Shown: one piece after another, positions 1 through 64,000 of the stretch | How the letters are laid out: every line of letters starts with the position of its first letter | How positions within the stretch are numbered: the stretch's first letter is position 1 | Notes under the pieces: model-generated | What the model saw: the letters and a program-made list of their open reading frames with translations, nothing else | Told to the model about the DNA's origin: nothing | Database searches by the model: none | Made by a program: the position numbers and the translations under genes | Source: Oscillospiraceae bacterium | GTDB lineage: Bacteria; Bacillota; Clostridia; Saccharofermentanales; Saccharofermentanaceae | NCBI GenBank assembly: GCA_015069215.1 | Contig: SVJC01000001.1 | Span: forward strand, 25,896 to 89,895 | Direction: 5' to 3' | Length of the DNA stretch: 64,000 bases

Positions 1-257
1 AAATGCTTCGTTACGAGCTGCATGAGCTTCTCGTCACTAATCTCGTCGTTGCTGTAGCATGTTCCGACGATGGCATCCTCTCCAAGTCCGTCCTTGCCGG
101 CAACGACCGAGCAAAGATCGGGAATGTCAGTGTGGACTTCATCAGGTCCGAAGGATCTTGACGGCTCTGCCGGTGTGCCTGCCTTGCAGCCGCACTGTGC
201 AAAGACCATCGCGAGACCCATGCCCAATGCAAAGATTCTCTCGATGTTTTTCTTCAT
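1..257 (-). CDS. 5' part of a secreted/lipoprotein glycoside hydrolase, probably GH10 xylanase (runs off window start)
   Basis: Not in the ORF track. ATG at 257 with GGAGG RBS (261-266). Manual translation: MKKNIERIFALGMGLAMVFAQCGCKAG...AIVGTCYSNDEISDEKLMQLVTKH(F). It has a signal/lipobox-like N-terminus, and the ending resembles the GH10 strand-1 pattern leading into HFN.xT.ENE.K. Catalytic residues lie outside the window. Confidence 0.55.
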   Translation of the reverse strand, partial: MKKNIERIFALGMGLAMVFAQCGCKAGTPAEPSRSFGPDEVHTDIPDLCSVVAGKDGLGEDAIVGTCYSNDEISDEKLMQLVTKH

Positions 258-374
258 AATTCCTCCAAATAGTCATGAACTTCCGCCCGCTGTAAGGCAG
301 AATAAACTATTATAACTATATAAGGAAATAAGATAAATGAAGACCGACAAAATCTATCTGTTTGGGGGGCTTAT

Positions 375-1745
375 TTAATCTTCGGCGTCATCAACAACGC
401 GTTTGCCGAACCATTTTCGGCGGCGCCAGTGACTCAGGACGATAAGTCCCCTGATGCATTCGTCGGATGCGGTGCCTGCGAAAATACCCGCCACGCCGAA
501 TCCTAAGACGACTCCGTAGACGTATCCTCCGACGGCACCCAAGAGCACCATGGTAATGAGGCCGACGATCAGCGGATAGATATAATCTCCCGCAGCTTTG
601 AGGCTGCTTACGACAGTCATGTTAAGGCATCTGCCGATCTCGAGGAAGATGTCCACTGCCATTATCATAAAGCCGATCTTTATGATGTTCTCGTTTTTCG
701 TGAAGATCCTAAGCGTAAGAGGCGAAAGGGCCCAGTTGGCAGAGGATATGATTATGGTTATGGGAAGCGTGAGCTTGAGCGTCTGGAACACCCTCTTGTA
801 GGCTGCTTCCTCTTTTCCTGCACCGACTAAGTGTCCCGTGATTATCTGGGTCGCCATCGCGCTCGCGTTGGAAAAGACCATCGAGAAAGATATCAGTGAA
901 TTGCAAAAGACACGCGCGTTGACCGAATCGTCGCCCATCGGGTTAACGAAAGACAAGAGCACGAGCTGATACATGCTGTAAGCAAAGTTTTCGCCCGCTG
1001 AAGGCAGACCGATCCTTATCATCTTCCCTAACATCTTGCCGGGGAAAGGCGCCAGGAGCTTTAAGCTGAACTTTCCTATCTTCTTGCGGTAGAAGAACAC
1101 GATAGCGCAGATCAGGGCCACCACCCTTGCGGTCACGGTGGAAATGCCGACGCCTGCGACGCCGAGATCCAGGTATTTCAAAGGTCCGTATAAGAACAGA
1201 TAGTTGCCTCCGATGTTTATCAGGTTTATGGCAACCGAGATAAACATGCCTATCTTCGTATATCCGTTGCAGCGGAGGATCTGGAGCATTACGTTATATC
1301 CGGCCTGAAGGAAAAGTCCGCCGCCGACTATGTTGAGGTATGTGTGGACATCCGGGAGCATGCCTTCCGAGACATTGAGAAATGACGTTATAAGGCCTTT
1401 GCCGATAACGAGCAGAGACGAAAGGACGATTCCGAATACGATGTTTACCAGGAAAGCAAGAGTATATATCTTGTCCATCTCATCGTATTTTTTCGCGCCG
1501 AGGTACTGCGCGACCACTACAGATATTGCGGTCGCGATGATGTTGAACATGATGATGAAAAGAACCATGACCTGATTGGCATTGCCGACCGCTCCGGCCG
1601 AATTCTCGGAATAGTGGCTCAGCATCAGTGTGTCCATGTTATTGAGAAGGATGTTCAGGAGAAGCTCCAGGAACATCGGTCCCGCTATCACGAACAGTGA
1701 AGTCTTTTCATTTATGACCCGGATTCCGCCGGAATTCTTGCTCAT
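375..1745 (-). CDS. MATE family efflux transporter
   Basis: About 12 TM helices with MATE motifs (P..LE.LL..L...DT.M, G.NYLFLYG, LGVAG..IST, RIGLP). Start moved to ATG 1745, which has a GGAGG RBS. Confidence 0.92.
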   Translation of the reverse strand: MSKNSGGIRVINEKTSLFVIAGPMFLELLLNILLNNMDTLMLSHYSENSAGAVGNANQVMVLFIIMFNIIATAISVVVAQYLGAKKYDEMDKIYTLAFLVNIVFGIVLSSLLVIGKGLITSFLNVSEGMLPDVHTYLNIVGGGLFLQAGYNVMLQILRCNGYTKIGMFISVAINLINIGGNYLFLYGPLKYLDLGVAGVGISTVTARVVALICAIVFFYRKKIGKFSLKLLAPFPGKMLGKMIRIGLPSAGENFAYSMYQLVLLSFVNPMGDDSVNARVFCNSLISFSMVFSNASAMATQIITGHLVGAGKEEAAYKRVFQTLKLTLPITIIISSANWALSPLTLRIFTKNENIIKIGFMIMAVDIFLEIGRCLNMTVVSSLKAAGDYIYPLIVGLITMVLLGAVGGYVYGVVLGFGVAGIFAGTASDECIRGLIVLSHWRRRKWFGKRVVDDAED

Positions 1746-1873
1746 AATATTCCTCCAAAGCAATTTCGAGATTATACACTCAGAGAAAATATAGAAAAGC
1801 AAAATATGCAAAATCCCCCGATAAAGTAAAAATATCAGAGGATTATGCTACTTTCAGATTGTAAGTCCCTTAT

Positions 1874-2701
1874 TCAGAACTTCTGGATGATTACCTTGAT
1901 CGAAGGATCCGCATCCTGAATGATATATCTCATGACATCTTCGGGGATCGCAACGCAGCCGCCGGTATAAGGCTTGGTCCCCATGCAGTGGATAAAGATA
2001 GCTGAGCCCTTGCCGGGCTCGTTATTGGGATTGTAATCAGTGGCAAGACCGTAATTGTACTCAGGTGAGTAGTAGTACATCTGCTCGCCTTCAGAGCACT
2101 TATGGCCTGTCGTCTTTGCGTCGATGATGCGGTTATAGTACTTCTCACATCCGCAGGCATAAGTATCAGGCGTAACCTTCGTATAAACGAGCTTTGTGCC
2201 GGGATTGCTCTTGATCCCGAACGCGCCCCTTACACTGAAGACTCCGAGAGGCGTCATCGTATCGCCTTCCTTTGTCTTTCCGGGGCCGTTTAATCCGATG
2301 TAAGCATCGCATTCACGGGTGATCTTCCAGTTGACGTTTCCGTCTTCCGTAGTTTCCTTGACAAGATACTGTGCATGGGCCTTGGTGCCCTCCTCGCAGC
2401 GTACGAAAAGGACCTGCTTTACGGTCTCGTCAGAACGGAGCTTGAAGAGTTCCTCACGTACATCGAAATCCTGTCCGGGAAGCTTGCCGGATTCTGTTTC
2501 CTTGGTAGTCTCAACGGCAGCCGTGGTCTCAGAAACCGTCACCTCAGTCTCAGAAGTGGTCACAGTGACTGTCTCCGATACTGAAGGTGTCTCCATCGCA
2601 ACCGTCTCTTTACTCTCTTCCGGAGTCTGGGGTCTGCATGCCGTAGTCATGATGGTAACCGCCATTAAAGCAGCAAGTGCCATAACCTTAAATTCTTTCA
2701 T
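1874..2701 (-). CDS. L,D-transpeptidase (YkuD-like) lipoprotein
   Basis: Lipobox TTAC, T/E-rich linker, EGD..TP.G motif and catalytic IFIHC...YTGGCVAI. Confidence 0.85.
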   Translation of the reverse strand: MKEFKVMALAALMAVTIMTTACRPQTPEESKETVAMETPSVSETVTVTTSETEVTVSETTAAVETTKETESGKLPGQDFDVREELFKLRSDETVKQVLFVRCEEGTKAHAQYLVKETTEDGNVNWKITRECDAYIGLNGPGKTKEGDTMTPLGVFSVRGAFGIKSNPGTKLVYTKVTPDTYACGCEKYYNRIIDAKTTGHKCSEGEQMYYYSPEYNYGLATDYNPNNEPGKGSAIFIHCMGTKPYTGGCVAIPEDVMRYIIQDADPSIKVIIQKF

Positions 2702-2729
2702 GATGTTCTCCTTTGATATGTCAGGGTGA

Positions 2730-4508
2730 TCAGCGCTCGCGTCCGTTTATGCCGTCGCGTGCATGTATCTTCTGTTTTTCTTCGTACATCAGTTCATCTG
2801 CTCTCTCAAAGACTTCCTGATAGGACTTGTCCTTTTCGCGGTCAAACATGGCGCATCCGACTGAGAAAGAGACCCTTTCCTCGAGGACTTTGGAAGCCTC
2901 CCTCTCTTCTTCGAGCATCAGTCTCAGGTTATCGAGATGGTATTCAAGCCTTGCGTATTCAATACCGGAAGGCAATACCACAAACTCGTCTCCGCCGATC
3001 CTGAAAACGGCACTCATCGGGAACGCCTGACAAAGGAGATGGGCGGCTCTTCTCAAGACTTCATCGCCGGCCTTGTGACCCCTCGTGTCGTTGATTATCT
3101 TCAGGTAGTTAAGATCGCACATGATGACGGCAAATTCAGCGGTTCCGGCCTTTATCTGCTCGTCGATGTAACCGGTTGTGTCGTCGTACGCGGTCTTATT
3201 CTTAACATTCGTAAGTGAATCAGAATAAGCAAGGTTCTTCATGACAACGAGGTCACTTTGCTGCTGCTTCATCTTCTCTGCGGCCTTCTCGATACGGAGG
3301 TCCTGGGCAGCGGCGCGCGCCTTGTTGTCTTCCTCTCTGGCACGGATCTTGTCTATTGCCAGACGGAATGCTTTTGATAATTCACCAACCTCGTTATTTT
3401 TCTCAGGCGGCAATAAGACATCGTAGTCGCCATTACTTATCTCATGAGCAGCGGCAGTGATCTTTCTGAGAGGATCCGTAATGCGGTTGGCCATTATGGC
3501 TGCAACGGCTGCAAAAATAACTGCCAGGGCAAACGTTACGATGATCATAATGTTTACCAGTTGGTTCCTTTCATCGAAAATGCTTTCATAGCTGTCACAA
3601 AGAACGAGCTTCATCCCGTTTCTGAGCGTCGTAAAAGCCATGACACGGTCACCGTCTTTGAAATTATAACGGATCAGCTTATCTCCGGTCACACTTGCCT
3701 TCATAAGCTCACCGTTCTCGACCAGTTCATCCATTTCGTCACCATGAATGTTCTCATTTTTGAGGAAAGCCGGATGATAATGAACGCTTCCGTCCGCTTC
3801 TTTCAGATACACGTAGCCGGTCTCGTTATATCTTATCGTGTCGAGTTTACTAAGAAGCCTTTCAAAGCTTATATCGATACCGATGACCGCAACCGGAGTA
3901 CCGTCAATAAAGACAGGCTGGACGTACGAGATCAGATACATGCCGATGCTGTCGTCAAAATAAGGCTTCGTCCAGGTGGCTTTCTTGTTTCTTATCGGTC
4001 CGTAATACCAATAATCCGCAGACGAATCCTCAGGTATCTCTGCCTGAGTAAAGGGTATTTTCTTATATTTTCCGTTCGCATCACGGCTGTAATATACTCC
4101 TTCTTCGCGGTCCACGGCGCCGGTGATGTCGATGGAGTAATGGATATAGACACTTTCGATAACGTCATTTTCCTCAGTCATGAACGTGAGCAGATTGTCC
4201 ACGTCATCGATCACGGCATCACGTGTCTTAACATCATCTTTGAATGAGTTAAGATCGGGGATCTTACTGTAAGTCCATTTCGAGAGCGAGCCTACTGCAT
4301 CTTCTATCCTGATAAGCTCCTTATTGATGTCATCACCTTTTTCACTGCAAAACAGATTCATGTGGGAAGATGCATCCTTGGTGAGCGTGTTGCTCATGAG
4401 GATCGCGCTGAGGGTAACGAGAACGGTGGCAAGGCAAAAGATCCCGATGATTATCAGGAGCATCAGTCTTCTGCTTATGGATGAAAAGAATCCTTTTTTA
4501 TTCTTCAT
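2730..4508 (-). CDS. Cache-HAMP-GGDEF diguanylate cyclase
   Basis: Two TMs flanking a Cache-like region (WT.PYFD, ISYV.P, GIDI), a HAMP domain (NEVGEL) and intact RIGGDEF. Confidence 0.9.
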   Translation of the reverse strand: MKNKKGFFSSISRRLMLLIIIGIFCLATVLVTLSAILMSNTLTKDASSHMNLFCSEKGDDINKELIRIEDAVGSLSKWTYSKIPDLNSFKDDVKTRDAVIDDVDNLLTFMTEENDVIESVYIHYSIDITGAVDREEGVYYSRDANGKYKKIPFTQAEIPEDSSADYWYYGPIRNKKATWTKPYFDDSIGMYLISYVQPVFIDGTPVAVIGIDISFERLLSKLDTIRYNETGYVYLKEADGSVHYHPAFLKNENIHGDEMDELVENGELMKASVTGDKLIRYNFKDGDRVMAFTTLRNGMKLVLCDSYESIFDERNQLVNIMIIVTFALAVIFAAVAAIMANRITDPLRKITAAAHEISNGDYDVLLPPEKNNEVGELSKAFRLAIDKIRAREEDNKARAAAQDLRIEKAAEKMKQQQSDLVVMKNLAYSDSLTNVKNKTAYDDTTGYIDEQIKAGTAEFAVIMCDLNYLKIINDTRGHKAGDEVLRRAAHLLCQAFPMSAVFRIGGDEFVVLPSGIEYARLEYHLDNLRLMLEEEREASKVLEERVSFSVGCAMFDREKDKSYQEVFERADELMYEEKQKIHARDGINGRER

Positions 4509-4577
4509 TACTTCTTGCCTTAATCAAAAATTATTAAGAACACCCTTATGCCTTATTATAATACTTTATTCGGGCAA

Positions 4578-4611
4578 GAAAAACCCCGGACGCCGATACG
4601 GCATCCAGGGT
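4578..4611 (-). terminator. Rho-independent terminator of trpB2
   Basis: Minus strand CCCTGGATGCCG-tat-CGGCGTCCGGGG followed by TTTTTCTT, just after the trpB2 stop. Confidence 0.8.
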
Positions 4612-4634
4612 GAAAACACACAATTAATCAATGA

Positions 4635-6002
4635 TCATTCAACGTTAGGAAGCGTTGCGAATCCCTTTTCGAGATCCTCGTCGGTAGGGATGAAGTCGTT
4701 CATCTTACCGTCGTGGTATGCCTGATATGCAGTCATGTCGAAGTAGCCTGTACCGGTGAGGTTGAACAGGATCGTCTTAGCTTCGCCGGATTCCTTGCAC
4801 TTGAGAGCCTCGTCGATCGCAGCACGGATGGCGTGTGAAGACTCAGGCGCAGGAAGGATCGTCTCTGTTCTCGCAAAGAGCGTAGCAGCCTCGAAAACCT
4901 TTGTCTGCTCGACAGCGACAGCCCTCATGTAACCGTCGTGATAGAGCTGTGAAACAATGGGAGACATACCGTGATATCTCAGGCCGCCTGCGTGTGAAGG
5001 TGAAGGCATGAACTCGGAACCCAGTGTGTACATCTTGCCGAGAGGGCAAACGTGACCTGTGTCGCAGAAATCGTATGCAAATCTTCCCCTTGTAAGTGAA
5101 GGGCAGGAAGCAGGCTCAACGGCGATGATCTCGGGATCCTTCTTGCCTGTGAGCTTGTCTCTCATGAATGCTGACATGATGCCGCCAAGGTTGGATCCGC
5201 CGCCTGCGCAGCCGATTACGATGTCAGGATACTCGCCGGCCTTCTCCATCTGGAGATAAGCCTCTTCACCGATGATGGACTGGTGAAGGAGGACCTGGTT
5301 AAGAACTGAACCCAGTACGTATCTGCTGTTGGGAGTATGTGTAGCCTTCTCGACAGCCTCGGAGATAGCGCATCCCAGGGATCCGCCTGTTCCGGGGAAC
5401 TTTGCGAGGATCCGGCGTCCAACTTCAGTCGTATCGGAAGGTGAAGGAATGATGTCAGCTCCGAATGACTGGATAACGGACTTTCTGAAAGGCTTCTGCT
5501 CGTAGGAGCACTTAACCATGTAAACCGTGAGCGGGATATGGAAGAATGCGCTTGCCATTGCAAGAGCCGTTCCCCACTGGCCTGCACCGGTCTCAGTCGT
5601 GATCGAATCAAGACCCTGCTTCTTGGCATAGTAAACCTGTGCTGCTGCAGAGTTGAGCTTGTGGGAACCTGATGTGTTGTTACCCTCGAATTTGTAGTAG
5701 ATGTGGGCGGGCGTGCCGAGCTCCTTCTCGAGCTGGTAAGCACGGATCAAAGGTGAAGGTCTGAAGATCTTGTAGAACTCGATAACTTCCTCAGGAATGT
5801 CAATGTAGCGTGTATCGTTGTCCAGTTCCTGCTTGCAGAGCTCTTCGCAGAAGATGGGTGACATCTGCTCAACAGTAAGAGGCTCATGCGTAGCGGGATG
5901 GATCAGAGGTGCGGGTTTGTTCTTCATGTCCGCACGGACGTTATACCATTGCTTCGGCATCTCATCTTCCGTCAGAAAAATTCTCTTTGCTTTGTCTGCC
6001 AT
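4635..6002 (-). CDS. trpB2: TrpB-like PLP enzyme (tryptophan synthase beta, TrpB2 type)
   Basis: SGSHKLN (PLP Lys), TETGAGQWG, GCAGGGSN, HAGGLRYHG, PAPESSHA and the long N-terminus typical of TrpB2. No trpA is adjacent. Confidence 0.93.
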   Translation of the reverse strand: MADKAKRIFLTEDEMPKQWYNVRADMKNKPAPLIHPATHEPLTVEQMSPIFCEELCKQELDNDTRYIDIPEEVIEFYKIFRPSPLIRAYQLEKELGTPAHIYYKFEGNNTSGSHKLNSAAAQVYYAKKQGLDSITTETGAGQWGTALAMASAFFHIPLTVYMVKCSYEQKPFRKSVIQSFGADIIPSPSDTTEVGRRILAKFPGTGGSLGCAISEAVEKATHTPNSRYVLGSVLNQVLLHQSIIGEEAYLQMEKAGEYPDIVIGCAGGGSNLGGIMSAFMRDKLTGKKDPEIIAVEPASCPSLTRGRFAYDFCDTGHVCPLGKMYTLGSEFMPSPSHAGGLRYHGMSPIVSQLYHDGYMRAVAVEQTKVFEAATLFARTETILPAPESSHAIRAAIDEALKCKESGEAKTILFNLTGTGYFDMTAYQAYHDGKMNDFIPTDEDLEKGFATLPNVE

Positions 6003-6081
6003 AATGGGCTCCTTTCATCCTGGCGGCAAGATGTTGGCCTTACGGAAAGCATGGTGTTTGTTATTTACTTTCCGTCGCAAT

Positions 6082-6350
6082 AAAAAAGTCCTGTGCCTAA
6101 AAAGACACAGGACAGAATATACTGCGGTACCACCTGTTTTGACTGCCGGGTTCTATGAGGTTGGCAGTCCACTCCGGTTCACGTTCCAACAAACGTGCTC
6201 TGCGGATAACGGGAGAGTTCCCGTCGGGCCATTTCCTGCCCGCCCGTCATCGGATCCATTCTCCGGCACCTCAGATCCGCAATCCCACCATCTGCGGCTC
6301 TCTCGTTCTTCGGTGTTCCCCGGGTACTATTTCCGAGTCATTCGGTTTAA
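6082..6350 (-). ncRNA. Trp-specific T-box riboswitch with terminator
   Basis: Minus strand: GA motif GGAAATAGTACC, AGAGAGC and GATGGTGGGA boxes, specifier GAA-TGG-A (UGG at 6256-6258), T-box AAACAGGTGGTACCGC (GGTGGTACCGC core 6124-6134), terminator GTCCTGTGTC/GGCACAGGAC plus T6 (6082-6113). Confidence 0.92.
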
Positions 6351-6358
6351 CAATGACA

Positions 6359-6388
6359 AATATACCGCCTGTCGGCAATACTTGTCAA
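6359..6388 (-). promoter_or_regulatory. sigma-A type promoter of the T-box-trpB2 unit
   Basis: TTGACA (6388-6383), 18-nt spacer, TATATT (6364-6359). Confidence 0.7.
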
Positions 6389-6402
6389 TATGTTTTGCGG
6401 TG

Positions 6403-7422
6403 TCAGATGCTCTCCTTGGCTTTTTCGAGGGCTTCTATCACGCGGTCGCACCAGCGGTCGAATTCGGGATCTTCCTCGCGGCACTCCGGATGGTCAAGAA
6501 CGTACTTGAGCGCGATCCTGACGCCTTTGTGGAAAGGAACCGTCGTCTTCATGTCAGGCGCAAGGCGCTTAAGCTTGCTGTTATCGAAAACGACTGACAC
6601 GGACTTGTCTCCGGTCAGGCTTCCCTCGAAATCGAAGCCGTACTTGTCGCCTGCATCAGACAGGAACTTCGATGAAACATAGTACGGATTGAGCGTTACT
6701 CCGAGAGCATCCGCGATCGTCTGATAGATCTGATCCCATGTAAGGACCTCGTCGCCCGTGATCTGGAAAGCCTCGCCGATCGCGTGGCGGTTGCCGATCA
6801 GGGCGGTAAATCCTACTGCGAAATCCTCATTGAAGGTAAGGTGCCAGAGTGATGAACCGTCACCCTGGATGATGACCGGCTTGCCGTCCATCATGCGCTT
6901 GATGACCTGCCAGAAGCCCTTCTTTCCGTGGACTCCCAGAGGGATGTGCTTTTCATCGTAGGTGTGGCTGGGTCTTACGATCGTTACGGGGAATCCCTCT
7001 TCCCTGTACTTCTTCATAAGGAACTCCTCGCAGGCGATCTTGTCCCTGGAATACTGCCAGTGGGGATTTGCAAGAGCCGTTCCCTCAGTGATCACATAGC
7101 CGGCTGCGGGTTTATGGTAAGCGGAAGCAGAGCTGATGTAGATATACTGTCTTGTCTTTTCCTTGAAGAGCCTGTAGTCTCTTTCAACCTGTTCAGGGAC
7201 AAAACCGATGAACTCGCATACCGTATCAAAGGTGTAATCCTTGACCGCTTCAGCTACGGCAGCCTCATCATTAACGTCAACGGTGATCTGGTGAACTCCT
7301 TCGGGAGCCGGGTTATTGCCGCGGTTTAAGAGCCAGACTTCGTAATTCTCGTCTGACGCGAGTCTCCTGACGATCGCGCTGCTTATCTGTCCTGTTCCGC
7401 CTATGAATAATACTTTCAACAT
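6403..7422 (-). CDS. NAD-dependent epimerase/dehydratase (extended SDR)
   Basis: MLKVLFIGGTGQIS Rossmann motif, YIYISSAS and YSRDK (YxxxK). Start at ATG 7422 after an AAGGGGG RBS. Confidence 0.88.
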   Translation of the reverse strand: MLKVLFIGGTGQISSAIVRRLASDENYEVWLLNRGNNPAPEGVHQITVDVNDEAAVAEAVKDYTFDTVCEFIGFVPEQVERDYRLFKEKTRQYIYISSASAYHKPAAGYVITEGTALANPHWQYSRDKIACEEFLMKKYREEGFPVTIVRPSHTYDEKHIPLGVHGKKGFWQVIKRMMDGKPVIIQGDGSSLWHLTFNEDFAVGFTALIGNRHAIGEAFQITGDEVLTWDQIYQTIADALGVTLNPYYVSSKFLSDAGDKYGFDFEGSLTGDKSVSVVFDNSKLKRLAPDMKTTVPFHKGVRIALKYVLDHPECREEDPEFDRWCDRVIEALEKAKESI

Positions 7423-7540
7423 GGCCAAATCCCCCTTTTTTGAAAAGAATACAACTGCCGCCGCAGAGGTGTAAACCAAATCAGGAGCATTGCACCGATT
7501 TTTCACACTTTTTCGGGAAATAGGGTACACTTGTAACGTT

Positions 7541-8107
7541 ATGATCTACATATTGAGACACGGAAAAACCGAATGGAACATCCTCCGCAAGCTTCAGGGA
7601 AAGACTGACATCCCGCTTTGCGATGAGGGAAGGAAGATGGCCGAAGACGCTGCTAAGAAATATGCAGACGTCCATTTTGACATCTGTTACTCTTCCCCGC
7701 TCATCAGAGCCAAGGAAACCGCGGAGATAATCCTCAAGGGCCGCGATGTCCCGATCCTGACCGATGACAGACTTCAGGAAATGGGCTTCGGCGAATATGA
7801 GGGAATCGAAAGAAGCTTCGAGATCCCTGATTGTCCCATCAATGTTCTTTTCCAGCATCCCGAAAAATACATCGAGCCGGTTGGCGGTGCAGAAAGCCTT
7901 GATGAACTCTATGAACGCACCGGAAGCTTTATCAATGAGGTAATAATTCCCCTTCACAAAGCCGGCAAAGATGTCCTAATCGTAGGCCACGGCGCCTTGA
8001 ATTCATGTATCCTGACCCAGGTAAAAGGCCTTCCCCGCAAGGATTTCTGGAGTCACGGACTAGTGCAGTGCAAACTTATGACATTGTTTGAGGAACCCCA
8101 AGATTAA
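7541..8107 (+). CDS. Histidine phosphatase (phosphoglycerate mutase superfamily)
   Basis: LRHGKTEWN, YSSPLIRAKETA, GGAES and VLIVGHG. Confidence 0.9.
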   Translation: MIYILRHGKTEWNILRKLQGKTDIPLCDEGRKMAEDAAKKYADVHFDICYSSPLIRAKETAEIILKGRDVPILTDDRLQEMGFGEYEGIERSFEIPDCPINVLFQHPEKYIEPVGGAESLDELYERTGSFINEVIIPLHKAGKDVLIVGHGALNSCILTQVKGLPRKDFWSHGLVQCKLMTLFEEPQD

Positions 8108-8171
8108 GCGCTTTTCTCGCGGACTTCCGCACAAGCGAAGCGCGGAGGACTGTAGCGAGGAAAACGCTTAA
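8104..8171. terminator. Long branched hairpin between convergent genes (bidirectional terminator or REP-like)
   Basis: Outer arms TTAAGCG(C)TTTTCTCGC / GCGAGGAAAACGCTTAA enclose inner arms CTTCCGC / GCGGAGG. Confidence 0.55.
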
Positions 8172-9550
8172 TTGGCTTTGACTAAATTCTTTACCCACAT
8201 TCCAGATCTAACAAATAAGAACGCAATAAAGCACTTGATGACTTCAAGTCCATTGACGACCGCAAGCATCCAGGTAACGCTGAGATCCGTATAACGGCTC
8301 ATGAAGAATGCGGCGGAGACTGCGATGGCCCATGTGTAGATACTGTCGAAAAGCACTGTGATGAGCGTGTTTCCGCCTGATCTTATGATGAAGTATGAAG
8401 CATGCGTATATGCCACGAAAGGCATCGCGCAGGCTGCGATCAGGATGAAGCCCGAAGCAAGGGATCTGATCTCGTCAGACGTGTTGTAAAGCAGCGGAAA
8501 GAACGGCGAGATGGCAGCCATTATCGCAGCGAAGAACACGCCGCAGGCAACTGTGAACCAGCGCATCGTATCAGCTTTCTGCCTTGCGGTATCAAGTTCA
8601 CCCGAACCCAGGATGTGGCCCATCATGATGCCGACTGCCTCACCCATTGCAAGGAAAGACACGCCCATGACGTTCCAGATGGTCGACTGTATGTTCATCG
8701 CAGCAACCGCATCCAGACTTCTGTATGAATAACTCTGGTTGATGACGGTCATTCCGAGTGACCAGAGTGTCTCATTTAACATAAGGGGCAGTGACTTAAG
8801 GATAAACTTTCCGACAAGATCGACCGGTACCTTGAAGTTTTTGAAGGCACCCTTGATGAACGGGAACATCTTTGAATGTCTGCCTGTATAAATGATCAGG
8901 ATCGCCAATTCAACAAATCTTGAGATTACGGTCGCAATGGCGGCACCGTCTGCGCCAAGAGCCGGAAGACCCAGCTTTCCATAGATCAAAAGCCAGTTGC
9001 CGACAAGGTTTACAAGGATCGCGCATATCGATGCGTACATGGGAACTCTGGTCGATCCGAGGTCACGGAGCGTACCCGCATATGCCTGTGTGAGCCCGAC
9101 CGGGACAAGGCTGATGAGGATAATACGCATGTAGCTGATGCCGATCTTAAGCGTCTCGGCTGCATCGGCAGGATCACCCTCTCCCAAAAGGAAAAGGTTG
9201 ATGAGAGTAGGCGCGAGCATCAATAATACGCATGTGCATACGGCCGCAAGGAGCGTGTTGAATACTATCTTGAAACGGAAGGTGTAACGGATGCCTTCGT
9301 TATCGCCGTTACCCTTGTACTGTGCCGTAAAGATACCGGCACCGGCAGTGGCGCCGAAAATGACAAGAAAGAATACGAACATCAGCTGGTTTGCAATCGC
9401 AACGCCTGAAAGCGCATTAGTACCGACCTTCCCGATCATGAGATTGTCGAGGAGGTTAACGAAATTGGATATTCCGTTCTGCACCATCATGGGTATTGCG
9501 ATGGCGAGGAGCATCCTGATATAAGATCTTTCGTTCTTAGCTTTAGTCAT
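8168..9550 (-). CDS. MATE family efflux transporter
   Basis: IAIPMMVQN, LDNLMIG, GNWLLIYG and LGADGAAIATVISR motifs; about 12 TMs. Confidence 0.92.
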   Translation of the reverse strand: MTKAKNERSYIRMLLAIAIPMMVQNGISNFVNLLDNLMIGKVGTNALSGVAIANQLMFVFFLVIFGATAGAGIFTAQYKGNGDNEGIRYTFRFKIVFNTLLAAVCTCVLLMLAPTLINLFLLGEGDPADAAETLKIGISYMRIILISLVPVGLTQAYAGTLRDLGSTRVPMYASICAILVNLVGNWLLIYGKLGLPALGADGAAIATVISRFVELAILIIYTGRHSKMFPFIKGAFKNFKVPVDLVGKFILKSLPLMLNETLWSLGMTVINQSYSYRSLDAVAAMNIQSTIWNVMGVSFLAMGEAVGIMMGHILGSGELDTARQKADTMRWFTVACGVFFAAIMAAISPFFPLLYNTSDEIRSLASGFILIAACAMPFVAYTHASYFIIRSGGNTLITVLFDSIYTWAIAVSAAFFMSRYTDLSVTWMLAVVNGLEVIKCFIAFLFVRSGMWVKNLVKAN

Positions 9551-9657
9551 GTTTTTCTTTCTTATCTGAAGTCAGTTCGAGCATTGTATCAAAAGCCGTG
9601 ATGGTTAACAACATCATTTTATGCTCAGCTTTTCGGGGCAGAGCGGCTTCAGATGGC

Positions 9658-9781
9658 GGAACACAATTCGGGACACGTATTTATCAGATTACGTGTCCCG
9701 TTTCGTGAATATCTCTTTGAATTCACATTTTGGAACACGGATCTGGTCATTTTCGTGTCCCATTTCGTGAATATTAAAATA
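9658..9781. repeat. Two tandem 62-nt palindromic units (element A)
   Basis: CGGGACACGTA/TACGTGTCCCG inverted repeat (9669-9700). CGTGTCCCRTTTCGTGAATAT occurs at 9692 and 9754 with 1 mismatch in 21. Half-sites are spaced 12 nt apart. Confidence 0.8.
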
Positions 9782-9788
9782 GGCTGGA

Positions 9789-10331
9789 TCATTCCATGTT
9801 CTGTCCGCAGAATTCGCAGACTCTGCTGGAGGAATTATTCTGTGAACCGCAATGGCTGCAATAACGGACTCCGGGGACCGCTCCTGCGGGATGCTGCGGC
9901 ACAAACGGTGAAGCAGGCTGTACCGGCCGGGCGCCTGCGGGCTGCTGCGGAGCAGACTGATACATATTGGGATTATACATGTACGCCGGCTGATTAGCAG
10001 GAACCTGCGCAGCATTCGGATTGACGTAATTGGGGGCACCGTAATTATTGTAGCCGGGCTTTGCGACCGGTTCAACGTAGCTGCCCTCAGGAATGAATCT
10101 CGCGACCAGGAATGAGATGAGTCCGCCAAATCCCGCACACGCAAGTCCGATAAACATCGATGCATAACGGTTGCCGTCGGTCATGATGTAAGCAGCAATA
10201 AGTCCTATGGTCTCAAATACTATCCACAAAACGATTGTAAGAGCAATGAACCCGCCGGGTCTTCTGCCTCTTGCGATGGCATTTCTCCTGTTCAGTCTGC
10301 ATAACGAAAAAACGGCAAAGAACTCAAGCAT
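9789..10331 (-). CDS. Membrane protein with P/Q/N-rich tail and C-terminal zinc ribbon
   Basis: Two TMs, a low-complexity PAGA/QP region and YCSHCGSQNNSSSRVCEFCG. Confidence 0.8.
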   Translation of the reverse strand: MLEFFAVFSLCRLNRRNAIARGRRPGGFIALTIVLWIVFETIGLIAAYIMTDGNRYASMFIGLACAGFGGLISFLVARFIPEGSYVEPVAKPGYNNYGAPNYVNPNAAQVPANQPAYMYNPNMYQSAPQQPAGARPVQPASPFVPQHPAGAVPGVRYCSHCGSQNNSSSRVCEFCGQNME

Positions 10332-10334
10332 AGA

Positions 10335-11501
10335 TCACCTCTCCTTAACATGGTCTTTGTAATAGTCACCTTTATCTTTATACATTAACGTATCGATAAC
10401 CACAACAAGGTCCTGTGTATCCTCTTTGCCGAAGTCGAATACCTTTCCTCCGACTGCTGCGGAGAGCTTATAGGGTTTGCCTGAATTTGCGTTGTGTTTA
10501 TCAACTGCTTCCATCGTCTTTTGCTTGTACAGCTCGATATCGGATTCCCGGGCTTTGTACATGAGGACAACGAATTCATCGCCGGCAAACCTGATGACCG
10601 TGCCGACCGAACCGAAAACATCATTCAGGATGCCTGCAAAAGCGATCAGGGCCTGGTCGCCTTCCTCATGGGAATAGTCGTCGTTGATCTTCTTGAAGCC
10701 GTTGAGATCGAGCATATAAGCAACGATCTTGTCTTTGCGTCTCTTCTGCAGGCGCCTCAATTCCCTGTCCATTTCGAATCTGTTATAGACGCCGGTGAGC
10801 TTATCGATGTAGATGCACTCATTCTGGAGCGAAATGACTATTCCCGCAAACGATACCGCAAAGCACGCAGGGATCAGCGATATTCCGTAAATGATGCTCT
10901 GAAGGACCATTCCGAGAAGGAGCGGCAAAAGGAACTCGATAACCGGGAAATATCGCAGTGCCGGATTCTTGAACTTTGATATGAAGTAGTAGACGTAGCC
11001 GTAAAGGAGAAGTACGAATCCCGCTGCGATGAAGAATATGTAGAGCGGTCCTCTGTGGTAAGCGTTGCTGGAATCGATCTCGAAAACGAGCGGATAGAAA
11101 GGATTGACCACCAGCATCAGCATCTGCATTATGACAACGATCCAGAATACGATGAAGTGACGCAGATTAGCTTCGCTGTCAATGTGTTTCACGATCATGT
11201 TGATCAGAAACACACCGACCAGCACATTATATATGTACAGATATGTATTACCCACGTAGAGCAGGCTGTGGAAAAATGCATATCCCTTACCGATCCTTCC
11301 GTCACAGTAAGTAACGACCTGATCGATGATGCAGTTGAATACGGACGCAATGAGCATGCGCAGCATGATGCGGCTCTCTGCTTTACGGCCGGGGAGGTTC
11401 CATCCTCTGGTTACCAGTATGACCAGCAGAATGGCGATGCCGATGAAATCGGCAACCAATACTGCATGAAGATTAATGACCGGCGTAAACAGAGTATTCA
11501 T
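10335..11501 (-). CDS. Multi-TM GGDEF-domain protein (diguanylate cyclase)
   Basis: About 7 TMs, then DKLTGVYNR, DLNGFKKIND.Y.H..GD and RFAGDEF. Confidence 0.88.
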   Translation of the reverse strand: MNTLFTPVINLHAVLVADFIGIAILLVILVTRGWNLPGRKAESRIMLRMLIASVFNCIIDQVVTYCDGRIGKGYAFFHSLLYVGNTYLYIYNVLVGVFLINMIVKHIDSEANLRHFIVFWIVVIMQMLMLVVNPFYPLVFEIDSSNAYHRGPLYIFFIAAGFVLLLYGYVYYFISKFKNPALRYFPVIEFLLPLLLGMVLQSIIYGISLIPACFAVSFAGIVISLQNECIYIDKLTGVYNRFEMDRELRRLQKRRKDKIVAYMLDLNGFKKINDDYSHEEGDQALIAFAGILNDVFGSVGTVIRFAGDEFVVLMYKARESDIELYKQKTMEAVDKHNANSGKPYKLSAAVGGKVFDFGKEDTQDLVVVIDTLMYKDKGDYYKDHVKER

Positions 11502-11554
11502 ACGAATGAATTATACTATTCGACGCCGAAAAATAAACAACTGCTCTCCTCTGA

Positions 11555-12484
11555 TTATGGCAGGTATTTGCCTGATGCAAGATAGAGCGTATACCAGTCG
11601 TGATGTGAAAGCTTAACTTCGCTTGCCTTGCAGATGTCTTCTATGTGCAAAGGATTCATCGTTCCGACTATCGCCTGCATCTTCGCAGGATGTCTTAAGA
11701 TCCATGCGATCGCGACAGCAGCCTTGGAAGCATTCTCTCTTTCGCCTATCTCTGCCAGTGCCTTATTGAGCTCCGGGAAATCGGGATTGTCGATGAACGA
11801 TCCTCCGAACATGCCGAACTGGAGAGGTGACCATGCCTGTATCGTGATGTCGTTAAGCCTGCAGTAATCTAAAGCGTGGCCGTCCCTGTTGACCGAGAAC
11901 TCAGTCTGCTTGTTGTTCATGTAGAGTGCCTGATCGATAAGTTGGGACTGCTCGAGTGAGAGCTGTACCTGGTTGATGACAAGAGGTTGTTTTACGTATT
12001 TTTTCAGGAGTTCGATCTGCATCGGAACCAGGTTGCTCACACCGAAGAAGCATACTTTTCCTGCTTTCTCAAGGATATCGAATGCCTCTGCGACCTCTTC
12101 GGGATCGTAGATGACGTCAGGTCTGTGAAGCAGAAGTGTATCAAGATAGTCGATGTTCAGTCTTCTTAAACTGTCATCAACGCTCGAAAGGATGTTATCT
12201 TTGGACCAGTCGAACTCGTTTCTGTCAAAGCAGAGTCCGCACTTACTCTGGATATAGATATCCTCTCTCTTGATGCCGGTAAGCGGGAAAGCTTCCGCAA
12301 ACTTTGACTCGGCTGCACCGTTCTCACCGTAGCATGTAGCGTGATCGAAAAAATTGATTCCGCAGTCATAGCCGGTCCTGATGACCTTCGCCGCATCCTC
12401 TTTTGAAAGTCCGGGCATTCTCATGCAGCCCTGGATCACTGCGGATACATTCTGAGGTCCGTTTACTATGTTAATGGTCTTCAT
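11555..12484 (-). CDS. Aldo/keto reductase (YdhF-like)
   Basis: GCMRM, FFDHA..YG, IQSKCG, LLLHRPD, GVSN and AWSPL. Confidence 0.92.
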   Translation of the reverse strand: MKTINIVNGPQNVSAVIQGCMRMPGLSKEDAAKVIRTGYDCGINFFDHATCYGENGAAESKFAEAFPLTGIKREDIYIQSKCGLCFDRNEFDWSKDNILSSVDDSLRRLNIDYLDTLLLHRPDVIYDPEEVAEAFDILEKAGKVCFFGVSNLVPMQIELLKKYVKQPLVINQVQLSLEQSQLIDQALYMNNKQTEFSVNRDGHALDYCRLNDITIQAWSPLQFGMFGGSFIDNPDFPELNKALAEIGERENASKAAVAIAWILRHPAKMQAIVGTMNPLHIEDICKASEVKLSHHDWYTLYLASGKYLP

Positions 12485-12903
12485 TACTTGAGGGTCTCCT
12501 TTAACCTTCTGGCAAATTCCCTGGCTGTCTTAAGGTCATTCTCATCGGGCCTGCCTTTGTTCATTCCCTTGAATTCGCCCCTGCAGTGGAATTCCTCATC
12601 TAAGACAGAAATGCCTACTGTGTTTGCGACTTTCCTGACCTTCTTATATGTTGAGTTCATCATTGCGGCCGTACCGAAATTGACGATCTTTCCGACCTTG
12701 TCCTTGCTAAGCAAAGATACGAAAGAAGCTACTTCCGGTGCGATCGAAAACGCATAGTATGAGTTGCCGAGAAGGAGTACATCTACTGCTTCGTCAACGG
12801 GTACCGTTATCGGAAGTGCTTCCACACCGATCTCGTCTGCGATCGCTTCCGCAAGACGCTTTGTGTTGCCTGTCTGTGTGTAATACCTGACTGCAAATCT
12901 CAT
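12484..12903 (-). CDS. Flavodoxin family protein
   Basis: YYTQTGNTKRLAEAIA FMN phosphate loop; translationally coupled to the AKR gene. Confidence 0.8.
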   Translation of the reverse strand: MRFAVRYYTQTGNTKRLAEAIADEIGVEALPITVPVDEAVDVLLLGNSYYAFSIAPEVASFVSLLSKDKVGKIVNFGTAAMMNSTYKKVRKVANTVGISVLDEEFHCRGEFKGMNKGRPDENDLKTAREFARRLKETLK

Positions 12904-12919
12904 TTGTTTTCTCCTCTGA

Positions 12920-13387
12920 TCACTTTGCGAGCAGCTTCTCGATGCTTTCCGTCATAGTCTCGGGCTTTGTCTTGGAAGAAACTCTTTCCACGACATTGCC
13001 TTCCCTGTCGATCAGGAACTTCGCGAAGTTCCATTCGATCCTTCCGGGCTTCTGCTCTTTGAGATAAACATAAAGGGGATCCGCTTCCTTGCCGTTGACC
13101 TTGATCTTTCCGAATCTGGGGAACTTTGTGTTAAACCTCAGTGTGCAGAAGCTGTCGATCTCTTCAACTGTTCCGGGTGCCTGCGCAAGGAACTGGTTGC
13201 AAGGGAAATCGAGTATCTCAAATCCCTGATCGTGATACTTCTCATACAGAGCTTCGAGTGCATCGTACTGAGGTGTCAGACCGCACTTTGTGGCGGTGTT
13301 GACTATCAGGAGCACCTTGCCCTTATATTCGGACAGTGATACATCGTTGCCCTTCTTGTCTTTAACGGTAAAATCGTAAACGTTCAT
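12920..13387 (-). CDS. Glutathione peroxidase family thiol peroxidase (Cys type)
   Basis: VNTATKCGLTPQY, FPCNQF..Q.PG and WNFAKFL. Start at ATG 13387 with a GGAGG RBS. Confidence 0.92.
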   Translation of the reverse strand: MNVYDFTVKDKKGNDVSLSEYKGKVLLIVNTATKCGLTPQYDALEALYEKYHDQGFEILDFPCNQFLAQAPGTVEEIDSFCTLRFNTKFPRFGKIKVNGKEADPLYVYLKEQKPGRIEWNFAKFLIDREGNVVERVSSKTKPETMTESIEKLLAK

Positions 13388-13403
13388 GTTGTTTCCTCCT
13401 GCA

Positions 13404-13943
13404 TTACAGAAGTGCCTTGATGCACTCTTCAACCTTCTTCATGTCAGCCGTGGGCTCAAATCTGGCAACAACGTTGCCTTCCCTGTCGACTACGAACTTC
13501 GTGAAGTTCCACTTGATGTCAGGCTTCTTGTCCCACTCGGGGTCAGCTTTTGAGAACATCTGCTCGAGAAGTGCTTTGAGCTCATGCTCATCGAATCCTT
13601 CAAATCCCTTAACGGACTTGAGATATGTGTAAAGGGGAAGCTCGTTTTCTCCGTTAACGTCTGCCTTCTTCATCTGAGGGAATGTCGTGTTGTAATGAAG
13701 TGTGCAGAATTCATGGATTTCATCATCAGTTCCGGGAGCCTGTCCGCCGAACTGGTTGCAGGGAATGTCTAAGATCTCGAGACCCTGGTCGTGATAGTCC
13801 TTGTAAAGCTTTTCGATCGGTTCATACTGGGGTGTGAAGCCGCAGCCTGTAGCGGTGTTAACAATAAGGATAACCTTTCCCTTTAATTCTGAAAGCTTGA
13901 GCATCTCGCCTGTGCGTGTCTTTAATTCGTAATCGTAGATCAT
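13404..13943 (-). CDS. Glutathione peroxidase family thiol peroxidase (Cys type)
   Basis: VNTATGCGFTPQY, PCNQFGGQAPG and IKWNFTKF. Start at ATG 13943. Confidence 0.92.
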   Translation of the reverse strand: MIYDYELKTRTGEMLKLSELKGKVILIVNTATGCGFTPQYEPIEKLYKDYHDQGLEILDIPCNQFGGQAPGTDDEIHEFCTLHYNTTFPQMKKADVNGENELPLYTYLKSVKGFEGFDEHELKALLEQMFSKADPEWDKKPDIKWNFTKFVVDREGNVVARFEPTADMKKVEECIKALL

Positions 13944-13965
13944 GTTTTGTGCCTCCTTTTCGGCT

Positions 13966-14439
13966 TTAATTCTTTCTTTTGCATTGAGCATTTTCCATGT
14001 TCGCGAGCGCCTTGTAAGTCAGTACGTACAGCGTCTTGAACTCTTCCGGGGTGAGCCCCACGCATCCGGCGATGCAGGGCGGGATCTTGACTGCTTCTTC
14101 CTTCAGCGCATCACCTTTCTTGGTGATCCTGACTATCAGGAGCCTTTCGTCTTGCGGATCTCTTTCCTTGGTTACATAACCGGAACTTTCGAGTCTCTTG
14201 AGGACGGGAGTGAGGGTTCCGTAATCGAGATGGAGCTTGCACGCCAGGTCTCTTGATGAGACGCTCTCATGCTCCCACATCACCATCATTACGATGTACT
14301 GGGTATATGTAAGTCCCAATTTCTTAAGATAAGGATTGTACTGGTTCACCAGCTCTTTCGAACAAGCGTAAAGCGGGAAGCATACCTGATTATCCAGCTT
14401 AAGAGAATCGTATTTTTTCGAATCCTTCATACTGTCCAT
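13966..14439 (-). CDS. MarR family regulator, OhrR-like
   Basis: LKLDNQVCFPLY (position of the OhrR redox Cys), LGLTYTQYIVM, LTPVLKRLE and R...DER. Confidence 0.88.
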   Translation of the reverse strand: MDSMKDSKKYDSLKLDNQVCFPLYACSKELVNQYNPYLKKLGLTYTQYIVMMVMWEHESVSSRDLACKLHLDYGTLTPVLKRLESSGYVTKERDPQDERLLIVRITKKGDALKEEAVKIPPCIAGCVGLTPEEFKTLYVLTYKALANMENAQCKRKN

Positions 14440-14453
14440 CGCCTTTCTTTTGC

Positions 14454-14510
14454 TTTTGCAAAATTCACTTTTGCTAAATTGATTATCCTATGCTAACAGC
14501 CTTGTGTCAA
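14454..14510 (-). promoter_or_regulatory. Promoter and candidate MarR operator of the ohrR-like/gpx operon
   Basis: TTGACA (14510-14505), 17 nt, GATAAT (14487-14482). Downstream are two quasi-palindromes, TTTTGCAAAA (14454-14463) and TTTTGCTAAA (14469-14478). Confidence 0.6.
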
Positions 14511-14565
14511 CCGGAATATCCTGTTTATCTGGCAGATGGAAAGCTTTTATATCAGATTTTTGGCG

Positions 14566-15450
14566 TCACTTCGTGTCTTTATGTGTGACGCTTTCGCAGG
14601 GCACGTTAAGGAGCCTGAATTCATTGATCATGAGATCGGTCTCCTTCTCGTCCCTGAGACCGATCCACAGGAATGCGCCGTCGGTCATGGTGATCCTAAG
14701 CCTGTAGATGGCCATCACTGCTCCCTGCACCTGCTGTGAAACGCACTCTTTGGTGATATGAGCAATGTTGCTTACATCAATAACCTCACAAAGCGACTTG
14801 GCAAAGATGACCATATAGTCCCTTCCGAGTACTACGAGACCATCCTTCAGACAGAAGTGGGATCCGATCATGAAGTCCGCGTTGAGACGTACGGGGTCCG
14901 CGCCTGATCTCGCTATGGCTTTCCTGAAATCGGCCTCACGCGAATAAGTAAATTCCTGTTTGCCTGCAACGGCAAAAGTAAAAAGTAATACCAATATGGA
15001 GATGCCGATGCTGATCCTGTAGTCTAAATGCATCTCGCCCGATATCTTGACCAGGAATATTCCAATGACCAGAAAGCAGCAGAATATTATCGCGCAGACT
15101 CTGGTAGTATGATTCTTTCTCCTGTAGCGCCTGATGACATCGTACATGTCACTGCCGGGAAGTCTCTTATGGATGTCAGCTTCGCGCTTTATGTCGTAAT
15201 CGGTCTTAAGATCATCTGAATACTTTTTCGGCTTAATGTTCTGCTGATAGTACATGTAAATGAACATCACAGCAGTTCCGATACAAAGAAGCGACAAGGC
15301 TGCCGATATCGCGCCGTACAGGATCTTCTCGTTCATCGTCGTCTTCTCGGCGATATCGAAAACAAGGAGTATTCCTGCTCCTGCGAACAGAACAAGTCCG
15401 AAAAGACATAATGCGAGAGTCTTAAATAATTGTTTCTTATCTACCTTCAT
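14566..15450 (-). CDS. Hypothetical membrane protein (about 4 TM)
   Basis: Long ORF with two TM hairpins; no family motif recognised. Confidence 0.7.
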   Translation of the reverse strand: MKVDKKQLFKTLALCLFGLVLFAGAGILLVFDIAEKTTMNEKILYGAISAALSLLCIGTAVMFIYMYYQQNIKPKKYSDDLKTDYDIKREADIHKRLPGSDMYDVIRRYRRKNHTTRVCAIIFCCFLVIGIFLVKISGEMHLDYRISIGISILVLLFTFAVAGKQEFTYSREADFRKAIARSGADPVRLNADFMIGSHFCLKDGLVVLGRDYMVIFAKSLCEVIDVSNIAHITKECVSQQVQGAVMAIYRLRITMTDGAFLWIGLRDEKETDLMINEFRLLNVPCESVTHKDTK

Positions 15451-15489
15451 ACCACATAGTATACGGTAAAAAGAAACAATTAATGCGGA

Positions 15490-16629
15490 TCAGGTTTTGC
15501 TCTCGAATTTCTCAACAGCTTCCTTCATGATCTCGATTATCGGCAGGTGCTGCGGGCATACGCCTTCGCACTGGCCGCATCCGATACACATGGATGCCTT
15601 GCCGTTTCCGTCTCTTTCGACGAGACCGCCGTAGAAAAAGTTCGGTCTGACATCGCCCGGGAATTTGCGCTTGGTATTGACTGCACTGATGACATCGGGA
15701 ATGGCGATGTGCATCGGGCATCCGTCAACACAATATCTGCAGGCCGTGCAACCGACGAGTTCAACGCGGAACATTACTTCCTTGACCTTCTCGATCGCTT
15801 CCTTTTCCTCATCGGAGAGCGGCTCGAAATTCTTGAAGGTGTTCATGTTGTCCTCTAACTGATCCTGCGTGGACATGCCGCTCAAGATGGTCGTAACTCC
15901 AGGAAGGCTTCCTACATATCTGAATGCCCAGGAAGCGACCGACTTGTCGGGACGGACGTTCTTTAAGATAGCCTCGCATTCTTCATCGTGGTTTGCGAGC
16001 TTTCCGCCCTTGCAGGGCTCCATGACGATTATCGGAATGTTTCTCTCTGCGAGGATCTGATAGAGCTCACCGGAGTGAACGATCTTGTTGTCCCAGTCGG
16101 CATAGTTGAGCTGGATCTGAACGAACTCGATCTCCGGATGGCTGTCCACGATCTTTATCAGGAGCTCAGGTGTTCCGTGATATGAGAAACCGAAATGCTT
16201 GATCTTGCCTTCAGCTTTCTTCTGAATGCCCCAGTTGAAGCAGTCGTACTTAACGTAGTTATTGTAGTTGTTGCCGTCTTCGATGCTGTGGAGAAGATAA
16301 AAATCGAAGTAATCAACTCCGCATCTTTCGAGCTGCTCATTGAAGATCTTATCCCTGTCTTCATATGAATGTATGCACCATGCGGGGAGCTTTGTGGCGA
16401 GAGTAAAAGAATCTCTCGGATATCTCTTTACGATCGCTTCCTTGACGGCCTTTTCCGAGTTGCCGCCGTGATAGACATACGCGGTATCGAAATAGGTGAA
16501 TCCCGCATCCATGTATGAATCGACCATCCTGCATACCTTTTCGATGTCGATCTTACCGTCAGTCTCCGGCAATCTCATAAGTCCGAAACCGATCTTCGGC
16601 ATCTTCGTCAGATCAATACTCATGGGCAC
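15490..16629 (-). CDS. Aldo/keto reductase with C-terminal 4Fe-4S dicluster
   Basis: GFGLMRLP, YFDTAYVY, LATKLP and YLLH, with C-terminal CTACRYCVDGCP and CIGCGQCEGVCP. Confidence 0.92.
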   Translation of the reverse strand: MPMSIDLTKMPKIGFGLMRLPETDGKIDIEKVCRMVDSYMDAGFTYFDTAYVYHGGNSEKAVKEAIVKRYPRDSFTLATKLPAWCIHSYEDRDKIFNEQLERCGVDYFDFYLLHSIEDGNNYNNYVKYDCFNWGIQKKAEGKIKHFGFSYHGTPELLIKIVDSHPEIEFVQIQLNYADWDNKIVHSGELYQILAERNIPIIVMEPCKGGKLANHDEECEAILKNVRPDKSVASWAFRYVGSLPGVTTILSGMSTQDQLEDNMNTFKNFEPLSDEEKEAIEKVKEVMFRVELVGCTACRYCVDGCPMHIAIPDVISAVNTKRKFPGDVRPNFFYGGLVERDGNGKASMCIGCGQCEGVCPQHLPIIEIMKEAVEKFESKT

Positions 16630-16736
16630 CTCCTGAAAAGCATAAATGCAAAGGCATAGTTATGCCCACAGTATATCAAAGGGATTTTACCGCATGCTTT
16701 TCGATAACCTTCTTTATTGTCAAATATCGGGGTTAA

Positions 16737-17561
16737 TCAATATTCGTCCATGAAGTTATATGTGACGCCGTCTTTCGTGTAAGAGATGACGCTGTCCAGA
16801 TAGACGTTCTCCATGCTGCTCATTATGTTTGCCTCGACTTCGGGATTCGTCTTGCGGAGTTCTCTTATAAGCTCTTTTGTCTCTTTGCGCTTTGACGTTT
16901 TCTCCCCGTCTTTTCTGCTCGTGACACGGCAGGCACAGTCGGCAAAGACCAGACCATATCTGTCACGCCAGGCTTCAATGTCCTCTTCCCTTATCAGATA
17001 CATCGGACGGATCAGCTCCATGCCTTCGTAGTTCTTGCTCTTGAGCTTGGGCATCATGGTCTCGACGTGTCCGCTCCAGAGCATGCTCATCAGGGTCGTC
17101 TCAATGACATCGTCGAAATGGTGACCCAATGCGATCTTATTGCATCCGAGTTCTTTTGCCTTTGCGTAAAGCGCCCCGCGCCTCATCCTTGCGCAGAGAA
17201 AACATGGCGATTTGTCCTCCCCGGATACCGCTTCAAACAGTCTGTTTTCGAAAATGGTGAGCGGCAGACCGATCTGCTCTGCGACCGATTCAATGTTCTT
17301 TCTGACAAGCTCATCGTAGCCGGGATCCATGACCATAAAGACAAGTTCAAACGGGAACTTGTCATGGCGCTTGAGCTCCTGAAAGAGCTTTCCCATGAGC
17401 ATAGAATCCTTGCCGCCAGAAATACACACGGCGATCTTGTCGCCGGGAGACAGGAGTTCATATTTGACTATTGCTTTGGTAAATCTCGAGAAGAGTCTGT
17501 CGTGTATCGTGCGGTCTTTCCTGAGATCCTGTTCTATCAGGGAAGCGTCCATAAAGATCAC
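16737..17561 (-). CDS. TtcA-family tRNA 2-thiolation PP-loop ATPase
   Basis: CISGGKDS, SPCFLCARMRRG, LGHHFDD, LIRPM and CAC. Confidence 0.88.
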   Translation of the reverse strand: MIFMDASLIEQDLRKDRTIHDRLFSRFTKAIVKYELLSPGDKIAVCISGGKDSMLMGKLFQELKRHDKFPFELVFMVMDPGYDELVRKNIESVAEQIGLPLTIFENRLFEAVSGEDKSPCFLCARMRRGALYAKAKELGCNKIALGHHFDDVIETTLMSMLWSGHVETMMPKLKSKNYEGMELIRPMYLIREEDIEAWRDRYGLVFADCACRVTSRKDGEKTSKRKETKELIRELRKTNPEVEANIMSSMENVYLDSVISYTKDGVTYNFMDEY

Positions 17562-17965
17562 TTCTCCTTCATCAGGTCAGCTATCTTAACACTCTCAAGA
17601 TATTCGTTTATGCGGTCGTTCAGGCCTTTCCAGAGCGGCAGGGTACGGCAGTCTTCGATGTGCTCGCACATCTCGGCACCGTCTTCAAGACATGCCACTG
17701 GAGCGATATCGCCTTCGGAGACCTTCAATACTTCAGCAACCGATATCTTGGCAGGGTCTCTCGAAAGACGGTATCCGCCGCCTTTTCCGTGAACTCCTTC
17801 AACCAGATTGTCTGCAACAAGCTGCGGAAGTATGCGCTCAAGATACTTCAACGAAAGTCCCTGGCGCTCTGCGACTTCACGCATCGGAACATAGCCGTTC
17901 TTTGCGTTTTCGGCAAGATCTATAATTACACGGAGAGCATAACGTCCCCTGGTTGATATCATCAT
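17558..17965 (-). CDS. Rrf2 family transcription regulator with 3 Cys (IscR/CymR-like)
   Basis: ISTRGRYALR, YLERI, G.GGGY.L and ACLEDGAEMCEHIEDC. Confidence 0.92.
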   Translation of the reverse strand: MMISTRGRYALRVIIDLAENAKNGYVPMREVAERQGLSLKYLERILPQLVADNLVEGVHGKGGGYRLSRDPAKISVAEVLKVSEGDIAPVACLEDGAEMCEHIEDCRTLPLWKGLNDRINEYLESVKIADLMKEK

Positions 17966-18023
17966 ATTTGCATACCTTCCTTATATGTAAATCTTGCCAC
18001 AAAGGGGATTTATTTACAAATTC

Positions 18024-18470
18024 TCAGGTATCGCAGGAACCTTCTGCACAGTGTGCGCAGTGTGCCTCATCAGGGAATTCGTTCTTATCGTATTCGATGC
18101 CGTTCTTGTCGAAATAATCCTTCAATGCGAGCTTGATCGCTTCTTCTGCAAGGACGGAGCAGTGGAGCTTATGCGCAGGAAGACCGTCAAGAGCTTCGGT
18201 AACTGCTTTGTTCGTCAGAGCGGCAGCCTCGGATATAGGCTTTCCTTTAATGAGTTCAGTTGCCATGGAGCTTGAAGCGATTGCGCTTCCGCATCCGAAC
18301 GTCTCGAACTTAACATCCGTGATGATATCGTTGTCTATCTTCAGATAGATCTTCATGATGTCGCCGCAGACGGGATTTCCGGCTTCACCTACGCCGTCAG
18401 CGTCCTCGATAACTCCTACGTTTCTGGGATTCCTGAAATGATCCATTACCTTTTCACTATATAAAGCCAT
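18024..18470 (-). CDS. iscU: Fe-S scaffold protein IscU/NifU
   Basis: YSEKVMDHF.NPRN, GNPVCGD, GCGSAIASSS and KLHCS. Confidence 0.95.
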   Translation of the reverse strand: MALYSEKVMDHFRNPRNVGVIEDADGVGEAGNPVCGDIMKIYLKIDNDIITDVKFETFGCGSAIASSSMATELIKGKPISEAAALTNKAVTEALDGLPAHKLHCSVLAEEAIKLALKDYFDKNGIEYDKNEFPDEAHCAHCAEGSCDT

Positions 18471-18485
18471 ATTGATTCTCCTTTC

Positions 18486-19676
18486 TTATTCCGCGAAAAC
18501 GTGCTGGCGCTTGCCGTTTACAAGGTCACGCCAAAACGGTGACATGTTTCTTAAATATGTAACTACTTCAGTAACGGCATCGATCAGATAATCAACATCC
18601 GCTTCTGTTATATCTTCACCGAGTGAGATCCTCAGTGACCCGTGAGCAACCTCGTGAGGTCTTCCGATCGCAAGGAGCACATGGCTCGGATCAAGCGAGC
18701 CGGAAGTGCACGCGCTTCCTGAAGATGCGCATATTCCCTTGTCATCGAGCAATAGCAGGAGTGACTCCCCTTCAATTCCTTCGAAGCAGAAATTGACATT
18801 GCTGGGGAGACGGTTTGTTCTGTCTCCGTTCAGTTCACCGTAGGGGATCTTGTCCAATCCTTCAATAAGGCGGTCTCTGAGCTTTATAAGCTTTTCTGCG
18901 TTCTTGTCGAGGTTTGCGGATGCTTCCTCCAATGCCGCAGCCATCCCCATGATCGCCGGGATATTCTCTGTACCTGCCCTCTTGCCTCTTTCCTGTGCTC
19001 CGCCGTTTATGACGTTTTCGAGCAGGATCCCGCGCTTTGCGTAAAGAACACCGATACCCTTGGGGCCGTGGAACTTGTGAGCCGAGAGCGAGAGCATGTC
19101 AATGTTCTGTTCTTTAACGTTTATATGTAAGTGACCTGCAGCCTGTACTGCATCAGTGTGGAACAGGACCTGCTTTTCCCTGCAGACTTTTCCTATCTCG
19201 GCTATCGGCTGGATCGTTCCTATCTCGTTATTTGCAAACATGATGGTTACAAGGCAGGTATCCTCGCGGATCGCGTCAGCGACCTGTTCTGCGGTTATGA
19301 CACCGTTCTTGTGAACGTCAAGAAGAGTGATCTCAAAGCCCTGCTTCTTGAGCTTTTCGAGCGTATGAAGAACTGCGTGATGCTCGAAAGCCGTTGAGAT
19401 GATGTGTTTCTTGCCCTTCTTCTCGCCCAGTCTGGCAGCTGAGAAGATCGCCTGGTTGTCAGCTTCGCTTCCGCCTGACGTGAAGGTTATCTCTCTGGGT
19501 TCACATCCTAATACAGAAGCGATCCTTTCCCTGGCATTCTCAAGAGCCTCTTTTGCCTCCTGTCCAAAAGAATAAAGACTTGAAGGATTACCATATATTT
19601 CATCCATATATGGAAGCATTGCATCAATGGCCGTACGGCTCATCTTTGTCGTTGCCGCATTGTCAGCGTATATCAT
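18486..19676 (-). CDS. iscS: Cysteine desulfurase IscS/NifS
   Basis: [34 protein letters not shown] and [10 protein letters not shown]. Confidence 0.95.
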
Positions 19677-19734
19677 TATTTCCTCCTCATCAGATCTCTC
19701 TATATATGTAAAGTATCTGATTAATTTTACTATT

Positions 19735-19755
19735 TACCTACCATTTCAGTAGGTA
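19735..19755. promoter_or_regulatory. Palindromic operator 1 (candidate Rrf2 site) at the iscS promoter
   Basis: Perfect TACCTAC-N7-GTAGGTA just downstream of the minus-strand promoter TTGACA(19789-19784)-17-CATATT(19766-19761). Confidence 0.65.
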
Positions 19756-19812
19756 CGAATAATATGAACCATGAGGCCCGTAATGTCAATGGAAAATTTT
19801 TAAAATCCGTGC

Positions 19813-19861
19813 TTGACAACAAATATGCACTCGTGTATATTACCTACTAACCGAGTGGGTT
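19813..19861 (+). promoter_or_regulatory. sigma-A promoter of leader-metY-cysK with overlapping operator 2
   Basis: TTGACA (19813-19818), 17 nt, TATATT (19836-19841), then TACCTAC-N7-GTGGGTT (19841-19861). Confidence 0.75.
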
Positions 19862-19890
19862 ATAGTGTTTTCAGGAAAGGAGGAGCCCCA

Positions 19891-20001
19891 ATGTTAGCAG
19901 CAATTCGCAATTCCATGTGCATGTGTATGATGCCTTGTTGGCGCACTGGGAATACCGAGTGCTTCTCTTGTCATATGGACGACCTGAGCATGCGAATGTG
20001 A
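19891..20001 (+). CDS. Met/Cys-rich leader peptide (36 aa)
   Basis: Very strong RBS AGGAAAGGAGG. Sequence MLAAIRNSMCMCMMPCWRTGNTECFSCHMDDLSMRM contains 8 Met and 5 Cys. It lies directly upstream of metY-cysK. Confidence 0.8.
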   Translation: MLAAIRNSMCMCMMPCWRTGNTECFSCHMDDLSMRM

Positions 20002-20028
20002 TACAGGATACGAAAATAAGATTATGGG

Positions 20029-20058
20029 AAGGGAGCGCTAAGGAAGGCTCCTTTTTTT
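20029..20058 (+). terminator. Attenuator terminator between leader peptide and metY
   Basis: AAGGGAGC-loop-GCTCCTTT followed by a T tract, 80 nt before the metY ATG. Confidence 0.75.
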
Positions 20059-20138
20059 ATTCAAAGATCACAACTTCCTTATCACCGTAAAACGGAAAAC
20101 AAAATCAAGATTTCATTTATCTAAAAGGAGATAACATT

Positions 20139-21425
20139 ATGAGCAACAAAAATTATAAATTCGAAACCCTTCAGCTTCACGTAGGCCAGGAACAGCCGGA
20201 TCCCGCAAGTGACGCAAGAGCAGTACCGATCTACGCAACAACATCTTACGTATTCCGTAATTCAGCACACGCTGAAGCACGTTTCGGACTTGCTGACGCA
20301 GGCAACATCTACGGCAGACTTACAAACTCCACACAGGGTGTTTTCGAAGACAGGATCGCAGCTCTCGAAGGCGGCGTAGCAGGTCTTGCAGTAGCATCAG
20401 GCGCAGCAGCGATCACATATGTAATCGAAGCTCTCGCAGTTAAGGGCGAGCACATCGTAGCACAGAAGACCATCTACGGCGGTTCCGAGAACCTCCTTGC
20501 ACACACACTTCCTCTTTATGGCATCGAGACAACATTCGTCAACATCCATGACCTTGAAGAAGTAAAAGCAGCCATCAGACCCAACACAAAGGCTCTCTAC
20601 ATCGAGACATTGGGCAACCCTTCTTCTGACATCCCGGATATCGAAGCACTCGCCAAGATCGCTCACGAAGCAGGCATCCCGCTCGTTATCGACAATACTT
20701 TCGGTACTCCTTACCTCATCAGACCTATCGAGTACGGTGCAGATATCGTAGTTCATTCCGCTACAAAGTTCATCGGCGGTCACGGCACGACATTGGGCGG
20801 CGTTATCGTTGATTCCGGTAAGTTCGACTGGGCTAAGTCAGGCAAGTATCCCTGGATCTCCGAACCCAACCCCAGCTATCACGGAGTTAAGTTCACAGAG
20901 GCAGCAGGCCCTGCAGCATTCGCAGTTTACATCAGAGCCATCCTGCTCCGTGACACCGGTTCTTCCATCTCGCCTTTCGCGGCATTCCTGCTCCTCCAGG
21001 GCACAGAGACACTTTCTCTCCGCGTAGAGCGTCACATCGAGAATACAAATAAGGTTCTTGTATACCTTAAGAATCATCCGAAGGTTGAGAAGGTCTTCCA
21101 CCCTGCACTCGAAGATCACCCCGATCACGAAGTATACAAGAAGTACTTCCCCAACGGCGGCGGCTCCATCTTCACATTCAACGTTAAGGGCGGAAAGAAG
21201 GAAGCATTCGATTTCATCGATCACCTCGAGATCTTCTCACTCCTCGCCAACGTAGCAGACGTTAAGAGCCTTGTAATCCACCCTGCAAGCACAACACACT
21301 CACAGCTTTCCGAAGAAGAGCTCAACGATGTTGGTATCTACCAGAACACGATCCGTCTCTCCATCGGAACAGAGCACATCGATGACATCATCGCTGACCT
21401 CGAAAAGGGTTTTGCAGCCATCTGA
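20139..21425 (+). CDS. metY: O-acetylhomoserine aminocarboxypropyltransferase / sulfhydrylase
   Basis: FETLQLHVGQE, PIY.TTSYVF, NIYGRL.N, VHSATKFIGGHG, LANVADVKSLVIHPASTTHSQL and IRLSIG.E. Confidence 0.93.
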   Translation: MSNKNYKFETLQLHVGQEQPDPASDARAVPIYATTSYVFRNSAHAEARFGLADAGNIYGRLTNSTQGVFEDRIAALEGGVAGLAVASGAAAITYVIEALAVKGEHIVAQKTIYGGSENLLAHTLPLYGIETTFVNIHDLEEVKAAIRPNTKALYIETLGNPSSDIPDIEALAKIAHEAGIPLVIDNTFGTPYLIRPIEYGADIVVHSATKFIGGHGTTLGGVIVDSGKFDWAKSGKYPWISEPNPSYHGVKFTEAAGPAAFAVYIRAILLRDTGSSISPFAAFLLLQGTETLSLRVERHIENTNKVLVYLKNHPKVEKVFHPALEDHPDHEVYKKYFPNGGGSIFTFNVKGGKKEAFDFIDHLEIFSLLANVADVKSLVIHPASTTHSQLSEEELNDVGIYQNTIRLSIGTEHIDDIIADLEKGFAAI

Positions 21426-21481
21426 ACATAATGGAAAATAACTGATATTATTAGTAAGAAAGAAATTGAAGGAGAATCACC

Positions 21482-22414
21482 ATGACTAAGATCTACACGT
21501 CAGCCGATCAGCTTATCGGAAAGACACCGCTTCTTGAACTCACACACGTTGAAAAGGAATTGGGCCTTGAGGCAAAGCTCGTTGCAAAGCTTGAGTACTT
21601 CAATCCCGCAGGAAGCGTTAAGGACCGTATTGCCAAGGCTATCATCGAGGACGCTGAGGCATCCGGAAGACTTAAGGAAGGCAGCGTCATCATCGAGCCT
21701 ACAAGCGGCAACACCGGTATCGGTCTTGCTTCCGTAGCTGCAGCTAAGGGTTACCGTTTGATCATCACAATGCCAGAGACGATGAGCGTTGAGAGAAGAC
21801 AGCTCATCAAAGCTTACGGTGCAGAGCTCGTTCTCACAGAAGGCGCTAAGGGCATGAAGGGTGCCATCGCAAAGGCCGAGGAGCTCCAGAAAGAGATCCC
21901 GAACAGCATCATTGCCGGCCAGTTCATCAACCCTGCAAATCCTAAGGCACACAGAGAAACGACAGGACCCGAGATCTGGGAAGACACAGACGGCGAAGTT
22001 GATATCTTCGTTGCAGGCGTAGGCACAGGCGGAACAGTCACAGGTGTCGGTGAATTCCTCAAGTCGAAGAAATCATCCGTAAAGGTCGTCGCAGTCGAGC
22101 CCGCTGACTCTCCCGTTTTGAGTAAGGGCACTGCAGGTGCACATAAGATCCAGGGTATCGGTGCCGGCTTCGTACCTGAAGTCCTCAACACAGGCGTTTA
22201 TGACGAAGTCATCCCCGTTACAAACGATGATGCATTCGCAACAGGCAAGCTCTTAGGTCATAGTGAAGGCGTACTTGTAGGTATCTCTTCCGGTGCAGCT
22301 CTCTGGGCAGCCATCGAGCTCGCTAAACGTCCCGAGAACAAGGGCAAGACGATCGTAGCGCTTCTCCCTGATACAGGCGACCGTTACCTCTCCACTCCTC
22401 TTTTCCAGGAATAA
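21482..22414 (+). CDS. cysK: Cysteine synthase A
   Basis: [45 protein letters not shown] and GISSGA. Confidence 0.95.
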
Positions 22415-22441
22415 ACCAGAAGCCAATTGGATTTCCAACAT

Positions 22442-22480
22442 AAAAGGGCCCTTGAAGCAGAAGCTTCAGGGGTCCTTTTC
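22442..22480 (+). terminator. Terminator after cysK (probably bidirectional)
   Basis: AAAAGGGCCCTTGAAGC-AGAA-GCTTCAGGGGTCCTTTT. Confidence 0.8.
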
Positions 22481-22489
22481 AGTTACGGT

Positions 22490-22700
22490 TTATCCTTCCC
22501 GCCTGTAGCTGCCGGGCGTCATTCCCGTTGTCTTGGCGAAATGCCGGTCTTACCTGGTTCATCAGCGGATTGTTCGCTCTCATCAGATACATCGTAAAGA
22601 CGAGAAGCGCCGGCTTCCTTGCACTTGCCTCTTATGGCAGGACCAGTGAATTAAAGGGCAAGGCAAAGGTTACCGCGATCACCGAAAAGGCCTCTTAATA
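22490..22700 (-). pseudogene. Degenerate remnant ending in an AraC-type C-terminus
   Basis: 22546-22490 translates as RHFAKTTGMTPGSYRREG*, the AraC F.K..G.TP..YR signature. The upstream hydrophobic stretch is in another frame and contains a stop. Confidence 0.5.
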
Positions 22701-22740
22701 CTACTACCGAACACATCTCCCCTAGATATACCCATCCCTC

Positions 22741-22773
22741 AAATAAGCACTTTCTTCGCGGAAGTGCTTATTT
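22741..22773. terminator. Perfect 12-bp inverted repeat insulating the kinase locus
   Basis: AAATAAGCACTT-tcttcgcgg-AAGTGCTTATTT. Confidence 0.55.
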
Positions 22774-22774
22774 A

Positions 22775-22950
22775 TTAAATGTCTATTAATTCTGTTAAAT
22801 TTGAGTTTTCTTTCCCCAAACAGGCACTCAAAAAGATTAGTATTAGTGTATATTCTGGCATGCTGCGAGAAGAAACCACATCCAGCCGGCTTTCTGCCAA
22901 ATAACATAGACGAAAGACAGTGTCACACAAGAAATAGGAAGGTGTTAGGA
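22775..22950 (+). promoter_or_regulatory. Conserved 5' leader of kinase 1 (copy 1)
   Basis: The ungapped 71-nt core (22775-22845) matches 26985-27055 at 59/71 by manual count. Stem TTTGAGT/ACTCAAA. Confidence 0.65.
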
Positions 22951-24771
22951 ATGGCAAACGAGAATAAAAGATTTCCGGATATCAGCGTAATCTGGCCAAA
23001 TTGGAAGATAACGGAAATTATCGGAAGGGGATCATTCGGTACCGTATATAAAGCTGTTCACGAAACCGCTGTAGTAGCTGGCGATGCCGCAGCTATAAAA
23101 GTAATCAGTATCCCAAATGAAGACAGCGAAACAGAAAACCGTAAGCTGGACGGGGCTTCCGAGGACGAGATCCGTAAAGAATACGAAGAGATCCGTGATG
23201 AATATGTTAACGAGATCAAATTCATGATGGATTTCAGAGACACCCCTAATGTCGTCAGGATCGAAGACTATGAGGTCGTTCCCAAAAAAGACAGCATCGG
23301 CTGGATCATATATATAAGGATGGAGTTACTGACCGATCTGAGGGTATGGGCAAACGAGCATGGTATTAACGCACATGATGTGATCCGGATCGGAAAAGAT
23401 ATCTGCCGTGCATTGATTACATGCGAAAAAAGGCATCTTTTGCACCGTGATATCAAGCAAAGCAATATCATGGTAAATACTACAACGAACACTTTTAAAC
23501 TTTCTGATTTCGGTATTGCAAAATACAACAATGCCCTTAATTGGAGCCTGTCTTTTAAAGGCACTCCCGATTACATGGCACCGGAAGTCTGTCAATTCAG
23601 TGAATATGACTCGCGGATAGATATCTATTCACTTGGTATGGTCTTGTATTATTACATGAACAAGAAACGTGGCCCGTTCCTTGTTCTAGACAGACTGCCT
23701 ACGGCTAATGAAAGAGAGAATGCCAACCAGAGGAGATATCAGGGCGAGCCTCTCCCTGCTCCTGCAGAAGCAGCACCTGCATTGTCCGAAGTAATACTCC
23801 ATGCCTGTGCGTACGATCCGAATGACCGTTTTCAGTCAGCTAAGGAATTCTACGATGCCCTGTGCCAGGTTGAAGCCGGAACATACAAGGTCGGCACTTA
23901 TGTTGCGTCAAATACAAATCTGCAGGTCGAGAATAAACTTCCGCAAGATGATTATGATTCCGGCACGGTAATGGTCCGACGTGCACCCGGCAGTTCTGTG
24001 CCGGAAATGTCTCAGGCACCTGTTTTTGTCCCGGCACAACCTGTTTCAAACGTGCAAAAGCCAATTACTGAAATGAAGAAAAAGAGATCTTCATTACCAG
24101 TCGTTATCATCGTGATTTTATTATTGATATCTGCTGCATGTGCAGTAGCGGTTTATCTGTTGCAAAACCATAAACCCATCAAAGAAAACAACAGCGAACG
24201 TATTACCGAAGAATCGGAATCTACCACGATAACAACTACAACTGCTACAACAACTACTACTGTTACACAGCCTGAAACAACAAGCCAGGCCACAACCGCC
24301 GAAAGCACTTATGAAACTTCTGGATCTGCACCTTTAGTTAATAAATTCTATGCATTCCCTGGCTGGTATGAGTTGGATAAGACTGTAGTAAAAAACAACA
24401 TGATTGCTGAAACTAGAAGCGATTATTGGTGGGAAAACGCTGACGGCACTAAAAATCCATATATATGGTTATATGTTTTCGATAAAGATGGTCACGCAAT
24501 TTGTGAATACTCTTGGCTTTGTTGTTCTAATGAGGCAAATGCAAAGGCAATGTATAACACTATCATGGGATATTCTTCCGATGAAGAAAAAAAAGATGTC
24601 TATTTAGACGGTAAATACATAGCGTTTAACAAACGCTACGCTGAATTAGATACTATTTTGAAAGTTGCTGGCTATAGTTCTTATGATCAAATTACCATGA
24701 AAGATGTTATTAGATATTTAGATGGATCTTTATGGGGGAAAGAACCTTCTGGCGAGATAGTATACAAATAA
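22951..24771 (+). CDS. Hanks-type Ser/Thr protein kinase with single TM, Thr-rich stalk and extracellular domain
   Basis: GRGSFGTVY, AIK, HRDIKQSN, DFG and GTPDYMAPE; TM PVVIIVILLLISAACAVAVYLL; TTTTATTTTT stalk. ATG 22951 follows an AGGAAGG RBS and aligns with the paralog start. Confidence 0.93.
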   Translation: MANENKRFPDISVIWPNWKITEIIGRGSFGTVYKAVHETAVVAGDAAAIKVISIPNEDSETENRKLDGASEDEIRKEYEEIRDEYVNEIKFMMDFRDTPNVVRIEDYEVVPKKDSIGWIIYIRMELLTDLRVWANEHGINAHDVIRIGKDICRALITCEKRHLLHRDIKQSNIMVNTTTNTFKLSDFGIAKYNNALNWSLSFKGTPDYMAPEVCQFSEYDSRIDIYSLGMVLYYYMNKKRGPFLVLDRLPTANERENANQRRYQGEPLPAPAEAAPALSEVILHACAYDPNDRFQSAKEFYDALCQVEAGTYKVGTYVASNTNLQVENKLPQDDYDSGTVMVRRAPGSSVPEMSQAPVFVPAQPVSNVQKPITEMKKKRSSLPVVIIVILLLISAACAVAVYLLQNHKPIKENNSERITEESESTTITTTTATTTTTVTQPETTSQATTAESTYETSGSAPLVNKFYAFPGWYELDKTVVKNNMIAETRSDYWWENADGTKNPYIWLYVFDKDGHAICEYSWLCCSNEANAKAMYNTIMGYSSDEEKKDVYLDGKYIAFNKRYAELDTILKVAGYSSYDQITMKDVIRYLDGSLWGKEPSGEIVYK

Positions 24772-24806
24772 GCCAAAGCTATAATTTTGTATAAGGAGAC
24801 GTAATT

Positions 24807-26393
24807 ATGCCTATCTGTACTTGGTGCGGTGAAAACAACGAAAACGAAGGACCTATCTGCGTAAAATGCGGAAATCCCCTGCCGGGTTCCCAGCCGTCAG
24901 TTCCGGATAATCAGAATGTTCTTGCCTGCCCAAAGTGCGGAACAAAATACGAAGCCGGTGATCAGTTCTGTACAAGATGCGGTAACACTTTAGATCTCCC
25001 CGTTCCGCCTGAAAGTAAACCTGATCCTGCACCGGCAGATCCCGCGCCGCTTGCTTGTCCAAAATGTGGTAAGGGTTACGAAAAGGGAGATAAGTTTTGC
25101 ACGAAATGCGGTACTTCTTTCGTTCAGCCTGCCAAACCGGTTCAGAACGTTTTTGTGCCCGCACCTGTACCTTCTCCGGCTCCTACCCGGGAACCCGAAC
25201 AGAAAAATATATGTCCGGAGTGCGGCGAGATCAATCCTAAGTCGTTGCGTTTTTGCGCAAATTGCGGCAGCTCGCTTGCCTCATCTGACAGTGTGTTTCA
25301 GAAAACTCAAAATCCGTTCAATAATCTCATAGTCACTCCGGCTCAGGCTCCGCGTCAGGCACAGACATCCGGACAGAAGAACATCTGCCCGACTTGCGGC
25401 GAGATCAATTCAACGAACAGTCATTACTGTGTAAAATGCGGCGGCACGCTCAATCCTGTTAACAAATCAGTAAATGCAACTCAGGTAGCCAGACGTCCGA
25501 CTCAGGCAGGCGTTGATCCTCTGACATTGCTGACGCATTATGACGGCCAGGAAAAGACCTTCAGTCTGGAAGGACACGAATTTACGATCTCAAAAGAAAT
25601 GGACGCATATGTCTATTACAGAAAGATGTTTAAGCAGGCCGCCAAGTTCATGGTTCAGCAAGTAATGCCTGAATATAATGCTCAGGTCCACAATTTGGAC
25701 GATTACTTTGCTAAATTTCCGATCATGTATGTACACTACAGAAGATTTTTGATCGATCAGGCTGTAAAGATCCTGATAAGCTACGATATCTACGACATCT
25801 CTCGCGAAGAATTCGAAGAAGAACTTGGCAACGAATTCAGCAAATGCAACGTAAAATACCAGGAACTCATCGAAGCATTCAATCAAACGATTGAGGATAA
25901 CCAGGCACGCGCAGCAATGCGTGGAAGTCTGTTGCCGACAGTCTTTTTCAGCGGCGGCGTTTTGGGATTTGCCAAGGCAATCGCTTATAATGCCGCTTCA
26001 ACAGCCATAGTTGAAGCAAGCATCAGAAATGCTAATGTAACCCGCGCGCAAAGAAATGAGCTTTTCAGAAGAATAACGCTCTCCGAATTGTTCGAAGATG
26101 TATTTCATGATTATTGGGATGTCCACTACTCGCTGACATACAGATTGCATGAAAGCGGTGCTGATGTATGGTATCCGAGCGTGGAAGGCAACACAAAGGC
26201 TCAGGGCCTTATGAGAAATCTCAACAGCAATCTTATTCCGGAAGACAGGATAGTCACCGTTCTTCTTAAGATATTTGAAACCCGTCCCATGCAGACCGGT
26301 TGTCTTGATTACGTGGTCAGGAAGTTTGGCCGTACCCCGGAAGTTAAGGCGATATGTGATTATTACGGATATGAAGCCGGAATCGGCAACTGA
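24807..26393 (+). CDS. Protein with five zinc-ribbon modules and an unknown helical C-terminal domain
   Basis: Five CxxCG-x(8-9)-CxxCG units separated by P/Q-rich linkers. The C-terminus contains FFSGGVLGFAKAIAYNAAS. Confidence 0.88.
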   Translation: MPICTWCGENNENEGPICVKCGNPLPGSQPSVPDNQNVLACPKCGTKYEAGDQFCTRCGNTLDLPVPPESKPDPAPADPAPLACPKCGKGYEKGDKFCTKCGTSFVQPAKPVQNVFVPAPVPSPAPTREPEQKNICPECGEINPKSLRFCANCGSSLASSDSVFQKTQNPFNNLIVTPAQAPRQAQTSGQKNICPTCGEINSTNSHYCVKCGGTLNPVNKSVNATQVARRPTQAGVDPLTLLTHYDGQEKTFSLEGHEFTISKEMDAYVYYRKMFKQAAKFMVQQVMPEYNAQVHNLDDYFAKFPIMYVHYRRFLIDQAVKILISYDIYDISREEFEEELGNEFSKCNVKYQELIEAFNQTIEDNQARAAMRGSLLPTVFFSGGVLGFAKAIAYNAASTAIVEASIRNANVTRAQRNELFRRITLSELFEDVFHDYWDVHYSLTYRLHESGADVWYPSVEGNTKAQGLMRNLNSNLIPEDRIVTVLLKIFETRPMQTGCLDYVVRKFGRTPEVKAICDYYGYEAGIGN

Positions 26394-26410
26394 TCAAAGG
26401 AAGTATTGAT

Positions 26411-26809
26411 ATGGATAACCGTTACTATCAGCAACCGCAATACACCCCTACTTACCAGCCACCGGATTACGGCCAGTTCGGAAATCCTACAAACCAGGTC
26501 TACAACAATCCTATGACCATGGCTGCCAGCGCTGCGGGTGACAGAAATACCCCTGAACTCAAAACGGCTCACATCTTTGCAATCATAAGCATGATATGCG
26601 GTATCGCCGGATTGGTACTTGCATTATATTACGGTCTTGGCGCCTTCATCGGCGGCGGACCGGGACTTGTATTTGCGATCATTTCGGGCAAACTCGGTAA
26701 TGCCAGCGGAATGAGAAAGACAGGATTGATCCTTTCGATCATATCGCTTGCATTAAGTGCCTTCGTATTTGCGCTGACTTATCTAATTTCGTCTGCATTC
26801 AGCTTTTAA
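26411..26809 (+). CDS. Small membrane protein with Q/P/Y/N-rich N-terminus (DUF4190-like architecture)
   Basis: YYQQPQYTPTYQPP tail, then AIISMICGIAGL...GLVFAIIS...GLILSIISL helices. Confidence 0.8.
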   Translation: MDNRYYQQPQYTPTYQPPDYGQFGNPTNQVYNNPMTMAASAAGDRNTPELKTAHIFAIISMICGIAGLVLALYYGLGAFIGGGPGLVFAIISGKLGNASGMRKTGLILSIISLALSAFVFALTYLISSAFSF

Positions 26810-26845
26810 TGATCTAATCATAAGCAACTGTTTGGAGGGCGTAAT

Positions 26846-26962
26846 ATAATCTATTGCAGAAAATGTGGCAAAAAGCTTGCTAATGATGCCATTGTCATTC
26901 TTTGTATCATTGCTCTTGTCTGTTTTGGCTGCGCGTTATTCATTTATCTCACATTCAGATAA
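26846..26962 (+). pseudogene. Decayed zinc-ribbon + TM mini-gene (ATA in place of ATG)
   Basis: GGAGG RBS (26834-26838), then ATA ATC TAT TGC... = IIYCRKCGKKLANDAIVILCIIALVCFGCALFIYLTFR*. It parallels MIYCNNCGKPLADG of 28884 but lacks the second CxxC. Confidence 0.65.
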
Positions 26963-26984
26963 AACCGGTTCCGCCCCAAAAATA

Positions 26985-27170
26985 TTAATTGTCTATTAAA
27001 TCTGTAAAATTTGGGTGATACCTCTCCAAACAGGCACCCAAAAAGATTAGAATTAACATACGTAACACCGATATTCCGGTACGATGCGAGGGGAAAACGC
27101 AAAGCGCCGGTTTTTCGCCGGATTACATTGGCAAAGACGGTGTTGCGCACGTTACAGGAAGGTGTAGAGA
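26985..27170 (+). promoter_or_regulatory. Conserved 5' leader of kinase 2 (copy 2)
   Basis: Homologous to 22775-22950. Stem TTTGGGTG/CACCCAAA shows a compensatory A-T to G-C change relative to copy 1. Confidence 0.65.
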
Positions 27171-28856
27171 ATGGCAGGCGAGAACAAAGATTTCCCGGAT
27201 ATCAGCGTAATCTGGCCAAACTGGAAGATTACGGAAAAGATCGGGGCAGGTTCATTCGGATTCGTATATAAAGCTGTGCATAAGACCGCAGTTATCGCCG
27301 GTGATGCCGTTGCCATTAAAGTCATCAACATTCCGAAAGAAGAAAGCGAAATAGCAAACCGTAAACTTGACGGAGCTACCGACGAAGAGATCCGCAGAGA
27401 ATTTGACGAGATCCGCACTGAATATGTCAATGAGATCCGTTTTATGATGGATTTCAGGGATTCTCCCAATGTTGCAAGGATCGAAGACTACGAAGTCGTT
27501 CCAAAAAAAGACAGTATCGGCTGGATCATATATATCCGCATGGAATTAATGACCGACTTAAGGTCATGGATAAACAACAACGGCTTTAATGAGCACATAG
27601 CGGTCAAGATCGGGAAAGACATCTGCGATGCTTTAAAGATATGCGAAAGCAAAAATGTATTGCACCGTGATATCAAGCCGAGCAATATCCTTGTAAACAC
27701 TTCTACGAACACGTTTAAGCTTTCTGATTTCGGTGTTGCCAAATACAATGACAGCCTAAGCGGAAGTCTGTCATCTAAAGGCACCCCTGATTTCATGGCG
27801 CCGGAAGTTGCCAGATTCCTCCATTACGATTCACGTATCGATACCTATTCCCTGGGCCTGGTCCTGTATTATTTCATGAACCGCAGGCATGGCCCTTTTC
27901 TCGATCTGAACAGGATGCCCACACCGACAGAAATGGAAGAGGCAAAACAGCGCAGGTTCAACGGCGAACTGATCCCGCCTCCAATTGATGCAGGACCTGC
28001 GTTGGCTGAAGTAATACTTCATGCCTGCGCCTATGACCCGAACGACCGTTTCCAGTCAGCTCAGGAATTCTACGACGCTCTGTGTAAGGTCGAAGCAAGA
28101 ACATACAGGATCGGGACTTATGTCCCGAAGAGACCTGCCGCAAATGCTATTCCTCAGCAGGAATATAATCCCGGGACGATCAGAGTCCGCCGCGCACAAG
28201 GCGCACCCGTACAGGGGCCGGCACAGGTCCCTACCTGGACTCCTGCCCAGACACCGGTTCCCGCGCCCGCACAGGTGCCTACATGGACTCCTGCCCGCGC
28301 TCCTGCACAGGTACCGACCTGGACACCGCCTCCGGTCCCTGCTCAAAACAAGCCTGTAAAGCCTGCAAAAAAGCCCAATAAGGCCGTTCTGCCGGTAGTG
28401 ATCGCGATAATCGCCGTTTTATTGGTTGCCGGATCGATCACATTGGCACTTGTTCTGGCTTCACAGTACAAAAAATCCGTCATGGAAAGCAGCGGTAACT
28501 CGACCGTAAGGACGACGTCTGTAAGATCGACAAAACGTACCGAATCCCAAGAAGAGGATACTGAACCGGATGCCATCGATAAGATCTATGAGATAGACTC
28601 CAGGTTCTGGGTTATAGTATTGTGCGCATCTTTCGTCGGCTTGGGCATAGTAATATTGACAGCTGTCGCTGTGACAAATAAGAAAAACAAGAAGCCGGTC
28701 CAAAAGAACGGCCCGAACAACAAGGCAAAACCTGCACAAAGCAAGCCGGCTCCTGCCCCGGCAGCCTCTAATCAGGTCATATTCTGCAAATACTGCGGGA
28801 ACAAGCAGGACGCATCATCTGCCTTTTGCGATAAGTGCGGAAAACAAATAAAATAG
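27171..28856 (+). CDS. Hanks-type Ser/Thr kinase with Pro-rich repeats, two TMs and C-terminal zinc ribbon
   Basis: GAGSFGFVY, HRDIKPSN, DFG and GTPDFMAPE; PAQVPTWT x3; two hydrophobic helices; FCKYCGNKQDASSAFCDKCG. Confidence 0.93.
   Translation: MAGENKDFPDISVIWPNWKITEKIGAGSFGFVYKAVHKTAVIAGDAVAIKVINIPKEESEIANRKLDGATDEEIRREFDEIRTEYVNEIRFMMDFRDSPNVARIEDYEVVPKKDSIGWIIYIRMELMTDLRSWINNNGFNEHIAVKIGKDICDALKICESKNVLHRDIKPSNILVNTSTNTFKLSDFGVAKYNDSLSGSLSSKGTPDFMAPEVARFLHYDSRIDTYSLGLVLYYFMNRRHGPFLDLNRMPTPTEMEEAKQRRFNGELIPPPIDAGPALAEVILHACAYDPNDRFQSAQEFYDALCKVEARTYRIGTYVPKRPAANAIPQQEYNPGTIRVRRAQGAPVQGPAQVPTWTPAQTPVPAPAQVPTWTPARAPAQVPTWTPPPVPAQNKPVKPAKKPNKAVLPVVIAIIAVLLVAGSITLALVLASQYKKSVMESSGNSTVRTTSVRSTKRTESQEEDTEPDAIDKIYEIDSRFWVIVLCASFVGLGIVILTAVAVTNKKNKKPVQKNGPNNKAKPAQSKPAPAPAASNQVIFCKYCGNKQDASSAFCDKCGKQIK
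28221..28330 (+). repeat. Three coding repeats GCACAGGTNCCNACNTGGAC (AQVPTWT)
   Basis: Copies start at 28221, 28269 and 28305. Confidence 0.85.
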
Positions 28857-28883
28857 ACATAATCTTTTTTTGGGGATCTTTAA

Positions 28884-29603
28884 ATGATATATTGCAATAA
28901 TTGCGGCAAGCCGCTCGCTGACGGTTCAATGTTCTGTGATGGCTGCGGAAGTCCGGTAGCGGGCCCGCAAAATGCGCCCATGGCTCCGAAGAGATCCAAA
29001 AAGGGACCGGTGATCGCCATCATCGCAAGCGCTGTCGGTCTGTCGCTCCTGGGCGGAGGTATCTTTGCGGCCATCAAGTTTGCAGGCAAAGCAAAGGCTC
29101 CCAAGGAAACTGAAGATGAGACCTATTCTTATACCGAAAGTACCGATGACACAGACGAAACCACTGAAACAACAGATGATATCTTAACCACGGACGAGGA
29201 AACGAGCGACACCACAAGCGAAACCACGACTGAAGAAACTGTCGAAAGTTCTATCGGAGAGACCGGCGATGGCGAGACCAAAACACTTGAAAAAGTCATC
29301 TCTCCTGAAGAGCTCCAGAGAACTATCGATAACATGAAGGATAGCGATACCTTCAGGAACAACTATAAAGATGCGACTATCGAAGTACGTGGAAACACCA
29401 TTACTTACAAGTATTACTACAACAAGGAAATGACCGAGGACCAGCGTGCACAGGTGAAGCAAAACCTCGAAGACAGCGGCCTTCGTGAACAGATCGACGG
29501 CATGAAGGATTCATTCGAAAAAATTTACGGGGTCCGTCCTGAAAGGATCGCTTTCGAATACTATACTGCTGACGACATCCTTATAGCCTGCATAGACGCT
29601 TAA
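28884..29603 (+). CDS. Zinc-ribbon + TM + acidic T/E/D stalk + extracellular domain protein
   Basis: MIYCNNCG...FCDGCG, TM PVIAIIASAVGLSLLGGGIFAAI and TDETTETTDD stalk. Confidence 0.88.
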   Translation: MIYCNNCGKPLADGSMFCDGCGSPVAGPQNAPMAPKRSKKGPVIAIIASAVGLSLLGGGIFAAIKFAGKAKAPKETEDETYSYTESTDDTDETTETTDDILTTDEETSDTTSETTTEETVESSIGETGDGETKTLEKVISPEELQRTIDNMKDSDTFRNNYKDATIEVRGNTITYKYYYNKEMTEDQRAQVKQNLEDSGLREQIDGMKDSFEKIYGVRPERIAFEYYTADDILIACIDA

Positions 29604-29652
29604 GGACCTTACCGTTCTTAATATTGCTGTTAACTGTTTCGGCGGTATCCCA

Positions 29653-30687
29653 TCAGGCAAGCTTCGTAACGTCAGTGGCGTAACACCATCTGCCGCCGGT
29701 AAAGTTTCCGAAGACGTATTTCGCAGACGCAGACTCGCACATTATGAGCATCTTGCCGTCAACGAAGACTATCTCCTCCGACATCGGCGGAGCCTTGAAT
29801 CCGCCTTCCAGCGTACTCTTGTACAAGACAAAGAGTTCTGCATTTCCTGCCTTGGGATCAAAGACTCCCGCACTCTTTCCGAAAACATCGTAGCAGGCGA
29901 TCGTGGACTTTTCTGTTCCGTAAGACATCGATATCCACATCTTGTTGTCGTGTATTACAACGCCCTGAGCCTTATCCGGCAATGAATAGACCTCTGAAGC
30001 GACGGTCTCCAGGCCGAACTTTGAAGTGTCCGAATCGCTTACCTCGTAGCTGAACATGAGAGCACGGTTCGTCTCGCCTGAAGGGCAATCGTATCTGTGC
30101 GAATCAGGCGTACGGAAGTTGGGTTCCCTGTAGTACTCGCCGACATAGAACTTGCCGTCAGAGAAGCACATGAAATCGGCACGGAGCTCGTAGTCACCGT
30201 ACTTTGTGTCAAAGGTTCCGAGGGTCTTTACTATCTGCGCGTTGCCTGCGGACAATACGTCAGAAAGCTTGAAAACATATACAAACGGATCCTCGTTGCC
30301 GCCTACATAGAGATAGTCTCCGTTGGCTGCGAGGCCACCCGCGTGGATCGCCATCCCTTTGCCGTCCTGATCTCCGAGAAGAACATAACCTCTTGTCTTC
30401 CCTGTTGCTTTTTCGATCATGTAGACACGTGAAGGCGTGCCGTTCTTCTGATAGCCTCCGACAAGATAGAGTCCCTCTGATTCAAGGTAATCAAGGCCCT
30501 GGGGGATCATTGTCTCCGAAAGTCCCGGTATCACGAACGCCTTTTCGGATGCCCGGTAATAAGATCTCACGGGGACCCTGAAAAAGAGCCTCGCTCCCGT
30601 AAGCACCAAAACTGCCAGCGCCACTAAACAAAAGGCGAAAGTTAAAAGCCCTTTCTTCAGTTTTGAAACGGACTTCTTCTCTGTCAT
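29653..30687 (-). CDS. Hypothetical membrane-anchored exported protein (possible beta-propeller)
   Basis: N-terminal TM and beta-rich repeats (QGLDY, HAGGLA, AQGVV, PPMSEEI). Start overlaps the mgtA stop region. Confidence 0.7.
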   Translation of the reverse strand: MTEKKSVSKLKKGLLTFAFCLVALAVLVLTGARLFFRVPVRSYYRASEKAFVIPGLSETMIPQGLDYLESEGLYLVGGYQKNGTPSRVYMIEKATGKTRGYVLLGDQDGKGMAIHAGGLAANGDYLYVGGNEDPFVYVFKLSDVLSAGNAQIVKTLGTFDTKYGDYELRADFMCFSDGKFYVGEYYREPNFRTPDSHRYDCPSGETNRALMFSYEVSDSDTSKFGLETVASEVYSLPDKAQGVVIHDNKMWISMSYGTEKSTIACYDVFGKSAGVFDPKAGNAELFVLYKSTLEGGFKAPPMSEEIVFVDGKMLIMCESASAKYVFGNFTGGRWCYATDVTKLA

Positions 30688-30688
30688 A

Positions 30689-33313
30689 TCAATACCAATC
30701 CTTGTGTCTCTTGATGTAGATGATCTTCATGATCTGGGCAAAGATCATGTAAACGACCATGAGGAGCGCGAGCCAGAGCATGTAGCTGATTGGCATCGCA
30801 GGCAGGCTGAAAAGCCTGGATACACCTGTAAATCCGATGATCAAAGTAACGGCGATTATCGCAAGAGTTGAGATCGAAAGCTGGATCGAAGCCCTGTCGT
30901 TGATGAACGGGAGCTTCGGCGTCCTGATCGTATGGATAACCATCGTCTGCGAGATAACGCCGAACATAAACCATCCGCACTGGAAGTAGCCGGCCATGTC
31001 GGGATTGTTATATCCGTATATGAACCAGAGAACAAGGAAGCACAGTACGTCAAGCACCGTACTTAAAAGTCCGAAAGACACCATGAATCCCTTGATGCCT
31101 CCGAGGTCCCATTTCTTGGGCTTTTCGATATACTTCGATTCAACATGGTCGAAAGGCATGCCGAGCTGGGCAAAATCGTTCAGGAGGTTCTGGACGAGGA
31201 TATGCACAGGAAGCATAGGCAGGAACGGCAGGAAGATGCTCGCGATAAGAACCGAGAACATGTTTCCGAAGTTACCGGAAACAGACATCTTAAGATACTT
31301 GGACATGTTTGCGAATGTGCTTCTGCCTTCAACAACGCCTTCATCGAGCACGTTGAGATCCTTTTCGAGAAGGATGATGTCAGCGACTTCCTTCGCGATA
31401 TCAACTGCGTTATCAACGGAGATTCCGATATCGGCCTGCTTGAGCGGCAAGCTGTCGTTGATGCCGTCACCCATGTATCCGACTATGTGACCCTTCGACT
31501 GGAACATCTTAACGACGCGCTGCTTCTGATATGGAGAGAGCTTTGAGAAGATATCGCAATGCTCGCAGGCTTCAGCAAGCTGCTCGTCACTCATCGCATC
31601 GATCTTCGCTCCCGTAAGAGTCATCTCAGTCCTGAAGCCGAGCCTGCCGCAGATGTTGATCGCAACGCCTTCGGAATCGCCCGTAAGAACGACCGTACGG
31701 ACGCCGTTCTTTCTCAATGCGTTGATGGCAGTTCCTGCGGACTCCTTCGGCGGGTCGAGGAAGCCAACGAATCCGATGAGGACCATGTCGCTCTCATCCT
31801 GAACGCCGAAAACATCAACGCCGTGAACATTGTTCTTCTGTGCAACGGCAATAACGCGGATGCCTTCAAGGTTATTCTCCTCGGCAAGCTTTTTCGCATT
31901 TGCGATGAGCTCGTCGGATATCTCTTTAACTTCGCCGTCGATCTCGATGAACGAGCAGATCGAAAGGATCTCTTCAACCGCGCCCTTCGTGATGAGCTGG
32001 CGCTTGCCGTTCTTGTCCTTTAACACGACGCTCATCCTGCGGCGCGAAAAGTCGAACGGGATCTCGTCTTCCCTGACATAAGCTTCCTTGAGGAACGATA
32101 GCTCCTCTTTCTCGGCACGGTTGATGATGGCAACGTCCATCAGGTTCTTAAGACCCGTTTGGAAGTAGCTGTTAAGGAATGCATGTCTTAGGATGCGCTT
32201 GTCCTCACGGCCCAGGACGTCCATATATTTTTCAAGTATGATCTCATCCTGCGTAAGCGTTCCGGTCTTGTCAGTGCAGAATACGTCCATCTCACCGAAC
32301 GTCTGGATGGCACCCAAACGCTTAACTATGGTCTTCTTGCGGGACATGTTGATAGCGCCTCTCGCAAGAGAAGAGTTCATGATGACCGGGAGCATCTCAG
32401 GCATGATTCCGACTGCGATCGTGATGCCGAACATCAGTGACTGGAGCCACGCACCCATGCCCTTGGTAAAGAAGTTTGCAATGAAAATAACAGGAACCGT
32501 TACCAGCATGAAACGGATCAGGAGCTTACTTACGGAATCGAGGTTCTTCTCGAATGCGCTCTTCTCCTCGAAAGAGTTGAGGCTCTTGGCCATGCTTCCG
32601 AAATATGTCTCCTCACCTGTCGTGAGTATGATCGCCTTGGCAGATCCCGAAACGATGTTGGATCCCATGAAGCCGATGTTTGCAAGATCGGTAACGCCGC
32701 AGTTTGTCTCAGACGTCGTGAATTTCTCGACAGGGTTGCTCTCGCCTGTAAGCTGCGACTGATCGATGAAGAGGTCCTTCGTCTCGATGAAACGCACGTC
32801 ACCAGGGATCATGTCACCTGAAGCAAGCTTTACGATATCACCCGGAACGAGTTCTTCGATCTCAACTTCCGTCTCAACGCCGTTTCTTAAGACGTCGAGC
32901 TTGTTTGTGATCATGCCCTGGAGCTTTTTGGCTGCGTTATTTGACTTCTCTTCCTGTACAAAAGAGATGACCGCAGAGATGATGATAACCGCAACGAGCA
33001 TTATGAAAGTTGCCAGCGAAGGCTCATCAGAAAGCACTACGTCGGTTACGAATGTTATGGCCGCTACAACCAGAAGCACTATGTTAAACGGGTTTATGAC
33101 CGCATCCTTGATCCTTACGGCAAGGCTTTTCTCCTTGCCGAAATCAATGATGTTCCTTCCGTACTCGTCCAGACGGTCAGCCGCCTGTATGGGGTCTAAG
33201 CCTTCCTCATCCGTCTGGTATTTTTCGAAAAGAGCCTTTTGATCCATGCCGCTTAATTCAAGCAGGATCTTCTCTACTTCACCGCGGCGCTCGTTAGGCT
33301 CTTTTTTCTTCAC
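30689..33313 (-). CDS. mgtA: Magnesium-translocating P-type ATPase
   Basis: TGES, PEMLP, DKTGTLT, DEIPFDFSRRRMSV, DPPKES, GDGIND, SGNFGN and MLPVHILVQNLL.D. Confidence 0.95.
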   Translation of the reverse strand: MKKKEPNERRGEVEKILLELSGMDQKALFEKYQTDEEGLDPIQAADRLDEYGRNIIDFGKEKSLAVRIKDAVINPFNIVLLVVAAITFVTDVVLSDEPSLATFIMLVAVIIISAVISFVQEEKSNNAAKKLQGMITNKLDVLRNGVETEVEIEELVPGDIVKLASGDMIPGDVRFIETKDLFIDQSQLTGESNPVEKFTTSETNCGVTDLANIGFMGSNIVSGSAKAIILTTGEETYFGSMAKSLNSFEEKSAFEKNLDSVSKLLIRFMLVTVPVIFIANFFTKGMGAWLQSLMFGITIAVGIMPEMLPVIMNSSLARGAINMSRKKTIVKRLGAIQTFGEMDVFCTDKTGTLTQDEIILEKYMDVLGREDKRILRHAFLNSYFQTGLKNLMDVAIINRAEKEELSFLKEAYVREDEIPFDFSRRRMSVVLKDKNGKRQLITKGAVEEILSICSFIEIDGEVKEISDELIANAKKLAEENNLEGIRVIAVAQKNNVHGVDVFGVQDESDMVLIGFVGFLDPPKESAGTAINALRKNGVRTVVLTGDSEGVAINICGRLGFRTEMTLTGAKIDAMSDEQLAEACEHCDIFSKLSPYQKQRVVKMFQSKGHIVGYMGDGINDSLPLKQADIGISVDNAVDIAKEVADIILLEKDLNVLDEGVVEGRSTFANMSKYLKMSVSGNFGNMFSVLIASIFLPFLPMLPVHILVQNLLNDFAQLGMPFDHVESKYIEKPKKWDLGGIKGFMVSFGLLSTVLDVLCFLVLWFIYGYNNPDMAGYFQCGWFMFGVISQTMVIHTIRTPKLPFINDRASIQLSISTLAIIAVTLIIGFTGVSRLFSLPAMPISYMLWLALLMVVYMIFAQIMKIIYIKRHKDWY

Positions 33314-33382
33314 AAAAATTCTCCTCCAATTATAAAAAACAAAAATAATTATACATTATCCGCATTGTGCGTGTGAATAAAG

Positions 33383-33391
33383 TGCTATAAT
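33383..33391 (+). promoter_or_regulatory. Extended -10 promoter of the DMT gene
   Basis: TG-C-TATAAT, followed by an AGGAGG RBS at 33401-33406. Confidence 0.55.
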
Positions 33392-33413
33392 GCGCGCGTC
33401 AGGAGGAACTTTC

Positions 33414-34304
33414 GTGGAGAAAAAGAGCGCTTTAGGCGACATTCTGATAATAATAGCAGGGCTGTTCTGGGGAAGCATGGGCATTTTTGTCCGTCACCTC
33501 AACAGCCTTGGTTTTACATCCATTCAGGTCGCATGCTTAAGACTCGTCACGGCAGGGATCCTTTTCGCCCTCATCCTTCTCATCAAAGAACCCCAAGGCT
33601 TCAGGATCAGTCCGAAAGACATTCCGCTGTTCCTGGCGCTGGGCCTTGTGAGCATCCTGTTCTTTACCTGCTGCTACTTCACCGCGATACGCCTCATGAC
33701 AATGTCCACGGCGGCGATCCTCCTCTACACTTCACCCATCTGGGTCATGATCCTTGCGATCATCTTCCTCAAGGAAAAGATCACTGCAGGAAAGATCATC
33801 GCGCTTGTCCTTGCTTTCTCCGGGTGCGTTCTTGTATCGGGATTCGGCGGCAAAGTAACGCCGGCCGGGATCCTAGTAGGACTCGGTTCCGGCCTTGGCT
33901 ACGGCCTTTACAGCATTTTCGGAACATTTGCGCTCAGGAAATATTCACCTCTTATGGTAACCTGCTATACGTTCCTGATCGCAGGACTTGGTTCGGTATT
34001 TGTCTCTGATCCTATGGATCTCATGACGAAGATATCAGCTGCAGAAAACAAGCCCGCACTGTTCGGCTTTGTTCTCCTGACATCTGTGATCACAGCCGTG
34101 ATCCCGTTCCTGCTCTATACACTCGGTCTCGGAAAGACCACGGCAGGAAGGGCAGCAGTCCTTGCGACCGTTGAACCTGCCGCAGCAACGCTTTTCGGTT
34201 TTTTCGTCATGAAAGAGACCATAGGACCTGTTGCGATCCTTGGTATGCTTTTGGTATTCGCTGCGATCATCGTCTTAAGCATAAAAAACGCTGATAAGCA
34301 GTAA
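33414..34304 (+). CDS. EamA/DMT family transporter
   Basis: Ten TMs in two repeats (FWGSMG, LLYTSPIWV, LATVEPAAA). GTG start at 33414. Confidence 0.9.
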   Translation: MEKKSALGDILIIIAGLFWGSMGIFVRHLNSLGFTSIQVACLRLVTAGILFALILLIKEPQGFRISPKDIPLFLALGLVSILFFTCCYFTAIRLMTMSTAAILLYTSPIWVMILAIIFLKEKITAGKIIALVLAFSGCVLVSGFGGKVTPAGILVGLGSGLGYGLYSIFGTFALRKYSPLMVTCYTFLIAGLGSVFVSDPMDLMTKISAAENKPALFGFVLLTSVITAVIPFLLYTLGLGKTTAGRAAVLATVEPAAATLFGFFVMKETIGPVAILGMLLVFAAIIVLSIKNADKQ

Positions 34305-34323
34305 CTTAAGCTTATCAGCGTTT
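34286..34323. terminator. Bidirectional terminator between the DMT and TIR genes
   Basis: AAACGCTGATAAGC-10nt-GCTTATCAGCGTTT. Confidence 0.7.
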
Positions 34324-34330
34324 GGAAGAA

Positions 34331-37030
34331 CTATTTCTTAGTTTCGACCCACTTTTTCACGTATTTGTCGTAAGTCTCCTGACTTAAGAGCTTTTTCTCA
34401 TTCAGTTTCTTCAGAGTGCCAACGAGATCATCCTTTCCGCTGTAACCCCTATCCAAAGCCGCACTGTAACAAACTGCGGCTTTGTTATATTCTTTTGCAT
34501 TTTCATAAGCCACGCCTGCATGTCTTGCATACATTGCATTGCTGGTATCAACATCTGCAGCTTTCACAAAGTATTTTCCTGCAGCACTATAATCCTTTTC
34601 ATTAAAGAAACAATAACCTAATCCGCCATATATTTTTTCCATTATATCCTTGTCATCAAATTCAAACTCGGCGGCTTTTAAGAAATATATCTTCGCTTTG
34701 GCATGATCTTTGGCGATAACTCCTTTATCGACTGAATCATCATAATACATCAGGCCAAGTCGGTATGCGGCATATGCGTTTACTTCCCAACCGGATTTAT
34801 CTTCATAGTATTCTCTTGCCTTTACATAATCTCCATCTTTGTAATAAAAGTTGCCGAGATTACCTGCACCGTATTTATTTCCTACAGCTGCAGCTTTTTC
34901 ATAATAATGTTTTGCAGTGTTATCGTCTTCGGTGCCCAACAAACCGTCATCATATATTACTCCAACTTCAACCATGGCATCTGAATCACCCAGATCAGCT
35001 GCTTTCTTGTAATGCTTTAGTGCATTCTCATAATCCGGTTTGTTATCATCAGACAAATTTCCCTCTTTGTACAATGCTCCGAGCTGATAGCTTGCATTGG
35101 CATACCCCTCGTTTTCAGCCATTCTAAAAAATCTTGCGGCTTCGTTATAGTCCTTATCAACCGCCCAACCGTTAGCATAGTATAATCCCACGTTATACAT
35201 CGCAACTTCATCACCGGCATTTACGGCTTTCATATACCATTTAAATGCTTCGTTATTATCCCGTTCTTCTTTTAGAACACCATAGTAATATCCCATCTGG
35301 ATCATACAGCTAGTGCTTCCCAGATCAATACCTTTTTGATAATACTCAAGAGCTTTATCGACATTCTTTTCCTCGCCATACCCATCAAGGTAAATATCGC
35401 CAAGACTGGAATAAGCATCAACATACCCGTTTTCAGCAGCTTTCTCATACCATTGTCTGGCCGCTTTATAGTCATTCTCATCGCCATTTTTGCCATATTC
35501 TCCATTAAGATACATGTTGCCGATTATATTCATGGCATACCCGTCACCGGCATCGGCTGCTTTCTTGTACCAGTTATAGGCCTCGTCGATGTTCTCCTGG
35601 AGAGGATCTTTGCCGTATCTGTATAGTCTGCCTATGTTTCTCATGGCAGTGACATTTCCGGAGTCTGCAGCTTTTCTATAATAATCATAAGCAGTCTGTC
35701 CGTTATGCTCACGCCCGTATCCACTCTCATATGAAACACCCACAGCGTTAAGTGCCGAGATATTTCCAAGCTCAGCAGCCTTATCAAAGTATTTCATTGC
35801 TTCCCTGTAATAATCCTGAGCATGTACATCTTCGCCGCGCGCTGCATATAATCTTGCAATACTGTAATTGGCATCTCCTCTATATGCAGGATAATTTGTC
35901 ATTGCAAGGTTGTAATTCTCGATGGCTTTATCGTAGTCCCTTTCAACACCGGCAAATCCGTTCTTATAAACGTCTCCGATCTTTATGTAAGAAGCAGCAA
36001 CTATTTCTTTATCTGATGAGCCAAGTGCAGCGTTAAAATATTCAAGTGCTTGTTTTGCATCCGCATCTTCTCCGGAAAAGCGACCTGACATTTTCAGGAG
36101 TCCGGCATAGAGTTTTGCTTCTATACAGCCTTGTTTATTTGCCTTATCGATCAATTCGTTTGATTTTTCCAGATCTATCTTTACGCCGTTTCCCGTAAGA
36201 TACAGATAACCCAGTCTTGCAGTTGCACGGTCGCTGCCCTTTTCCATGCCGGTCTCGTATTGTTTCTTGGCTTCTTCATCTTTGTCATCTCTCTCAAGGA
36301 GACGGCCAAGGTAATAATATGCGTCAGGATTCTTCTTGGAAGCCTTCTCGAAATATTCACGGGCCCGTGCATTATCTTCTGTACCACGATATTCGGAATT
36401 ATATGCTTCAATACCAAGAGCCATGTATTTAGACGGATTACCCGCAAACAAGAATGCAAACAGTACTCCGAGCAGTACGAGTAATGCAGCAACTGCCGGA
36501 ATGATTATCTTTAACGGGTTGGTTTTCTTTTTGGGAGCTTTCTTAACCTTGGCGGGGACATCATTCTTCTCAGCCTGAAGATCTCCTGGAGGAGCGATCT
36601 GAAGTATGTTCATGACATACTTTCTCAAGGACTCGATGTTTTGATTTAAAGGGGGCGTGAGAGCATCAAGCCAGTGAACCCTGGAAAGGTAATAACCGAA
36701 TTCGGCATTCATGGTATCTTTGGTCAGTCTGAACGGAACTATTGTCTTTCCCGCATTGAAAGCCACTGCGACTTCATTCATGACCTGCTTGGATTGATTG
36801 GAATCTTCCGTATAAATGAGTATGAATATGTTTGTTTCCTTGATCGCTTCCGTAAGCGCGGTGACCCATCTTGCACCGGGAACTATGTCTCTTGGGGCAT
36901 ACCAGCACTTGATGCCGTGCTGTTCGAAATCAGCAACGATCGCATCTGCGACATTCTTATTCTTGGTTGAATAACTTATGAAAACATCATGCTTATGATT
37001 GCTGATCTTGTTCGCAACGTTCTCTGACAT
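34331..37030 (-). CDS. TIR domain - TM - Sel1-like repeat protein
   Basis: HDVFISYS, CWYAPRDI.PG..W and SNQSKQVMNEV (TIR with conserved Glu), basic KVKKAPKKK, one TM, then roughly 15 or more Sel1-like repeats (A...LG..Y..G.G...D...A..WY.KAA..G). Confidence 0.92.
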   Translation of the reverse strand: MSENVANKISNHKHDVFISYSTKNKNVADAIVADFEQHGIKCWYAPRDIVPGARWVTALTEAIKETNIFILIYTEDSNQSKQVMNEVAVAFNAGKTIVPFRLTKDTMNAEFGYYLSRVHWLDALTPPLNQNIESLRKYVMNILQIAPPGDLQAEKNDVPAKVKKAPKKKTNPLKIIIPAVAALLVLLGVLFAFLFAGNPSKYMALGIEAYNSEYRGTEDNARAREYFEKASKKNPDAYYYLGRLLERDDKDEEAKKQYETGMEKGSDRATARLGYLYLTGNGVKIDLEKSNELIDKANKQGCIEAKLYAGLLKMSGRFSGEDADAKQALEYFNAALGSSDKEIVAASYIKIGDVYKNGFAGVERDYDKAIENYNLAMTNYPAYRGDANYSIARLYAARGEDVHAQDYYREAMKYFDKAAELGNISALNAVGVSYESGYGREHNGQTAYDYYRKAADSGNVTAMRNIGRLYRYGKDPLQENIDEAYNWYKKAADAGDGYAMNIIGNMYLNGEYGKNGDENDYKAARQWYEKAAENGYVDAYSSLGDIYLDGYGEEKNVDKALEYYQKGIDLGSTSCMIQMGYYYGVLKEERDNNEAFKWYMKAVNAGDEVAMYNVGLYYANGWAVDKDYNEAARFFRMAENEGYANASYQLGALYKEGNLSDDNKPDYENALKHYKKAADLGDSDAMVEVGVIYDDGLLGTEDDNTAKHYYEKAAAVGNKYGAGNLGNFYYKDGDYVKAREYYEDKSGWEVNAYAAYRLGLMYYDDSVDKGVIAKDHAKAKIYFLKAAEFEFDDKDIMEKIYGGLGYCFFNEKDYSAAGKYFVKAADVDTSNAMYARHAGVAYENAKEYNKAAVCYSAALDRGYSGKDDLVGTLKKLNEKKLLSQETYDKYVKKWVETKK

Positions 37031-37109
37031 ACATACCCTCCTGCTCCGCCACCCAAGGCCGTCTGAAAAAGAAACTCAGACAAGGGTATTATACCACTCG
37101 GCTAAATTA

Positions 37110-38864
37110 TTATTGAGGATTCACAGGCTGACCGGCATCGACAGATTCCATGAGCTTGCTCACCTTCTCGGGCGACATGGGCTTGCCCCAGATATAACCT
37201 TGGATGTAATCGCACCCGATGGCCTTCAGTTCGTCGAGCTGTTCCTGCGATTCAACGCCTTCGGATATGACCTTCAGGCCAAGGATATGTCCGAGCGAAA
37301 TGATCATGGAAACATACTGCTTTGAAGAATCGCTGTCATCCATCTTGTCTATGAAGGCCTTGTCGATCTTAAGCAGATCGGAAGGAATGCTGTTCAGATA
37401 ACTGAGCGATGAGTAGCCTGTTCCGAAATCGTCGATTGCGATCTTCATGCCCATCTTCTTGATCTCTTCGATGCGCCACAGAGCCTTTTCCGCAGAGTCG
37501 ATCATGATGGATTCGGTAATCTCGATCTCGATCCTGTGCGGAGGAAAACCCGTTTCGGAGATTACCCTTCTGATCTCTTCCATGAAATTGTTCTTCATGA
37601 GGTGCCTGACGGAGACATTGATGCTGAGCAGAAAGTCGTGATTTTCGGCATTCGGAAGAGAAGCCAGCAAAGACGCTGCCATTTCAAACACGCCGAGATC
37701 GATACGGTCAATAAGGCCTGTCTTCTCCGCGACGGGAATGAACTCAACGGGGCTGATATATGAACCGTCATCGTCCTTCATGCGGGCCAGCGCTTCAAAG
37801 CCGCGGAGATTATGCTCGAGGTCATATTGTGGCTGAAGATTGAAAAGGAGCTTGCCTGAGCTCAAGCAAGAACGGATCTTACGCTCGATCTCCAGATCTT
37901 TTTCGGAATTCAGTACGGAATGATTGAATCTCAGGATCCTGCTTCCGCTTCCCTTTTTCTTGACTTCGTGAAGAGCGGAATCCGAGAAAAGATAAAGGTT
38001 CTCTATGACGTCACTGTCATCCGGGCATGTGGTATATCCGAAGCACGCCGTCAGATAGTAATCGCAGTCATCGATCGTGATCTTTCTCTCGAGTTCATCC
38101 TTGTAAGCATCAATGGTCTTCTTATAGGCTTCAGACGAACCTGTTCCGGTGATTATCAGGTAGAATTCGTCACCGCTGGTCCTTCCGACAAAATCCGTAG
38201 TTCCGGTCTTGTGAGAATCCGCAAGGGTTCTCCATCTGTCAGCTATCTCTCTTAAGACGTTGTCACCTGTCTCATGACCCATTGTGTCGTTTATGCTCTT
38301 GAAGTTGTTGATGTCGATGGAGACAAGGGCAAACTTCTCGGAATTCTTAATGAGGTCCTGCATGAGCTCGCCGCCGGCGAACCTGTTGGGGAGCCCCGTG
38401 ATCCTGTCTGTTACGGCCTGCTCGCGGATGCTGTTCTGATATAAAGTGATCCTACGGCTTCCAAGATAGATGATCGTTACGGAGATCGTGACAAGTATAT
38501 TGGAAAATATGCCCGGAATGTTCCTGTAATTGCGCAGTCTGATTATGTTCATGAGTATTCCGGGGAACTGTATCGAAAGCAATGCCAGGGCAAGAATAAA
38601 GCCCGCTTTGCGGAACAGCAGGACCATACAGATCAGGCAGATGTTCGAAAGCGAGGAAAAGACACCCGTGAAAGAACTGATATCAAGAGTTACGCCAAAC
38701 AAAACGACGGTCCCGTGCGCCTTGGCCGTAATTACGACCATGTAATATGAGATCGCGTACAAAAGAGCGAGCAAGATAAAAGCACTCTTCGGGGTTTCTC
38801 TTTTCAAAGAGATCTTCCGAAGAGTGTTTTTAATGTTACCCTTGTCGGTTTTGGTCTTTACCAC
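37110..38864 (-). CDS. Membrane GGDEF-EAL protein
   Basis: About 4 TMs, DRITGLPNR, RTSGDEF, GFEALAR, EITES, IDDFGTGYSSLSYL, LKIDK, EGVE and QGY. Confidence 0.92.
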   Translation of the reverse strand: MVKTKTDKGNIKNTLRKISLKRETPKSAFILLALLYAISYYMVVITAKAHGTVVLFGVTLDISSFTGVFSSLSNICLICMVLLFRKAGFILALALLSIQFPGILMNIIRLRNYRNIPGIFSNILVTISVTIIYLGSRRITLYQNSIREQAVTDRITGLPNRFAGGELMQDLIKNSEKFALVSIDINNFKSINDTMGHETGDNVLREIADRWRTLADSHKTGTTDFVGRTSGDEFYLIITGTGSSEAYKKTIDAYKDELERKITIDDCDYYLTACFGYTTCPDDSDVIENLYLFSDSALHEVKKKGSGSRILRFNHSVLNSEKDLEIERKIRSCLSSGKLLFNLQPQYDLEHNLRGFEALARMKDDDGSYISPVEFIPVAEKTGLIDRIDLGVFEMAASLLASLPNAENHDFLLSINVSVRHLMKNNFMEEIRRVISETGFPPHRIEIEITESIMIDSAEKALWRIEEIKKMGMKIAIDDFGTGYSSLSYLNSIPSDLLKIDKAFIDKMDDSDSSKQYVSMIISLGHILGLKVISEGVESQEQLDELKAIGCDYIQGYIWGKPMSPEKVSKLMESVDAGQPVNPQ

Positions 38865-38986
38865 GGGGTTTCCTCACACACATCAAAAGGATTGATTCCA
38901 TTATATATGTGAGATTTTTGAAAAGGTGTTAATAAACACTTCAGAAGTTTCGGAAGTGATTATAAACTGTTAATAATCCGTGACTG

Positions 38987-39634
38987 TCAGACCTTAAAGC
39001 ACTTAAAGACCGCTTTTTCCGAACCGAGAACCAATACCGATGTGTCCGGCTCGAAAACCGTATCAGGCGAGATCATCATGTTCAGCTTTTCATTCTTCAT
39101 TATTCCGAGGATGTTTATGCCGAATCTTCTTCTGATATCAACCTCAATGACCGTGCTGCCATACCATTCTGCAGGAACTGCCATCTCATAGATCGCATAT
39201 TCGCTGTTGATCGCTATGTAATCCATAATGGCGTCTGAAGTGCATGTGATGGCAGTCCATCCCGCTATCTTCTTTTCGGGATATACGACTTCGTCAGCAC
39301 CGTTTCTTAAAAGTATCTTTTCCTGTGTACCTTTGGAAGCACGCGCAATGACCTTCTTGGCTCCGAGTTCCTTCAGGAGGAACGCTGTCTCGAGTGAGTT
39401 CTGGAAATCATCGCCGATCGCTACGATGCAGGCATCATAGTTATCAACTCCGAGCGAACGCATGAACTCCTCGTTGGTGCTGTCGCCTATCTGCGCGTTG
39501 GTAACGTAAGGCAGTATGGCATTGACGCGCTCCTCGTCGTTGTCTATGGCCATGACCTCGTGGTGCATGCTGTTGAGCTTCAATGCAATATACTTGCCGA
39601 AACGTCCGAGTCCGATCAATAAGATTGATTTCAT
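38987..39634 (-). CDS. ktrA: K+ uptake regulatory subunit (TrkA/KtrA, RCK)
   Basis: LIGLGRFG, GDST, VAIGDD, ARA and VVYPE. Confidence 0.9.
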   Translation of the reverse strand: MKSILLIGLGRFGKYIALKLNSMHHEVMAIDNDEERVNAILPYVTNAQIGDSTNEEFMRSLGVDNYDACIVAIGDDFQNSLETAFLLKELGAKKVIARASKGTQEKILLRNGADEVVYPEKKIAGWTAITCTSDAIMDYIAINSEYAIYEMAVPAEWYGSTVIEVDIRRRFGINILGIMKNEKLNMMISPDTVFEPDTSVLVLGSEKAVFKCFKV

Positions 39635-39644
39635 AATCTCCTCC

Positions 39645-40970
39645 TTATCCTACAGTCAGTTTTTCCTGGGGTAATTTGGACAGATTGCCCTGACTTGTCA
39701 CAGCAGAGAAGATCAAGGTAAGTCCGCCAACTCTTCCTATGTACATGAGAATTATCAGTATCACACGTGAGAATATGGAAAGGCCCGGCGTGATGCCCAA
39801 TGTGAGACCAACCGTGCCTACCGCAGATGCGGTCTCAAACAGACAGGTCATCAACGGAAGACCTTCAACGGCGCTGATGGCTACGCCGCCCGTAACGAAA
39901 AGGATGAGGTACATCGTCACGATCGCGATCGCGTTGCGGAGAACGCTGTCCGGTATGGTCCTGCCGCCGAAAACAGTATGCTCCTTACGTCTGAAGACCG
40001 AGAATGCAGTCAGGACCACCACTGCAAATGTGGTCGTCTTCATACCGCCGGCCGTAGATCCCGGAGAACCTCCGATGAGCATGAGCACGATCATGAAAGT
40101 AAGACCGCCTGATTTGAGCTTCGTCAGATCAAGGGTGTTAAAGCCTGCCGTTCTTGTGGTTACGGACTGGAAGATGGCACCCCAGATCCTTGTGCCCACA
40201 GCCGTATCCTTAAACTCGAAAAAGAAGAAATACAGTGCAGGAACGGTGATCAGAACCAGTGTCGTAAGCAGTACGAGCTTGGACTGCATGCGGTATTTGT
40301 GAAGATGGAACTTGTTTGTCTTAACGTCTTCCCAGACAAGGAAACCTATACCGCCGATTATGATCAGGAGCATAATGACCACATTGACAAGCGGGTGACC
40401 GGGGAAATAAGTCAGTGACGAGAATTTCTCTTTGGCGCCCATCAGGTCAAATCCCGCATTGCAGAATGCGGAGACTGAATGGAAGACTGAATACCAGATG
40501 CCCTTGCCTACGCCGAATTCCTTGATGAACACAGGTGCAAGGAGCATTGCTCCGGTCAGTTCGATGATGCCCGTGATCTTTAAGATAAATCCCGTGAGCT
40601 TGACGATGCCGCCCATCTGCGGAGCTGAGATCGCTTCCTGCATGGTGCTGCGCTGCATGAGTCCGATCTTTCTTCCGGAAATGACCGATATCGCGACTGC
40701 CATCGTAACAACGCCCATGCCGCCGATCTGGATAAGCGTCAGGATTATCGCCTGTCCGAATCCTGACCAATAGGTTGCGGTATCCTGGACTATCAGTCCC
40801 GTAACGCAGACGGCAGATGTTGCGGTGAAGATCGCGTCGGCAAAAGTTGCGCCCTGTCCGTCCGCAGTCGCGAACGGCAGCATAAGAAGCAAAGCTCCGA
40901 GAAGGATCGCTCCCAGGAAGCCTAAGATTATTATTTGCGATGATGTAAGCTTTTTAGGAGCCCACGCCAT
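39645..40970 (-). CDS. ktrB: K+ uptake membrane subunit (TrkH/KtrB)
   Basis: FTATSAVCVTGL, SAFCNAGF, TTRTAGF, GGSPGSTAGGMK and ETASAVGTVGL. Confidence 0.92.
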   Translation of the reverse strand: MAWAPKKLTSSQIIILGFLGAILLGALLLMLPFATADGQGATFADAIFTATSAVCVTGLIVQDTATYWSGFGQAIILTLIQIGGMGVVTMAVAISVISGRKIGLMQRSTMQEAISAPQMGGIVKLTGFILKITGIIELTGAMLLAPVFIKEFGVGKGIWYSVFHSVSAFCNAGFDLMGAKEKFSSLTYFPGHPLVNVVIMLLIIIGGIGFLVWEDVKTNKFHLHKYRMQSKLVLLTTLVLITVPALYFFFFEFKDTAVGTRIWGAIFQSVTTRTAGFNTLDLTKLKSGGLTFMIVLMLIGGSPGSTAGGMKTTTFAVVVLTAFSVFRRKEHTVFGGRTIPDSVLRNAIAIVTMYLILFVTGGVAISAVEGLPLMTCLFETASAVGTVGLTLGITPGLSIFSRVILIILMYIGRVGGLTLIFSAVTSQGNLSKLPQEKLTVG

Positions 40971-41074
40971 ATATTTTCCTCCAGGGGGACACCCGGATAT
41001 CCGAATTAGAAGAGTCCCTTAATCTACTTGTGAAGTATAACACTAAATAATAAATTCAGAGAAAACCCTCCGGG

Positions 41075-41992
41075 TCAGAGCCATTTCTTCCGTTTGAAGA
41101 AGATAAGGCTGATTATGACGATCATTACGGATACGCCGATTACGATCGGATAAGCGATCGGAGACTGGAATTCGGGCATGTAGACAAAGTTCATTCCGTA
41201 CCAGCCCGCAATGAGCGTAAGCGGCATGAAGATACTCGTAATTACCGTGAGGATCGTCATTATCTTGTTCTGCTTGAGGTCGATCTGCGCCTGGCTAAGA
41301 TCCCTTATCTGAGCCGTATAGTCTGCAAGCGATGTCGTCATGTCGTAAAGCGTCCTGACGCGCTGGGCAACCAGGTGGAAATATCTTTCGTTGTCTTCTT
41401 TGAAGAACTCGTTCTCGTTTTCTTCCAGCTCCTGGCTGAGATCCAGAAGCTGCGCATAGTGGATCCTGAGATCTCTGATCTGGCTCCTGATGTCACTGAG
41501 TTCGATTATCGATTCCTCCGCCTCACCCTTCAGGATGTCGTCTTCCATTGCATCGAGCTTTATCTCGAACTTCTCGAGGATCTTATAGTCCCTGTGGATT
41601 ATGCTCTCCAGAAAATCGTATAAGAACTTCTCAAGGCAGGGGTTGATGTATTTCTTGGTTTTAGCGATCCTCTCGATTATCTTTGACGCGAAGCCCTCAT
41701 CGTCAATGAAGACGATACCCTTCTCGTCCAGAGCGAACGCGAAATTGTGGTAGACCTCGTTGATCTTGTCACGGCTCGGGATGCAGAATGTTCCGGTAAG
41801 CGAATCGATGTTCACTTCACAGCCGGTATTTGAGATATCGTCAAGATTGATATCCCACTCGATACCCATGTCGAACTTGCGGTTGGAATTGATCCACTCC
41901 TCGGATCCGATGACGGCAACATACTGAAACGGGATGTTGTCAAACGTTTTAGGCTCGAAAGGCTCGATCCTCTCCCCTATCTTGTAGTACAT
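41075..41992 (-). CDS. corA: CorA family Mg2+/Co2+ transporter
   Basis: MTILTVITSIFMPLTLIAGWYGMNF signature with two C-terminal TMs. Start at ATG 41992. Confidence 0.9.
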   Translation of the reverse strand: MYYKIGERIEPFEPKTFDNIPFQYVAVIGSEEWINSNRKFDMGIEWDINLDDISNTGCEVNIDSLTGTFCIPSRDKINEVYHNFAFALDEKGIVFIDDEGFASKIIERIAKTKKYINPCLEKFLYDFLESIIHRDYKILEKFEIKLDAMEDDILKGEAEESIIELSDIRSQIRDLRIHYAQLLDLSQELEENENEFFKEDNERYFHLVAQRVRTLYDMTTSLADYTAQIRDLSQAQIDLKQNKIMTILTVITSIFMPLTLIAGWYGMNFVYMPEFQSPIAYPIVIGVSVMIVIISLIFFKRKKWL

Positions 41993-42060
41993 AAAGCTCT
42001 CCAGTCCGGTTACTCTCCGGTTACTCTTTATTAAATATAAAGAGTTTACCACAGAGGGCA

Positions 42061-42492
42061 TTATCTGTTATCTGTTTTCTGTTTTTCGATCATCTGTGCC
42101 ATCGAAAGGAAGTACTCAGGCTTCAAAATGGCCAGTCCCTGACCTTCATCACCGACTATGACGAGCTGGTCACCCGCATTTATCTCGAAAAGCTTGCGGG
42201 CCTTGGCAGGGATCACGATCTGGCCCTTGTCGCCGACCGTGACCAGTCCGAACATGTGCTTTCCTTTGGGAGGCACTTCCATTCCCAGATTCTCGTCAGG
42301 TTCATAGTTCGCCAGATCGTCCAAAGATACGCCGAAAAGCTCCGCCAGAAGCCTGCATTTCTCCAGATCGGGAACTGTCTCGCCCGATTCCCATTTTGCC
42401 ACGGACTGCCTGGTGACTCCGATCTTGTCGGCAACGTCTTCCTGCGTAAGCTGTTTTATCTTGCGCAGATGGATAATATTATCTTTGAACAT
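42061..42492 (-). CDS. XRE HTH - AbrB/SpoVT fusion regulator
   Basis: LTQEDVADKIGVTRQSVAKWE.G...PD, then FGLVTVGDKGQIVIPAKAR. Confidence 0.9.
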   Translation of the reverse strand: MFKDNIIHLRKIKQLTQEDVADKIGVTRQSVAKWESGETVPDLEKCRLLAELFGVSLDDLANYEPDENLGMEVPPKGKHMFGLVTVGDKGQIVIPAKARKLFEINAGDQLVIVGDEGQGLAILKPEYFLSMAQMIEKQKTDNR

Positions 42493-43585
42493 TCTTTTTC
42501 TCCTTCTTGATGCCCAGCAGCGCCCAGCGGAAGAACGGGATCCTCGAAAAGATCTCATAGAGGCCGTAACCGAACGCGAATCCTGCTATCAAGCTGATGA
42601 TATAGCAAAGAGGCGCAGGCAACAACATGTGCTTGGCAAAGATAAGCGCCATCGACGAGATGCCGAGATAGTGGAAGACATAGAGCCCGAAGCTCCTCTT
42701 GTTCATCCATCCGGTGAGCCTGTTGCTGATGTCGCCAAACTTTGCAAAGCCGGCGATCATGGCAAGGGAACCGAAATAAGCGCATGCCACATATAAAGGT
42801 CCCACGTTGACGGGCTTGTCCGCATAGTTCATTCCGCCCTTTACCCAGAAGTAGATGACCGTGAATGCGATGCATAAAGCTGCACCTGCCGCTATGAACC
42901 ATACCGCATATTTCTTAAGCTTTTCGATGACCTGATCATTTGAGAATACGTAATATCCGATCAGGTAGAAAGCCAGATAAAATCCGAATCTATAGACCGA
43001 GACTATCGGCGCGTTAAGGATCTGCGCAGCTCCCCACAGCGGGAAGAAGAGCAGGATGATGAGCCAGATTGGCGTTTTTGCTCCAAGATCCAACAGACGG
43101 CCTTTCTCGATCTTGCGGATCAATACCAGGATAAGGCTGTAGATCCACAGAAGATGGCAGAACCAGAGCACTCCGCTTCCCGAAGCGACCATTATCATGA
43201 ATATGACAGGAGCCGGAACATTCGCCTTTGCCAGCTCTGTGAACGCATCGCCAAATGACATGCTGACATAACCCTGTACAACGTGAAAAACAAGAACACC
43301 GATCGTCGAAGGGACCAGGAGCTTTCTCGTCCTGCTCCTTATGAATTCCTTTGCGGTATGCTTATCGAGCACGATCCTCGAGCTGATTCCCGCAACGATA
43401 TAGAGCACGGGCATTATCCACGGATAAACGAGATACATAAAAGCGTCGTAGTGCTGCACACTTAAGTTTGTGATCTTTCCGGCGCCGCCCAATATGCCTT
43501 CCGCGTTGTACATGTAAAGGACGTGATAGAGCACGACCACAACGACCGTCACCCATCTGATGTTGTCTAAATAGTGTTTTCTCAT
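42479..43585 (-). CDS. Acyltransferase-3 family membrane protein
   Basis: HYLDNIRW..V..VV.YH, FIRSRTRKLLVP, LWF and SFGLYVFH; multi-TM. Confidence 0.88.
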   Translation of the reverse strand: MRKHYLDNIRWVTVVVVVLYHVLYMYNAEGILGGAGKITNLSVQHYDAFMYLVYPWIMPVLYIVAGISSRIVLDKHTAKEFIRSRTRKLLVPSTIGVLVFHVVQGYVSMSFGDAFTELAKANVPAPVIFMIMVASGSGVLWFCHLLWIYSLILVLIRKIEKGRLLDLGAKTPIWLIILLFFPLWGAAQILNAPIVSVYRFGFYLAFYLIGYYVFSNDQVIEKLKKYAVWFIAAGAALCIAFTVIYFWVKGGMNYADKPVNVGPLYVACAYFGSLAMIAGFAKFGDISNRLTGWMNKRSFGLYVFHYLGISSMALIFAKHMLLPAPLCYIISLIAGFAFGYGLYEIFSRIPFFRWALLGIKKEKKNVQR

Positions 43586-43594
43586 ACTATTCCC

Positions 43595-43693
43595 ACCTTT
43601 GCAAATATTCCTGACATAAGTCTAAACGCAAAGGTATGGGCAGTCCACCAACCAAAACTTACATTCCGATGAGATCCGGGTAAGTTTTAGTTG
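43595..43693. repeat. Two inverted repeats upstream of the acyltransferase-XRE operon
   Basis: ACCTTTGC-N25-GCAAAGGT (43595-43635, one arm overlaps the RBS) and CAACCAAAACTTAC-N17-GTAAGTTTTAGTTG (43649-43693). Confidence 0.6.
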
Positions 43694-43698
43694 CGGGG

Positions 43699-44820
43699 TC
43701 AGACTATGAGCTTTTTGGAAGTAGCGTCAAATACCCTGTAACCCTTTTCGGCTCCGCCGTAATAGCTGACATAGCCTAAGAAGCAAAGATGTCCGTTCTT
43801 GTTTACATACGGGGTGAGATATTTGTAAGATACCCTCTTAAGATTCTGCTTCTGCGCGCTCTTGGCAAACGAAGCAGGCGCGCCGGACCCGCCGCCGAAT
43901 TTCTTGTATGTGGCCTTGACCTTGGCAAAGAACTTCTTCGTCGAGCTCCCTGCAAGCTTGACCGCGGTGCTGTCTCTGACGATCTTTCCTGAACTTACGG
44001 CGATGTTATAGACCTTGTATGTATCGACGGTGGTGCTGTCGTTGTCCGAAATGTGGACCAGGATCGAGATCAGCTTGGGGCTTGTGTGATAGGAATACGT
44101 TATGCTCCTTGCGCTGCTGCCCTTGAGATCGTATTTGCCGAGCTCAGACTTCATCTTCTTGTTCGCGGAATCGGTATTCTTTCCCGTGATGGAAACTTTC
44201 GGGATCTTATAAGGCAGCTTTGCGCCTCCGACCGTAGCAGTCTTACTGACAGCATTCGATATCTTGACCTTGGGCCTTGCGGCGGTTTCAGCCGTCGTAT
44301 TGCCGGACGGCTTTATCGCATACGGGGTAGGAGTCGGTTTCTTATCTAAGTAGTCCCTGATGTTCAGGGTCTCTTTGGTCCTGAAATAGTCGTTATACTC
44401 GACCGAATAACTCGTAACGTAGGTTTTTCCGCTGTTGCGGTTGACGTGATAACGGAGCAAAGATCCCGTGTGCGATTTGAACATGATCATTACTTCGTTT
44501 TTATCACTCGAAGCTATACCCCAGGTACAGGGCTTCTTTCCTTCATCAAGGATCGCTTCGAGGTCTTTGATCTTGAAATGCAGATAGTTTTCGAATCCTT
44601 CGAGCACCTCTTCATCTTCAAGAGGTCCCTTATCGTCTTCGGACTCCCCGGCCGAGGTCGTAGCAGATGCGGCTGTCAGGACGATGGCAGTCGAGCTTTC
44701 GGTTGTCGCGCTCGTCTCGAACGGGTTGCCAATGCCTTTAAGCCTGACCCATACAACGGAGCAGGCACAAACAATGGAAGCACCAAGCACAACCACTAAT
44801 GCTATTTCCGAACGCTTCAT
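43699..44820 (-). CDS. Hypothetical exported protein with basic C-terminal domain
   Basis: N-terminal hydrophobic anchor, S/T/A linker, KPTPTP hinge and Lys-rich C-terminus; family not recognised. Confidence 0.7.
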   Translation of the reverse strand: MKRSEIALVVVLGASIVCACSVVWVRLKGIGNPFETSATTESSTAIVLTAASATTSAGESEDDKGPLEDEEVLEGFENYLHFKIKDLEAILDEGKKPCTWGIASSDKNEVMIMFKSHTGSLLRYHVNRNSGKTYVTSYSVEYNDYFRTKETLNIRDYLDKKPTPTPYAIKPSGNTTAETAARPKVKISNAVSKTATVGGAKLPYKIPKVSITGKNTDSANKKMKSELGKYDLKGSSARSITYSYHTSPKLISILVHISDNDSTTVDTYKVYNIAVSSGKIVRDSTAVKLAGSSTKKFFAKVKATYKKFGGGSGAPASFAKSAQKQNLKRVSYKYLTPYVNKNGHLCFLGYVSYYGGAEKGYRVFDATSKKLIV

Positions 44821-44956
44821 TCTCTCCCGTCTCCCAAAAATCCCTTTAAAAAGCAAATAAAATTATATATTCCGCCTGCGGGACTTTCAATCTTACAGAA
44901 GAATCACGGCTGATTTCGGGCTTTTTTGGTGCGAAAAAATGACATTTCCATAAAAT

Positions 44957-44977
44957 AACGGCACCTCAAGTGCCGTT
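44957..44977 (-). terminator. Terminator of the XRE-desulfoferrodoxin gene
   Basis: AACGGCAC-N5-GTGCCGTT followed by ATTTT on the minus strand. Confidence 0.55.
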
Positions 44978-44980
44978 CAT

Positions 44981-45565
44981 TCATTTCGTTATACGGAACA
45001 AGCCGTGGCGGTTGCAGTATGCGTATATCTTTTTCACGCAGGATCTCTTGAATCTCGCTTCAGCATTTCCTTCCGGATACAGCTTAACGAACTGTACCCT
45101 TGAATCAGACACCGCCGCAAGGAACGTTATATAGTGATCCTTTTCCATCGGGTGATCCACCGTGACATAGTATTCGTCCTCAACATTTTCGACGTTTATG
45201 CAATGCTCTTCATCAGATCCTTCCGGTTCAAACGGGGGAAGCGTTATTCCGCAGCAGCTGATCACTGCCTCTCCCGTTGTCCTAATAACGTTGCCGCAGA
45301 CCGGGCATACATAAAACCTGCCCTTGAGCATGTTTGACGAGCGGTTGCTGTTCTTTATGTCCGCACCCGACAGGAGCTCAATTACCGAAATGTCCAGTGC
45401 TTTTGCAAGCGGTTCGATCAGGCTGATGTCAGGAAATCCCTGGCCGGTCTCCCATTTGCTCACGGCTTTGCTGCTGACATATAAAGTCTCTGCAAGTTCT
45501 TCCTGTGTCATCTTTTTACTATCACGGAGCTTCCTGATAACGGCTCCGGTAACATATTTGTCCAT
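44981..45565 (-). CDS. XRE HTH fused to desulfoferrodoxin/superoxide-reductase-like domain
   Basis: MTQEELAE..VS..AVSKWETG..FPD, then FYVCPVCGN...CCG, EEH, HPM...HY and YCNRHGL. ATG 45565 has a GGAGG RBS. Confidence 0.88.
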   Translation of the reverse strand: MDKYVTGAVIRKLRDSKKMTQEELAETLYVSSKAVSKWETGQGFPDISLIEPLAKALDISVIELLSGADIKNSNRSSNMLKGRFYVCPVCGNVIRTTGEAVISCCGITLPPFEPEGSDEEHCINVENVEDEYYVTVDHPMEKDHYITFLAAVSDSRVQFVKLYPEGNAEARFKRSCVKKIYAYCNRHGLFRITK

Positions 45566-45685
45566 AAGTCTTACCTCCATGTGCCCAAAGCGTAACACGC
45601 GCTCATAAGGAAGGCTACCCACGCATCGTGGAGATGGTATAATTACTTAGTTTCAAGAATTAAAGGAGTTATCCGTCAATCAATT

Positions 45686-47242
45686 ATGGTGCTTAAAAAA
45701 ACGGCAGGTAAGAGCAAACTTTCGAAGATGGAACTTGTCTTCCTTATTCTCACGGCCACGCTCACCATCACCATCGTTTCCACCAGCTCCCCTTTATATC
45801 CGTTCAATCCCTGGGATGACGCGAATTGCTTCTTTACGGTCGGCAGAGGCATAATCCACGGACGTGTTCCATACAGGGACCTGTACGAACAGAAAGGTCC
45901 GCTTCTTTATTTCATATATGCTTTTGCGGCGCTTATCAGTGAGAAGTCTTTCATCGGCGGATGGATAGCCGAATGCATAATGGCCTCCCTGTTCGCCATA
46001 TTCTCATGGAAAACAGTCAAGCTCTTCACTGAACCTTCGAAATTTGCCATGGCATTTATGCCGCTTTTGCTTGGTCTGACCTATACATCAAGGCTCTTCA
46101 ACTTCGGCGGAAACGCAGAAGAGCTGTGCTTCCCTCTTCTCACGATTGCGCTTTATTTCGGACTCAGATCGATAGTCGAAGACGATGGTCTCCCGAACGA
46201 CACCGAGGCTGTCCTTTGCGGCGTGATCACGGCAGCGTTGTTCTGGATCAAATACACGTTTATAGGATTCATGGCGGGATTCATCATCTACATCCTGGTC
46301 CTTACAATAAAGCGCAAGAGCTTTGCAAGGCTCTGGTCTCTTGTCTGGAGATTCCTTGCGGGATTCATTGCGTTAACCGTTCCGATCCTTATCTATTTCC
46401 TCGCCAACGGAGCATTAAAGTTCCTTTGGGAAGGATATTTCTATAACAACATTTTCCTTTACCACGCAGGCAAACCCATCGCGGGACCTGCTTCCACCCC
46501 GGTGGTAAAGCTCTTCTACATCCCGTTCTACTGCAACCGCGCGATCTGCCAGAAATATCCGCTTTTCGGAACCATGCTGATCCTTTCACTGATCTCAATG
46601 TTCTCGTTTTTCTTTTTTGACAAGGCACACCGCAAAAAGATACTGTTCTTCCTCGTGCTGACTTTCGCTTTTACTACAGGAGTCATATTCACGAGGAACT
46701 CTTTCATCTACTACTATGCATATCTTGAAGCATATTGTTTCTGCCTGGTGCTGATCCCTGCAGTCAAGGGAATGGAGAGTCTCGGCAATGTCTTCAAGCA
46801 GAATCCTTCGCTCCTGAAAGCTCTTGTTTCGGGACTTCTCGTGGTCGTTTATGCGGTAGTCCTCCTGCTGAACAAGAACTCTTACCTCTTCCTGCAGAAG
46901 AAGGATTTCCTTGCACAGTACCGCTATGCCGAGATAATCAACCAGACTCCCAATGCAAAGATCCTTACCTACGACGTAATGGATTCCGGGTTCTACAACG
47001 CGTCAGGCCTGCTTCCCCAAAACAGGTTCTTCTGCTTCCTCAACATCGAGACCAACTATCCGGCCATTCTTGAGGAACAGAACAGGCTTATCAGAGAAGG
47101 TTATTTCGATTACATCATCACGACTTACTTCTGTGAAGAAGAATGGGATAACTACGAGCTGATCCGTGAGGAAGCCGATCCCTATGTTGACTATACCGGC
47201 GAAAAAGCGCTTGACGGATACAGGCTCTATAAGAGGATCTAA
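45686..47242 (+). CDS. Multi-TM GT-C fold glycosyltransferase-like protein
   Basis: DDANCFF.VGR.I..G.VPYRDLYEQKGP loop and FWIKYT; about 11 TMs. Confidence 0.72.
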   Translation: MVLKKTAGKSKLSKMELVFLILTATLTITIVSTSSPLYPFNPWDDANCFFTVGRGIIHGRVPYRDLYEQKGPLLYFIYAFAALISEKSFIGGWIAECIMASLFAIFSWKTVKLFTEPSKFAMAFMPLLLGLTYTSRLFNFGGNAEELCFPLLTIALYFGLRSIVEDDGLPNDTEAVLCGVITAALFWIKYTFIGFMAGFIIYILVLTIKRKSFARLWSLVWRFLAGFIALTVPILIYFLANGALKFLWEGYFYNNIFLYHAGKPIAGPASTPVVKLFYIPFYCNRAICQKYPLFGTMLILSLISMFSFFFFDKAHRKKILFFLVLTFAFTTGVIFTRNSFIYYYAYLEAYCFCLVLIPAVKGMESLGNVFKQNPSLLKALVSGLLVVVYAVVLLLNKNSYLFLQKKDFLAQYRYAEIINQTPNAKILTYDVMDSGFYNASGLLPQNRFFCFLNIETNYPAILEEQNRLIREGYFDYIITTYFCEEEWDNYELIREEADPYVDYTGEKALDGYRLYKRI

Positions 47243-47604
47243 ACTACCTCATATCCTTCTTTTTCCAGCACTTCCAAAGCCCTTTCAAAATTCTCTTCTT
47301 TTACGAGAATGTAGTCAGTGTTGTATGTTGACACGGCGAAAATTCCGATGCCGTTATCTGCGAGTATTCCGGATATCTTTGACAAAATCCCGATAAGAGA
47401 GAAATCCAGTATTCCCTGAATGCGGAAGCCTCTCCAGCCGTCATCTCTTTCGACAGTGACTGCCGGTACGGAACTTGTCGGGCAGACAACAGAGATCTCT
47501 TCATCAGTCTTTCCGATGAACAGGATATCCAATTTCAGGTCAATGTCATTGACGGATGCCACTTTGCATACCGAAAGATGCTGCTCAAGTTTTTTAAGTT
47601 CCAT
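47239..47604 (-). CDS. ACT domain protein (tandem ACT, CASTOR-like)
   Basis: TDEEISVVC, W..FRI.G.LDFSLIGIL..IS..LA..GI.IFAVSTYNTDYILVK. Confidence 0.88.
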   Translation of the reverse strand: MELKKLEQHLSVCKVASVNDIDLKLDILFIGKTDEEISVVCPTSSVPAVTVERDDGWRGFRIQGILDFSLIGILSKISGILADNGIGIFAVSTYNTDYILVKEENFERALEVLEKEGYEVV

Positions 47605-47625
47605 ATGTCATCTGCCTTTCTTGTC

Positions 47626-48516
47626 TTAATGTGATCCCTTGTATCCTGCCCCGTACGACGTAGTGTAATAGTCCACCCTCTTGGAGTCTTCGCCGTACAA
47701 AGGCTCGTATAGATTTTCTTTCGGATCGATCCCCGCTAAAGCGCATACAGCTTCGTGGCTGCGGATAGTAAGATCCTTTTCCCTTTCCTTTGGGCCCAGT
47801 TCATTGTTCGGGAACAGCGGCTCTCCGATGTGAAGCGTGAACGTGGCTATCTGGCGGAAGATGTGTTTCCTGATCGGGCCGGGTTCACGGTACGAAAATG
47901 CCAGGGGAAGGATCGGTTTGCCGCAGTCGCAGGCTATGTGTGAAGCACCGCGCTTGAAAGGACGTATGGGACGGTAGTATTCCCACATGCTGCCCTCTGA
48001 ATAGATGTGAAGCCATCCGTGATCCTCCGTCAGGAGTTTGCGCATTACTTTCAGATAAGTCTTGGTGGCAGCGGTATTTCCCTCGGGGATCGGAATGCCT
48101 CCTACCATGCGGATCAGCGTGCCGTTCTCTCCGTTTATGTTAGGTGCCCAGGCAAGAAGGTTTGACTTAAACGGCCGTATCGCTTTCATCACGGCTATGT
48201 AGTCCCACATGTGCACATGGTTTGCCACCGAAACGACGCCGTTCTTTAATACATCCTTGTGCTTTTTAATGTTCTCTCTTCCTTCGATCTTAAGTCCCAT
48301 GCGGACTGTTGCAACATGGAAAACGAAAATGTTCAGCAGAAAACGCACCACACCCTGTCTGAAGCGGAACCACTTCGAACGGTCAATGTATGGATAATTC
48401 GTATCGAAAACATACCCACGGTCCATGTGGATTTCAAGATAGTGTTTATCGGTTTCCAAAGGATACGGGAACTTGTCGGTCTTAGGGTCAAACATAATGC
48501 CTACATTATCCACCAA
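47626..48516 (-). CDS. Lysophospholipid acyltransferase (PlsC-like)
   Basis: VANHVHMWD (HxxxxD), IYSEGS and FKRGA. Confidence 0.85.
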   Translation of the reverse strand: MVDNVGIMFDPKTDKFPYPLETDKHYLEIHMDRGYVFDTNYPYIDRSKWFRFRQGVVRFLLNIFVFHVATVRMGLKIEGRENIKKHKDVLKNGVVSVANHVHMWDYIAVMKAIRPFKSNLLAWAPNINGENGTLIRMVGGIPIPEGNTAATKTYLKVMRKLLTEDHGWLHIYSEGSMWEYYRPIRPFKRGASHIACDCGKPILPLAFSYREPGPIRKHIFRQIATFTLHIGEPLFPNNELGPKEREKDLTIRSHEAVCALAGIDPKENLYEPLYGEDSKRVDYYTTSYGAGYKGSH

Positions 48517-48524
48517 AAAGACAG

Positions 48525-49397
48525 CTATTCCAAATCGAATATGCTGAGCTGCTTATCGGGAAGATCGTTCATGTACTTAAAGCATTCATCGTCGATCAGC
48601 ATTCCGTTCGATCTGCACGTGTCAGTCAGGATCTTCCGGAGCTTTGCGGCATTGGGACTCGGCACTTCATAAGAATCGCCGTAAGTCTTGATGTATCTTT
48701 CCTTGAGGCCGGGAAAATGCCTGTCTAAAGCGGCATAGAAATACTCCCTGTCACCTTCGCGGAGCGTCACTCCCATGCCCATGTTGATCATGCCCTTTAC
48801 GCCGCATCTCACGCACTCATCCAATATCTTAGTGATGTTTTCTTCCGTGTCGTTTATGAAAGGCAGTATCGGCGTCATCCACACGATCGTGGGTATGCCT
48901 CTTTTATGCATTTCCTCAAGAACTTCGATGCGTCTTTTTGTGTTGCAGACATTGGGCTCCAATATGCTGCAGAGTTCATCGTCGTATGTGGTGAGGGTGA
49001 TCTCCACTACGCACTTTGCTTTTTTGTTAATCTCATCGAGCAGATCGATGTCTTCAAGTATCCTGTCAGACTTGGTCTGTATCGCAAGACCGAATCCATA
49101 TTTTTTTATTATCTCCAGGCACTTTCTGGTCATGCGAAGTTCGGTCTCACAGTGCATGTAAGGATCTGACATCGAGCCGGTGCCGATCATGCACTTGCTG
49201 CGCTTTGACCTGAGTTCCTTTTCCAAAAGCCCGGGTGCGTTCTGCTTGACTTCGATGTCTTCGAAAGCGTGCGTGAACTGATAACAGGTGCTCCTGCTGT
49301 CACAGTAGATGCAGCCGTGCGTACAGCCGCGGTATATGTTCATGCCGTGGTATCCGCCCTTGTTATGTACGAGTCCTTTCGCTTCTACAAAATGCAT
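48525..49397 (-). CDS. Radical SAM protein (spore photoproduct lyase-like clade)
   Basis: NIYRGCTHGCIYCDSRS, GSMSDPY, TKSD and EPNV. Confidence 0.88.
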   Translation of the reverse strand: MHFVEAKGLVHNKGGYHGMNIYRGCTHGCIYCDSRSTCYQFTHAFEDIEVKQNAPGLLEKELRSKRSKCMIGTGSMSDPYMHCETELRMTRKCLEIIKKYGFGLAIQTKSDRILEDIDLLDEINKKAKCVVEITLTTYDDELCSILEPNVCNTKRRIEVLEEMHKRGIPTIVWMTPILPFINDTEENITKILDECVRCGVKGMINMGMGVTLREGDREYFYAALDRHFPGLKERYIKTYGDSYEVPSPNAAKLRKILTDTCRSNGMLIDDECFKYMNDLPDKQLSIFDLE

Positions 49398-49403
49398 ATC
49401 AGA

Positions 49404-51131
49404 TCACGCGTTCCACTTGTAAAGTCCGGCATAAATGCCGTTTTTTGCCATGAGCTCGTCGTGCGTTCCGCTTTCTTCGATCCCGTTCTCGGTAAGGACA
49501 AGAATACGCTCGGCATTCCTGACGGTTGAAAGACGGTGCGCGATGACCAGCGTCGTTCTGTTCTTCGCGAGCTTTTCCAAAGACTCTTTTACGATGTTCT
49601 CGCTCTCGTTATCGAGTGCGCTCGTCGCCTCATCGAAAATGAGTATCGGCGGGTTCTTGAGGAACACTCTCGCGATCGAGAGCCTCTGCTTCTGGCCGCC
49701 GGAGAGCTTGATTCCGCGCTGTCCGATGTCGGTATCGTAGCCGTTCGGAAGCTCCATGATGAAGTCATGCGCATTCGCAAGCTTTGCCGCTTCGATTATC
49801 TCTTCTCTCGTTGAACCGGGCTTACCGTAACTGATGTTTTCAATAACGGTTCCCGCGAAAAGATATACGTCCTGCTGGACGATACCGATGTGATCACGGA
49901 GGCTCTTGAGCTTGATGTCACGGATATCCTTGCCGTCGATCCTGATGGCTCCTCCGGTAACATCGTAGAACCTCGGAATGAGGCTGCAGAGAGTCGTCTT
50001 GCCGCCGCCTGAAGAACCTACGAGAGCGACATAAGAACCCGCTTCGATATCGAGATTGATGTGGCGCAGGACTCTGTGTGCGCCTTCCTTGTATTTGAAC
50101 GAGACATCATCAAAAACGATGTCGCCTTTGACGTCGCTCATCTCGACAGCGCCTTCTTTATCCTTGATGTCAGGCTCTATGTTCATGATCTCCATGAATC
50201 TCTCAAAGCCCGTGTAGCCGTTCTGGAACTGCTCGGTGAAATCAACGATTACCCTTATCGGTTCGGTGAACGTGTTGATGTAAAGGATGAATGCGATGAA
50301 ATCAGGAATCTGAACGAGTCCGTCGGATATCAGTATCGCGCCTGCAATGATGACTGCAATGTTGATGAGCAGTATGAAAGCAGTCATGCCTGACTGGAAC
50401 AATCCGAGATACAGATAACTGTTCTTTTTCGATCTCAGGAAAGCATCGTTGCCTTCCCTGAACTTTTCCATCTCGATGTCTTCATTTGCAAAAGACTTTA
50501 CGACCCTGATCCCGGAGAGGTTATCTTCAGCTCTGGAATTGATCTCAGCTACCTTCTGTCTGTTGGCTTTAAACGCTCTCCTCATCTTTTTGTTGAGAAG
50601 GAAGACAAACAGGAACATGAACGGAAGCAGAATAAACGCAGCCGCCGTCAGATACTTGCTGATGCCCATCAGGATGACGAACGCACCGACTATCTTGATA
50701 AGCGATATCACGATGTTCTCAGGTCCGTGATGCAGGAGCTCCGTTATCTCAAACAGGTCGTTCGTGATTCTGCTCATGAGCTGACCTGTCTTCTGGTCAT
50801 CGTAGAACGAGAATGAAAGCTTCTGCAGATGCGAGAAGATCTCGGCGCGCATGTTGTATTCCATTTTCGCACCCATGACGTGACCAACGTTCGTAATGTA
50901 GTAATTCGAGAAAAACTGGATGATGACAAGACCTATAAGGATCAGTCCGAGATGGACGATCCTCTCCCTTGCACCTGTCTCAAGATAGATGACCTCAGAA
51001 GTGATGTAGCGTACGATAAGCGGAACAACGAGCGCGATAGCCGAAGCCACAACGGCAAAGAACATATCCAGAAGGAATGTTCCCATGTAAGGCTTATAGT
51101 AGCTGATCAGCTTTCTAAGATTCTTTCCCAT
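49404..51131 (-). CDS. ABC transporter permease/ATP-binding fusion
   Basis: Six-TM domain, GSSGGGKTT, LSGGQKQR and ILIFDEATSALD. Confidence 0.95.
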   Translation of the reverse strand: MGKNLRKLISYYKPYMGTFLLDMFFAVVASAIALVVPLIVRYITSEVIYLETGARERIVHLGLILIGLVIIQFFSNYYITNVGHVMGAKMEYNMRAEIFSHLQKLSFSFYDDQKTGQLMSRITNDLFEITELLHHGPENIVISLIKIVGAFVILMGISKYLTAAAFILLPFMFLFVFLLNKKMRRAFKANRQKVAEINSRAEDNLSGIRVVKSFANEDIEMEKFREGNDAFLRSKKNSYLYLGLFQSGMTAFILLINIAVIIAGAILISDGLVQIPDFIAFILYINTFTEPIRVIVDFTEQFQNGYTGFERFMEIMNIEPDIKDKEGAVEMSDVKGDIVFDDVSFKYKEGAHRVLRHINLDIEAGSYVALVGSSGGGKTTLCSLIPRFYDVTGGAIRIDGKDIRDIKLKSLRDHIGIVQQDVYLFAGTVIENISYGKPGSTREEIIEAAKLANAHDFIMELPNGYDTDIGQRGIKLSGGQKQRLSIARVFLKNPPILIFDEATSALDNESENIVKESLEKLAKNRTTLVIAHRLSTVRNAERILVLTENGIEESGTHDELMAKNGIYAGLYKWNA

Positions 51132-51572
51132 TTACTCGATGATCCCGCCGTGAAAATAGCACTCGTAGATCTGTTCTCCCTTGTAGCTTATGGTCTCATA
51201 ACCCTGAAACCATTCGAATTCCCCGGCAACTTTGCAGTTGAACTCATAGTCACCGTTCTTATAATTTTCAGGTCCTCTGAAAGGCTTGTCAAAAGGCACT
51301 TCCAGCAGTGCTTCCTTCAGGAAATCGCCGCTGAAGTTATCGCCTGTCACGCGGCCTGCATAGTTCATGCTCCAGTAAGGCTTGCCTGAGATCCACAGAG
51401 CTTCTTCGCCTGCGAACTTGCCGCCTCCAAGGTACGTGTCCAGATACATCAGATCGTCTTCGCGGTAGATGAGGTCATGAGACTCTGGTCTTGACGACTC
51501 AGTCTCTGCGCCCTTTCCCGCATATGTTGCCTTCTTGGCTCTTATCAGAAATTCAACGATTCTTCTATCCAT
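51132..51572 (-). CDS. Conserved hypothetical protein (DUF5680-like)
   Basis: FL..AKKATYAG, Y.D.Y.GG..F.GEE, W.MNY.G, PFRGP and FHGG.I. Confidence 0.75.
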   Translation of the reverse strand: MDRRIVEFLIRAKKATYAGKGAETESSRPESHDLIYREDDLMYLDTYLGGGKFAGEEALWISGKPYWSMNYAGRVTGDNFSGDFLKEALLEVPFDKPFRGPENYKNGDYEFNCKVAGEFEWFQGYETISYKGEQIYECYFHGGIIE

Positions 51573-51717
51573 TTTTCACCCCCTATAAATATAAAAGCTA
51601 TTCTATCACAAGCATATCAGGTTTTAGGGGACAGGATATTCATGCTGACATATCAGTTAAAGGGATCTGCAAAATGAATATCAAAAAGCCGGAGAAAAAG
51701 AATAAGAAAAAAGACGC

Positions 51718-51841
51718 GTAAACTTTTCCGTAAACAATTCGGCCCGAAAAGTTTACGTTTGAGTTTACTTTTTCGAAGAGTAAACAAAAGCGTAAACATT
51801 TTGCTTGAAAATGTTTACGCCTGAGTTTACGTTATTATTTT
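51718..51841. repeat. Two tandem 62-nt palindromic units (element B)
   Basis: GTAAAC at 51718, 51730, 51780 and 51792; GTTTAC at 51751, 51763, 51813 and 51825. Confidence 0.9.
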
Positions 51842-51857
51842 GTTGTTTCCGGAAAGC

Positions 51858-52535
51858 TTAAGTGAGCGGTTTGCCACACCTGGGGCAGAACTTTCCGTTG
51901 CCTCTGGGAGCACCACAGTTGGTGCAGAACCTGCTCTTAGGTGCTGCGGCTGCCAACGGAGCAGCTGCTGCGGCAGATCCTGCTGCGTCACCCCTCATCT
52001 GATTGACCTGTTCCATGATGCGCTGCATGTCAGCAGCCTGTGCAGCCATTATCTTTTGGGCCTGATCTTCAGCCTGGCGGCGCTGATTCAACGACATTTG
52101 GCTCAGTTCCTGCTGTGCCCTTTTGTTGGCTTCTTCCATTGCCTTCATCTGATCTGCGGTAGACTGGGCAGTGAAAGAGCTCATCTTTTCCATGCTTGAG
52201 ATCCTGCTCATTGAGTCGGCATCAGGAGCAATCTCCGTAATGGAGAATGAGTCGATCGTGATATTCTTCGCACCGAGTGCAGATGCGACTTCCTGACCTA
52301 TGACATGACCCCTGGAAGGAAGATCCTTGTAAGAGATCATCCCACATTCCAGTTTAAAGAGCTGTTCCTGGATGACCGATAAGATCAATGACTGAACAAA
52401 TTCAACGTCAGTCTCATTACCTCCGCGGTCAGGGCATGACACTTCCGCCTCGCCCTTGACATCAAGACCGACAGATCTGTAATCAGGATCACCGTAAGGC
52501 ATTCTCTTTGAAAAAGCGACAGTAAAGTTTCCCAT
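51858..52535 (-). CDS. SPFH/band-7-like domain + coiled coil + zinc ribbon
   Basis: V.G...V, L..K..SY..LP and I.IDSFSI.EI.P pattern; Q/M/A-rich helix; FCTNCGAPRGNGKFCPRCG. Confidence 0.65.
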   Translation of the reverse strand: MGNFTVAFSKRMPYGDPDYRSVGLDVKGEAEVSCPDRGGNETDVEFVQSLILSVIQEQLFKLECGMISYKDLPSRGHVIGQEVASALGAKNITIDSFSITEIAPDADSMSRISSMEKMSSFTAQSTADQMKAMEEANKRAQQELSQMSLNQRRQAEDQAQKIMAAQAADMQRIMEQVNQMRGDAAGSAAAAAPLAAAAPKSRFCTNCGAPRGNGKFCPRCGKPLT

Positions 52536-52574
52536 GTTAATCTCTCCCTTCTGATTTATTCCAGATAAATCTTA

Positions 52575-53123
52575 TCACAATTCTTTATACATCAGTATCT
52601 CATCGTGAAGGGTTCCGTCATCAAATCTTAAGGCGTGATGACGTACTCCGGTCTCGATGAATCCGCACTTCTTATAGGCCGCAAGAGCCCTGTCGTTTCC
52701 TGAAACGACTTCGAGATCAATCTGTTTCCAGCCAACCTGTCTTGCAAGCTCGGTAAGGTATTCGAGCATGGCTGTTCCGATGCCCAAACCCCAGTATTCT
52801 TTGTAAAGCGCGATCGCAAGTGAACAGCGGTGCCAGAGCTTCCTCTGGTAGCCGATCCCGTTCACACCCGCGTTACCTGCAACCTTGCCGTCAACTACCG
52901 CAACCATCATGATCGCATAAGGATTTTCAAGAAAATCATCAAGGATCTTCTGTTCCTCCTCAAGCGTCCATTTGACTTCATCCGGGTATCTCAAAAGGAA
53001 ATCCGTCTCGTCAGGCGTCTTCTTCAGATACTCGAGCATCTGCTCCGCATATTCTGATGAGTTCGGCTTAAGTATGCACTGTCTTCCGTCTTTGAGAGTG
53101 ATCTCTCTTTCTTCAAATCTCAT
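52575..53123 (-). CDS. GNAT family N-acetyltransferase (RimJ/RimL-like)
   Basis: EYWGLGIG and LEV...N.RA...YKKCGF. Confidence 0.9.
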   Translation of the reverse strand: MRFEEREITLKDGRQCILKPNSSEYAEQMLEYLKKTPDETDFLLRYPDEVKWTLEEEQKILDDFLENPYAIMMVAVVDGKVAGNAGVNGIGYQRKLWHRCSLAIALYKEYWGLGIGTAMLEYLTELARQVGWKQIDLEVVSGNDRALAAYKKCGFIETGVRHHALRFDDGTLHDEILMYKEL

Positions 53124-54262
53124 GGTTGTTAATCCTCCGGAACGAATATCGCTTTGTAGAAATATGCCTTCAGACGCACGAGATCACCGTCAAGGCTCTT
53201 TTCTTCCTCCGTTACGAGAAGGCCGTGACTGTCATAGATATATGTCATGACATAGCCGGTATTTTTCTCTTCTCCCTTATAGGTCTTTCTCCAGGTCTTC
53301 ACTGTCTTGGAAGTCATGTGCCCGTTGCTGTCATAGGTATATGCGGTCTCAGTCTTGCGCTCGATTTCACCCTTGCTCTTAAAAGTTGAAAGGACCTCGT
53401 CGCCGTGCTCGTTATAGGTATATTCATCTATCGAGCCGGTGCTTTTTGATTCGCTCTTGAGCTTCTTGTTTTCGGCATCATAAGTGGTAATTGTATATCC
53501 GTTATCGACACTGTAGCCGGTCATCTTCCCGCTGCTGTATTCATATGTGGTGGTCTTGTTTCCGATGGTCTCAGTCTTTACCTCGCCGTTCTCATCGTAC
53601 GTTATCTTAATGATCTCGGGTTCCGGGATATCGAAGGATTGATTAAGCTTCAGGCACGTTTTAGTGCCGGGCGGATCTGCCGGATACTTTGTCGTTTTGT
53701 CAGCCGAACTGTCGTAGCTTGAGACAAGGTGGCCTTCTTCATTGTATTCATAATCGTATTCCCGGACTTTTTCTTTCTGCTTTATCCTATAGCAAACGAG
53801 ATACCCTTTACCGTTGTATTCGTATTCACATTCGTATTCGAATACCGGTTCGGCGGAACTGAAAAAATGACCCGAACTTTTCTGCTTTTTGGCAATTAAA
53901 AGCCCGCCGTCGTTATAAGTCTGCTCGCGCCGGAGAGTCTCGCCGTCAAGAACTTTATCCAGGATCAAGGTCATATTTCCGTTGCTGTCATATTCATAAA
54001 TATGCTCAGTCTTGTTGCGGCCCATGCCGGAGATCCATTCCCTGACGGGAACATACTTGACCTTCATGCTTTCCGGAATGTCACCGGCCAGCTCTTCGAC
54101 GAAATCACCTTTGGCGATCGCAGCTTTAAGTTCGTTGAGATATACGCTCTTATTGAAAGTACCTTTAAGATGAATGCAGCCGGTCATCGAAAAAGCGGTC
54201 ACGACAGCACTGACAGCGCAGAGCGCCTTCTTAAGACAGTTGAGCATCTGCTCCGCATATTC
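53034..54262. repeat. 21-bp perfect direct repeat (53034-53054 and 54242-54262) inside a diverged 105-bp duplication
   Basis: GAGCATCTGCTCCGCATATTC in both places. Codons 1-35 of the two ORFs are 29/35 identical in protein, with 10 synonymous differences. Confidence 0.9.
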
Positions 54263-54331
54263 GGATGAATTGGGTTTCAGAATGCACTTTCTGCCGTCTT
54301 TAAGAATGATCTCTCTTTCCGCGAATTTCAT
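53129..54331 (-). CDS. YD-repeat-like lipoprotein carrying a GNAT-derived N-terminal 35 aa (alternative start 54247)
   Basis: MKFAEREIILKDGRKCILKPNSSEYAEQMLNCLKK, then signal-like ALCAVSAVVTAFSMTGC, and repeated YEYDSNGN, YEYNEEG, YTYNEHGD and YTYDSNGH. Confidence 0.8.
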   Translation of the reverse strand: MKFAEREIILKDGRKCILKPNSSEYAEQMLNCLKKALCAVSAVVTAFSMTGCIHLKGTFNKSVYLNELKAAIAKGDFVEELAGDIPESMKVKYVPVREWISGMGRNKTEHIYEYDSNGNMTLILDKVLDGETLRREQTYNDGGLLIAKKQKSSGHFFSSAEPVFEYECEYEYNGKGYLVCYRIKQKEKVREYDYEYNEEGHLVSSYDSSADKTTKYPADPPGTKTCLKLNQSFDIPEPEIIKITYDENGEVKTETIGNKTTTYEYSSGKMTGYSVDNGYTITTYDAENKKLKSESKSTGSIDEYTYNEHGDEVLSTFKSKGEIERKTETAYTYDSNGHMTSKTVKTWRKTYKGEEKNTGYVMTYIYDSHGLLVTEEEKSLDGDLVRLKAYFYKAIFVPED

Positions 54332-54342
54332 TTCTTCCCCTT

Positions 54343-55212
54343 TCAGTCGTTTAAAAGATAATCCCTTATCTCTTTCATCGTCTTGATGTTTTCTTCCCTG
54401 TACGGGTAGAAGATGATCCCCGTGTGCCCGTCTTTTCCTCCGTCATACAGGCGGTGCGGAACGCCGTTATCCTTAAGCACGCCGTCAAAGAAATAAGTCA
54501 TCTTCCTCAGGACGTCTTTCCTGTTGGTTATGAGCGCAACCTTAGGCAGGGCCGTCAGATAACCATTTCCCGTAACCGTCAGATACTTATACCTTTTATC
54601 CTGCTTATAACCCTTGGGAAATACCATCTTCCTCATTCCCCAATACGCGATGCTGCTCTTGTAAAAATGCATAAGTCCGCAGTCGGTGATCAGTCCCTTG
54701 TATCTGTAATCACGCTCTTTCAAACCGAAATCTTTCAGCATCTCAGGTGACAGGCTCAGCATGCATTCTGCAAATGCCTGAACGCCTCCCGATGAGTGCC
54801 CTGCTATGTAAAGTTCATTCCTGTCGCATTCATACTGATCTGCGATCTCAAGAACATATCTGACGCCTTTGTCTATGTCTTCGATCTGATCGAAAACGGT
54901 TACCTCCGGGTATGCGAGTCTGAAGTTCAGCTCGAATACCACAAAGCCCAGGTCAGCCATGTAGTTTCCCCAGAGCCTTGTCATGGCTTTATCCTCGGTG
55001 ATGAAGCCACCGCCGTGGATATCTATCAGTATCGGCTTTATCTTTCCGTCTTTTTTGATGTAGATATCAATCTTATGCCCGGGATCGTTGTCATCAGCAT
55101 AACTTATGTCGTTGATCTCAGTAACGTCTTTTACAAGGCGCGTAAGATCCAGTCTTCCGACGTCACTCTTAATGGCACTATTACCGATCTTTTTAACTAT
55201 CCGGTTGATCAT
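54343..55212 (-). CDS. Alpha/beta hydrolase (esterase/lipase, HSL family)
   Basis: DIHGGG and AGHSSGG nucleophile elbow, with C-terminal D and H. Start is uncertain (55212 or 55230). Confidence 0.85.
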   Translation of the reverse strand: MINRIVKKIGNSAIKSDVGRLDLTRLVKDVTEINDISYADDNDPGHKIDIYIKKDGKIKPILIDIHGGGFITEDKAMTRLWGNYMADLGFVVFELNFRLAYPEVTVFDQIEDIDKGVRYVLEIADQYECDRNELYIAGHSSGGVQAFAECMLSLSPEMLKDFGLKERDYRYKGLITDCGLMHFYKSSIAYWGMRKMVFPKGYKQDKRYKYLTVTGNGYLTALPKVALITNRKDVLRKMTYFFDGVLKDNGVPHRLYDGGKDGHTGIIFYPYREENIKTMKEIRDYLLND

Positions 55213-55622
55213 GAAGGGATTGCTTTGCAAAGAAAATACTTGCTCAATTTCGGGTCCTTGTTTTCGCGGACGTATTCGACCTGAAACCCGAGTTTCTTGT
55301 AGAATTCAGGCGCCTGAAAACCGAATGTCGTGAGCGTGATCTTGGCGTATCCCCTGTTTTTGTATGTCTCTTCGACAATGGAAACAAGCCTGCTCCCAAG
55401 TCCGGATCTTCTGCAGCTCCTGTCTACGATCAGATCGTTGACGTGGACTTCATCATAATATGCACGCCCGTTTATCACGCCTAAGATCTTTCCGTCCTCT
55501 TCTTCGATGAAGCAGAAATCATCGTAGTTCAGAACGACATCATTCTTCGATGCATAATCCGAAAACTCTTTGTTTATGAATTCTCCGGCCTTCGGATCAT
55601 CAACTTCAACTCTTTTTATCAT
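55209..55622 (-). CDS. GNAT family N-acetyltransferase
   Basis: RRSGLGSRL and TFGFQAPEFYKKLGF. Confidence 0.88.
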   Translation of the reverse strand: MIKRVEVDDPKAGEFINKEFSDYASKNDVVLNYDDFCFIEEEDGKILGVINGRAYYDEVHVNDLIVDRSCRRSGLGSRLVSIVEETYKNRGYAKITLTTFGFQAPEFYKKLGFQVEYVRENKDPKLSKYFLCKAIPS

Positions 55623-55626
55623 GCAT

Positions 55627-56907
55627 TCATTCAGCCTTCTCAGATGAGGCTTTTCCTTTCGATAATTTGTACAGTTCTTCGGCGGCGATCCTTGTCTTGG
55701 CAACGACGTCACCCTCCTTCGTGAAACAGAAATAGAGACAGTCATTCGTACCGATGGACACGATGTCTCCTATCTCGTACCAGAAGTAATCCGAGTTAAC
55801 GCTGTAGGAAACTTCAGGCGCCTGTTCATAGTGAAGCTTGCCGTCACATCCGTCCAGGACAAAACCGTTTACGTCGTGATGGAGCTTTCCGGTCCCTACC
55901 ATGTAGAGAGCCTTTGAATCCTTGAGTATCGCTATGTCACAGGGCACGTCAAGCTTATAGCTTCCGTCCTCGAGTTCTTTGTTAAGCTCCTGTCTTTCCC
56001 AGGCAAACCAGTCAGGAACATGTGTGAACTTCGGTTCAACGTTTATGCCCTTTAAATACCCGAAAACATCAAGTTCATACGTTGCACCGCACTCATTGCA
56101 CTTAAGCGTGATGCCCTTGCCTTCCGTCTTTCCTTCAGTCAGACAGTGAGGGCACTTGTATAAGATCCTGTTAAGGCCGTCTGCCCTGAAAGGTTCGTCT
56201 ATCTCGATCCTGTTGTCCTGCTGCCACTTGAAGTAGTCGAACGTAAACTCCTGATCAAGGACTTCATCTATCTGCCTGACTTTTGTATTGGCCAGCTCCT
56301 CGGGAGTGAAAAGGCACTTCATCCTGCACGAGACCTTTACGTCTCTTTTCTGCAGATTGTTGTAGAGCGGATCCCTTGTAAACGCACCGTAAGTTGTGAT
56401 CATGACGACGGGATGCTTGAGCTTCTTGAGAAGGACTCCAAGCCTTCTGGGGATCCTGGTGCCCGTTCCGTCAAGTGAATAGCCCGCTTCCGGATACATC
56501 AGAACGCTTGCATTGTTTTTGTTCATCGCATAATCCATGTCCGAGATAAGCGACATGTCGGAGACGAACTTTCTTGTCGGAATGCATCCCAGAGATCTCA
56601 TGAGACCTTCCTTGCCGACAAGCGCGTCAGATGTGCAGACGATGCTGAAAGGGCGTCCTTTAAGCACTTCGAAAGCTATTGCGAGATCAGTAAAACTGCA
56701 GTGGTTCATGAGGATCATCCACGGTCCGTCGCCGGCTTTTTCCATGTCGACCTTCTCGCACGTGAAACTGACTTTTTTGAGCTCACCGCCAAGCAGCAGA
56801 CGTGCGACTCCCGCGAGCATCTTTGAAGGCTTTTTGGGTTTCTTGTGCTCCCAGGAAGGAAGACTCATTGCTTCATCGTAGCTTATTCTTTTGGTCTTGA
56901 TCTTCAT
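55627..56907 (-). CDS. Lysophospholipid acyltransferase with C-terminal Zn-finger/PH-like extension
   Basis: LMNHCSFTD, MYPEAG..DG and YKCPHC...CNECG. Confidence 0.82.
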   Translation of the reverse strand: MKIKTKRISYDEAMSLPSWEHKKPKKPSKMLAGVARLLLGGELKKVSFTCEKVDMEKAGDGPWMILMNHCSFTDLAIAFEVLKGRPFSIVCTSDALVGKEGLMRSLGCIPTRKFVSDMSLISDMDYAMNKNNASVLMYPEAGYSLDGTGTRIPRRLGVLLKKLKHPVVMITTYGAFTRDPLYNNLQKRDVKVSCRMKCLFTPEELANTKVRQIDEVLDQEFTFDYFKWQQDNRIEIDEPFRADGLNRILYKCPHCLTEGKTEGKGITLKCNECGATYELDVFGYLKGINVEPKFTHVPDWFAWERQELNKELEDGSYKLDVPCDIAILKDSKALYMVGTGKLHHDVNGFVLDGCDGKLHYEQAPEVSYSVNSDYFWYEIGDIVSIGTNDCLYFCFTKEGDVVAKTRIAAEELYKLSKGKASSEKAE

Positions 56908-56910
56908 TTG

Positions 56911-57225
56911 TCATTTCCTTTTCTTCGGAGCGGGGAGCTCATCGTACATTGCATCGAAGAGTTCTCTCAAAAACGATCTGTTGTCCACGTTATCCACCAT
57001 GAGCATCTCCTTTGCGCCTTCGTAAGGGAGCTCGCTTTCTGCATCAGGCATCATGGAAACAGCAGCTTCTACAGGCTTTACGAGGAAACGGTCATCATAG
57101 ATCCCTCCGACGATCTTGCCGCGGTAATAGATGATGTATTCACCCATCATCGCCTTGTAGGTGATATCATCCAGATCTGATAACTGTTCCAGGATAAAAT
57201 CGAGATACTCTTTGCTCGAAGCCAT
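56911..57225 (-). CDS. TfoX N-terminal domain protein
   Basis: Y..F.LEQL...I.YKAMMGEY..YY.GK..GGIYDDRFLVK. Confidence 0.85.
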   Translation of the reverse strand: MASSKEYLDFILEQLSDLDDITYKAMMGEYIIYYRGKIVGGIYDDRFLVKPVEAAVSMMPDAESELPYEGAKEMLMVDNVDNRSFLRELFDAMYDELPAPKKRK

Positions 57226-57236
57226 GACGTGTCTCC

Positions 57237-58088
57237 TTATGCTTTGTCTTTACCTGATTCTATCATTATTCCGTAGCGTTCAGGATGACGGTATTTATCT
57301 CCCATCACATCGTTTTCCCTGTAGGATCTCAGCATGTCCATATCGATCTCTGCAGTGTAAACACCTTCGGCGCCGGGAGCCTCGAGAATGCACATATCTC
57401 TGACTCCGGGCTCGTCCCTCAGCCATGCGACACCGTCGAAAACGGTTGAATGGCCGTTGCAGTCAGGCTGTCCCTCAGGGTAGTTGCATGTGGCTACGGC
57501 GAGCATGTTCTCATACGCTCTGGTCCTTAATGCCGACAGTCTGTTTATCTCCATCGGGCATGCGTTGGGGGCAAGGATGACCTCCGCGCCTTTGAGCATG
57601 AGGATCCTTGCGCTTTCGGGAAACTCCCTGTCAAAGCAGATCATGGAACCTATCTTAACAGTTCCTCTTCCTGTATCCAGATCGGCCACATAAAAATCCT
57701 CACCGGAAGAAAGCATCTTCTCATCATCGAAATCACATGTGTGGACCTTTGAGTAGTGCAGTATGGCATCACCGTTCCTGTCGAAAAAGATCACCGAATT
57801 CAAAGGCTTGGGATCATGCTTTTCAAGAAATGTTATGCCTATTGCGATCTTCAGTTCTTTTGCAAGGTTCCTGAAGCTCTGCACAAACTCACCGTCGGAA
57901 GGTATTGCGAGAGCCTTGATCTTTTCCTCATCCTGAGGCAGGTAATATCCGTCACTCCACATCTCAGGGAACAGTGCAATATCCGCTCCCGTTTCAGAAG
58001 CTTTCCTGCATGCTTCGATCCCTTTGTTAAGCTGCTCTTCTAACGTCTTTCCGGGCAGCAGCTGAAGCAGCGCTATCTTAAATTTCAT
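57237..58088 (-). CDS. Carbon-nitrogen hydrolase (nitrilase superfamily)
   Basis: Catalytic E-K-C in LFPEM, YSKVH and ICFDREFPE. Confidence 0.9.
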   Translation of the reverse strand: MKFKIALLQLLPGKTLEEQLNKGIEACRKASETGADIALFPEMWSDGYYLPQDEEKIKALAIPSDGEFVQSFRNLAKELKIAIGITFLEKHDPKPLNSVIFFDRNGDAILHYSKVHTCDFDDEKMLSSGEDFYVADLDTGRGTVKIGSMICFDREFPESARILMLKGAEVILAPNACPMEINRLSALRTRAYENMLAVATCNYPEGQPDCNGHSTVFDGVAWLRDEPGVRDMCILEAPGAEGVYTAEIDMDMLRSYRENDVMGDKYRHPERYGIMIESGKDKA

Positions 58089-58101
58089 GTTGAAGATCTC
58101 C

Positions 58102-58773
58102 TTACCAAATGAAAGGTATTATCCTGTACTTAACTTTTCTCATGTACTCTTCGTAGCCGGGAAGGCCTTTGGCCAATACCTTTTCCTCGTTCCTGATACG
58201 CATCACGATGATCGGAATGTATATCAGCATGACCGCAAAAGATATGACCGAACCTAATACCAAAGGCATTGCAAGAAACAGGAACAAAGTACTCATGTAC
58301 ATCGGATGACGTACTACTCCGTACAGTCCCGTATCAATGACTTTCTGGCCTTCCTGAACCTCGATCGTGCGCGAAAGATATTCGTTTTCACGCAGGACCT
58401 CCGCATATAAGATGTAAGCCGCGACGAAAACGCCGGCAAACACATATATGACCCATGAAGGCATCGTTATCCAGCCGAAACGGAAGTTAAGTCCCGCTAT
58501 TACGAACGCTGCGAGGAACATGATCCCGCTTAGCAGAACGACGAGCTTTTGTTCCTTCTCCTCTTCCTTTGCGTTCAGTCTTTTGCGGAGCAATTCGGGA
58601 TTCTTTATCATCAGGATGATGCCGGCAACAAACATCGGGACAAAGAGAAGCCCGATCAGGAGCCATCCCTGCCAATATGCAAAGCTTCCCGCAGGAAGGA
58701 AAATAATTAGTCCCATGATGATAAGTCCGCAGAAGAACTTAACTATTGCCTGAACAAATAACTTAGCACTCAT
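58102..58773 (-). CDS. Isoprenylcysteine carboxyl methyltransferase family protein
   Basis: VIDTGLYGVVRHPMY, R..NEE..L and Y.EY...VKYR.IPFIW. Confidence 0.88.
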   Translation of the reverse strand: MSAKLFVQAIVKFFCGLIIMGLIIFLPAGSFAYWQGWLLIGLLFVPMFVAGIILMIKNPELLRKRLNAKEEEKEQKLVVLLSGIMFLAAFVIAGLNFRFGWITMPSWVIYVFAGVFVAAYILYAEVLRENEYLSRTIEVQEGQKVIDTGLYGVVRHPMYMSTLFLFLAMPLVLGSVISFAVMLIYIPIIVMRIRNEEKVLAKGLPGYEEYMRKVKYRIIPFIW

Positions 58774-58774
58774 T

Positions 58775-58993
58775 TCAAATATCTCCTCTGTATATTACCG
58801 ATACGTGTGTGATCCCGTTTGCCTCATCGGGATATTCCTTTTCGAAATGAAGACCGCGAAAAGAACCGCGCTCTTTTTTTGCTTCCAGATGTGCTGCCGT
58901 CATTCCGGTAAGCGAATAGATGAAGAGCACTCCCGCTGCCATCAGGAGAAAGGAAGATCCTATGGAACTGATGTCTCTCTTTTTTTCTTCCAT
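58775..58993 (-). CDS. Small single-TM hypothetical protein
   Basis: Fills the gap exactly between two co-oriented genes; one hydrophobic helix; weak RBS. Confidence 0.45.
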   Translation of the reverse strand: MEEKKRDISSIGSSFLLMAAGVLFIYSLTGMTAAHLEAKKERGSFRGLHFEKEYPDEANGITHVSVIYRGDI

Positions 58994-58996
58994 GGC

Positions 58997-60544
58997 TTAA
59001 CCGGTCACATAGATCCAGAGGATCGAATAGTAAACAACCGACATTACAAAGAACCCTGCACAGAAGATGTTAAGACATTTGTCGGGTATGCGCTGCGCGG
59101 GTTTTGAGCGGGACATGTTCGCGATGAAAAACACACCTGCGAGGAGAGCTGGAAAATCGTATCTGAAATCCTGCGAGCACACATAAGGGAAATTGAACGA
59201 GAAATAAATGATGGATACTATCTCCGTCACGAACAGGATTATGAGCGCAAAGTCTTCGAAAGGCCTGCCGTGCTTTTTAATGGTGACTGCCGTATAGATA
59301 AGTCCTATAAAGGATGCAAGGATCAGCACCAGCGCTATCAGGAGCAGGACATATCCGGTATGGGACAAGATCATGTTGTCACGGCAGTTCGCATAACCGA
59401 AGAGCATGGTCTTGACCTGCGCAATGAAAATGTTGTAATCCTTCTCGCCGTATACGCCCATATTGATGTAGAAATCCTCTATCGGAAAACCGTAAAAACC
59501 GAAAAGGCGCTCGAACGGAGAATGATCGCTGACCTCCATGTAAGTCAGGTCTTCGAGCTTTAACACATAGCCGATCGGCGTCTGATATCTTACATAGTTC
59601 CAGATCGAATACCATGTTCCGAGAGGAGCCGCTATTACTGCAAAACACGCAAGCTGCACGAACGACTTAAGGCCTCTTTTCTCACGTATGTCCTTTATGA
59701 ACCTGACGATGAATATGAAGCCCATCGGGAACGCGATCAGTCCGACGGAGATCTTGGTCATCATGCCGAAACCGGTGCAGAGAGCGGAGATCAGGATGTC
59801 CTTTGTCTTTCCTTTGCGGTGCCACCTTATGCCGTAGTAAAATGCTGCGAAGAACAGCATCAGCGCCAGTATATCGTTGTTGATGGAACCGGCGAAAATG
59901 GTCATAGAAGGGAATGCCGCAATGATGAGTGCACCGTTGACGAGGCCTTTGTCCTTGATCCCAAGCTGCCTTAAGATCTTAAACATGTAGTACGCTGCGC
60001 CCTGCGAATAGATGAGCGTCAAAGTCTGCAGGCTCTCATAGTTATGGGTTCCCTTGGGCAGAAACAGTTCATAGACCTTGAGGAACATCGCGCAGACAAA
60101 ATGGTGGAACGGAGGATGATAAAACTGTCCGTGCTTCGTGACATCGTAATCGGGGAGCCTTAGAAAATCCCTGATGTAAAGGATGTAATCGGCGTGACTG
60201 TGGTGGTAGTTATTTTCGATGAACGACTCGACGTCGCACTGGCGGGTCATAACGTCAGTGTAAAGAACATAGCAGAGCTTTATCCAGAATCCCGCTGCAA
60301 ATAAGAGCTGTATCAGGACTTCATCCGTCAGCCTGCCCTTTGCGCGCATATAGATCCCGGCAGCAAGTATCGCAATGCAGCCGGTTATTATGATGACAAA
60401 TGACACATGAGGATCTTTGATCTGATTGCCCGTTGCAATAAGTGCGATCAATGAGACAGCGATGACGGGGATGAACGGAAAACGGCTGAAAAAGCGCGCG
60501 ACCGGGCTTTCTGCTGAAGAAGCCTTTATTTCCTTTCCTCTCAT
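58997..60544 (-). CDS. Multi-TM GT-C (PMT/ArnT-like) glycosyltransferase
   Basis: RQCDVE, H..YI.YI, FYHPPFHH, NNDIL and GMMTKIS; about 12 TMs. Confidence 0.75.
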   Translation of the reverse strand: MRGKEIKASSAESPVARFFSRFPFIPVIAVSLIALIATGNQIKDPHVSFVIIITGCIAILAAGIYMRAKGRLTDEVLIQLLFAAGFWIKLCYVLYTDVMTRQCDVESFIENNYHHSHADYILYIRDFLRLPDYDVTKHGQFYHPPFHHFVCAMFLKVYELFLPKGTHNYESLQTLTLIYSQGAAYYMFKILRQLGIKDKGLVNGALIIAAFPSMTIFAGSINNDILALMLFFAAFYYGIRWHRKGKTKDILISALCTGFGMMTKISVGLIAFPMGFIFIVRFIKDIREKRGLKSFVQLACFAVIAAPLGTWYSIWNYVRYQTPIGYVLKLEDLTYMEVSDHSPFERLFGFYGFPIEDFYINMGVYGEKDYNIFIAQVKTMLFGYANCRDNMILSHTGYVLLLIALVLILASFIGLIYTAVTIKKHGRPFEDFALIILFVTEIVSIIYFSFNFPYVCSQDFRYDFPALLAGVFFIANMSRSKPAQRIPDKCLNIFCAGFFVMSVVYYSILWIYVTG

Positions 60545-60615
60545 AATTCCACCCTTTCCGCACCAATAAATAATAGACTTGCTTTCAGCTGTTTTCAATA
60601 TGCCACAAAGCAGGC

Positions 60616-61224
60616 CTATTCCAGGCTATCTTTGTATTCCTCTAAAAGCTCATGAGAATACTCTTTCTTTTTATCAGATTCTCTTACGGTTTTCCACAAG
60701 GCAGCAGCAGCCTTCAAGCGGTCTTTAAAGACCTTTGTCGCTTCATCGGCGCAGAAATCCTTTACGAACCTGTTCCACTGAAGCGCTGACTTATCGTATT
60801 TCGCATAAGTCTTTTTGCCGTAATAGATGTCAAGGAGATCTCCGAGCGTGAAGGATTCATCGCCTGATTCCTTGACCTTTTTGGCAGTCGCGACCATATC
60901 GACGTTGAACTTGAAATGCTCTTCGCCGGTCTGTTTGGAAAAGAACTCCCTGAAGCGGTTCCCGAATGTAAAACCGCATGCGATCAGGCCGGTATCAAGC
61001 GTAAGTTCGGTGACAGCAGCCTTCTTTTTGCTGCGGCCGGTCTTCTTCTCGGGCAGTATCTTCTCACCTGAAAAGTAAGCTTCGATCACCTTGTAAAGTT
61101 CTATCTTTCCGCTCGGTGATTTAATCCCATGCGCTTTGCAGATACCTATCAGTTCATCCCTGTACCAATAATATCTGCTAAACTCCGCAAAATCCTTGAT
61201 GCTGTCAAAATCAGGTCTTTCCAT
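60616..61224 (-). CDS. Conserved hypothetical protein (SAP-like N-terminus, DUF6434-like)
   Basis: F..YYWYRDEL..IC...G and QWN.FVKDFCAD patterns. Confidence 0.7.
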   Translation of the reverse strand: MERPDFDSIKDFAEFSRYYWYRDELIGICKAHGIKSPSGKIELYKVIEAYFSGEKILPEKKTGRSKKKAAVTELTLDTGLIACGFTFGNRFREFFSKQTGEEHFKFNVDMVATAKKVKESGDESFTLGDLLDIYYGKKTYAKYDKSALQWNRFVKDFCADEATKVFKDRLKAAAALWKTVRESDKKKEYSHELLEEYKDSLE

Positions 61225-61239
61225 ATGAACATTCCGCCG

Positions 61240-62115
61240 TCATGCATGAGAAAGATCAGGGAAATAAAGCCTGTCTTTTTCGATCGCCAAAAGCTCTTCT
61301 CCCCTGTAGAAAAGCCTGTAATCGTCAGCACCGTCGTAAAGTTCGGCGACGCATTTATCATTGTCTTCATCGAGCGGAGTAAAGCCCAGTCTGCACTTTG
61401 CTCCGTTCAAGTCGATTCGCTTCAGGACATCAGATAGAGCTGTCTTTTCCTTACTCAATTCAGACTGCAGGACAATGCCGTCATCTTCTTCGAGAACGAT
61501 AAAACAGCCGATGTCTTCAGCATAAAAAACATTATCAAGACCTGACGTATAGAACAGCTGAAGGCCGTATTTGTTTATCTGTTCAAAGGGAGAATGAGGC
61601 GCACTGTTCCTGACAAGATCGAGATATTTTTCCCTTATCTCACCGCCCATTTCAGAGACCGGCTTAAATGGTTCCTTACCGTTATCGCGGATACAGAATT
61701 CCTCTTTTACCGTGTACCTGTACTGGTTCAGGATCTGAAAGCCGTTCTTCTGATAGAACCCGTATGCGCTCAATGCTCCGAACAGATAAATGCCGTCACA
61801 TTCCTTCTCGTAAATGCCGGTAACGTGCTTCATCAGTTCAGCTGCAAGCCCTTGTTTTCTGCGGCTTTCATCGGTCATGACCGTGCCGATCTGAATGTAG
61901 TTTTTTACTTTCCCGTTCTGCATGAACCTCATGCGGTTTGCAGAAACATTAGAGATCATCTTTCCGTCTTCCACCAGAGAATACGGGATGTAATCTCCTT
62001 CGAAATATCCGCCTTTGACCCAGCCGTCGAAATCAAATCCGAACGTTTTGCGGGTCAGTTCGTTTAGCAACCGGAGGGATCTTTCGTCCCTCATGTAATC
62101 ACTTATCAATTGCAT
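61240..62115 (-). CDS. GNAT family N-acetyltransferase
   Basis: IQIGTVMT.E..RKQGLA and FYQK.GF. Confidence 0.85.
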   Translation of the reverse strand: MQLISDYMRDERSLRLLNELTRKTFGFDFDGWVKGGYFEGDYIPYSLVEDGKMISNVSANRMRFMQNGKVKNYIQIGTVMTDESRRKQGLAAELMKHVTGIYEKECDGIYLFGALSAYGFYQKNGFQILNQYRYTVKEEFCIRDNGKEPFKPVSEMGGEIREKYLDLVRNSAPHSPFEQINKYGLQLFYTSGLDNVFYAEDIGCFIVLEEDDGIVLQSELSKEKTALSDVLKRIDLNGAKCRLGFTPLDEDNDKCVAELYDGADDYRLFYRGEELLAIEKDRLYFPDLSHA

Positions 62116-62229
62116 ATTAATATCTCCAAATAATCGGTTATTTTGTCAGGCCGAAAACCTTTTCGACCATTTTCAGAGTCTGTTCCACACTCCGGTTTTC
62201 ATCTCTCAGGATCACGGGAAATCCTGCGT

Positions 62230-62739
62230 TCAAAGACCTTTCAGAAGGTCAATTGAAGCTATCTCCCTTTTCGGCTGGAACTCACAAAGATGAAGCCTCG
62301 TAACCTTTCCCGGAAGCGGCTTAAAAGACTTCACCACCAAAGGCATCGCTTTCTGGATCGTCTCAGGCTCATCTATGATCAGCGTCGCATGAGGGGTCCA
62401 CGGGTGCTCCTGAGGCACAGAGAATTCAAGTGCTTCATGGAATTCGTTCAGCCTCGGATCTCTCTCGGTTGCTGCGAAAAGAACTCTTCCTCCCGCAAAC
62501 ATTCCGATATGGCTCAGGTGGACAGGAAATTCCGGAAATTCTGCTGCAACCTTCTGCATCCTTGAAACCGCTTCGCCTTCCATATCCAAGGGAAGTATCG
62601 CCATCGTGATGTGATACGGAAGATCAGGCGTCTGAACGCCTTTAAAACCGGCCTCCTGCAAGGAAGCGTACCAGGAAGACATCTGCTTCTGCGTGCCTTC
62701 GTCAAGATCTGCCATTACTGCCAAAAACTTTCCTGCCAT
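62230..62739 (-). CDS. 2H phosphoesterase (2'-5' RNA ligase family)
   Basis: Two HxT motifs: PYHITM and TPHATL. Confidence 0.85.
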   Translation of the reverse strand: MAGKFLAVMADLDEGTQKQMSSWYASLQEAGFKGVQTPDLPYHITMAILPLDMEGEAVSRMQKVAAEFPEFPVHLSHIGMFAGGRVLFAATERDPRLNEFHEALEFSVPQEHPWTPHATLIIDEPETIQKAMPLVVKSFKPLPGKVTRLHLCEFQPKREIASIDLLKGL

Positions 62740-62741
62740 AT

Positions 62742-62963
62742 CTAACCTGCAAACTTCCTTACTATGAAGCAGACCACTCCGATTACCAAAAGTACTATTC
62801 CGATGATCAGGGATGCCCGCATGTCGAAGCGCATGTTGGCATAAAAACTTGGTGAGGCATCAAGAGTACCGCGGTATGCAAAACGGCACAGCGCAGAAAA
62901 CAAAAGCGAGATCACGCCCAGGACCAAAACGATTATTCCTATGATCAATAAGGCTTTCTTCAT
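62742..62963 (-). CDS. Small two-TM hypothetical protein
   Basis: GGAGG RBS; two hydrophobic helices. Confidence 0.7.
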   Translation of the reverse strand: MKKALLIIGIIVLVLGVISLLFSALCRFAYRGTLDASPSFYANMRFDMRASLIIGIVLLVIGVVCFIVRKFAG

Positions 62964-62978
62964 CTTATCCTCCTGACT

Positions 62979-64000
62979 TCACTTAAAATCCGGATGGTCT
63001 CCCCTGCTTTCAGCCACATGATAGCCTATGCGCTCAACCCTTCTTCTAAGGCACTGATTGCACTCTGCAGCCTCTTCTCCCGTGCATATCTTCCCGTCGT
63101 AAAGAAGATACTTTTTGCGGACACCCGAAGGCGACAGATTGGGCATCATGACATTTGCTCCCGCAAGGATCCCCTTCTCTCTTCCCAATGAATCCGCCGT
63201 TCCGAGTGCTGTCGTCGCAGGCAGCAAAACCTTGGGGAACAAGAGCCTTAAGACTGAAAGAAGCCTTAACGTGATCTCAACGCTTCCCTCGGGCTCGTCC
63301 CTGAAAGGCGTATCCTTATGAGGAATGAACGGTCCTATGCCGATCATGTGCGGTTCCAGCTTCTGCATGAAGACAATGTCTTCATAAATGTGCTTCATCG
63401 TCTGTCCCTGTGTTCCGATCATTATTCCGCAGCCTACCTGGAATCCGATGTCCTTGAGGTCAAACAGGCATTGCTTGCGTTCAGCTCCAGACATGTTTTC
63501 CGGATGGAGCATCGAATAATGCTCTTCATTTGCAGTCTCGTGACGGAGAAGATATCTGTCAGCGCCTGCATCGTAGAACTTCTTATAGCTTTCATAAGAC
63601 TTCTCGCCGATCGAGAGCGTAACGGCACACGAAGGATGAGCTGCCTTGATCTTTCTCACGAGCTCACAGATCCTGTCATCGGTAAAATAAGGATCCTCAC
63701 CGCCCTGAAGAACGAAAGTCTTAAAGCCTATCTTATCTCCGATATCACAACAGGAGAGTATCTCTTCTTCGGTAAGCCTGTATCTTTCCGCATTGGAATT
63801 GCCGCAGCGGATACCGCAGTAATAGCAGTTATTCCTGCAGTAGTTGGTGAATTCTATGAGGCCGCGGAGATATATCTCCTTATGAAATACCTGATCAGCT
63901 GCGTTTCTTGCAGCTTCGAAAAGATATTCCCTTTCAGATTCTCCGCCTGATTCCAATACATACGCAAGATCCTCTTCGGATATCTTACGTGTATCTTTCA
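62979..64000 (-). CDS. hydE: [FeFe]-hydrogenase maturase HydE-type radical SAM (5' end beyond window)
   Basis: LRGLIEFTNYCRNNCYYCGIR, YLLRHETA, GIGPFIPH.DTP, LLPATTALG and GANV.MPNLSP...Y.LYDGK. The frame stays open to the window edge. Confidence 0.82.
   Translation of the reverse strand, partial: KDTRKISEEDLAYVLESGGESEREYLFEAARNAADQVFHKEIYLRGLIEFTNYCRNNCYYCGIRCGNSNAERYRLTEEEILSCCDIGDKIGFKTFVLQGGEDPYFTDDRICELVRKIKAAHPSCAVTLSIGEKSYESYKKFYDAGADRYLLRHETANEEHYSMLHPENMSGAERKQCLFDLKDIGFQVGCGIMIGTQGQTMKHIYEDIVFMQKLEPHMIGIGPFIPHKDTPFRDEPEGSVEITLRLLSVLRLLFPKVLLPATTALGTADSLGREKGILAGANVMMPNLSPSGVRKKYLLYDGKICTGEEAAECNQCLRRRVERIGYHVAESRGDHPDFK

Follow-up and report, generated by a model that had tools for sequence, protein, structure and literature searches.

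Classical transcription attenuation, as known from the trpL and hisL leaders of E. coli and Salmonella, relies on an SD-led upstream open reading frame (uORF) with a cluster of codons for the end product of the operon, on mutually exclusive 1:2, 2:3 and 3:4 helices, and on a terminator. The thr and ilv leaders of E. coli extend this principle, in that one peptide mixes codons for several amino acids of linked pathways. The usual controls of methionine and cysteine genes in Firmicutes are the S-box (SAM-I) riboswitch and the Met or Cys T-box. Leader peptides and Cys-rich uORFs have been described in several groups of bacteria. A His leader precedes hisS/hisZ paralogues in bacilli (PMC2965389), and a leucine-rich attenuator peptide is reported for the ilv operon of S. 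aureus (PMC5794164). Actinobacterial cys leaders are Cys-codon-rich uORFs located before cysteine-metabolism operons (PMC1262725), and mycobacterial polycysteine leaderless sORFs form a 'Cys ribulon' whose loci are coordinated via ribosome pausing (bioRxiv 10.1101/834739). In Rhodobacterales, the uORFC-8-2 motif before cysS, with tandem Cys codons and a terminator, is a candidate ribosome-mediated attenuator (PMC8632094).

Here we analyse a leader within a 64,000-nucleotide stretch of DNA from an Oscillospiraceae bacterium (the window). Like trpL and hisL, it has a uORF, a codon cluster, pairing regions 1-4, a terminator and a fold that would be set by the ribosome. On the strength of sequence comparison and folding models, we think it likely that this leader is a ribosome-mediated transcription attenuator of metY-cysK that responds to how much charged Met-tRNA and Cys-tRNA is available. 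The full-text literature, with thin coverage of subscription journals, yielded no leader that contains Met, nor any clostridial leader ahead of metY, cysK or metQNI; a preliminary description of this DNA likewise knew of no clostridial example. Within the same partial coverage, methionine is among the few amino acids without a described leader-peptide transcription attenuator. Because subscription journals are thinly covered, 'undescribed' is a provisional term, and so is our view of what is new here, namely the Met/Cys specificity and the clostridial host; the attenuation logic itself is known from trp and his.

A Met- and Cys-rich reading frame ahead of metY-cysK

The leader is located in an intergenic region (19677-20138) that separates a minus-strand operon from metY and cysK on the plus strand (Table 1). 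Transcription is predicted to start at about 19848, which leaves about 43 nt ahead of the uORF. The uORF has its own ribosome-binding site and sits in the 5' leader ahead of biosynthetic genes, and its peptide, MLAAIRNSMCMCMMPCWRTGNTECFSCHMDDLSMRM, consists of Met and Cys at 13 of 36 positions. The preliminary description had begun the feature at 19873, so as to take in the SD, and had reported a strong ribosome-binding site, a 36-codon frame and 13 sulfur-amino-acid codons, seven of them within codons 9-16 (MCMCMMPC) with codon 16 at 19936-38; the sequence bears out each of these points. Met or Cys thus fills 7/8 of codons 9-16, against a background of 4.1% (Met 2.4%, Cys 1.7%) in 11 genes of the window. 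The window contains, counting both strands, 670 ORFs of 10-70 aa that begin with ATG, and this uORF alone has more than four Met/Cys in any eight residues, namely seven. The exact peptide is absent from recorded called-gene products in an exact-sequence look-up.

Table 1. Features of the metY-cysK leader and its surroundings, in window coordinates
Feature	Position	Strand	Evidence or remark
ttcA-like gene	16737-17561	-	NCBIfam, match under cut-off
Rrf2-family regulator, IscR/CymR-like	17558-17965	-	NCBIfam, under both equivalog cut-offs
nifU, clostridial type	18024-18470	-	NCBIfam, above curated cut-off
nifS/iscS	18486-19676	-	NCBIfam, above curated cut-off
Operator-like palindrome O1, TACCTAccatttcagTAGGTA	19735..19755	.	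At predicted start of divergent nifS-nifU-rrf2-ttcA operon
Sigma-70-type promoter TTGACA-17-TATATT, predicted for leader and metY-cysK transcript	19813..19841	+	11/12 consensus matches; kept in relatives
Operator-like palindrome O2, TACCTActaaccgagTGGGTT	19841..19861	.	Over predicted transcription start
SD region, AAAGGAGGAGC (core SD AAAGGAGGAG, 19876-19885)	19876..19886	+	5 nt upstream of ATG
Leader peptide uORF	19891..20001	+	36 codons, 8 Met and 5 Cys; ATG at 19891, stop TGA at 19999-20001; conserved in L102, L106, L116
Putative Met/Cys sensor cluster MCMCMMPC, codons 9-16	19915..19938	+	Invariant in four lineages and in a strain about 90% identical
Region 1 (GCACUGG), 5' strand of predicted local anti-antiterminator hairpin	19943..19949	+	Folding
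Region 2, CCGAGUGCUUCUCUUGUCAU; alternative partners region 1, SD and region 3	19955..19974	+	Folding, duplex energies, conservation
CGA AUG UGA (rare Arg codon, Met, stop)	19993..20001	+	Within small covarying hairpin
Region 3, terminator 5' arm and flanking bases; predicted antiterminator partner of region 2	20025..20040	+	Folding, duplex energies
Predicted intrinsic terminator: arm AAGGGAGC (20029-36), 10-nt loop, arm GCUCCUUU (20047-54), U7	20029..20058	+	Folding
metY, O-acetylhomoserine/O-acetylserine sulfhydrylase	20139..21425	+	TIGR01326, 615 bits, cutoff 495
cysK, cysteine synthase A	21482..22414	+	TIGR01139, 455 bits, cutoff 351

The absence of an S-box and a T-box, which had been claimed from inspection, agrees with the Rfam searches. 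The S-box (RF00162) was not found in the window at the gathering score, nor at E values up to 10 in 19650-20200; in that same interval there was no T-box (RF00230) at E values up to 10, nor any other plausible Rfam family. The sole T-box in the window, at 6105-6350 on the minus strand, serves a trpB-like gene. Both elements, and any other Rfam family, are also absent before metY or metQ in all 32 related loci tested with Rfam, at gathering as well as permissive thresholds; regular expressions for S-box and T-box likewise gave no match.

Alternative pairings and the position of the ribosome

The three mutually exclusive helices of the preliminary description, 1:2, 2:3 and 3:4, were checked against the sequence and are placed correctly. 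In 1:2, GCACU at 19943-47 pairs with AGUGC at 19958-62, with an additional GG/CC; folded alone, this hairpin (19943-19962) reaches -10.0 kcal/mol (z -4.6), and 0/200 shuffles were as good. In 2:3, positions 19957-74 pair with 20025-40 at a duplex energy of -17.7 to -19.6 kcal/mol (shuffle p ~0.03), with all estimates together spanning -17.7 to -22 kcal/mol, and this antiterminator helix takes up the 5' arm of the terminator and thereby excludes it. The predicted terminator is conserved, with a G+C-rich stem of 8 bp at -11 to -13 kcal/mol; it lies 26 nt behind the stop codon of the uORF and 80 nt ahead of metY. A consensus terminator scan missed it only because its loop is 10 nt long and the scan takes loops of 3-8 nt.

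Region 2 has a further partner in the ribosome-binding site. The SD sequence AAGGAGGAGC is complementary to GCUUCUCUU in region 2, with a duplex energy of -14.6 to -16.8 kcal/mol (p = 0.02), which makes SD:region 2 a second conserved candidate for the anti-antiterminator, and the SD region is also complementary to the terminator 3' arm (region 4), a pairing that already appears in the single-sequence fold of the window leader. The equilibrium fold of the full, ribosome-free leader in the window lineage combines 2:3 with SD:region 4, so the default without translation may be readthrough, unlike in trp. The trp/his logic that had been claimed for this leader thus stands as regards mutually exclusive helices and needs amending in two respects, in that the ribosome-free leader prefers the antiterminator at equilibrium and region 2 has the SD as a second conserved partner. 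Whether an untranslated leader would terminate or be read through probably depends on folding kinetics.

We propose the following course of events. With transcription from the predicted start, and two flanking operator-like palindromes acting as a separate protein-repressor layer, a ribosome would load on the strong SD and translate the 36-codon uORF. If Met and Cys are ample, it would run through codons 9-16, over region 2 and on to the stop codon; with region 2 covered, 2:3 could not form, the 3:4 hairpin and U7 would, and the transcript would end ahead of metY. If Met-tRNA or Cys-tRNA is scarce, the ribosome would stall within MCMCMMPC such that its leading edge masks region 1 but not region 2, the freed region 2 would take the terminator 5' arm, and RNA polymerase would continue into metY-cysK. 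In this competition, 2:3 (-18 to -22 kcal/mol) would be pitted against a terminator of -11 to -13 kcal/mol. Translation of the uORF, stalling at the cluster codons, termination, and a contribution of both amino acids are all steps that we infer. Rumen metatranscriptome contigs contain abundant metY-like transcripts from mixed species, with the leader covered by one chance fragment, and an RNA look-up for the locus of an Anaerovibrio lipolyticus isolate (L006) gave metatranscriptomes only.

The effect of ribosome position was modelled by masking: each folded segment began 13 nt downstream of the first nucleotide of the A-site codon and ran to the terminator's end, and P(terminator) is the pairing probability averaged over the terminator stem. 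In the window leader, P(terminator) is 0.7-0.9 at early codons, 0.3-0.8 at the Met/Cys codons 9-14 and about 0 at codons 15-19, then rises over codons 20-21 and stays at about 0.9 from roughly codon 21-22. An A site at codons 15-19 removes the 1:2 hairpin, whereas stalls at Met codons 9-14 keep P(terminator) at 0.3-0.8 because this local hairpin survives. Complete loss of the terminator is therefore predicted only for stalls at codons 15-19, and no part of the cluster but its end has the ideal position. In three relatives, P(terminator) stays near 0 for A sites at approximately codons 4-20 and is about 0.9 from codons 21-22, with an exception at codons 11-13, where it reaches up to ~0.5-0.6 (0.3-0.6 in L116). 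A stall at codon 16 had been claimed to free region 2, and the mask model does give the antiterminator there and the terminator once the ribosome has passed; the alternative folds that the preliminary description had suggested computing likewise show the antiterminator with the ribosome in or just behind the cluster and the terminator with the ribosome further on.

That the window model flips fully only at the last Cys codon and its neighbours is what one might expect if the attenuator sensed a single amino acid, or general translation stress, with the other sulfur codons as passengers or structural elements. Related leaders found before methionine transporters argue for Met as the main signal, and Cys-only uORFs are known in mycobacteria (bioRxiv 10.1101/834739). 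But the clusters of all three leader types described below always mix Met and Cys, and the operon encodes both a homocysteine synthase and a cysteine synthase. Leaders that read several amino acids are, moreover, well established in E. coli thr and ilv. We consider a single signal unlikely and favour an attenuator that would respond to both Met-tRNA and Cys-tRNA.

Conservation in close relatives and in unrelated leader types

A pattern scan of metagenome contigs returned 19 loci, 15 of which were TG-rich simple repeats and were discarded; the rest are L102, L117, L106 and L116, and L117 is identical to L102 over the first 600 nt of the compared 2003-nt stretches. L102, L106 and L116 have a common layout, consisting of divergent nifS, a palindrome, a promoter, a second palindrome, an SD, a uORF, a terminator and metY. 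The preliminary description had named conservation of a Met/Cys-rich uORF as a check on its reading, and SD, cluster, region 2 and terminator are indeed retained in these three relatives. In the alignment of the four lineages, the invariant elements are the SD, codons 8-17 (S MCMCMMPC W), GUGCUUCUCUUGUCAU in region 2, CGAAUGUG where the ORF closes, and the terminator 3' arm with its U tract. Variation in the lineage is free at codons 2-7, 18-23 and 29-34, and the peptide is poorly conserved outside the cluster. A strain about 90% identical, from gut metagenome contigs, retains codons 9-16, C24 and C27 and has lost M29 and M34. This strain variant and the relatives lack the G-U pair of the terminator because their 5' arm is GAAGGAGC, with one G fewer.

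The predicted pairings are largely shared as well. For the four sequences, RNAalifold predicts a 2:3 helix of 16 bp, and a further helix of 13 bp in which the SD region is paired with the terminator 3' arm and U tract. A local hairpin is present in all four lineages (-6.6 to -10 kcal/mol), with a shifted register in the relatives: their hairpin (-6.6 to -9.0 kcal/mol, z -2.1 to -3.5) has its 3' strand at the beginning of region 2, as in the window, and its 5' strand has moved onto codons 17-19.

Looking more widely, we scanned 700 nt upstream of 80 metY homologues from genome assemblies, mostly of rumen and gut Lachnospiraceae, Oscillospiraceae and other Clostridia, and found three recurring types of uORF upstream of metY. 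Across 79 loci that encode a MetY relative, the enrichment of short ORFs dense in Met/Cys is about 23-fold in the 400 nt ahead of metY, relative to the remainder of these loci (Fisher p = 1e-10). The core family, type C (..MMMEMCMW.C.MCM.FCAFISDMFS..) aligns with the window leader in its cluster and region 2. A type C profile search matched 30 protein clusters of ~43 aa, all unnamed or 'hypothetical', and the window peptide was absent from these matches; kinship of the window leader with type C is suggested by shared architecture and a partial alignment. Type C leaders precede metY (P0004, P0020, P0028) as well as the methionine importer genes metQ (Lipoprotein_9) and metN (ABC_tran + NIL) (P0026, P0023, P0008). 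Pfam and NCBIfam scans of the three leader peptide types gave no match.

In type C, the DNA alignment shows that all indels between AUG and cluster are multiples of three. In L058, a 1-nt deletion after the cluster places the conserved UUUCCGAUAUGUUCUCC in another frame, which suggests that frame matters up to the cluster and that the conserved block behind it is an RNA element. This block pairs with the terminator 5' arm, the loop and the first bases of the 3' arm (GGGAGACUUUAUCGGA), and the 2:3 duplexes have energies of -14 to -20 kcal/mol, each with p <= 0.072 against shuffles (13/13 leaders, the window included). The antiterminator accounts for 94.8% paired cells in the alignment, against 33-61% in slid controls. 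Covariation, the second check that had been proposed, is seen in the form of compensatory 2:3 changes, two in type C (C-G in place of U-A in L062, G-C in place of A-U in L070) and one in type B. Terminator sequences differ between L062 and the window lineage, and region 2 differs to match. The stop codon lies 21-29 nt upstream of the terminator in 12/13 type C leaders, and 17-29 nt upstream in 15/16 leaders of the window's type. Most type C leaders do not switch at equilibrium in the mask model because their terminators are very strong, so a switch there would have to be kinetic. The type C consensus fold also pairs the SD sequence GGAGAACA with UGUUCUCC and, within the cluster, one AUGUGCAU repeat with the other; AUGUGCAUG, which encodes the Met-Cys alternation, is self-complementary and is predicted to form a hairpin in the core family. 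Some of the selection on the cluster could therefore conceivably act on RNA rather than on codons.

Type B (..MMCCRM.NSRA..MAGA..; 13 loci, 20 unnamed protein clusters) has no sequence kinship with type C. Its members are found before metY with a PALP (cysK-type) gene, before metY with ABC permeases, and before an amino-acid ABC transporter operon. The 'NSRA' of the peptide corresponds to an RNA segment, CUCCCGGGCA, which begins 0-4 nt behind the cluster and whose partner in the terminator is UGCCCGGGAG. The energy of this antiterminator is -20 to -23 kcal/mol, and that of the terminator -14 to -22 kcal/mol. The type B antiterminator is 100% paired across 13 sequences, two of which have A-U in place of G-C at one pair, a compensatory change, and the mask model predicts a sharp flip from antiterminator to terminator just past the cluster in most members. 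In every leader examined, the segment right behind the Met/Cys cluster pairs with the terminator 5' arm. Three independent sequence solutions thus have five features in common: a uORF with an SD, a cluster of Met and Cys codons, an antiterminator strand that follows this cluster directly, a terminator, and a gene for sulfur amino acids. In our view, no other observation speaks as strongly for the Met/Cys codons as the sensor. Isolates with related leaders include Anaerovibrio lipolyticus DSM 3074 (L006, second leader type) and strain YAD3003 (L001, conserved-peptide type), and no isolate turned up for the window lineage.

One might instead regard the leader as an RNA-only switch that binds a metabolite (SAM, methionine or homocysteine) or a protein, with the Met/Cys ORF as a by-product of AUG/UGY-rich motifs. 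Neither the cluster nor region 2 varies in nucleotide sequence, the repeats in the core-family consensus pair with each other, and region 2 is conserved as RNA rather than as peptide, all of which would fit such a switch. It is harder to see why an RNA-only switch would have a strong, correctly spaced SD in every member, indels ahead of the cluster that keep the frame, and an ORF stop so regularly placed before the terminator; three unrelated leader types rich in Met/Cys and lacking a common fold, and the absence of an Rfam family match, further speak against it. We judge this explanation to be very unlikely and retain ribosome-mediated attenuation as our working model.

Operator-like palindromes, a CGA-AUG pair and comparison with known leaders

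The palindrome TACCYA-N9-TRGGTW occurs twice in 64 kb, at O1 and O2 only, and both copies are retained in L102, L106 and L116. The same palindrome overlaps the -35 box at many metY and metQ loci, core leader loci have an equivalent second palindrome behind the -10 box, and some metY genes are preceded by the palindrome alone. A LysR protein is unlikely to bind this operator, because at the only leader locus adjoining a LysR gene TTATC-N5-GATAA repeats stand in place of the palindrome. Conserved operators that stand alone before some metY genes would be compatible with control of metY-cysK by a repressor only, in which case the ORF might encode a functional sulfur-rich small protein (metal-binding, redox-active or a precursor peptide) and the hairpin would end its own transcript; that the peptides are conserved enough for HMM families points in the same direction. 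Such a separate transcript is at odds with the 80 nt between terminator and metY, which contain no promoter-like site, and a functional protein is at odds with the poor conservation of the peptide outside the cluster in the lineage and with the shift of frame behind the cluster in L058. RNA pairing explains the conservation of the peptide behind the cluster, and the same leader types stand before different sulfur-amino-acid genes. We therefore regard a small protein as extremely improbable, and the attenuator, possibly beneath a repressor layer, as the better description.

We also note a feature at the end of the uORF. CGA directly before AUG is almost invariant in related leaders, and the window uORF ends likewise (CGA AUG UGA). 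CGA accounts for 2/187 Arg codons in the 11 genes of the window, and the surrounding hairpin, CCUG at 19983-86 with CAGG at 20004-07, becomes CCAG/CUGG in L106. Relatives carry a second uORF with a conserved peptide, which in one leader class is ..FEKLVRxNFRFGRM. The CGA-AUG pair may slow decoding by design and so make the ribosome especially sensitive to Met-tRNA, or it may be a site of nascent-peptide arrest. We find it tempting to speculate, though only tentatively, that rumen and gut Clostridia without an S-box on metY run a ribosome-read sulfur regulon, with at least three leader classes before metY, cysK, metQNI and other transporters and possibly a CGA-AUG step. If this were true, the CGA-AUG step would give classical attenuation an additional and new principle of sensing.

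If the attenuator is confirmed, a large group of rumen and gut Clostridia would read the charging of Met-tRNA and Cys-tRNA directly by means of the ribosome, instead of by S-box or T-box. Sulfide assimilation (metY, cysK) and methionine uptake (metQNI) would then appear to be jointly controlled, and dozens of tiny 'hypothetical protein' families would gain a function. The leader could offer a compact natural sensor of Met/Cys-tRNA charging for use in reporters, and it is a testable case of a repressor operator layered with an attenuator, to which relatives have added a second uORF.

The comparison with described systems brings out what would set this leader apart. Unlike trpL and hisL, it would read Met and Cys, its host belongs to Clostridia (Bacillota), its SD is predicted to pair with region 2 and the terminator 3' arm, and its predicted default without a ribosome is readthrough. 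It resembles the thr and ilv leaders in its mixed codons and differs from them in the amino acids and the lineage, with no sequence kinship. The His leaders of bacilli and the Leu leader reported for S. aureus show classical attenuation in Firmicutes alongside T-boxes, but for other amino acids, genes and orders; in the literature covered, no such leader is described for sulfur amino acids or for Clostridia. The mycobacterial sORFs are leaderless and SD-less and have Cys runs without Met, whereas the window uORF has an SD, a leader of about 43 nt and Cys alternating with Met; those sORFs unmask a downstream ribosome-binding site without an intrinsic terminator, whereas the window has a predicted U7 terminator well ahead of metY. 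The uORFC-8-2 motif, unlike the window leader, has two Cys codons only and no Met, and it precedes a tRNA synthetase gene in alpha-proteobacteria. The S-box and T-box share the task that we propose for the window leader, premature termination at sulfur-amino-acid genes that is relieved on shortage, but the sensor differs: an aptamer in the S-box, a tRNA-binding leader in the T-box and, probably, the translating ribosome here.

A second, conserved leader peptide and a recurrent codon pair

Among the comparison loci (L001-L125) there is a second type of uORF, which encodes the conserved peptide ..(Y)FE(K/R)LVRxNFRFGRM followed by either a stop codon or a Cys-rich tail. It occurs in 37 distinct copies, immediately 5' of metY or metQ (examples in the table), and in loci with the core leader, the family of Met/Cys leader peptides of about 43 aa, it always lies 3' of the terminator. 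We did not find it between the terminator and metY in the window (20059-20138), and the peptide has no family match in Pfam or NCBIfam. Its Leu, Arg and Gly positions are written with four to six different synonymous codons, which indicates that selection acts on the peptide itself, and suggests a nascent-peptide arrest element, not a leader that acts simply through a run of codons.

One codon pair, CGA-AUG, is nearly invariant in these uORFs (35/37). The same pair is present in 12 of 13 clusters of type B, a Met/Cys leader family unrelated in sequence, and forms the final two codons of the uORF in all four representatives of the window lineage (with the stop codon, 19993-20001 in the window). 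CGA is a rare codon here: 11 genes of the window together use 187 Arg codons, and only 2 of these are CGA. CGA-AUG may be a programmed slow-decoding step ahead of Met.

Leader types across metY and transporter operons

The types of Met/Cys leader peptide that precede metY are also found 5' of operons for methionine and amino-acid ABC transporters, and this sharing indicates a multi-operon regulon that is read by the ribosome. Near-identical metY genes have also exchanged leader types: the two MetY proteins nearest to that of the window, from L001 (Ruminococcaceae bacterium YAD3003) and L005, are 96-98% identical to it; their genes sit in different genomic contexts and carry the conserved-peptide uORF in place of the window's type of leader.

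Features of the window and of comparison loci (L numbers)
Feature	Locus	Position	Strand	Remarks
GGDEF-type membrane protein	window	2730-4508	-	RIGGDEF, domain at end; farther upstream; translation only
455-aa ORF after T-box	window	4635-6002	-	read as TrpB-like from its sequence
T-box leader	window	6105-6350	-	95.1 bits (gathering score 93)
Palindrome copy	window	19735-19755		start of divergent nifS-nifU-rrf2-ttcA operon
Palindrome copy	window	19841-19861		start of metY-cysK leader
Kinase-like ORF (Ser/Thr)	window	22801-24771	+	HRDIKQSN; 3' of cysK; translation only
Zinc-ribbon-like protein	window	24807-26393	+	several CxxC repeats; 3' of cysK; translation only
Conserved-peptide uORF	L081	1718-1789		
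Conserved-peptide uORF	L025	3868-3924		
Leader before transporter	L085, L093, L097			metQ-metN
Leader before transporter	L119			amino-acid ABC transporter; LysR gene adjoining

Possible further control at the metY-cysK leader

The SD region of the window uORF, GAAAGGAGGAGCC (19876-19888), can form 13 bp with the 3' arm of the terminator and its U tract (20046-20058), and in each of the four lineages the minimum-energy structure of the complete leader includes this helix. In readthrough transcripts, the predicted helix could block further translation of the uORF. T-boxes are used by this organism, though not for metY-cysK; the one in the table has GAA-UGG-A within its specifier region.

A palindrome, TACCTA-N9-T(A/G)GGT(A/T), occurs only twice in the 64 kb. 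At other loci it overlaps the -35 element (TTGACA) of metY and metQ promoters, whether or not a leader peptide is present; it was not found at L119, where there are TTATC-N5-GATAA repeats instead. We consider the palindrome probably a repressor site, for which the IscR/CymR-like Rrf2 protein encoded by the adjacent gene is the obvious candidate repressor. Cysteine limitation induces the equivalent Rrf2-iscS-iscU cluster of C. perfringens (PMC2940859).

Follow-up and report, generated by a model that had tools for sequence, protein, structure and literature searches.

What do two membrane Ser/Thr kinase genes do when they lie side by side, together with zinc-ribbon partner genes, in the genome of an uncultured member of the gut Clostridia? 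Hanks-type kinases are abundant in gut Clostridia and, to our knowledge, almost nothing is known about the signals that they sense there or the route by which a signal is passed on. We analysed a 64-kb stretch of DNA that carries such a locus (hereafter the window, to whose full length all positions refer), and found that the locus is real, strain-variable and built by duplication and domain shuffling. It probably represents receptor-type Hanks kinase signalling in a recombination-prone slot between housekeeping genes, in which the ribbons would serve as a cytoplasmic coupling handle.

Two units, each with a leader, a kinase and ribbon or membrane partners as an earlier note on this DNA had described them, were found in the window: unit 1 runs leader 1–K1–Z5–M and unit 2 runs leader 2–K2–Z1 (Table 1). 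Intergenic gaps inside the units are 18–36 nt, and a terminator scan revealed no convincing terminator inside either one. The 5' border is marked by the remains of a transporter gene, of which window positions 22542–22698 are 78% identical to the final 157 nt (15333–15489) of a MatE gene that is intact in a relative, L007; just a 56-aa open reading frame is left in the window. A hairpin closes this relic, with leader 1 starting immediately 3' of it, and the same hairpin stands 5' of a K2-type leader in another relative, L008. Contig fragments of both units were recovered from seven independent gut or faecal metagenome runs, and two of these fragments span the junction between unit 1 and unit 2, so the locus is no assembly artefact; no deletion joints for unit 1 were detected among the metagenome contigs of those seven runs. 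Additionally, one RNA contig from a metatranscriptome matches K2 at 27578–27738 with 100% identity.

Table 1. Features of the kinase and zinc-ribbon locus, in window positions (nt) unless marked aa.
Feature	Position	Strand	Basis or remark
MatE relic, 3' end of transporter gene	22480..22700	+	directly 3' of cysK terminator
Terminator hairpin, AAGCACTT..AAGTGCTT then T-run	22745..22776	+	read from sequence
Leader 1, AT-rich promoter/operator-like box and ~145-nt 5' UTR	22770..22950	+	leader alignments
K1, chimeric receptor Ser/Thr kinase, 606 aa	22951..24771	+	Pkinase 130.8 bits, motifs intact
K1 parts	kinase aa 1-320; TVMVRRA aa 339-345; TM helix aa 384-402		Thr-rich linker follows
K1 orphan alpha/beta ectodomain	aa 457-606, nt 24319-24768	+	family HMM, AF2
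Z5, 528 aa	24807..26393	+	DZR 95.6, Zn_Ribbon_1 84.2 bits
M, small membrane protein, 132 aa	26411..26809	+	homologs in L009, L012; TM prediction
Z' relic, third module gene	26846..26962	+	sequence; translation IYCRKCGKKLANDAIVILCIIALVCFGCALFIYLTFR
Leader 2, same promoter/operator-like box (26983-27015) and 5' UTR	26978..27170	+	leader alignments
K2, ancestral kinase, 561 aa	27171..28856	+	Pkinase 133 bits
K2 parts	TM1 aa 409-427		kinase domain, TIRVRRA motif and PAQVPTWTP repeats; TM1; ~50-aa outside loop
K2 parts, C-terminal	TM2 aa 481-499; zinc ribbon aa 539-556 (nt 28785-28838)		basic linker between TM2 and cytoplasmic ribbon
Z1, 239 aa	28884..29603	+	Zn_Ribbon_1 30.1 bits; TM prediction

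Both kinases score well above the Pfam Pkinase cut-off of 31.7 bits, and their catalytic motifs are intact (GRGSFG, AAIK, EYVNEI, HRDIKQSN, SDFG and MAPE in K1; GAGSFG, VAIK, HRDIKPSN, SDFG and MAPE in K2), so that, judged by their motifs, K1 and K2 are active-looking Hanks-type kinases; their nearest solved structures are PknB, Stk1 and StkP. The two are close paralogs, as had been proposed, with 57% identity over 484 aa. The count of 49 identical residues in the first 60 was confirmed and extends without gaps to 235 of 320 (heads ~73–74% identical), and the two blocks quoted as identical were found at aa 104 and aa 280 in both kinases. The earlier note also held the proteins to be unrelated after GT..VRRA.G, which is not the case: homology resumes past a Pro-rich linker of variable length with a basic stretch and the TM helix (KK..LPVVI..), and divergence begins only outside the membrane. 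By predicted topology, the swapped portion is thus the extracellular parts only. The supposed breakpoint itself is a family motif, TxxVRxA, present in 104 of the best 120 of more than 1,400 family members, whose tails are very varied and which are further characterized by an N-terminal WP.W motif, an insertion of ~30 aa between beta3 and alphaC, and ribbon fusions or ribbon-bearing neighbours.

The K1 tail had been described as AT-rich, and codon usage bears this out: GC3 of the ectodomain is 0.293, compared with 0.469 in the K1 head and 0.534 in the K2 head, and as a third-position measure it does not reflect amino-acid composition alone. A word-index search with this tail found nothing; an exhaustive HMMER search of 1.84 billion representative proteins yielded seven relatives, all of them ribbon–TM–ectodomain or lipoprotein–ectodomain proteins and none a kinase (0/7). 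An HMM of this ectodomain family also matches the third genes (Z') of the ribbon modules in L009 and L012 (E = 1e-10 and 2e-9). Because the relatives of the tail sit on ribbon–TM or lipoprotein anchors, the family HMM matches Z' genes and GC3 drops to 0.29, K1 is a chimera of a family kinase head and TM helix with an ectodomain of a very rare family, and the suggestion that receptor tails are exchangeable holds in the sense that this ectodomain is otherwise anchored by a ribbon–TM segment or a lipoprotein signal. The AF2 model of the ectodomain reached a pLDDT of 86.5, and Foldseek found nothing significant for it in the PDB (best E = 5e-3, TM 0.26). Circular permutation of a single module may also have split one gene into the K1 ectodomain and the Z' relic; the gene order fits, but GC3 differs (0.29 in the ectodomain, 0.45–0.50 in Z5 and M).

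The remainder of unit 1 is explained by a three-gene module, Z–M–Z', that we recovered from other loci. Z5 starts 36 nt past K1 and comprises five ribbons joined by Pro-rich linkers (aa 1–215), followed by an all-helical domain of ~290 aa with a moderately hydrophobic segment (aa 375–402) and no strong TM helix. Just nine homologs of this C-domain were found, all of them one-ribbon proteins. Its profile had no match in the PDB, the AF2 model of Z5 has a pLDDT of 75.9, and the best Foldseek PDB match, to AhlB/ClyA-type toxins (E = 0.34, TM 0.15), is not significant and in our view not meaningful. M, the middle gene, has a Gln/Pro/Tyr-rich N-terminus and two to three TM helices, and is 49% identical to a 132-aa protein of L009 and 45% identical to a 120-aa protein of L012, each encoded 3' of a Z homolog. 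The broken half ribbon of the earlier note is the third gene, in the position of the 221- and 224-aa ribbon–TM–ectodomain genes of L009 and L012: its ribosome-binding site GGAGGG is kept (26834–26839), ATA replaces ATG, a TM-like stretch follows the first CxxC without a gap, the second CxxC is lost, and there is a stop at 26960. Homologs of the Z5 C-domain precede M homologs and Z' genes in other loci, which identifies Z5, M and the broken ribbon as what is left of such a module.

The tally of seven complete ribbons was exact: Z5 has five, K2 carries one at its C-terminus and Z1 one at its N-terminus, and every one of them has the spacing C-x2-C-G-x9-[F/I/Y]-C-x2-C-G. Just two more were detected elsewhere in the window (~57 kb), on two unrelated proteins, so this clustering is not due to chance. 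Z5 and Z1 exceed the gathering scores (27.3 bits for DZR, PF12773; 25 bits for Zn_Ribbon_1, PF13240) and are predicted to bind zinc, and the K2 ribbon scores 19 bits with Zn_Ribbon_1, below the cut-off of 25, yet has the same CX2CGX9FCX2CG spacing. Z1, the conserved partner of K2, lies 28 nt 3' of it; its product has an N-terminal ribbon and a single TM helix, and an acidic linker rich in Ser/Thr leads to an ectodomain of ~110 aa. Z1 proteins of relatives are 68% and 97% identical, and a metagenome scan gave no relatives of the ectodomain, with matches at the level of the ribbon only. The two products of unit 2 are complementary in layout: K2 has almost no ectodomain, a membrane hairpin and a cytoplasmic C4 ribbon end, and Z1 has its ectodomain outside and a matching ribbon inside.

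Comparison with relatives showed that unit 2 is the older part of the locus. Kinase–Z1 adjacency is kept in L004, L005, L006 and L008, and K2 is 97% identical to the L008 kinase (P0004) and 77% identical to the L004 kinase (P0003) over its full length including the ribbon. Over the heads, K2 and the L004 kinase are 88% identical, and K1 is 72–76% identical to either of them. The ~180 nt 5' of both start codons are conserved, confirming the shared leader of the earlier note, and the duplicated DNA (22775–23903 and 26985–28123) is 74.7% identical. Relatives have only one leader, and leader 2 is its ortholog: in L004 and L006, alignment to the window sets in at position 26978, directly 3' of their own cysK terminator. 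Leader–K2–Z1, which relatives have on its own, is the ancestral unit, and unit 1 (K1–Z5–M) is a lineage-specific extra of 4.5 kb that was added upstream.

The leader box, which in leader 1 (22773–22805) contains three TATTAA-like 7-mers spaced about 11 nt apart (period 10 and 2.9 copies by TRF), is also conserved 5' of a PP2C gene in L007. The leader 1 ribosome-binding site is AGGAAGGTG; an open reading frame from TTG 22801 is leader read-through, and the real K1 start is ATG 22951. A permissive Rfam search of 19000–31000 gave no match to a known riboswitch or leader RNA, and RNAalifold on four leaders (effectively three sequences) gave weak energy with a covariation term of -1.5, so we do not claim an RNA structure. 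In a scan for sigma-70 promoters and terminators, the number of sites did not exceed that in shuffled sequence, and the conserved box was not called as a promoter.

The claim that the locus is modular and polymorphic is well supported, as relatives differ in which kinase cassette occupies the slot flanked by cysK and the 344-aa/P-type ATPase genes: a single K2-type kinase with Z1; a PP2C, a TPR-tailed kinase, an AraC gene and MatE in L007; and the two-unit form described here. Turnover extends to very close relatives, with L008, 97% identical to the window, missing unit 1. Pfam detected no PASTA, FHA or PP2C domain in the proteins of the locus, as previously noted, and tblastn found no other kinase or PP2C in the 64 kb. 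The absence of a nearby PP2C stands for the window but not for the slot: in L007, a PP2C gene immediately precedes the syntenic kinase and follows the same promoter/operator-like box that the leaders contain. More distant family members occur in operons of PP2C, kinase, ribbon protein(s) and FHA–ABC transporter, often with ribbons fused to the kinase.

From this architecture, we suggest that the ectodomains may sense a surface or environmental cue, with K1 carrying its own ectodomain and Z1 supplying that of K2. Signal-dependent clustering would activate the kinases by trans-autophosphorylation, and the phosphorylated TxxV motif could then dock FHA proteins encoded elsewhere. The cytoplasmic ribbons would act as a protein–protein handle by which ribbon-bearing membrane proteins are recruited to the kinase, be it as co-sensors, as scaffolds or as substrates, and the five-ribbon array of Z5 would make it multivalent. 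The dephosphorylating PP2C, found at this locus in relatives, would have to be encoded elsewhere in this genome. The earlier proposal that the ribbons are cytoplasmic adaptors or substrates of the kinases is plausible, as kinases of this family recurrently have ribbons fused to them or encoded beside them; Z1 would be a poor substrate candidate, since its cytoplasmic part is only ~40 aa long and has no Thr.

The link between ribbon and kinase could have another explanation. It is possible, if somewhat unlikely, that proximity is coincidental, with ordinary receptor kinases lying in a variable region beside Z5, M and Z1 as independent envelope proteins like TcaA or Llmg_0524–0526, in which the ribbon does no more than stabilize or orient the protein at its cytoplasmic end. 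Work in Lactococcus lactis favours such a structural role of the zinc module (PMC4628341), and same-format ribbons occur on the two unrelated proteins elsewhere in the window. The Z–M–Z' module stands without a kinase in all three of the other contexts seen (L009, L010 and L012), and a metagenome scan of ten generic ribbon loci found no kinase, so Z5 and M may be passengers. Against coincidence, the kinase–Z1 pair is conserved in relatives with a gap of 25–33 nt, and kinases of other lineages with just 42–48% identity have ribbon proteins as immediate neighbours. Terminal ribbons were also fused to the kinase itself in 11 of the best 120 of more than 1,400 family members, at either terminus and always on the cytoplasmic side. 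A contig scan with a generic kinase pattern gave 15 family loci out of 80 among the matches listed, the other loci serving as controls; ribbons lay in or beside the kinase in four of these 15 unbiased loci and nowhere else in those loci, and about 70% of the family loci among the matches listed had no ribbon at all. The resulting enrichment is rough (P = 0.004–0.02 with a conservative background) and draws on few independent lineages. Operons of PP2C, kinase, ribbon protein(s) and FHA–FHA–ABC were found in L013 and L103, and ribbon–TM proteins with a ribbon-tailed kinase in L018; across the partner proteins of these three loci, the ribbon is the only shared part.

A more far-reaching possibility, which we consider quite unlikely, is that the cytoplasmic CX2CX10CX2C ribbon is a dedicated docking currency of this large Clostridial kinase family, by which ribbon–TM ectodomains plug into kinases as split, combinatorial receptors. 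The ribbon–TM sensors would then be Z1, Z' and the partners in L013, L018 and L103, the kinases would be ribbon-bearing or ribbon-binding, K1 would be a natural fusion of a sensor/kinase pair, and Z5 would be a multivalent clustering scaffold. If true, it would mean that bacterial Ser/Thr kinase signalling can be wired in a new way.

Phage-triggered defence, which the earlier note had left as an option, is very improbable as the function of the locus. A kinase like Stk2, PD-T4-6 or MAD6 would sense infection and phosphorylate many targets to abort it, and the PADLOC models mad6, PD-T4-6 and Stk2 do match both kinases in a locus that is strain-variable. However, these matches cover the generic catalytic domain only (the Stk2 model reaches 46 bits over ~110 residues of K2 only), the curated NCBIfam cut-offs are missed by a wide distance (94–99 bits against 460 for MAD6 and 30–45 against 990 for PglW), and the partner proteins have no PADLOC match above noise. 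The flanks are housekeeping genes for Fe–S, cysteine and ion-transport functions, syntenic and related operons carry the PP2C and FHA–ABC partners typical of signalling, and a TM helix with an ectodomain is receptor-like. That unit 1 is a decaying duplicate heading for loss with no function of its own is hardly credible: relics lie on both sides of it (the MatE 3' end and the broken Z') and L008 lacks it, but K1, Z5 and M are full-length with catalytic and zinc-binding motifs intact, the K1 head is 74% identical to that of K2 and free of frameshifts despite 25% nucleotide divergence, and identical unit-1 fragments occur in seven metagenomes.

Receptor-type signalling in a recombination-prone slot thus remains our preferred reading. 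The locus presents a natural domain swap, in that one rare ectodomain is carried by a zinc-ribbon anchor elsewhere and by the kinase itself in K1, and it connects to an uncharacterized operon type of PP2C, kinase, ribbon protein(s) and FHA–ABC transporter. If ribbons couple sensors to kinases, a very large class of membrane proteins, the "zinc-ribbon domain-containing" ones with TcaA relatives among them, would gain a function; if they do not, the locus is a clear and ordinary case of cassette turnover in a receptor-kinase slot.

Among known systems, the nearest group with solved structures is the PASTA kinases (Mycobacterium tuberculosis PknB, Bacillus subtilis PrkC, Staphylococcus aureus Stk1 and Streptococcus pneumoniae StkP), which share with this locus a Hanks domain, a juxtamembrane region bearing Thr sites, one TM helix and a sensor outside the membrane, as well as an upstream PP2C gene, here in related operons. 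Unlike them, K1 and K2 have no PASTA repeats by Pfam and score 122.9 and 117.6 bits with NF033483 against a cut-off of 450, and the WP.W motif, beta3/alphaC insertion, TxxVRxA motif and ribbons are features of their own family. CX2CX10CX2C membrane proteins of L. lactis bind zinc and affect cell-wall integrity (PMC4628341), and TcaA of S. aureus, with the same ribbon–TM–outside topology, acts on the envelope (PMC10328498). Llmg_0524–0525–0526 and TcaA resemble the partner proteins in their N-terminal cytoplasmic CX2CX10CX2C module, TM helix(es) and extracellular part, and the Lactococcus genes, two ribbon proteins with a short gene between, repeat the Z–M–Z' order, a likeness of motif spacing and layout. 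The TcaA family model NF053815 gives 19.4 bits against a cut-off of 550 and covers the ribbon only, so the likeness is one of topology alone; no kinase has been described with those genes, and Z5 has five ribbons and a novel helical domain. Mycobacterial PknG likewise combines a Cys4 metal-binding knuckle module with a Hanks kinase in one polypeptide (PMC8546545), and TPR tails like that of PknG occur in this family too, for example in the L007 kinase. PknG differs in being a soluble kinase whose rubredoxin-like module packs beside the catalytic core, whereas the K2 ribbon is far C-terminal, past two TM helices; K1 and K2 have no TPR, and the Pfam family of the Cys4 module is a different one. 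From the defence kinases Stk2, PD-T4-6, MADS MAD6 and BREX PglW, the locus is set apart by scores short of the thresholds, partners without a defence signature, housekeeping context and receptor topology, and what it has in common with them is the Hanks catalytic domain.

We found that this locus is a site of receptor-kinase cassette turnover combined with a recurrent, uncharacterised zinc-ribbon association and two orphan domains. Five genes on the + strand are flanked on one side by a cysK-like gene (21482-22414) and on the other by a convergently oriented 344-aa gene (29653-30687), which is followed by a P-type ATPase gene. They form two units: leader 1, the kinase K1, the zinc-ribbon protein Z5 and the small membrane protein M make up unit 1, and leader 2, the kinase K2 and the zinc-ribbon protein Z1 make up unit 2, with gaps of 18-36 nt between the genes within each. 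Fragments of both units, including the unit 1/unit 2 junction, were present in seven independent metagenomes (faecal, bovine or sheep gut), and an exact 161-nt piece of K2 was present in one metatranscriptome. The 344-aa protein, encoded on the - strand, has an N-terminal TM helix and no match in Pfam, NCBIfam or PADLOC; its gene adjoins the P-type ATPase in all relatives and is present as two ORFs in one Clostridiales MAG (L004, L005, L006).

Genes of the two kinase units (window positions)
Gene	Positions	Strand	Product length
K1	22951-24771	+	606 aa
Z5	24807-26393	+	528 aa
M	26411-26809	+	132 aa
K2	27171-28856	+	561 aa
Z1	28884-29603	+	239 aa

Both kinases are of the Hanks type (Pkinase scores of 131 bits for K1 and 133 bits for K2), with all catalytic motifs intact and PknB, Stk1 and StkP as the closest solved structures (E about 1e-19). 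The observation made in the earlier note was borne out as a whole, including its count of 49 identical residues in the N-terminal 60, which is exact, and the two blocks it quoted, which are identical between K1 and K2 and occupy the same positions in each. The duplicated DNA, 74.7% identical, takes in a common leader of ~180 nt and reaches ~950 nt into each kinase gene. In K1, the kinase domain is followed by TVMVRRA, a Pro-rich linker, a basic stretch and a TM helix (aa 384-402), beyond which a Thr-rich linker leads to an ectodomain of 150 aa. K2 continues from its kinase domain with TIRVRRA, PAQVPTWTP repeats, TM1 (409-427), an outside loop of ~50 aa and TM2 (481-499), and ends in a ribbon joined through a basic linker. 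This two-TM layout therefore predicts a cytoplasmic location for both termini; the ectodomain of K2 is nearly absent. The two proteins had also been described as unrelated after VRRA.G, which is too strong: similarity picks up again at the basic stretch and TM helix, so exchange was limited to the extracellular part. Linker lengths are polymorphic in these kinases. In metagenome run X7, an insertion of 9 nt, AACAACTAC, adds three Thr codons to the K1 Thr-rich linker at window 24230, and the K2 linker (28260-28338) is a PAQVPTWTP-like 36-nt repeat in 2.2 copies, longer in the L004 ortholog.

The wider family comprises more than 1,400 relatives at E below 1e-20, from Clostridia, with NPCBM, TPR, LRR, M23 or ribbon modules as tails. 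A juxtamembrane TxxVRxA motif, located at window 23965-23985 in K1 and at the equivalent site in K2, was detected in 104 of the 120 best family members and was frequently doubled, 13 residues apart; no description of it was found in the literature searched. FHA domains classically prefer a (phospho-)Thr with a hydrophobic residue at +3, and because TxxVRxA fits this preference, we read it as a putative autophosphorylation and FHA-docking site.

Relatives reveal how the slot between cysK and the ATPase was filled. In the Clostridiales MAG, whose flanks are about 82% identical to the window at the nucleotide level, the cysK terminator is followed by a leader, a single K2-type kinase, a Z1 homolog, the 344-aa gene and the ATPase, and this kinase is 77% identical to K2 over its full length, two TM helices and ribbon included. 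A second relative, L008, matches the window at 97% identity from 26983 on; there, a MatE 3' end and terminator abut the K2-type leader, so unit 1 is absent. In a third, L007 (flanks about 84% identical), an AT-rich box and a PP2C gene precede an 874-aa kinase with a TPR tail, after which come AraC and MatE genes. The window keeps a relic of such an L007-type MatE 3' end at 22542-22698, and since MatE is intact downstream of the kinase in L007, the gene order of the slot was rearranged, not just expanded. The MatE 3'-end relic (22480-22700) is fused to the cysK terminator. Together, these comparisons identify K2 and Z1 as the orthologous unit, and 22480-26978 (MatE relic, leader 1, K1, Z5, M and a broken ribbon) is an extra of about 4.5 kb. 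Over its head, K1 shares 72-76% identity with K2 and with the L004 kinase, versus 88% between the latter two; K1 either branched before those species split or was imported from a relative. The AT-rich box occurs at 22773-22805 and 26983-27015 (9086-9143 in L007). It contains three TATTAA-like 7-mers spaced by about 11 nt and is nearly invariant between species; most relatives have it ahead of the kinase, L007 ahead of the PP2C gene. It resembles a promoter plus an operator for a direct-repeat-binding regulator; a sigma-70 consensus scan did not call it as a promoter.

Unit 1 is itself composite. A word-index search found no homolog of the K1 tail, and just seven of 1.84 billion representative proteins are related to it. 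These are ribbon-TM-ectodomain proteins (P0131, P0133) or lipoproteins (P0132, P0134, P0135) and include no kinases. Nine proteins of 320-343 aa, with one ribbon apiece, are homologous to the Z5 C-domain. In two of the three contexts examined (L009 and L012), such a Z gene is followed by an M homolog (45-49% identical) and then by a 221/224-aa ribbon-TM-ectodomain gene, Z', together a Z-M-Z' module; the third (L010/L011) has only the Z homolog, followed by a Na/H antiporter gene, and none of the three contexts has a kinase near the Z homolog. An HMM of the K1-ectodomain family matches the third genes of L009 and L012 with E of 1e-10 and 2e-9, for a notional database of one million sequences. 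The broken ribbon (26846-26962) lies exactly at the expected place of the third module gene, with its ribosome-binding site kept, ATA for ATG, and the second CxxC lost. From the K1-tail family, the module gene order and this broken ribbon, it follows that unit 1 consists of a kinase head fused to a Z'-type ectodomain, followed by Z, M and a Z' stump. K1 is thus chimeric, and a second module lies within unit 1.

Third-codon-position GC (GC3) bears out the earlier impression of an AT-richer K1 tail, at 0.29 in the ectodomain versus 0.47 in the head and 0.45-0.50 in Z5 and M; the tail is therefore a foreign or later graft, and Z-M-Z' modules of other genomes are likewise low in GC3. There are hints that the module may travel on mobile DNA. 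The L009 module has a GC3 of 0.21-0.27 versus a locus GC of 0.42, and in L009 8001-12353 Z-M-Z' is followed, within ~450 nt, by a small ORF and the gene of a large serine recombinase. AF2 models of the K1 ectodomain (pLDDT 86.5, confident) and the Z5 domain (75.9, moderate) had no significant match in the PDB. The Z5 C-domain (25509-26390) is all-helical with a moderately hydrophobic, poorly predicted central segment; it has no match in Pfam or PDB, and its best Foldseek matches, ClyA/AhlB-type alpha-pore-forming toxins, are not significant.

All seven ribbons of the locus share one format, C-x2-C-G-x9-[F/I/Y]-C-x2-C-G, and the other 57 kb of the window hold only two more, which sets the background at about 2 ribbon genes in every ~50. 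These two, at 9789-10331 (-) and 51858-52535 (-), are C-terminal ribbons of the locus format on unrelated proteins, one with 2 TM helices and a tail rich in Pro, Gln and Asn, the other soluble, 225 aa long and containing a coiled-coil-like stretch. Z1 runs from a ribbon through one TM helix and an acidic Ser/Thr linker to an ectodomain of ~110 aa; Z5 carries five ribbons on Pro-rich linkers and a helical domain of ~290 aa, with no clear TM helix, and M has 2-3 TM helices.

The ribbon is the sole feature common to the kinases' partner proteins, and relatives keep the kinase next to Z1. Terminal ribbons are fused to 11 of the 120 best family members (nine N-terminal, two C-terminal), and in 4 of 15 family loci from species-representative genomes ribbons occur within or directly beside the kinase and nowhere else in about 215 kb, compared with 12 ribbons in 814 kb of 65 unrelated kinase loci. 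Against a conservative 4% background, a rough estimate of the enrichment gives P = 0.004 for the fusions and P = 0.02 for the neighbours. However, ribbons are absent from about 70% of family loci, both the Z-M-Z' module and generic ribbon proteins are found without kinases, and the Z1 cytoplasmic segment lacks Thr. Ribbon-rich arrangements include L018, where two ribbon-TM proteins precede a soluble kinase with two C-terminal ribbons; L103 (PP2C, ribbon-kinase, ribbon protein, FHA-FHA-ABC); and L013, a Lachnospiraceae MAG (three-ribbon protein, PP2C, kinase, ribbon-TM protein, ribbon-multi-TM protein, FHA-FHA-ABC transporter). A conserved operon type occurs in distant family members (L013 6557-14214; L103 5216-11930): an optional multi-ribbon protein comes first, then PP2C, kinase and ribbon protein(s), and last an ABC transporter whose N-terminus bears two FHA domains. 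The window locus looks like a reduced version of this PP2C-kinase-ribbon-FHA-ABC operon.

With the architecture, history and recurrent ribbon-kinase association established, we suggest that K1 may sense through its own ectodomain and that Z1 may be a co-sensor for the ectodomain-less K2 via cytoplasmic ribbons. Clustering would activate the kinases, the phosphorylated TxxV motif would recruit FHA proteins, and a PP2C encoded elsewhere in the genome would act on the system; the five ribbons of Z5 could scaffold several partners. The interpretation in the earlier note survives in part: modular kinase cassette turnover is supported, whereas its phage-defence option is not, as K1 and K2 do not match defence kinase families.

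Among known systems, the locus belongs with those of Hanks receptor kinases, though not with the PASTA type. A Cys4 module on a Hanks kinase has a precedent in PknG (PMC8546545), though with a layout unlike that of the window kinases. The closest characterised ribbon proteins are Llmg_0524/0526 of L. lactis, which have the CX2CX10CX2C motif, bind zinc, have a cell-wall phenotype and are encoded in an operon that has a short gene in the middle (PMC4628341), and S. aureus TcaA, which acts on wall teichoic acid and has one TM helix between its intracellular zinc finger and its large ectodomain (PMC10328498); the likeness of both to the window proteins is limited to motif and topology.

What the first reader, a model, noticed from the sequence alone, without database searches (positions are those of the whole stretch)
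22775..22950. Shared structured leader in front of both kinases, with a compensatory base-pair change
Seen: a 71-nt ungapped core, 59/71 identical to 26985-27055. Stem TTTGAGT/ACTCAAA in copy 1 becomes TTTGGGTG/CACCCAAA in copy 2, so both partners change. An inner CTT/AGG versus CCT/AGG helix is valid as a G-U pair only on the plus strand. The loop CCAAAC and the flanks GTCTATTAA and AAAAAGATTAG are invariant. After an 11-nt indel the rest of the leader still aligns up to the AGGAAGGTGT RBS, and copy 2 has a long-range GTAACACCG/CGGTGTTGC stem. Inference: an undescribed cis-regulatory RNA or protein-binding element specific to this kinase family.
Basis: partly seen in the sequence, partly recalled or inferred. 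Interest (0 to 1): 0.65.

Follow-up and report, generated by a model that had tools for sequence, protein, structure and literature searches.

The report
Conserved promoter and leader of kinase genes
Two neighbouring protein-kinase genes of an uncultured gut Clostridia bacterium share a selectively conserved ~180-base upstream region that is most likely their promoter plus a 5' untranslated leader; the proposed RNA hairpin exists in the sequence but is not statistically supported and may lie partly outside the mature mRNA.

Summary
Bases 22775-22845 and 26985-27055 are 59/71 identical without gaps, and the leaders align up to the AGGAAGGTGT ribosome-binding site. TTTGAGT/ACTCAAA becomes TTTGGGTG/CACCCAAA. 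Both genes are Hanks-type Ser/Thr kinases, each followed by a Zn-ribbon membrane protein.

The similarity is not neutral. Four-fold degenerate sites of the two kinase genes are 43% identical, against 69% for the leader and 83% for the core.

The element is confined to one narrow lineage: 6 distinct sequences, about 3 lineages. It has no Rfam match and is absent from 79 loci of more distant kinase relatives.

Evidence for an RNA hairpin is weak:
- One compensated pair, one U-G and one C·A break.
- A column-shuffle test gives p about 0.05.
- The copy 1 hairpin is only -4.4 kcal/mol, and the copy 1 leader folds no better than shuffles.
- The inner CTT/CCT-AGG helix is not conserved.

A terminator ends at 22770. 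In one metatranscriptome the kinase-1 RNA contig starts at 22822, inside the proposed loop.

Best reading: the AT-rich 5' block is the promoter, possibly with an operator, and about 145 nt of 5' UTR follows that may occlude the start codon. A processed RNA hairpin remains possible. This is a new, lineage-specific cis-regulatory region of modest interest.

The parts
22745..22777 (+). Intrinsic terminator hairpin AAGCACTTTCTTCGCGGAAGTGCTT followed by ATTTATT. It is the terminator of a MatE gene, of which only a 3' fragment (22528-22698) remains in the window.
   Evidence: Read from the sequence. The same hairpin follows an intact MatE gene in L091. The X6 RNA contig from upstream stops at 22746.
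22772..22801 (+). Putative sigma-A-type promoter of kinase 1: -35 TTATTA 22772-22777, TG 22793-22794, -10 TAAATT 22796-22801. The predicted TSS is about 22808. Copy 2 equivalent: 26982-27011.
   Evidence: My own hexamer scan. This is the only candidate present at the same alignment columns in all six leader sequences and compatible with the RNA boundary. It must lie between the terminator end (22770) and the RNA contig start (22822). It is an inference and has not been mapped.
22780..22789 (+). Invariant TGTCTATTAA inside the putative promoter spacer. It is a possible operator. Copy 2: 26990-26999.
   Evidence: Invariant in all six distinct leaders. The exact 10-mer occurs nowhere else in the window. 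Counting one-mismatch variants there are 7 hits against 3.4 expected by chance, and the other five carry a mismatch.
22800..22832 (+). Proposed hairpin P1: arms TTTGAGT 22800-22806 and ACTCAAA 22826-22832, with a 19-nt loop holding a pyrimidine tract and the invariant CCAAACAG (22816-22823). Copy 2: 27010-27042.
   Evidence: One compensated pair, one U-G and one C.A. Energy -4.4 kcal/mol in copy 1 and -11.9 in copy 2. Shuffle p about 0.05.
22822..22825 (.). Position where RNA contigs of metatranscriptome X6 begin or end. A 790-nt contig 98% identical to kinase 1 starts at 22822. An L001-like contig ends at the equivalent of 22823-22825 and runs into Illumina adapter.
22833..22950 (+). Transcribed 5' UTR of kinase 1 with candidate helices: P3 CTGGC 22855-22859 / GCCGG 22885-22889; P4 TGCG 22864-22867 / CACA 22877-22880; P5 GCCA 22896-22899 / TGGC 22952-22955; P6 TAACAT 22902-22907 / GTGTTA 22942-22947. 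SD AGGAAGG is at 22936-22942.
   Evidence: RNAalifold and pair counts. Coordinates. Covered by the X6 RNA contig.
26985..27170 (+). Leader copy 2, with the same parts: P1 27010-27016 / 27036-27042; the 11-nt insertion 27061-27071, which forms the 5' strand of the long-range stem 27062-27070 / 27138-27146; P3 27076-27080 / 27106-27110; P4 27085-27088 / 27098-27101; SD 27156-27162.
   Evidence: Whole-leader z-score -2.26.
22951..24771 (+). Kinase 1: Hanks-type Ser/Thr protein kinase, 606 aa, with a predicted transmembrane segment after the kinase domain.
   Evidence: Pfam Pkinase 7.8e-38.
27171..28856 (+). Kinase 2: a paralog of kinase 1, 561 aa.
   Evidence: Pfam Pkinase 1.6e-38. 57% identity to kinase 1 overall and 72% over the kinase domain.

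Best explanation
The two regions are paralogous copies of the control region of a kinase / Zn-ribbon-protein module that was duplicated in tandem. Both copies have been kept under purifying selection.

The AT-rich 5' block starts right after a terminator. It is most likely the promoter: TTATTA, then 17-18 bp, then TAAATT or TAAAAT with an upstream TG. The invariant TGTCTATTAA lies in the spacer and is a possible operator. Transcription would start near 22808 in copy 1 and near 27017 in copy 2. On this reading the 5' arm of the proposed hairpin lies between the -10 element and the start site and is not part of the mature mRNA.

The remaining ~145 nt is a true 5' UTR. Its conserved segments (YCUCCAAACAGGCACYCAAAAAGAUUAG, a CCGGY/GCCGG stem enclosing a UGCG/CGCA hairpin, and GCCR..UUACAU pairing with GUGUW..AUGGC) probably modulate translation by occluding the Shine-Dalgarno and start-codon region.

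Shown: conservation beyond neutral, the restricted phylogenetic range, the terminator context and the RNA coverage boundary. Inferred: the promoter assignment, the exact TSS, the operator and the translational occlusion.
For: - Four-fold-site identity between kinase 1 and 2 is 40/92 = 43%. The leader is 128/186 = 69% identical, the core 59/71 = 83% and the 5' block 22/25.
- Conservation also holds against other species: c1 vs L001 gives 139/188 for the leader against 54% at four-fold sites.
- Homology among four different upstream contexts starts about 15-20 nt before 22775, close to the putative -35 (22772-22777); spacing further upstream is not conserved. The contexts are PALP-terminator, MatE-terminator, MatE fragment and Zn-ribbon remnant.
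- The terminator ends at 22770. The X6 RNA contigs cover 22549-22746 and 22822-23611 at about 86-104x, with nothing from that strain in between. The promoter must therefore sit in 22771-22822.
- TTATTA-17/18-TA(A/T)A(A/T)T is the only promoter-like pair conserved in register in all six leaders and compatible with that boundary. Variants at the -10 keep TAnnnT.
- X6 coverage is RNA-like: 350-780x on the Cys/Met genes, about 100x on kinase 1 and 0 over 25010-30349.
- Downstream helices keep pairing through G-U transitions and 3 compensated pairs.
- MFE folds of copy 1 and copy 2 pair the 5'-proximal conserved segment with the SD/AUG region.
Against: - No TSS mapping exists. Contig ends are only a proxy, and Logan contigs carry no strand information.
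- The -35 is poor in copy 2 (ATATTA), and the generic scanner did not report a + strand promoter here at its threshold.
- An invariant 10-mer in a promoter spacer is unusual and needs an extra factor.
- The model leaves the conserved complementarity of TTTGRGT / RCYCAAA, with its compensated pair, to chance (p about 0.05) or to an unknown DNA-level role.
- It does not explain why an L001-like RNA contig that includes the whole 5' block ends sharply, with adapter, at the same spot in the loop.
- The copy 1 UTR is not more stable than shuffles, and covariation in the UTR is not significant.
Confidence: 0.5

Rival explanations
1. The hairpin is a real RNA element of the leader. Transcription starts upstream of 22800, from a weak promoter in the 5' block or by read-through. 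P1 forms and presents the invariant CCAAACAG loop. The RNA is then bound or cleaved there by an endoribonuclease or by itself, giving the mature kinase mRNA that begins near 22822.
For: - The stem is kept in all six sequences, with one compensated pair and a U-G that works only on the + strand. The shuffle test gives p about 0.05.
- The copy 2 hairpin is stable: -11.9 kcal/mol, z -3.2.
- In X6, an RNA contig from an L001-like strain contains the 5' block and 5' arm and ends sharply, with adapter, in the loop. The contig of the window-like strain begins within 1-3 nt of the same place. A shared boundary in two strains is unlikely by chance.
Against: - The two contig ends overlap by 2-4 nt, so a single cut does not produce both.
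- The strand of the contigs is unknown, so the sharp end could be an antisense 5' end.
- The copy 1 hairpin is only -4.4 kcal/mol with a 19-nt loop.
- L091 has a C.A in the stem.
- The outer AT-rich extension and the inner 3-bp helix are broken in several sequences.
- No good promoter lies upstream of the stem.
- No known ribozyme or RNA family matches.
Confidence: 0.27
2. The inverted repeat TTTGRGT-N19-RCYCAAA, together with TGTCTATTAA, is a DNA operator. A transcription factor binds across the -10 and start-site region and represses or activates the kinase promoter. No RNA structure is involved.
For: - The repeat brackets the predicted start site.
- The 5' block is the most conserved segment between lineages, 88-96% identical.
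- Conservation begins at the promoter, and the 5' arm appears to be untranscribed in X6.
- The stem is equally good on either strand, as expected of a DNA palindrome.
Against: - The half-sites are 26 bp apart centre to centre, about 2.5 helical turns. That is awkward for a dimer.
- A matching change in both half-sites of one copy but not the other, within a single genome, is not what one shared regulator predicts.
- No regulator gene is conserved next to the locus. The AraC-family gene in L091 is not conserved elsewhere.
- No further copies of the motifs occur in the window.
Confidence: 0.15
3. The similarity is only a remnant of the duplication, or of gene conversion between the two copies, and has no function.
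For: - The kinases are tandem paralogs. Relatives show signs of recombination within the leader: L005, L090 and L091 have copy-1-type upstream sequence joined to a copy-2-type leader.
Against: - Synonymous sites of the adjacent genes are close to saturation (43% identical), while the core is 83% identical.
- The same core is 83-86% identical to L001 from another species, where gene conversion cannot act.
- Sequence upstream of the block is unrelated between contexts.
Confidence: 0.05

Closest known systems
Bacterial sigma-70/sigma-A promoter with an overlapping operator
   Same: It is an AT-rich block directly after a terminator. TTATTA and TAAATT/TAAAAT hexamers lie 17-18 bp apart, with TG upstream of the -10. 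Conservation starts close to the -35. An RNA coverage boundary lies about 14 nt downstream of the predicted start.
   Different: The hexamers are weak, especially the -35 of copy 2. The spacer holds an invariant 10-mer. No regulator is known. The TSS has not been mapped.
RBS- or start-codon-sequestering 5' UTRs (translational riboregulators, RNA-thermometer-like leaders)
   Same: It is a long 5' UTR of about 145 nt. Conserved upstream segments can pair with GGUGU next to the SD and with AUGGC. Pairing is kept through G-U and a few compensated changes.
   Different: It has no match to ROSE, fourU or any Rfam cis-regulatory family. Stability is not above shuffles in two of three lineages. No ligand or signal is known.
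Orphan riboswitch-like or cis-regulatory RNA motifs found by comparative genomics (Weinberg/Breaker-type candidates in Rfam)
   Same: It is a conserved non-coding element always found 5' of one gene family, with a hairpin carrying a conserved loop.
   Different: Those motifs are defined by statistically supported covariation across many taxa. This one has about 3 lineages and non-significant covariation, and its 5' half may not be transcribed.
5'-UTR endonucleolytic processing sites (RNase Y / RNase III type maturation) and small self-cleaving ribozymes
   Same: RNA contigs of two strains end or begin at one spot in a conserved loop.
   Different: There is no ribozyme core and no Rfam hit. The two ends overlap by 2-4 nt. 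Strand and end chemistry are unknown.

Membership tests
Any Rfam 15 family (riboswitches, leaders, ribozymes, sRNAs) | Covariance-model match at or near the family's gathering score | tested here: not met
   cmscan of 20000-30000 on both strands at E<=10 gave three unrelated sub-threshold hits. None lay in 22775-22950 or 26985-27170.
Structured cis-regulatory RNA (generic, R-scape-type criterion) | Statistically significant covariation supporting the helices | tested here: not met
   There are 6 distinct sequences, about 3 lineages. P1 has one compensated pair. The column-shuffle frequency is 53/1000 for P1. Helices with 2 compensated pairs occur in 170/500 shuffles. The counts exceed their controls, but the structure was derived from the same sequences.
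Structured cis-regulatory RNA (generic) | Folding energy clearly below shuffled controls in all members | tested here: inconclusive
   Whole-leader z-scores: copy 1 +0.83, copy 2 -2.26, L001 -0.76. P1 alone: copy 1 z -0.74, copy 2 z -3.21.
Structured cis-regulatory RNA (generic) | The whole element is transcribed on the sense strand | tested here: inconclusive
   The X6 contig of the window-like strain starts at 22822, and the 5' block and 5' arm are not covered. An L001-like contig does cover them, but its strand is unknown.
Sigma-A (sigma-70-type) promoter | -35 and -10 hexamers at 16-18 bp spacing, conserved in position | tested here: inconclusive
   TTATTA-17/18-TAAATT/TAAAAT sits at the same columns in all six leaders. 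It scores only 7.5-8.5 on my scale, and the generic scanner did not list it.
Sigma-A (sigma-70-type) promoter | A mapped primary transcription start about 7 nt downstream of the -10 | not testable with these tools
   Only assembled RNA contigs are available. The boundary at 22822 is 14 nt downstream of the predicted start. No raw-read or dRNA-seq run is available.
Intrinsic terminator / transcription attenuator in the leader | GC-rich hairpin followed directly by a U-tract, conserved in homologs | tested here: not met
   No terminator-like site was reported in either leader. The U5 after GCCGG exists only in copy-2-type leaders. Copy 1 has UUUCU and L001 has GAUCUU.
Leader-peptide (uORF) attenuation | A conserved short ORF with an RBS in the leader | tested here: not met
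   The TTG-initiated frame is shifted by the 11-nt indel. The ATGs near alignment columns 97-104 lie in different columns and frames. They give uORFs of 14, 27 and 5 codons and have no SD (read).

The most novel reading that the evidence does not exclude
The conserved CCAAACAG loop flanked by the TTTGRGT/RCYCAAA stem is a new lineage-specific RNA processing element. It would be cleaved by a dedicated endoribonuclease or by itself, separating the kinase mRNA from upstream transcripts and setting kinase expression. The coincident RNA ends in two strains of one metatranscriptome would be its footprint.
Probability: 0.1. Interest if true: 0.65.

Novelty: new member of a known kind. Interest (0 to 1): 0.3.

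Why it matters
Bacterial Hanks-type kinases are usually described as constitutively co-transcribed signalling enzymes, and dedicated cis-regulation of their genes is rarely reported. Here a kinase / Zn-ribbon module of gut Clostridia carries a control region that has stayed 70-85% identical while synonymous sites have nearly saturated. It was kept through a tandem duplication and in several genomic contexts. That points to tight and probably signal-responsive control of kinase dosage.

If the leader acts as an RNA switch or processing site, it would be a new regulatory RNA class, though one with a very narrow distribution. If it is a promoter plus operator, it is an ordinary lineage-specific regulatory region. 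Either way the finding is currently limited by having only about three lineages and no cultured host.

Tried and rejected
- Rfam scan at a permissive threshold: nothing.
- Exact-pattern scan of GTDB species genomes for 5' block + loop: 0 hits.
- Scan of metagenome contigs for loop + 3' flank: 5 hits, all chance matches in unrelated contexts.
- Covariance model of the whole leader (R1) searched against 79 loci of kinase relatives of at most 49% identity from GTDB genomes: no hit. The element is not a feature of the wider kinase family.
- Leader-peptide idea: rejected, because the frames are not conserved.
- Sigma-54, ECF and sporulation-sigma consensus, and Spo0A, CodY and cre boxes, compared by eye: no convincing match. 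These comparisons rest on my own knowledge and are not a tool test.
- Alternative promoter TCCAAA-17-TAGAAT (predicted TSS about 22850): rejected, because the RNA contig starts upstream of it at 22822.
- Outer AT-rich helix (alignment columns 12-20 with 64-72): broken in 3 of 8 pairs, one of them in three sequences.
- Pyrimidine tract pairing with the P4-loop (TT/AA vs CC/GG): seen, but not significant.
- Calibrating contig ends against another promoter in X6 at 19650-20350: failed, because many strains fragment the contigs.
- Runs X34-X36: low depth and unknown type, so uninformative.
- Literature search for a kinase-associated RNA motif: nothing relevant.

Full report
OBSERVATION. The sequence is as described. 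With an offset of 4210 nt, 22775-22845 and 26985-27055 are 59/71 identical without gaps. The best 71-mer between one upstream region and shuffles of the other was 36. The alignment continues across an 11-nt indel, present in copy 2 at 27061-27071 and absent in copy 1, up to AGGAAGGTGT and the start codons at 22951 and 27171.

The stem arms are TTTGAGT 22800-22806 / ACTCAAA 22826-22832, and TTTGGGTG 27010-27017 / CACCCAAA 27035-27042. The copy 2 long-range stem GTAACACCG 27062 / CGGTGTTGC 27138 is present. Longer patterns from the core occur only at these two places in the window, with none expected by chance.

GENES AND CONTEXT. Both downstream ORFs are Hanks-type protein kinases: Pfam Pkinase 7.8e-38 and 1.6e-38. 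They are 57% identical overall and 72% identical over the kinase domain. Each is followed by a Zn-ribbon membrane protein, at 24807-26393 and 28884-29603. Upstream are Cys/Met-metabolism PLP enzymes at 20139-21425 and 21482-22414.

After the PALP gene comes its terminator at about 22446-22480. Next is a 56-codon ORF at 22528-22698 that is the C-terminal remnant of a MatE gene. That gene is intact in the relative L091. Then comes the MatE terminator hairpin at 22745-22770 with its T-tract, which runs straight into the conserved block.

Relatives carry a single kinase / Zn-ribbon module in different upstream contexts:
- L001-L004: PALP terminator plus about 35 nt.
- L091: MatE plus terminator.
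- L005, L090, L094: MatE fragment plus terminator.
- The window's copy 2: a Zn-ribbon ORF remnant ending 22 nt upstream.

Homology among these contexts begins about 15-20 nt before 22775.

NOT NEUTRAL. Four-fold degenerate sites of the two kinase domains are 40/92 = 43% identical. The leader is 128/186 = 69% identical, the core 83% and the first 25 nt 88%. Against L001, where four-fold identity is 54-61%, the leader is 74-76% identical and the core about 83-86%. Gene conversion inside one genome therefore cannot be the only cause. The middle of the leader (alignment columns 77-134) is close to the neutral level between copy 1 and the others, at 52-54%.

DISTRIBUTION.
- The protein database holds only two clusters above 70% identity to kinase 1. 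All others are 50% or less.
- An exact scan of 185,579 species genomes for 5' block + loop found nothing.
- A scan of metagenome contigs for loop + 3' flank found five chance matches.
- A covariance model of the leader (R1) hits only the window (twice), L001-L005 and L090-L094. It hits none of 79 loci encoding more distant members of the kinase family.
- Rfam has no match.

That leaves six distinct leader sequences, which amount to about three lineages: copy 1, L001-type and copy-2-type.

IS P1 AN RNA HAIRPIN? In its favour, the 7-bp stem is present in all six sequences. One pair switches A-U to G-C, and L001 has a U-G at the inner pair.

Several points count against it or leave it neutral:
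- L091 has C.A at that same inner pair.
It is broken in L001, L005 and L093.
- The AT-rich outer extension is broken in three of its eight pairs, one of them in three sequences.
- In 1000 column shuffles of the three-lineage alignment, a helix of at least 7 bp kept in all three arises 198 times. One with at least one compensated pair arises 53 times.
- Helices with two compensated pairs arise in 34% of shuffles. None of the covariation in the leader is therefore statistically significant.
- In energy terms, P1 is -4.4 kcal/mol (z -0.74) in copy 1 and -11.9 kcal/mol (z -3.2) in copy 2, and it is as good on the minus strand.
- Whole leaders give z +0.83 (copy 1), -2.26 (copy 2) and -0.76 (L001).

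TRANSCRIPT EVIDENCE. One bovine-gut metatranscriptome, X6, holds this organism. Its coverage of the window is uneven in an RNA-like way: 350-780x on 20204-22339, about 100x on kinase 1, zero over 25010-30349, and 27-150x on the ATPase gene.

A contig 99% identical to the window covers 22549-22746. A 790-nt contig 98% identical to the window covers exactly 22822-23611. Nothing from that strain covers 22747-22821. The abundant kinase-1 RNA therefore starts at, or a few nucleotides upstream of, 22822. That lies inside the proposed loop and downstream of the 5' arm.

Because a terminator ends at 22770, the promoter has to lie within 22771-22822. The only promoter-like hexamer pair that is in register in all six leaders and compatible with this boundary is TTATTA (22772-22777), 17-18 bp, then TAAATT/TAAAAT (22796-22801), with TG at 22793-22794. 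It predicts a start near 22808. The natural variants at the -10 keep TAnnnT. Loss of about 10-15 nt at RNA 5' ends in random-primed libraries would reconcile 22808 with 22822. That figure comes from my own knowledge and was not measured here.

A second candidate promoter, TCCAAA-17-TAGAAT, predicts a start near 22850 and is contradicted by the contig.

UNEXPLAINED. A second X6 contig (230 nt, depth 78) is L001-like, with five mismatches to either copy. It contains 160 nt of other upstream sequence plus the 5' block and 5' arm. It ends at the equivalent of 22823-22825 and then runs into Illumina adapter. That is a sharp molecular end at the same spot in a second strain.

It could be a processing site in read-through transcripts, or the 5' end of an antisense RNA. 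Contigs carry no strand information. The two ends overlap by 2-4 nt, which argues against one simple cut. This observation keeps the RNA-element reading alive.

DOWNSTREAM UTR. RNAalifold proposes three features:
- P3, CCGGY/GCCGG.
- P4, UGCG/CGCA, enclosed by P3. P4 has two compensated pairs in L001 and one mismatch in copy 1.
- GCCR..UUACAU pairing with GUGUW..AUGGC, which covers the start codon and the bases just 3' of the SD.

One-sided changes in these helices are all G-U compatible on the plus strand, but the structure was derived from the same sequences. The 10-bp long-range stem of copy 2 is kept in L001 and in the copy-2-type leaders. Its 5' strand is deleted in copy 1. MFE folds starting at the predicted TSS pair the 5'-proximal conserved segment with the SD in copy 1 (CUUUCC with GGAAGG), and with GGUGU/AUGG in copy 2. 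Translational occlusion is therefore a reasonable but unproven mechanism.

VERDICT. The finding is a real, selectively maintained, undescribed control region specific to a small kinase subfamily. The most likely anatomy is a promoter, possibly with an operator, followed by a 5' UTR of about 145 nt. The specific claim of a covariation-supported RNA hairpin is not established, and its 5' arm may not be in the mature mRNA.

Probabilities:
- Promoter plus UTR: about 0.5.
- RNA hairpin or processing element: about 0.27.
- DNA palindrome operator: about 0.15.
- Neutral remnant: about 0.05.

Interest is modest, because the distribution is narrow, the host is uncultured, and the element is an ordinary kind of feature unless the processing reading proves true.

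Noticed in passing
window 22951-26393 and 27171-29603: The kinase + Zn-ribbon membrane protein module is duplicated in tandem. The first partner (24807-26393) has four double-zinc-ribbon repeats. All relatives found (L001-L005, L090-L094) have one module only.
   Followed up: partly
window 22528-22698 (and L091 1118-2533): A 56-codon ORF is the C-terminal remnant of a MatE efflux gene that is intact upstream of the kinase in L091. It lies after the PALP terminator (about 22446-22480) and brings its own terminator (22745-22770).
   Followed up: partly
window 26850-26962: A short Zn-ribbon + transmembrane ORF (IYCRKCGKKLANDAIVILCIIALVCFGCALFIYLTFR*) has no obvious start codon and is probably a gene remnant. 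It ends 22 nt before leader copy 2, with no terminator in between.
   Followed up: no
L005 206-461, L090 980-1235, L091 2549-2804 vs window 22715-22960 and 26925-27180: Single-copy relatives combine copy-1-type upstream sequence (terminator; 83/100 identity to copy 1) with a copy-2-type leader and kinase. This suggests recombination within the conserved 5' block, or that this arrangement is ancestral to the duplication.
   Followed up: partly
window 22975-22995 and 27195-27215 (kinase codons 9-15): CCG GAT ATC AGC GTA ATC TGG is identical at every synonymous site in copy 1, copy 2 and L001, although synonymous sites elsewhere are about 50% identical. It could be chance or an extension of the constraint into the coding start.
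   Followed up: partly
window 22807-22815 with 22868-22876 and 22937-22942: The pyrimidine tract UUUCUUUCC is complementary both to the P4-loop GAGAAGAAA and to the SD GGAAGG. In L001 and copy 2 the tract is CCUCUCC and the loop GAGGGGAAAA, so TT/AA becomes CC/GG. This is not significant by shuffles.
   Followed up: partly
window 22822-22825 / 27032-27035, run X6: RNA contigs of two related strains begin or end within 1-3 nt of each other in the CCAAACAG loop, and one of them is joined to sequencing adapter. The strand and cause are unknown.
   Followed up: partly
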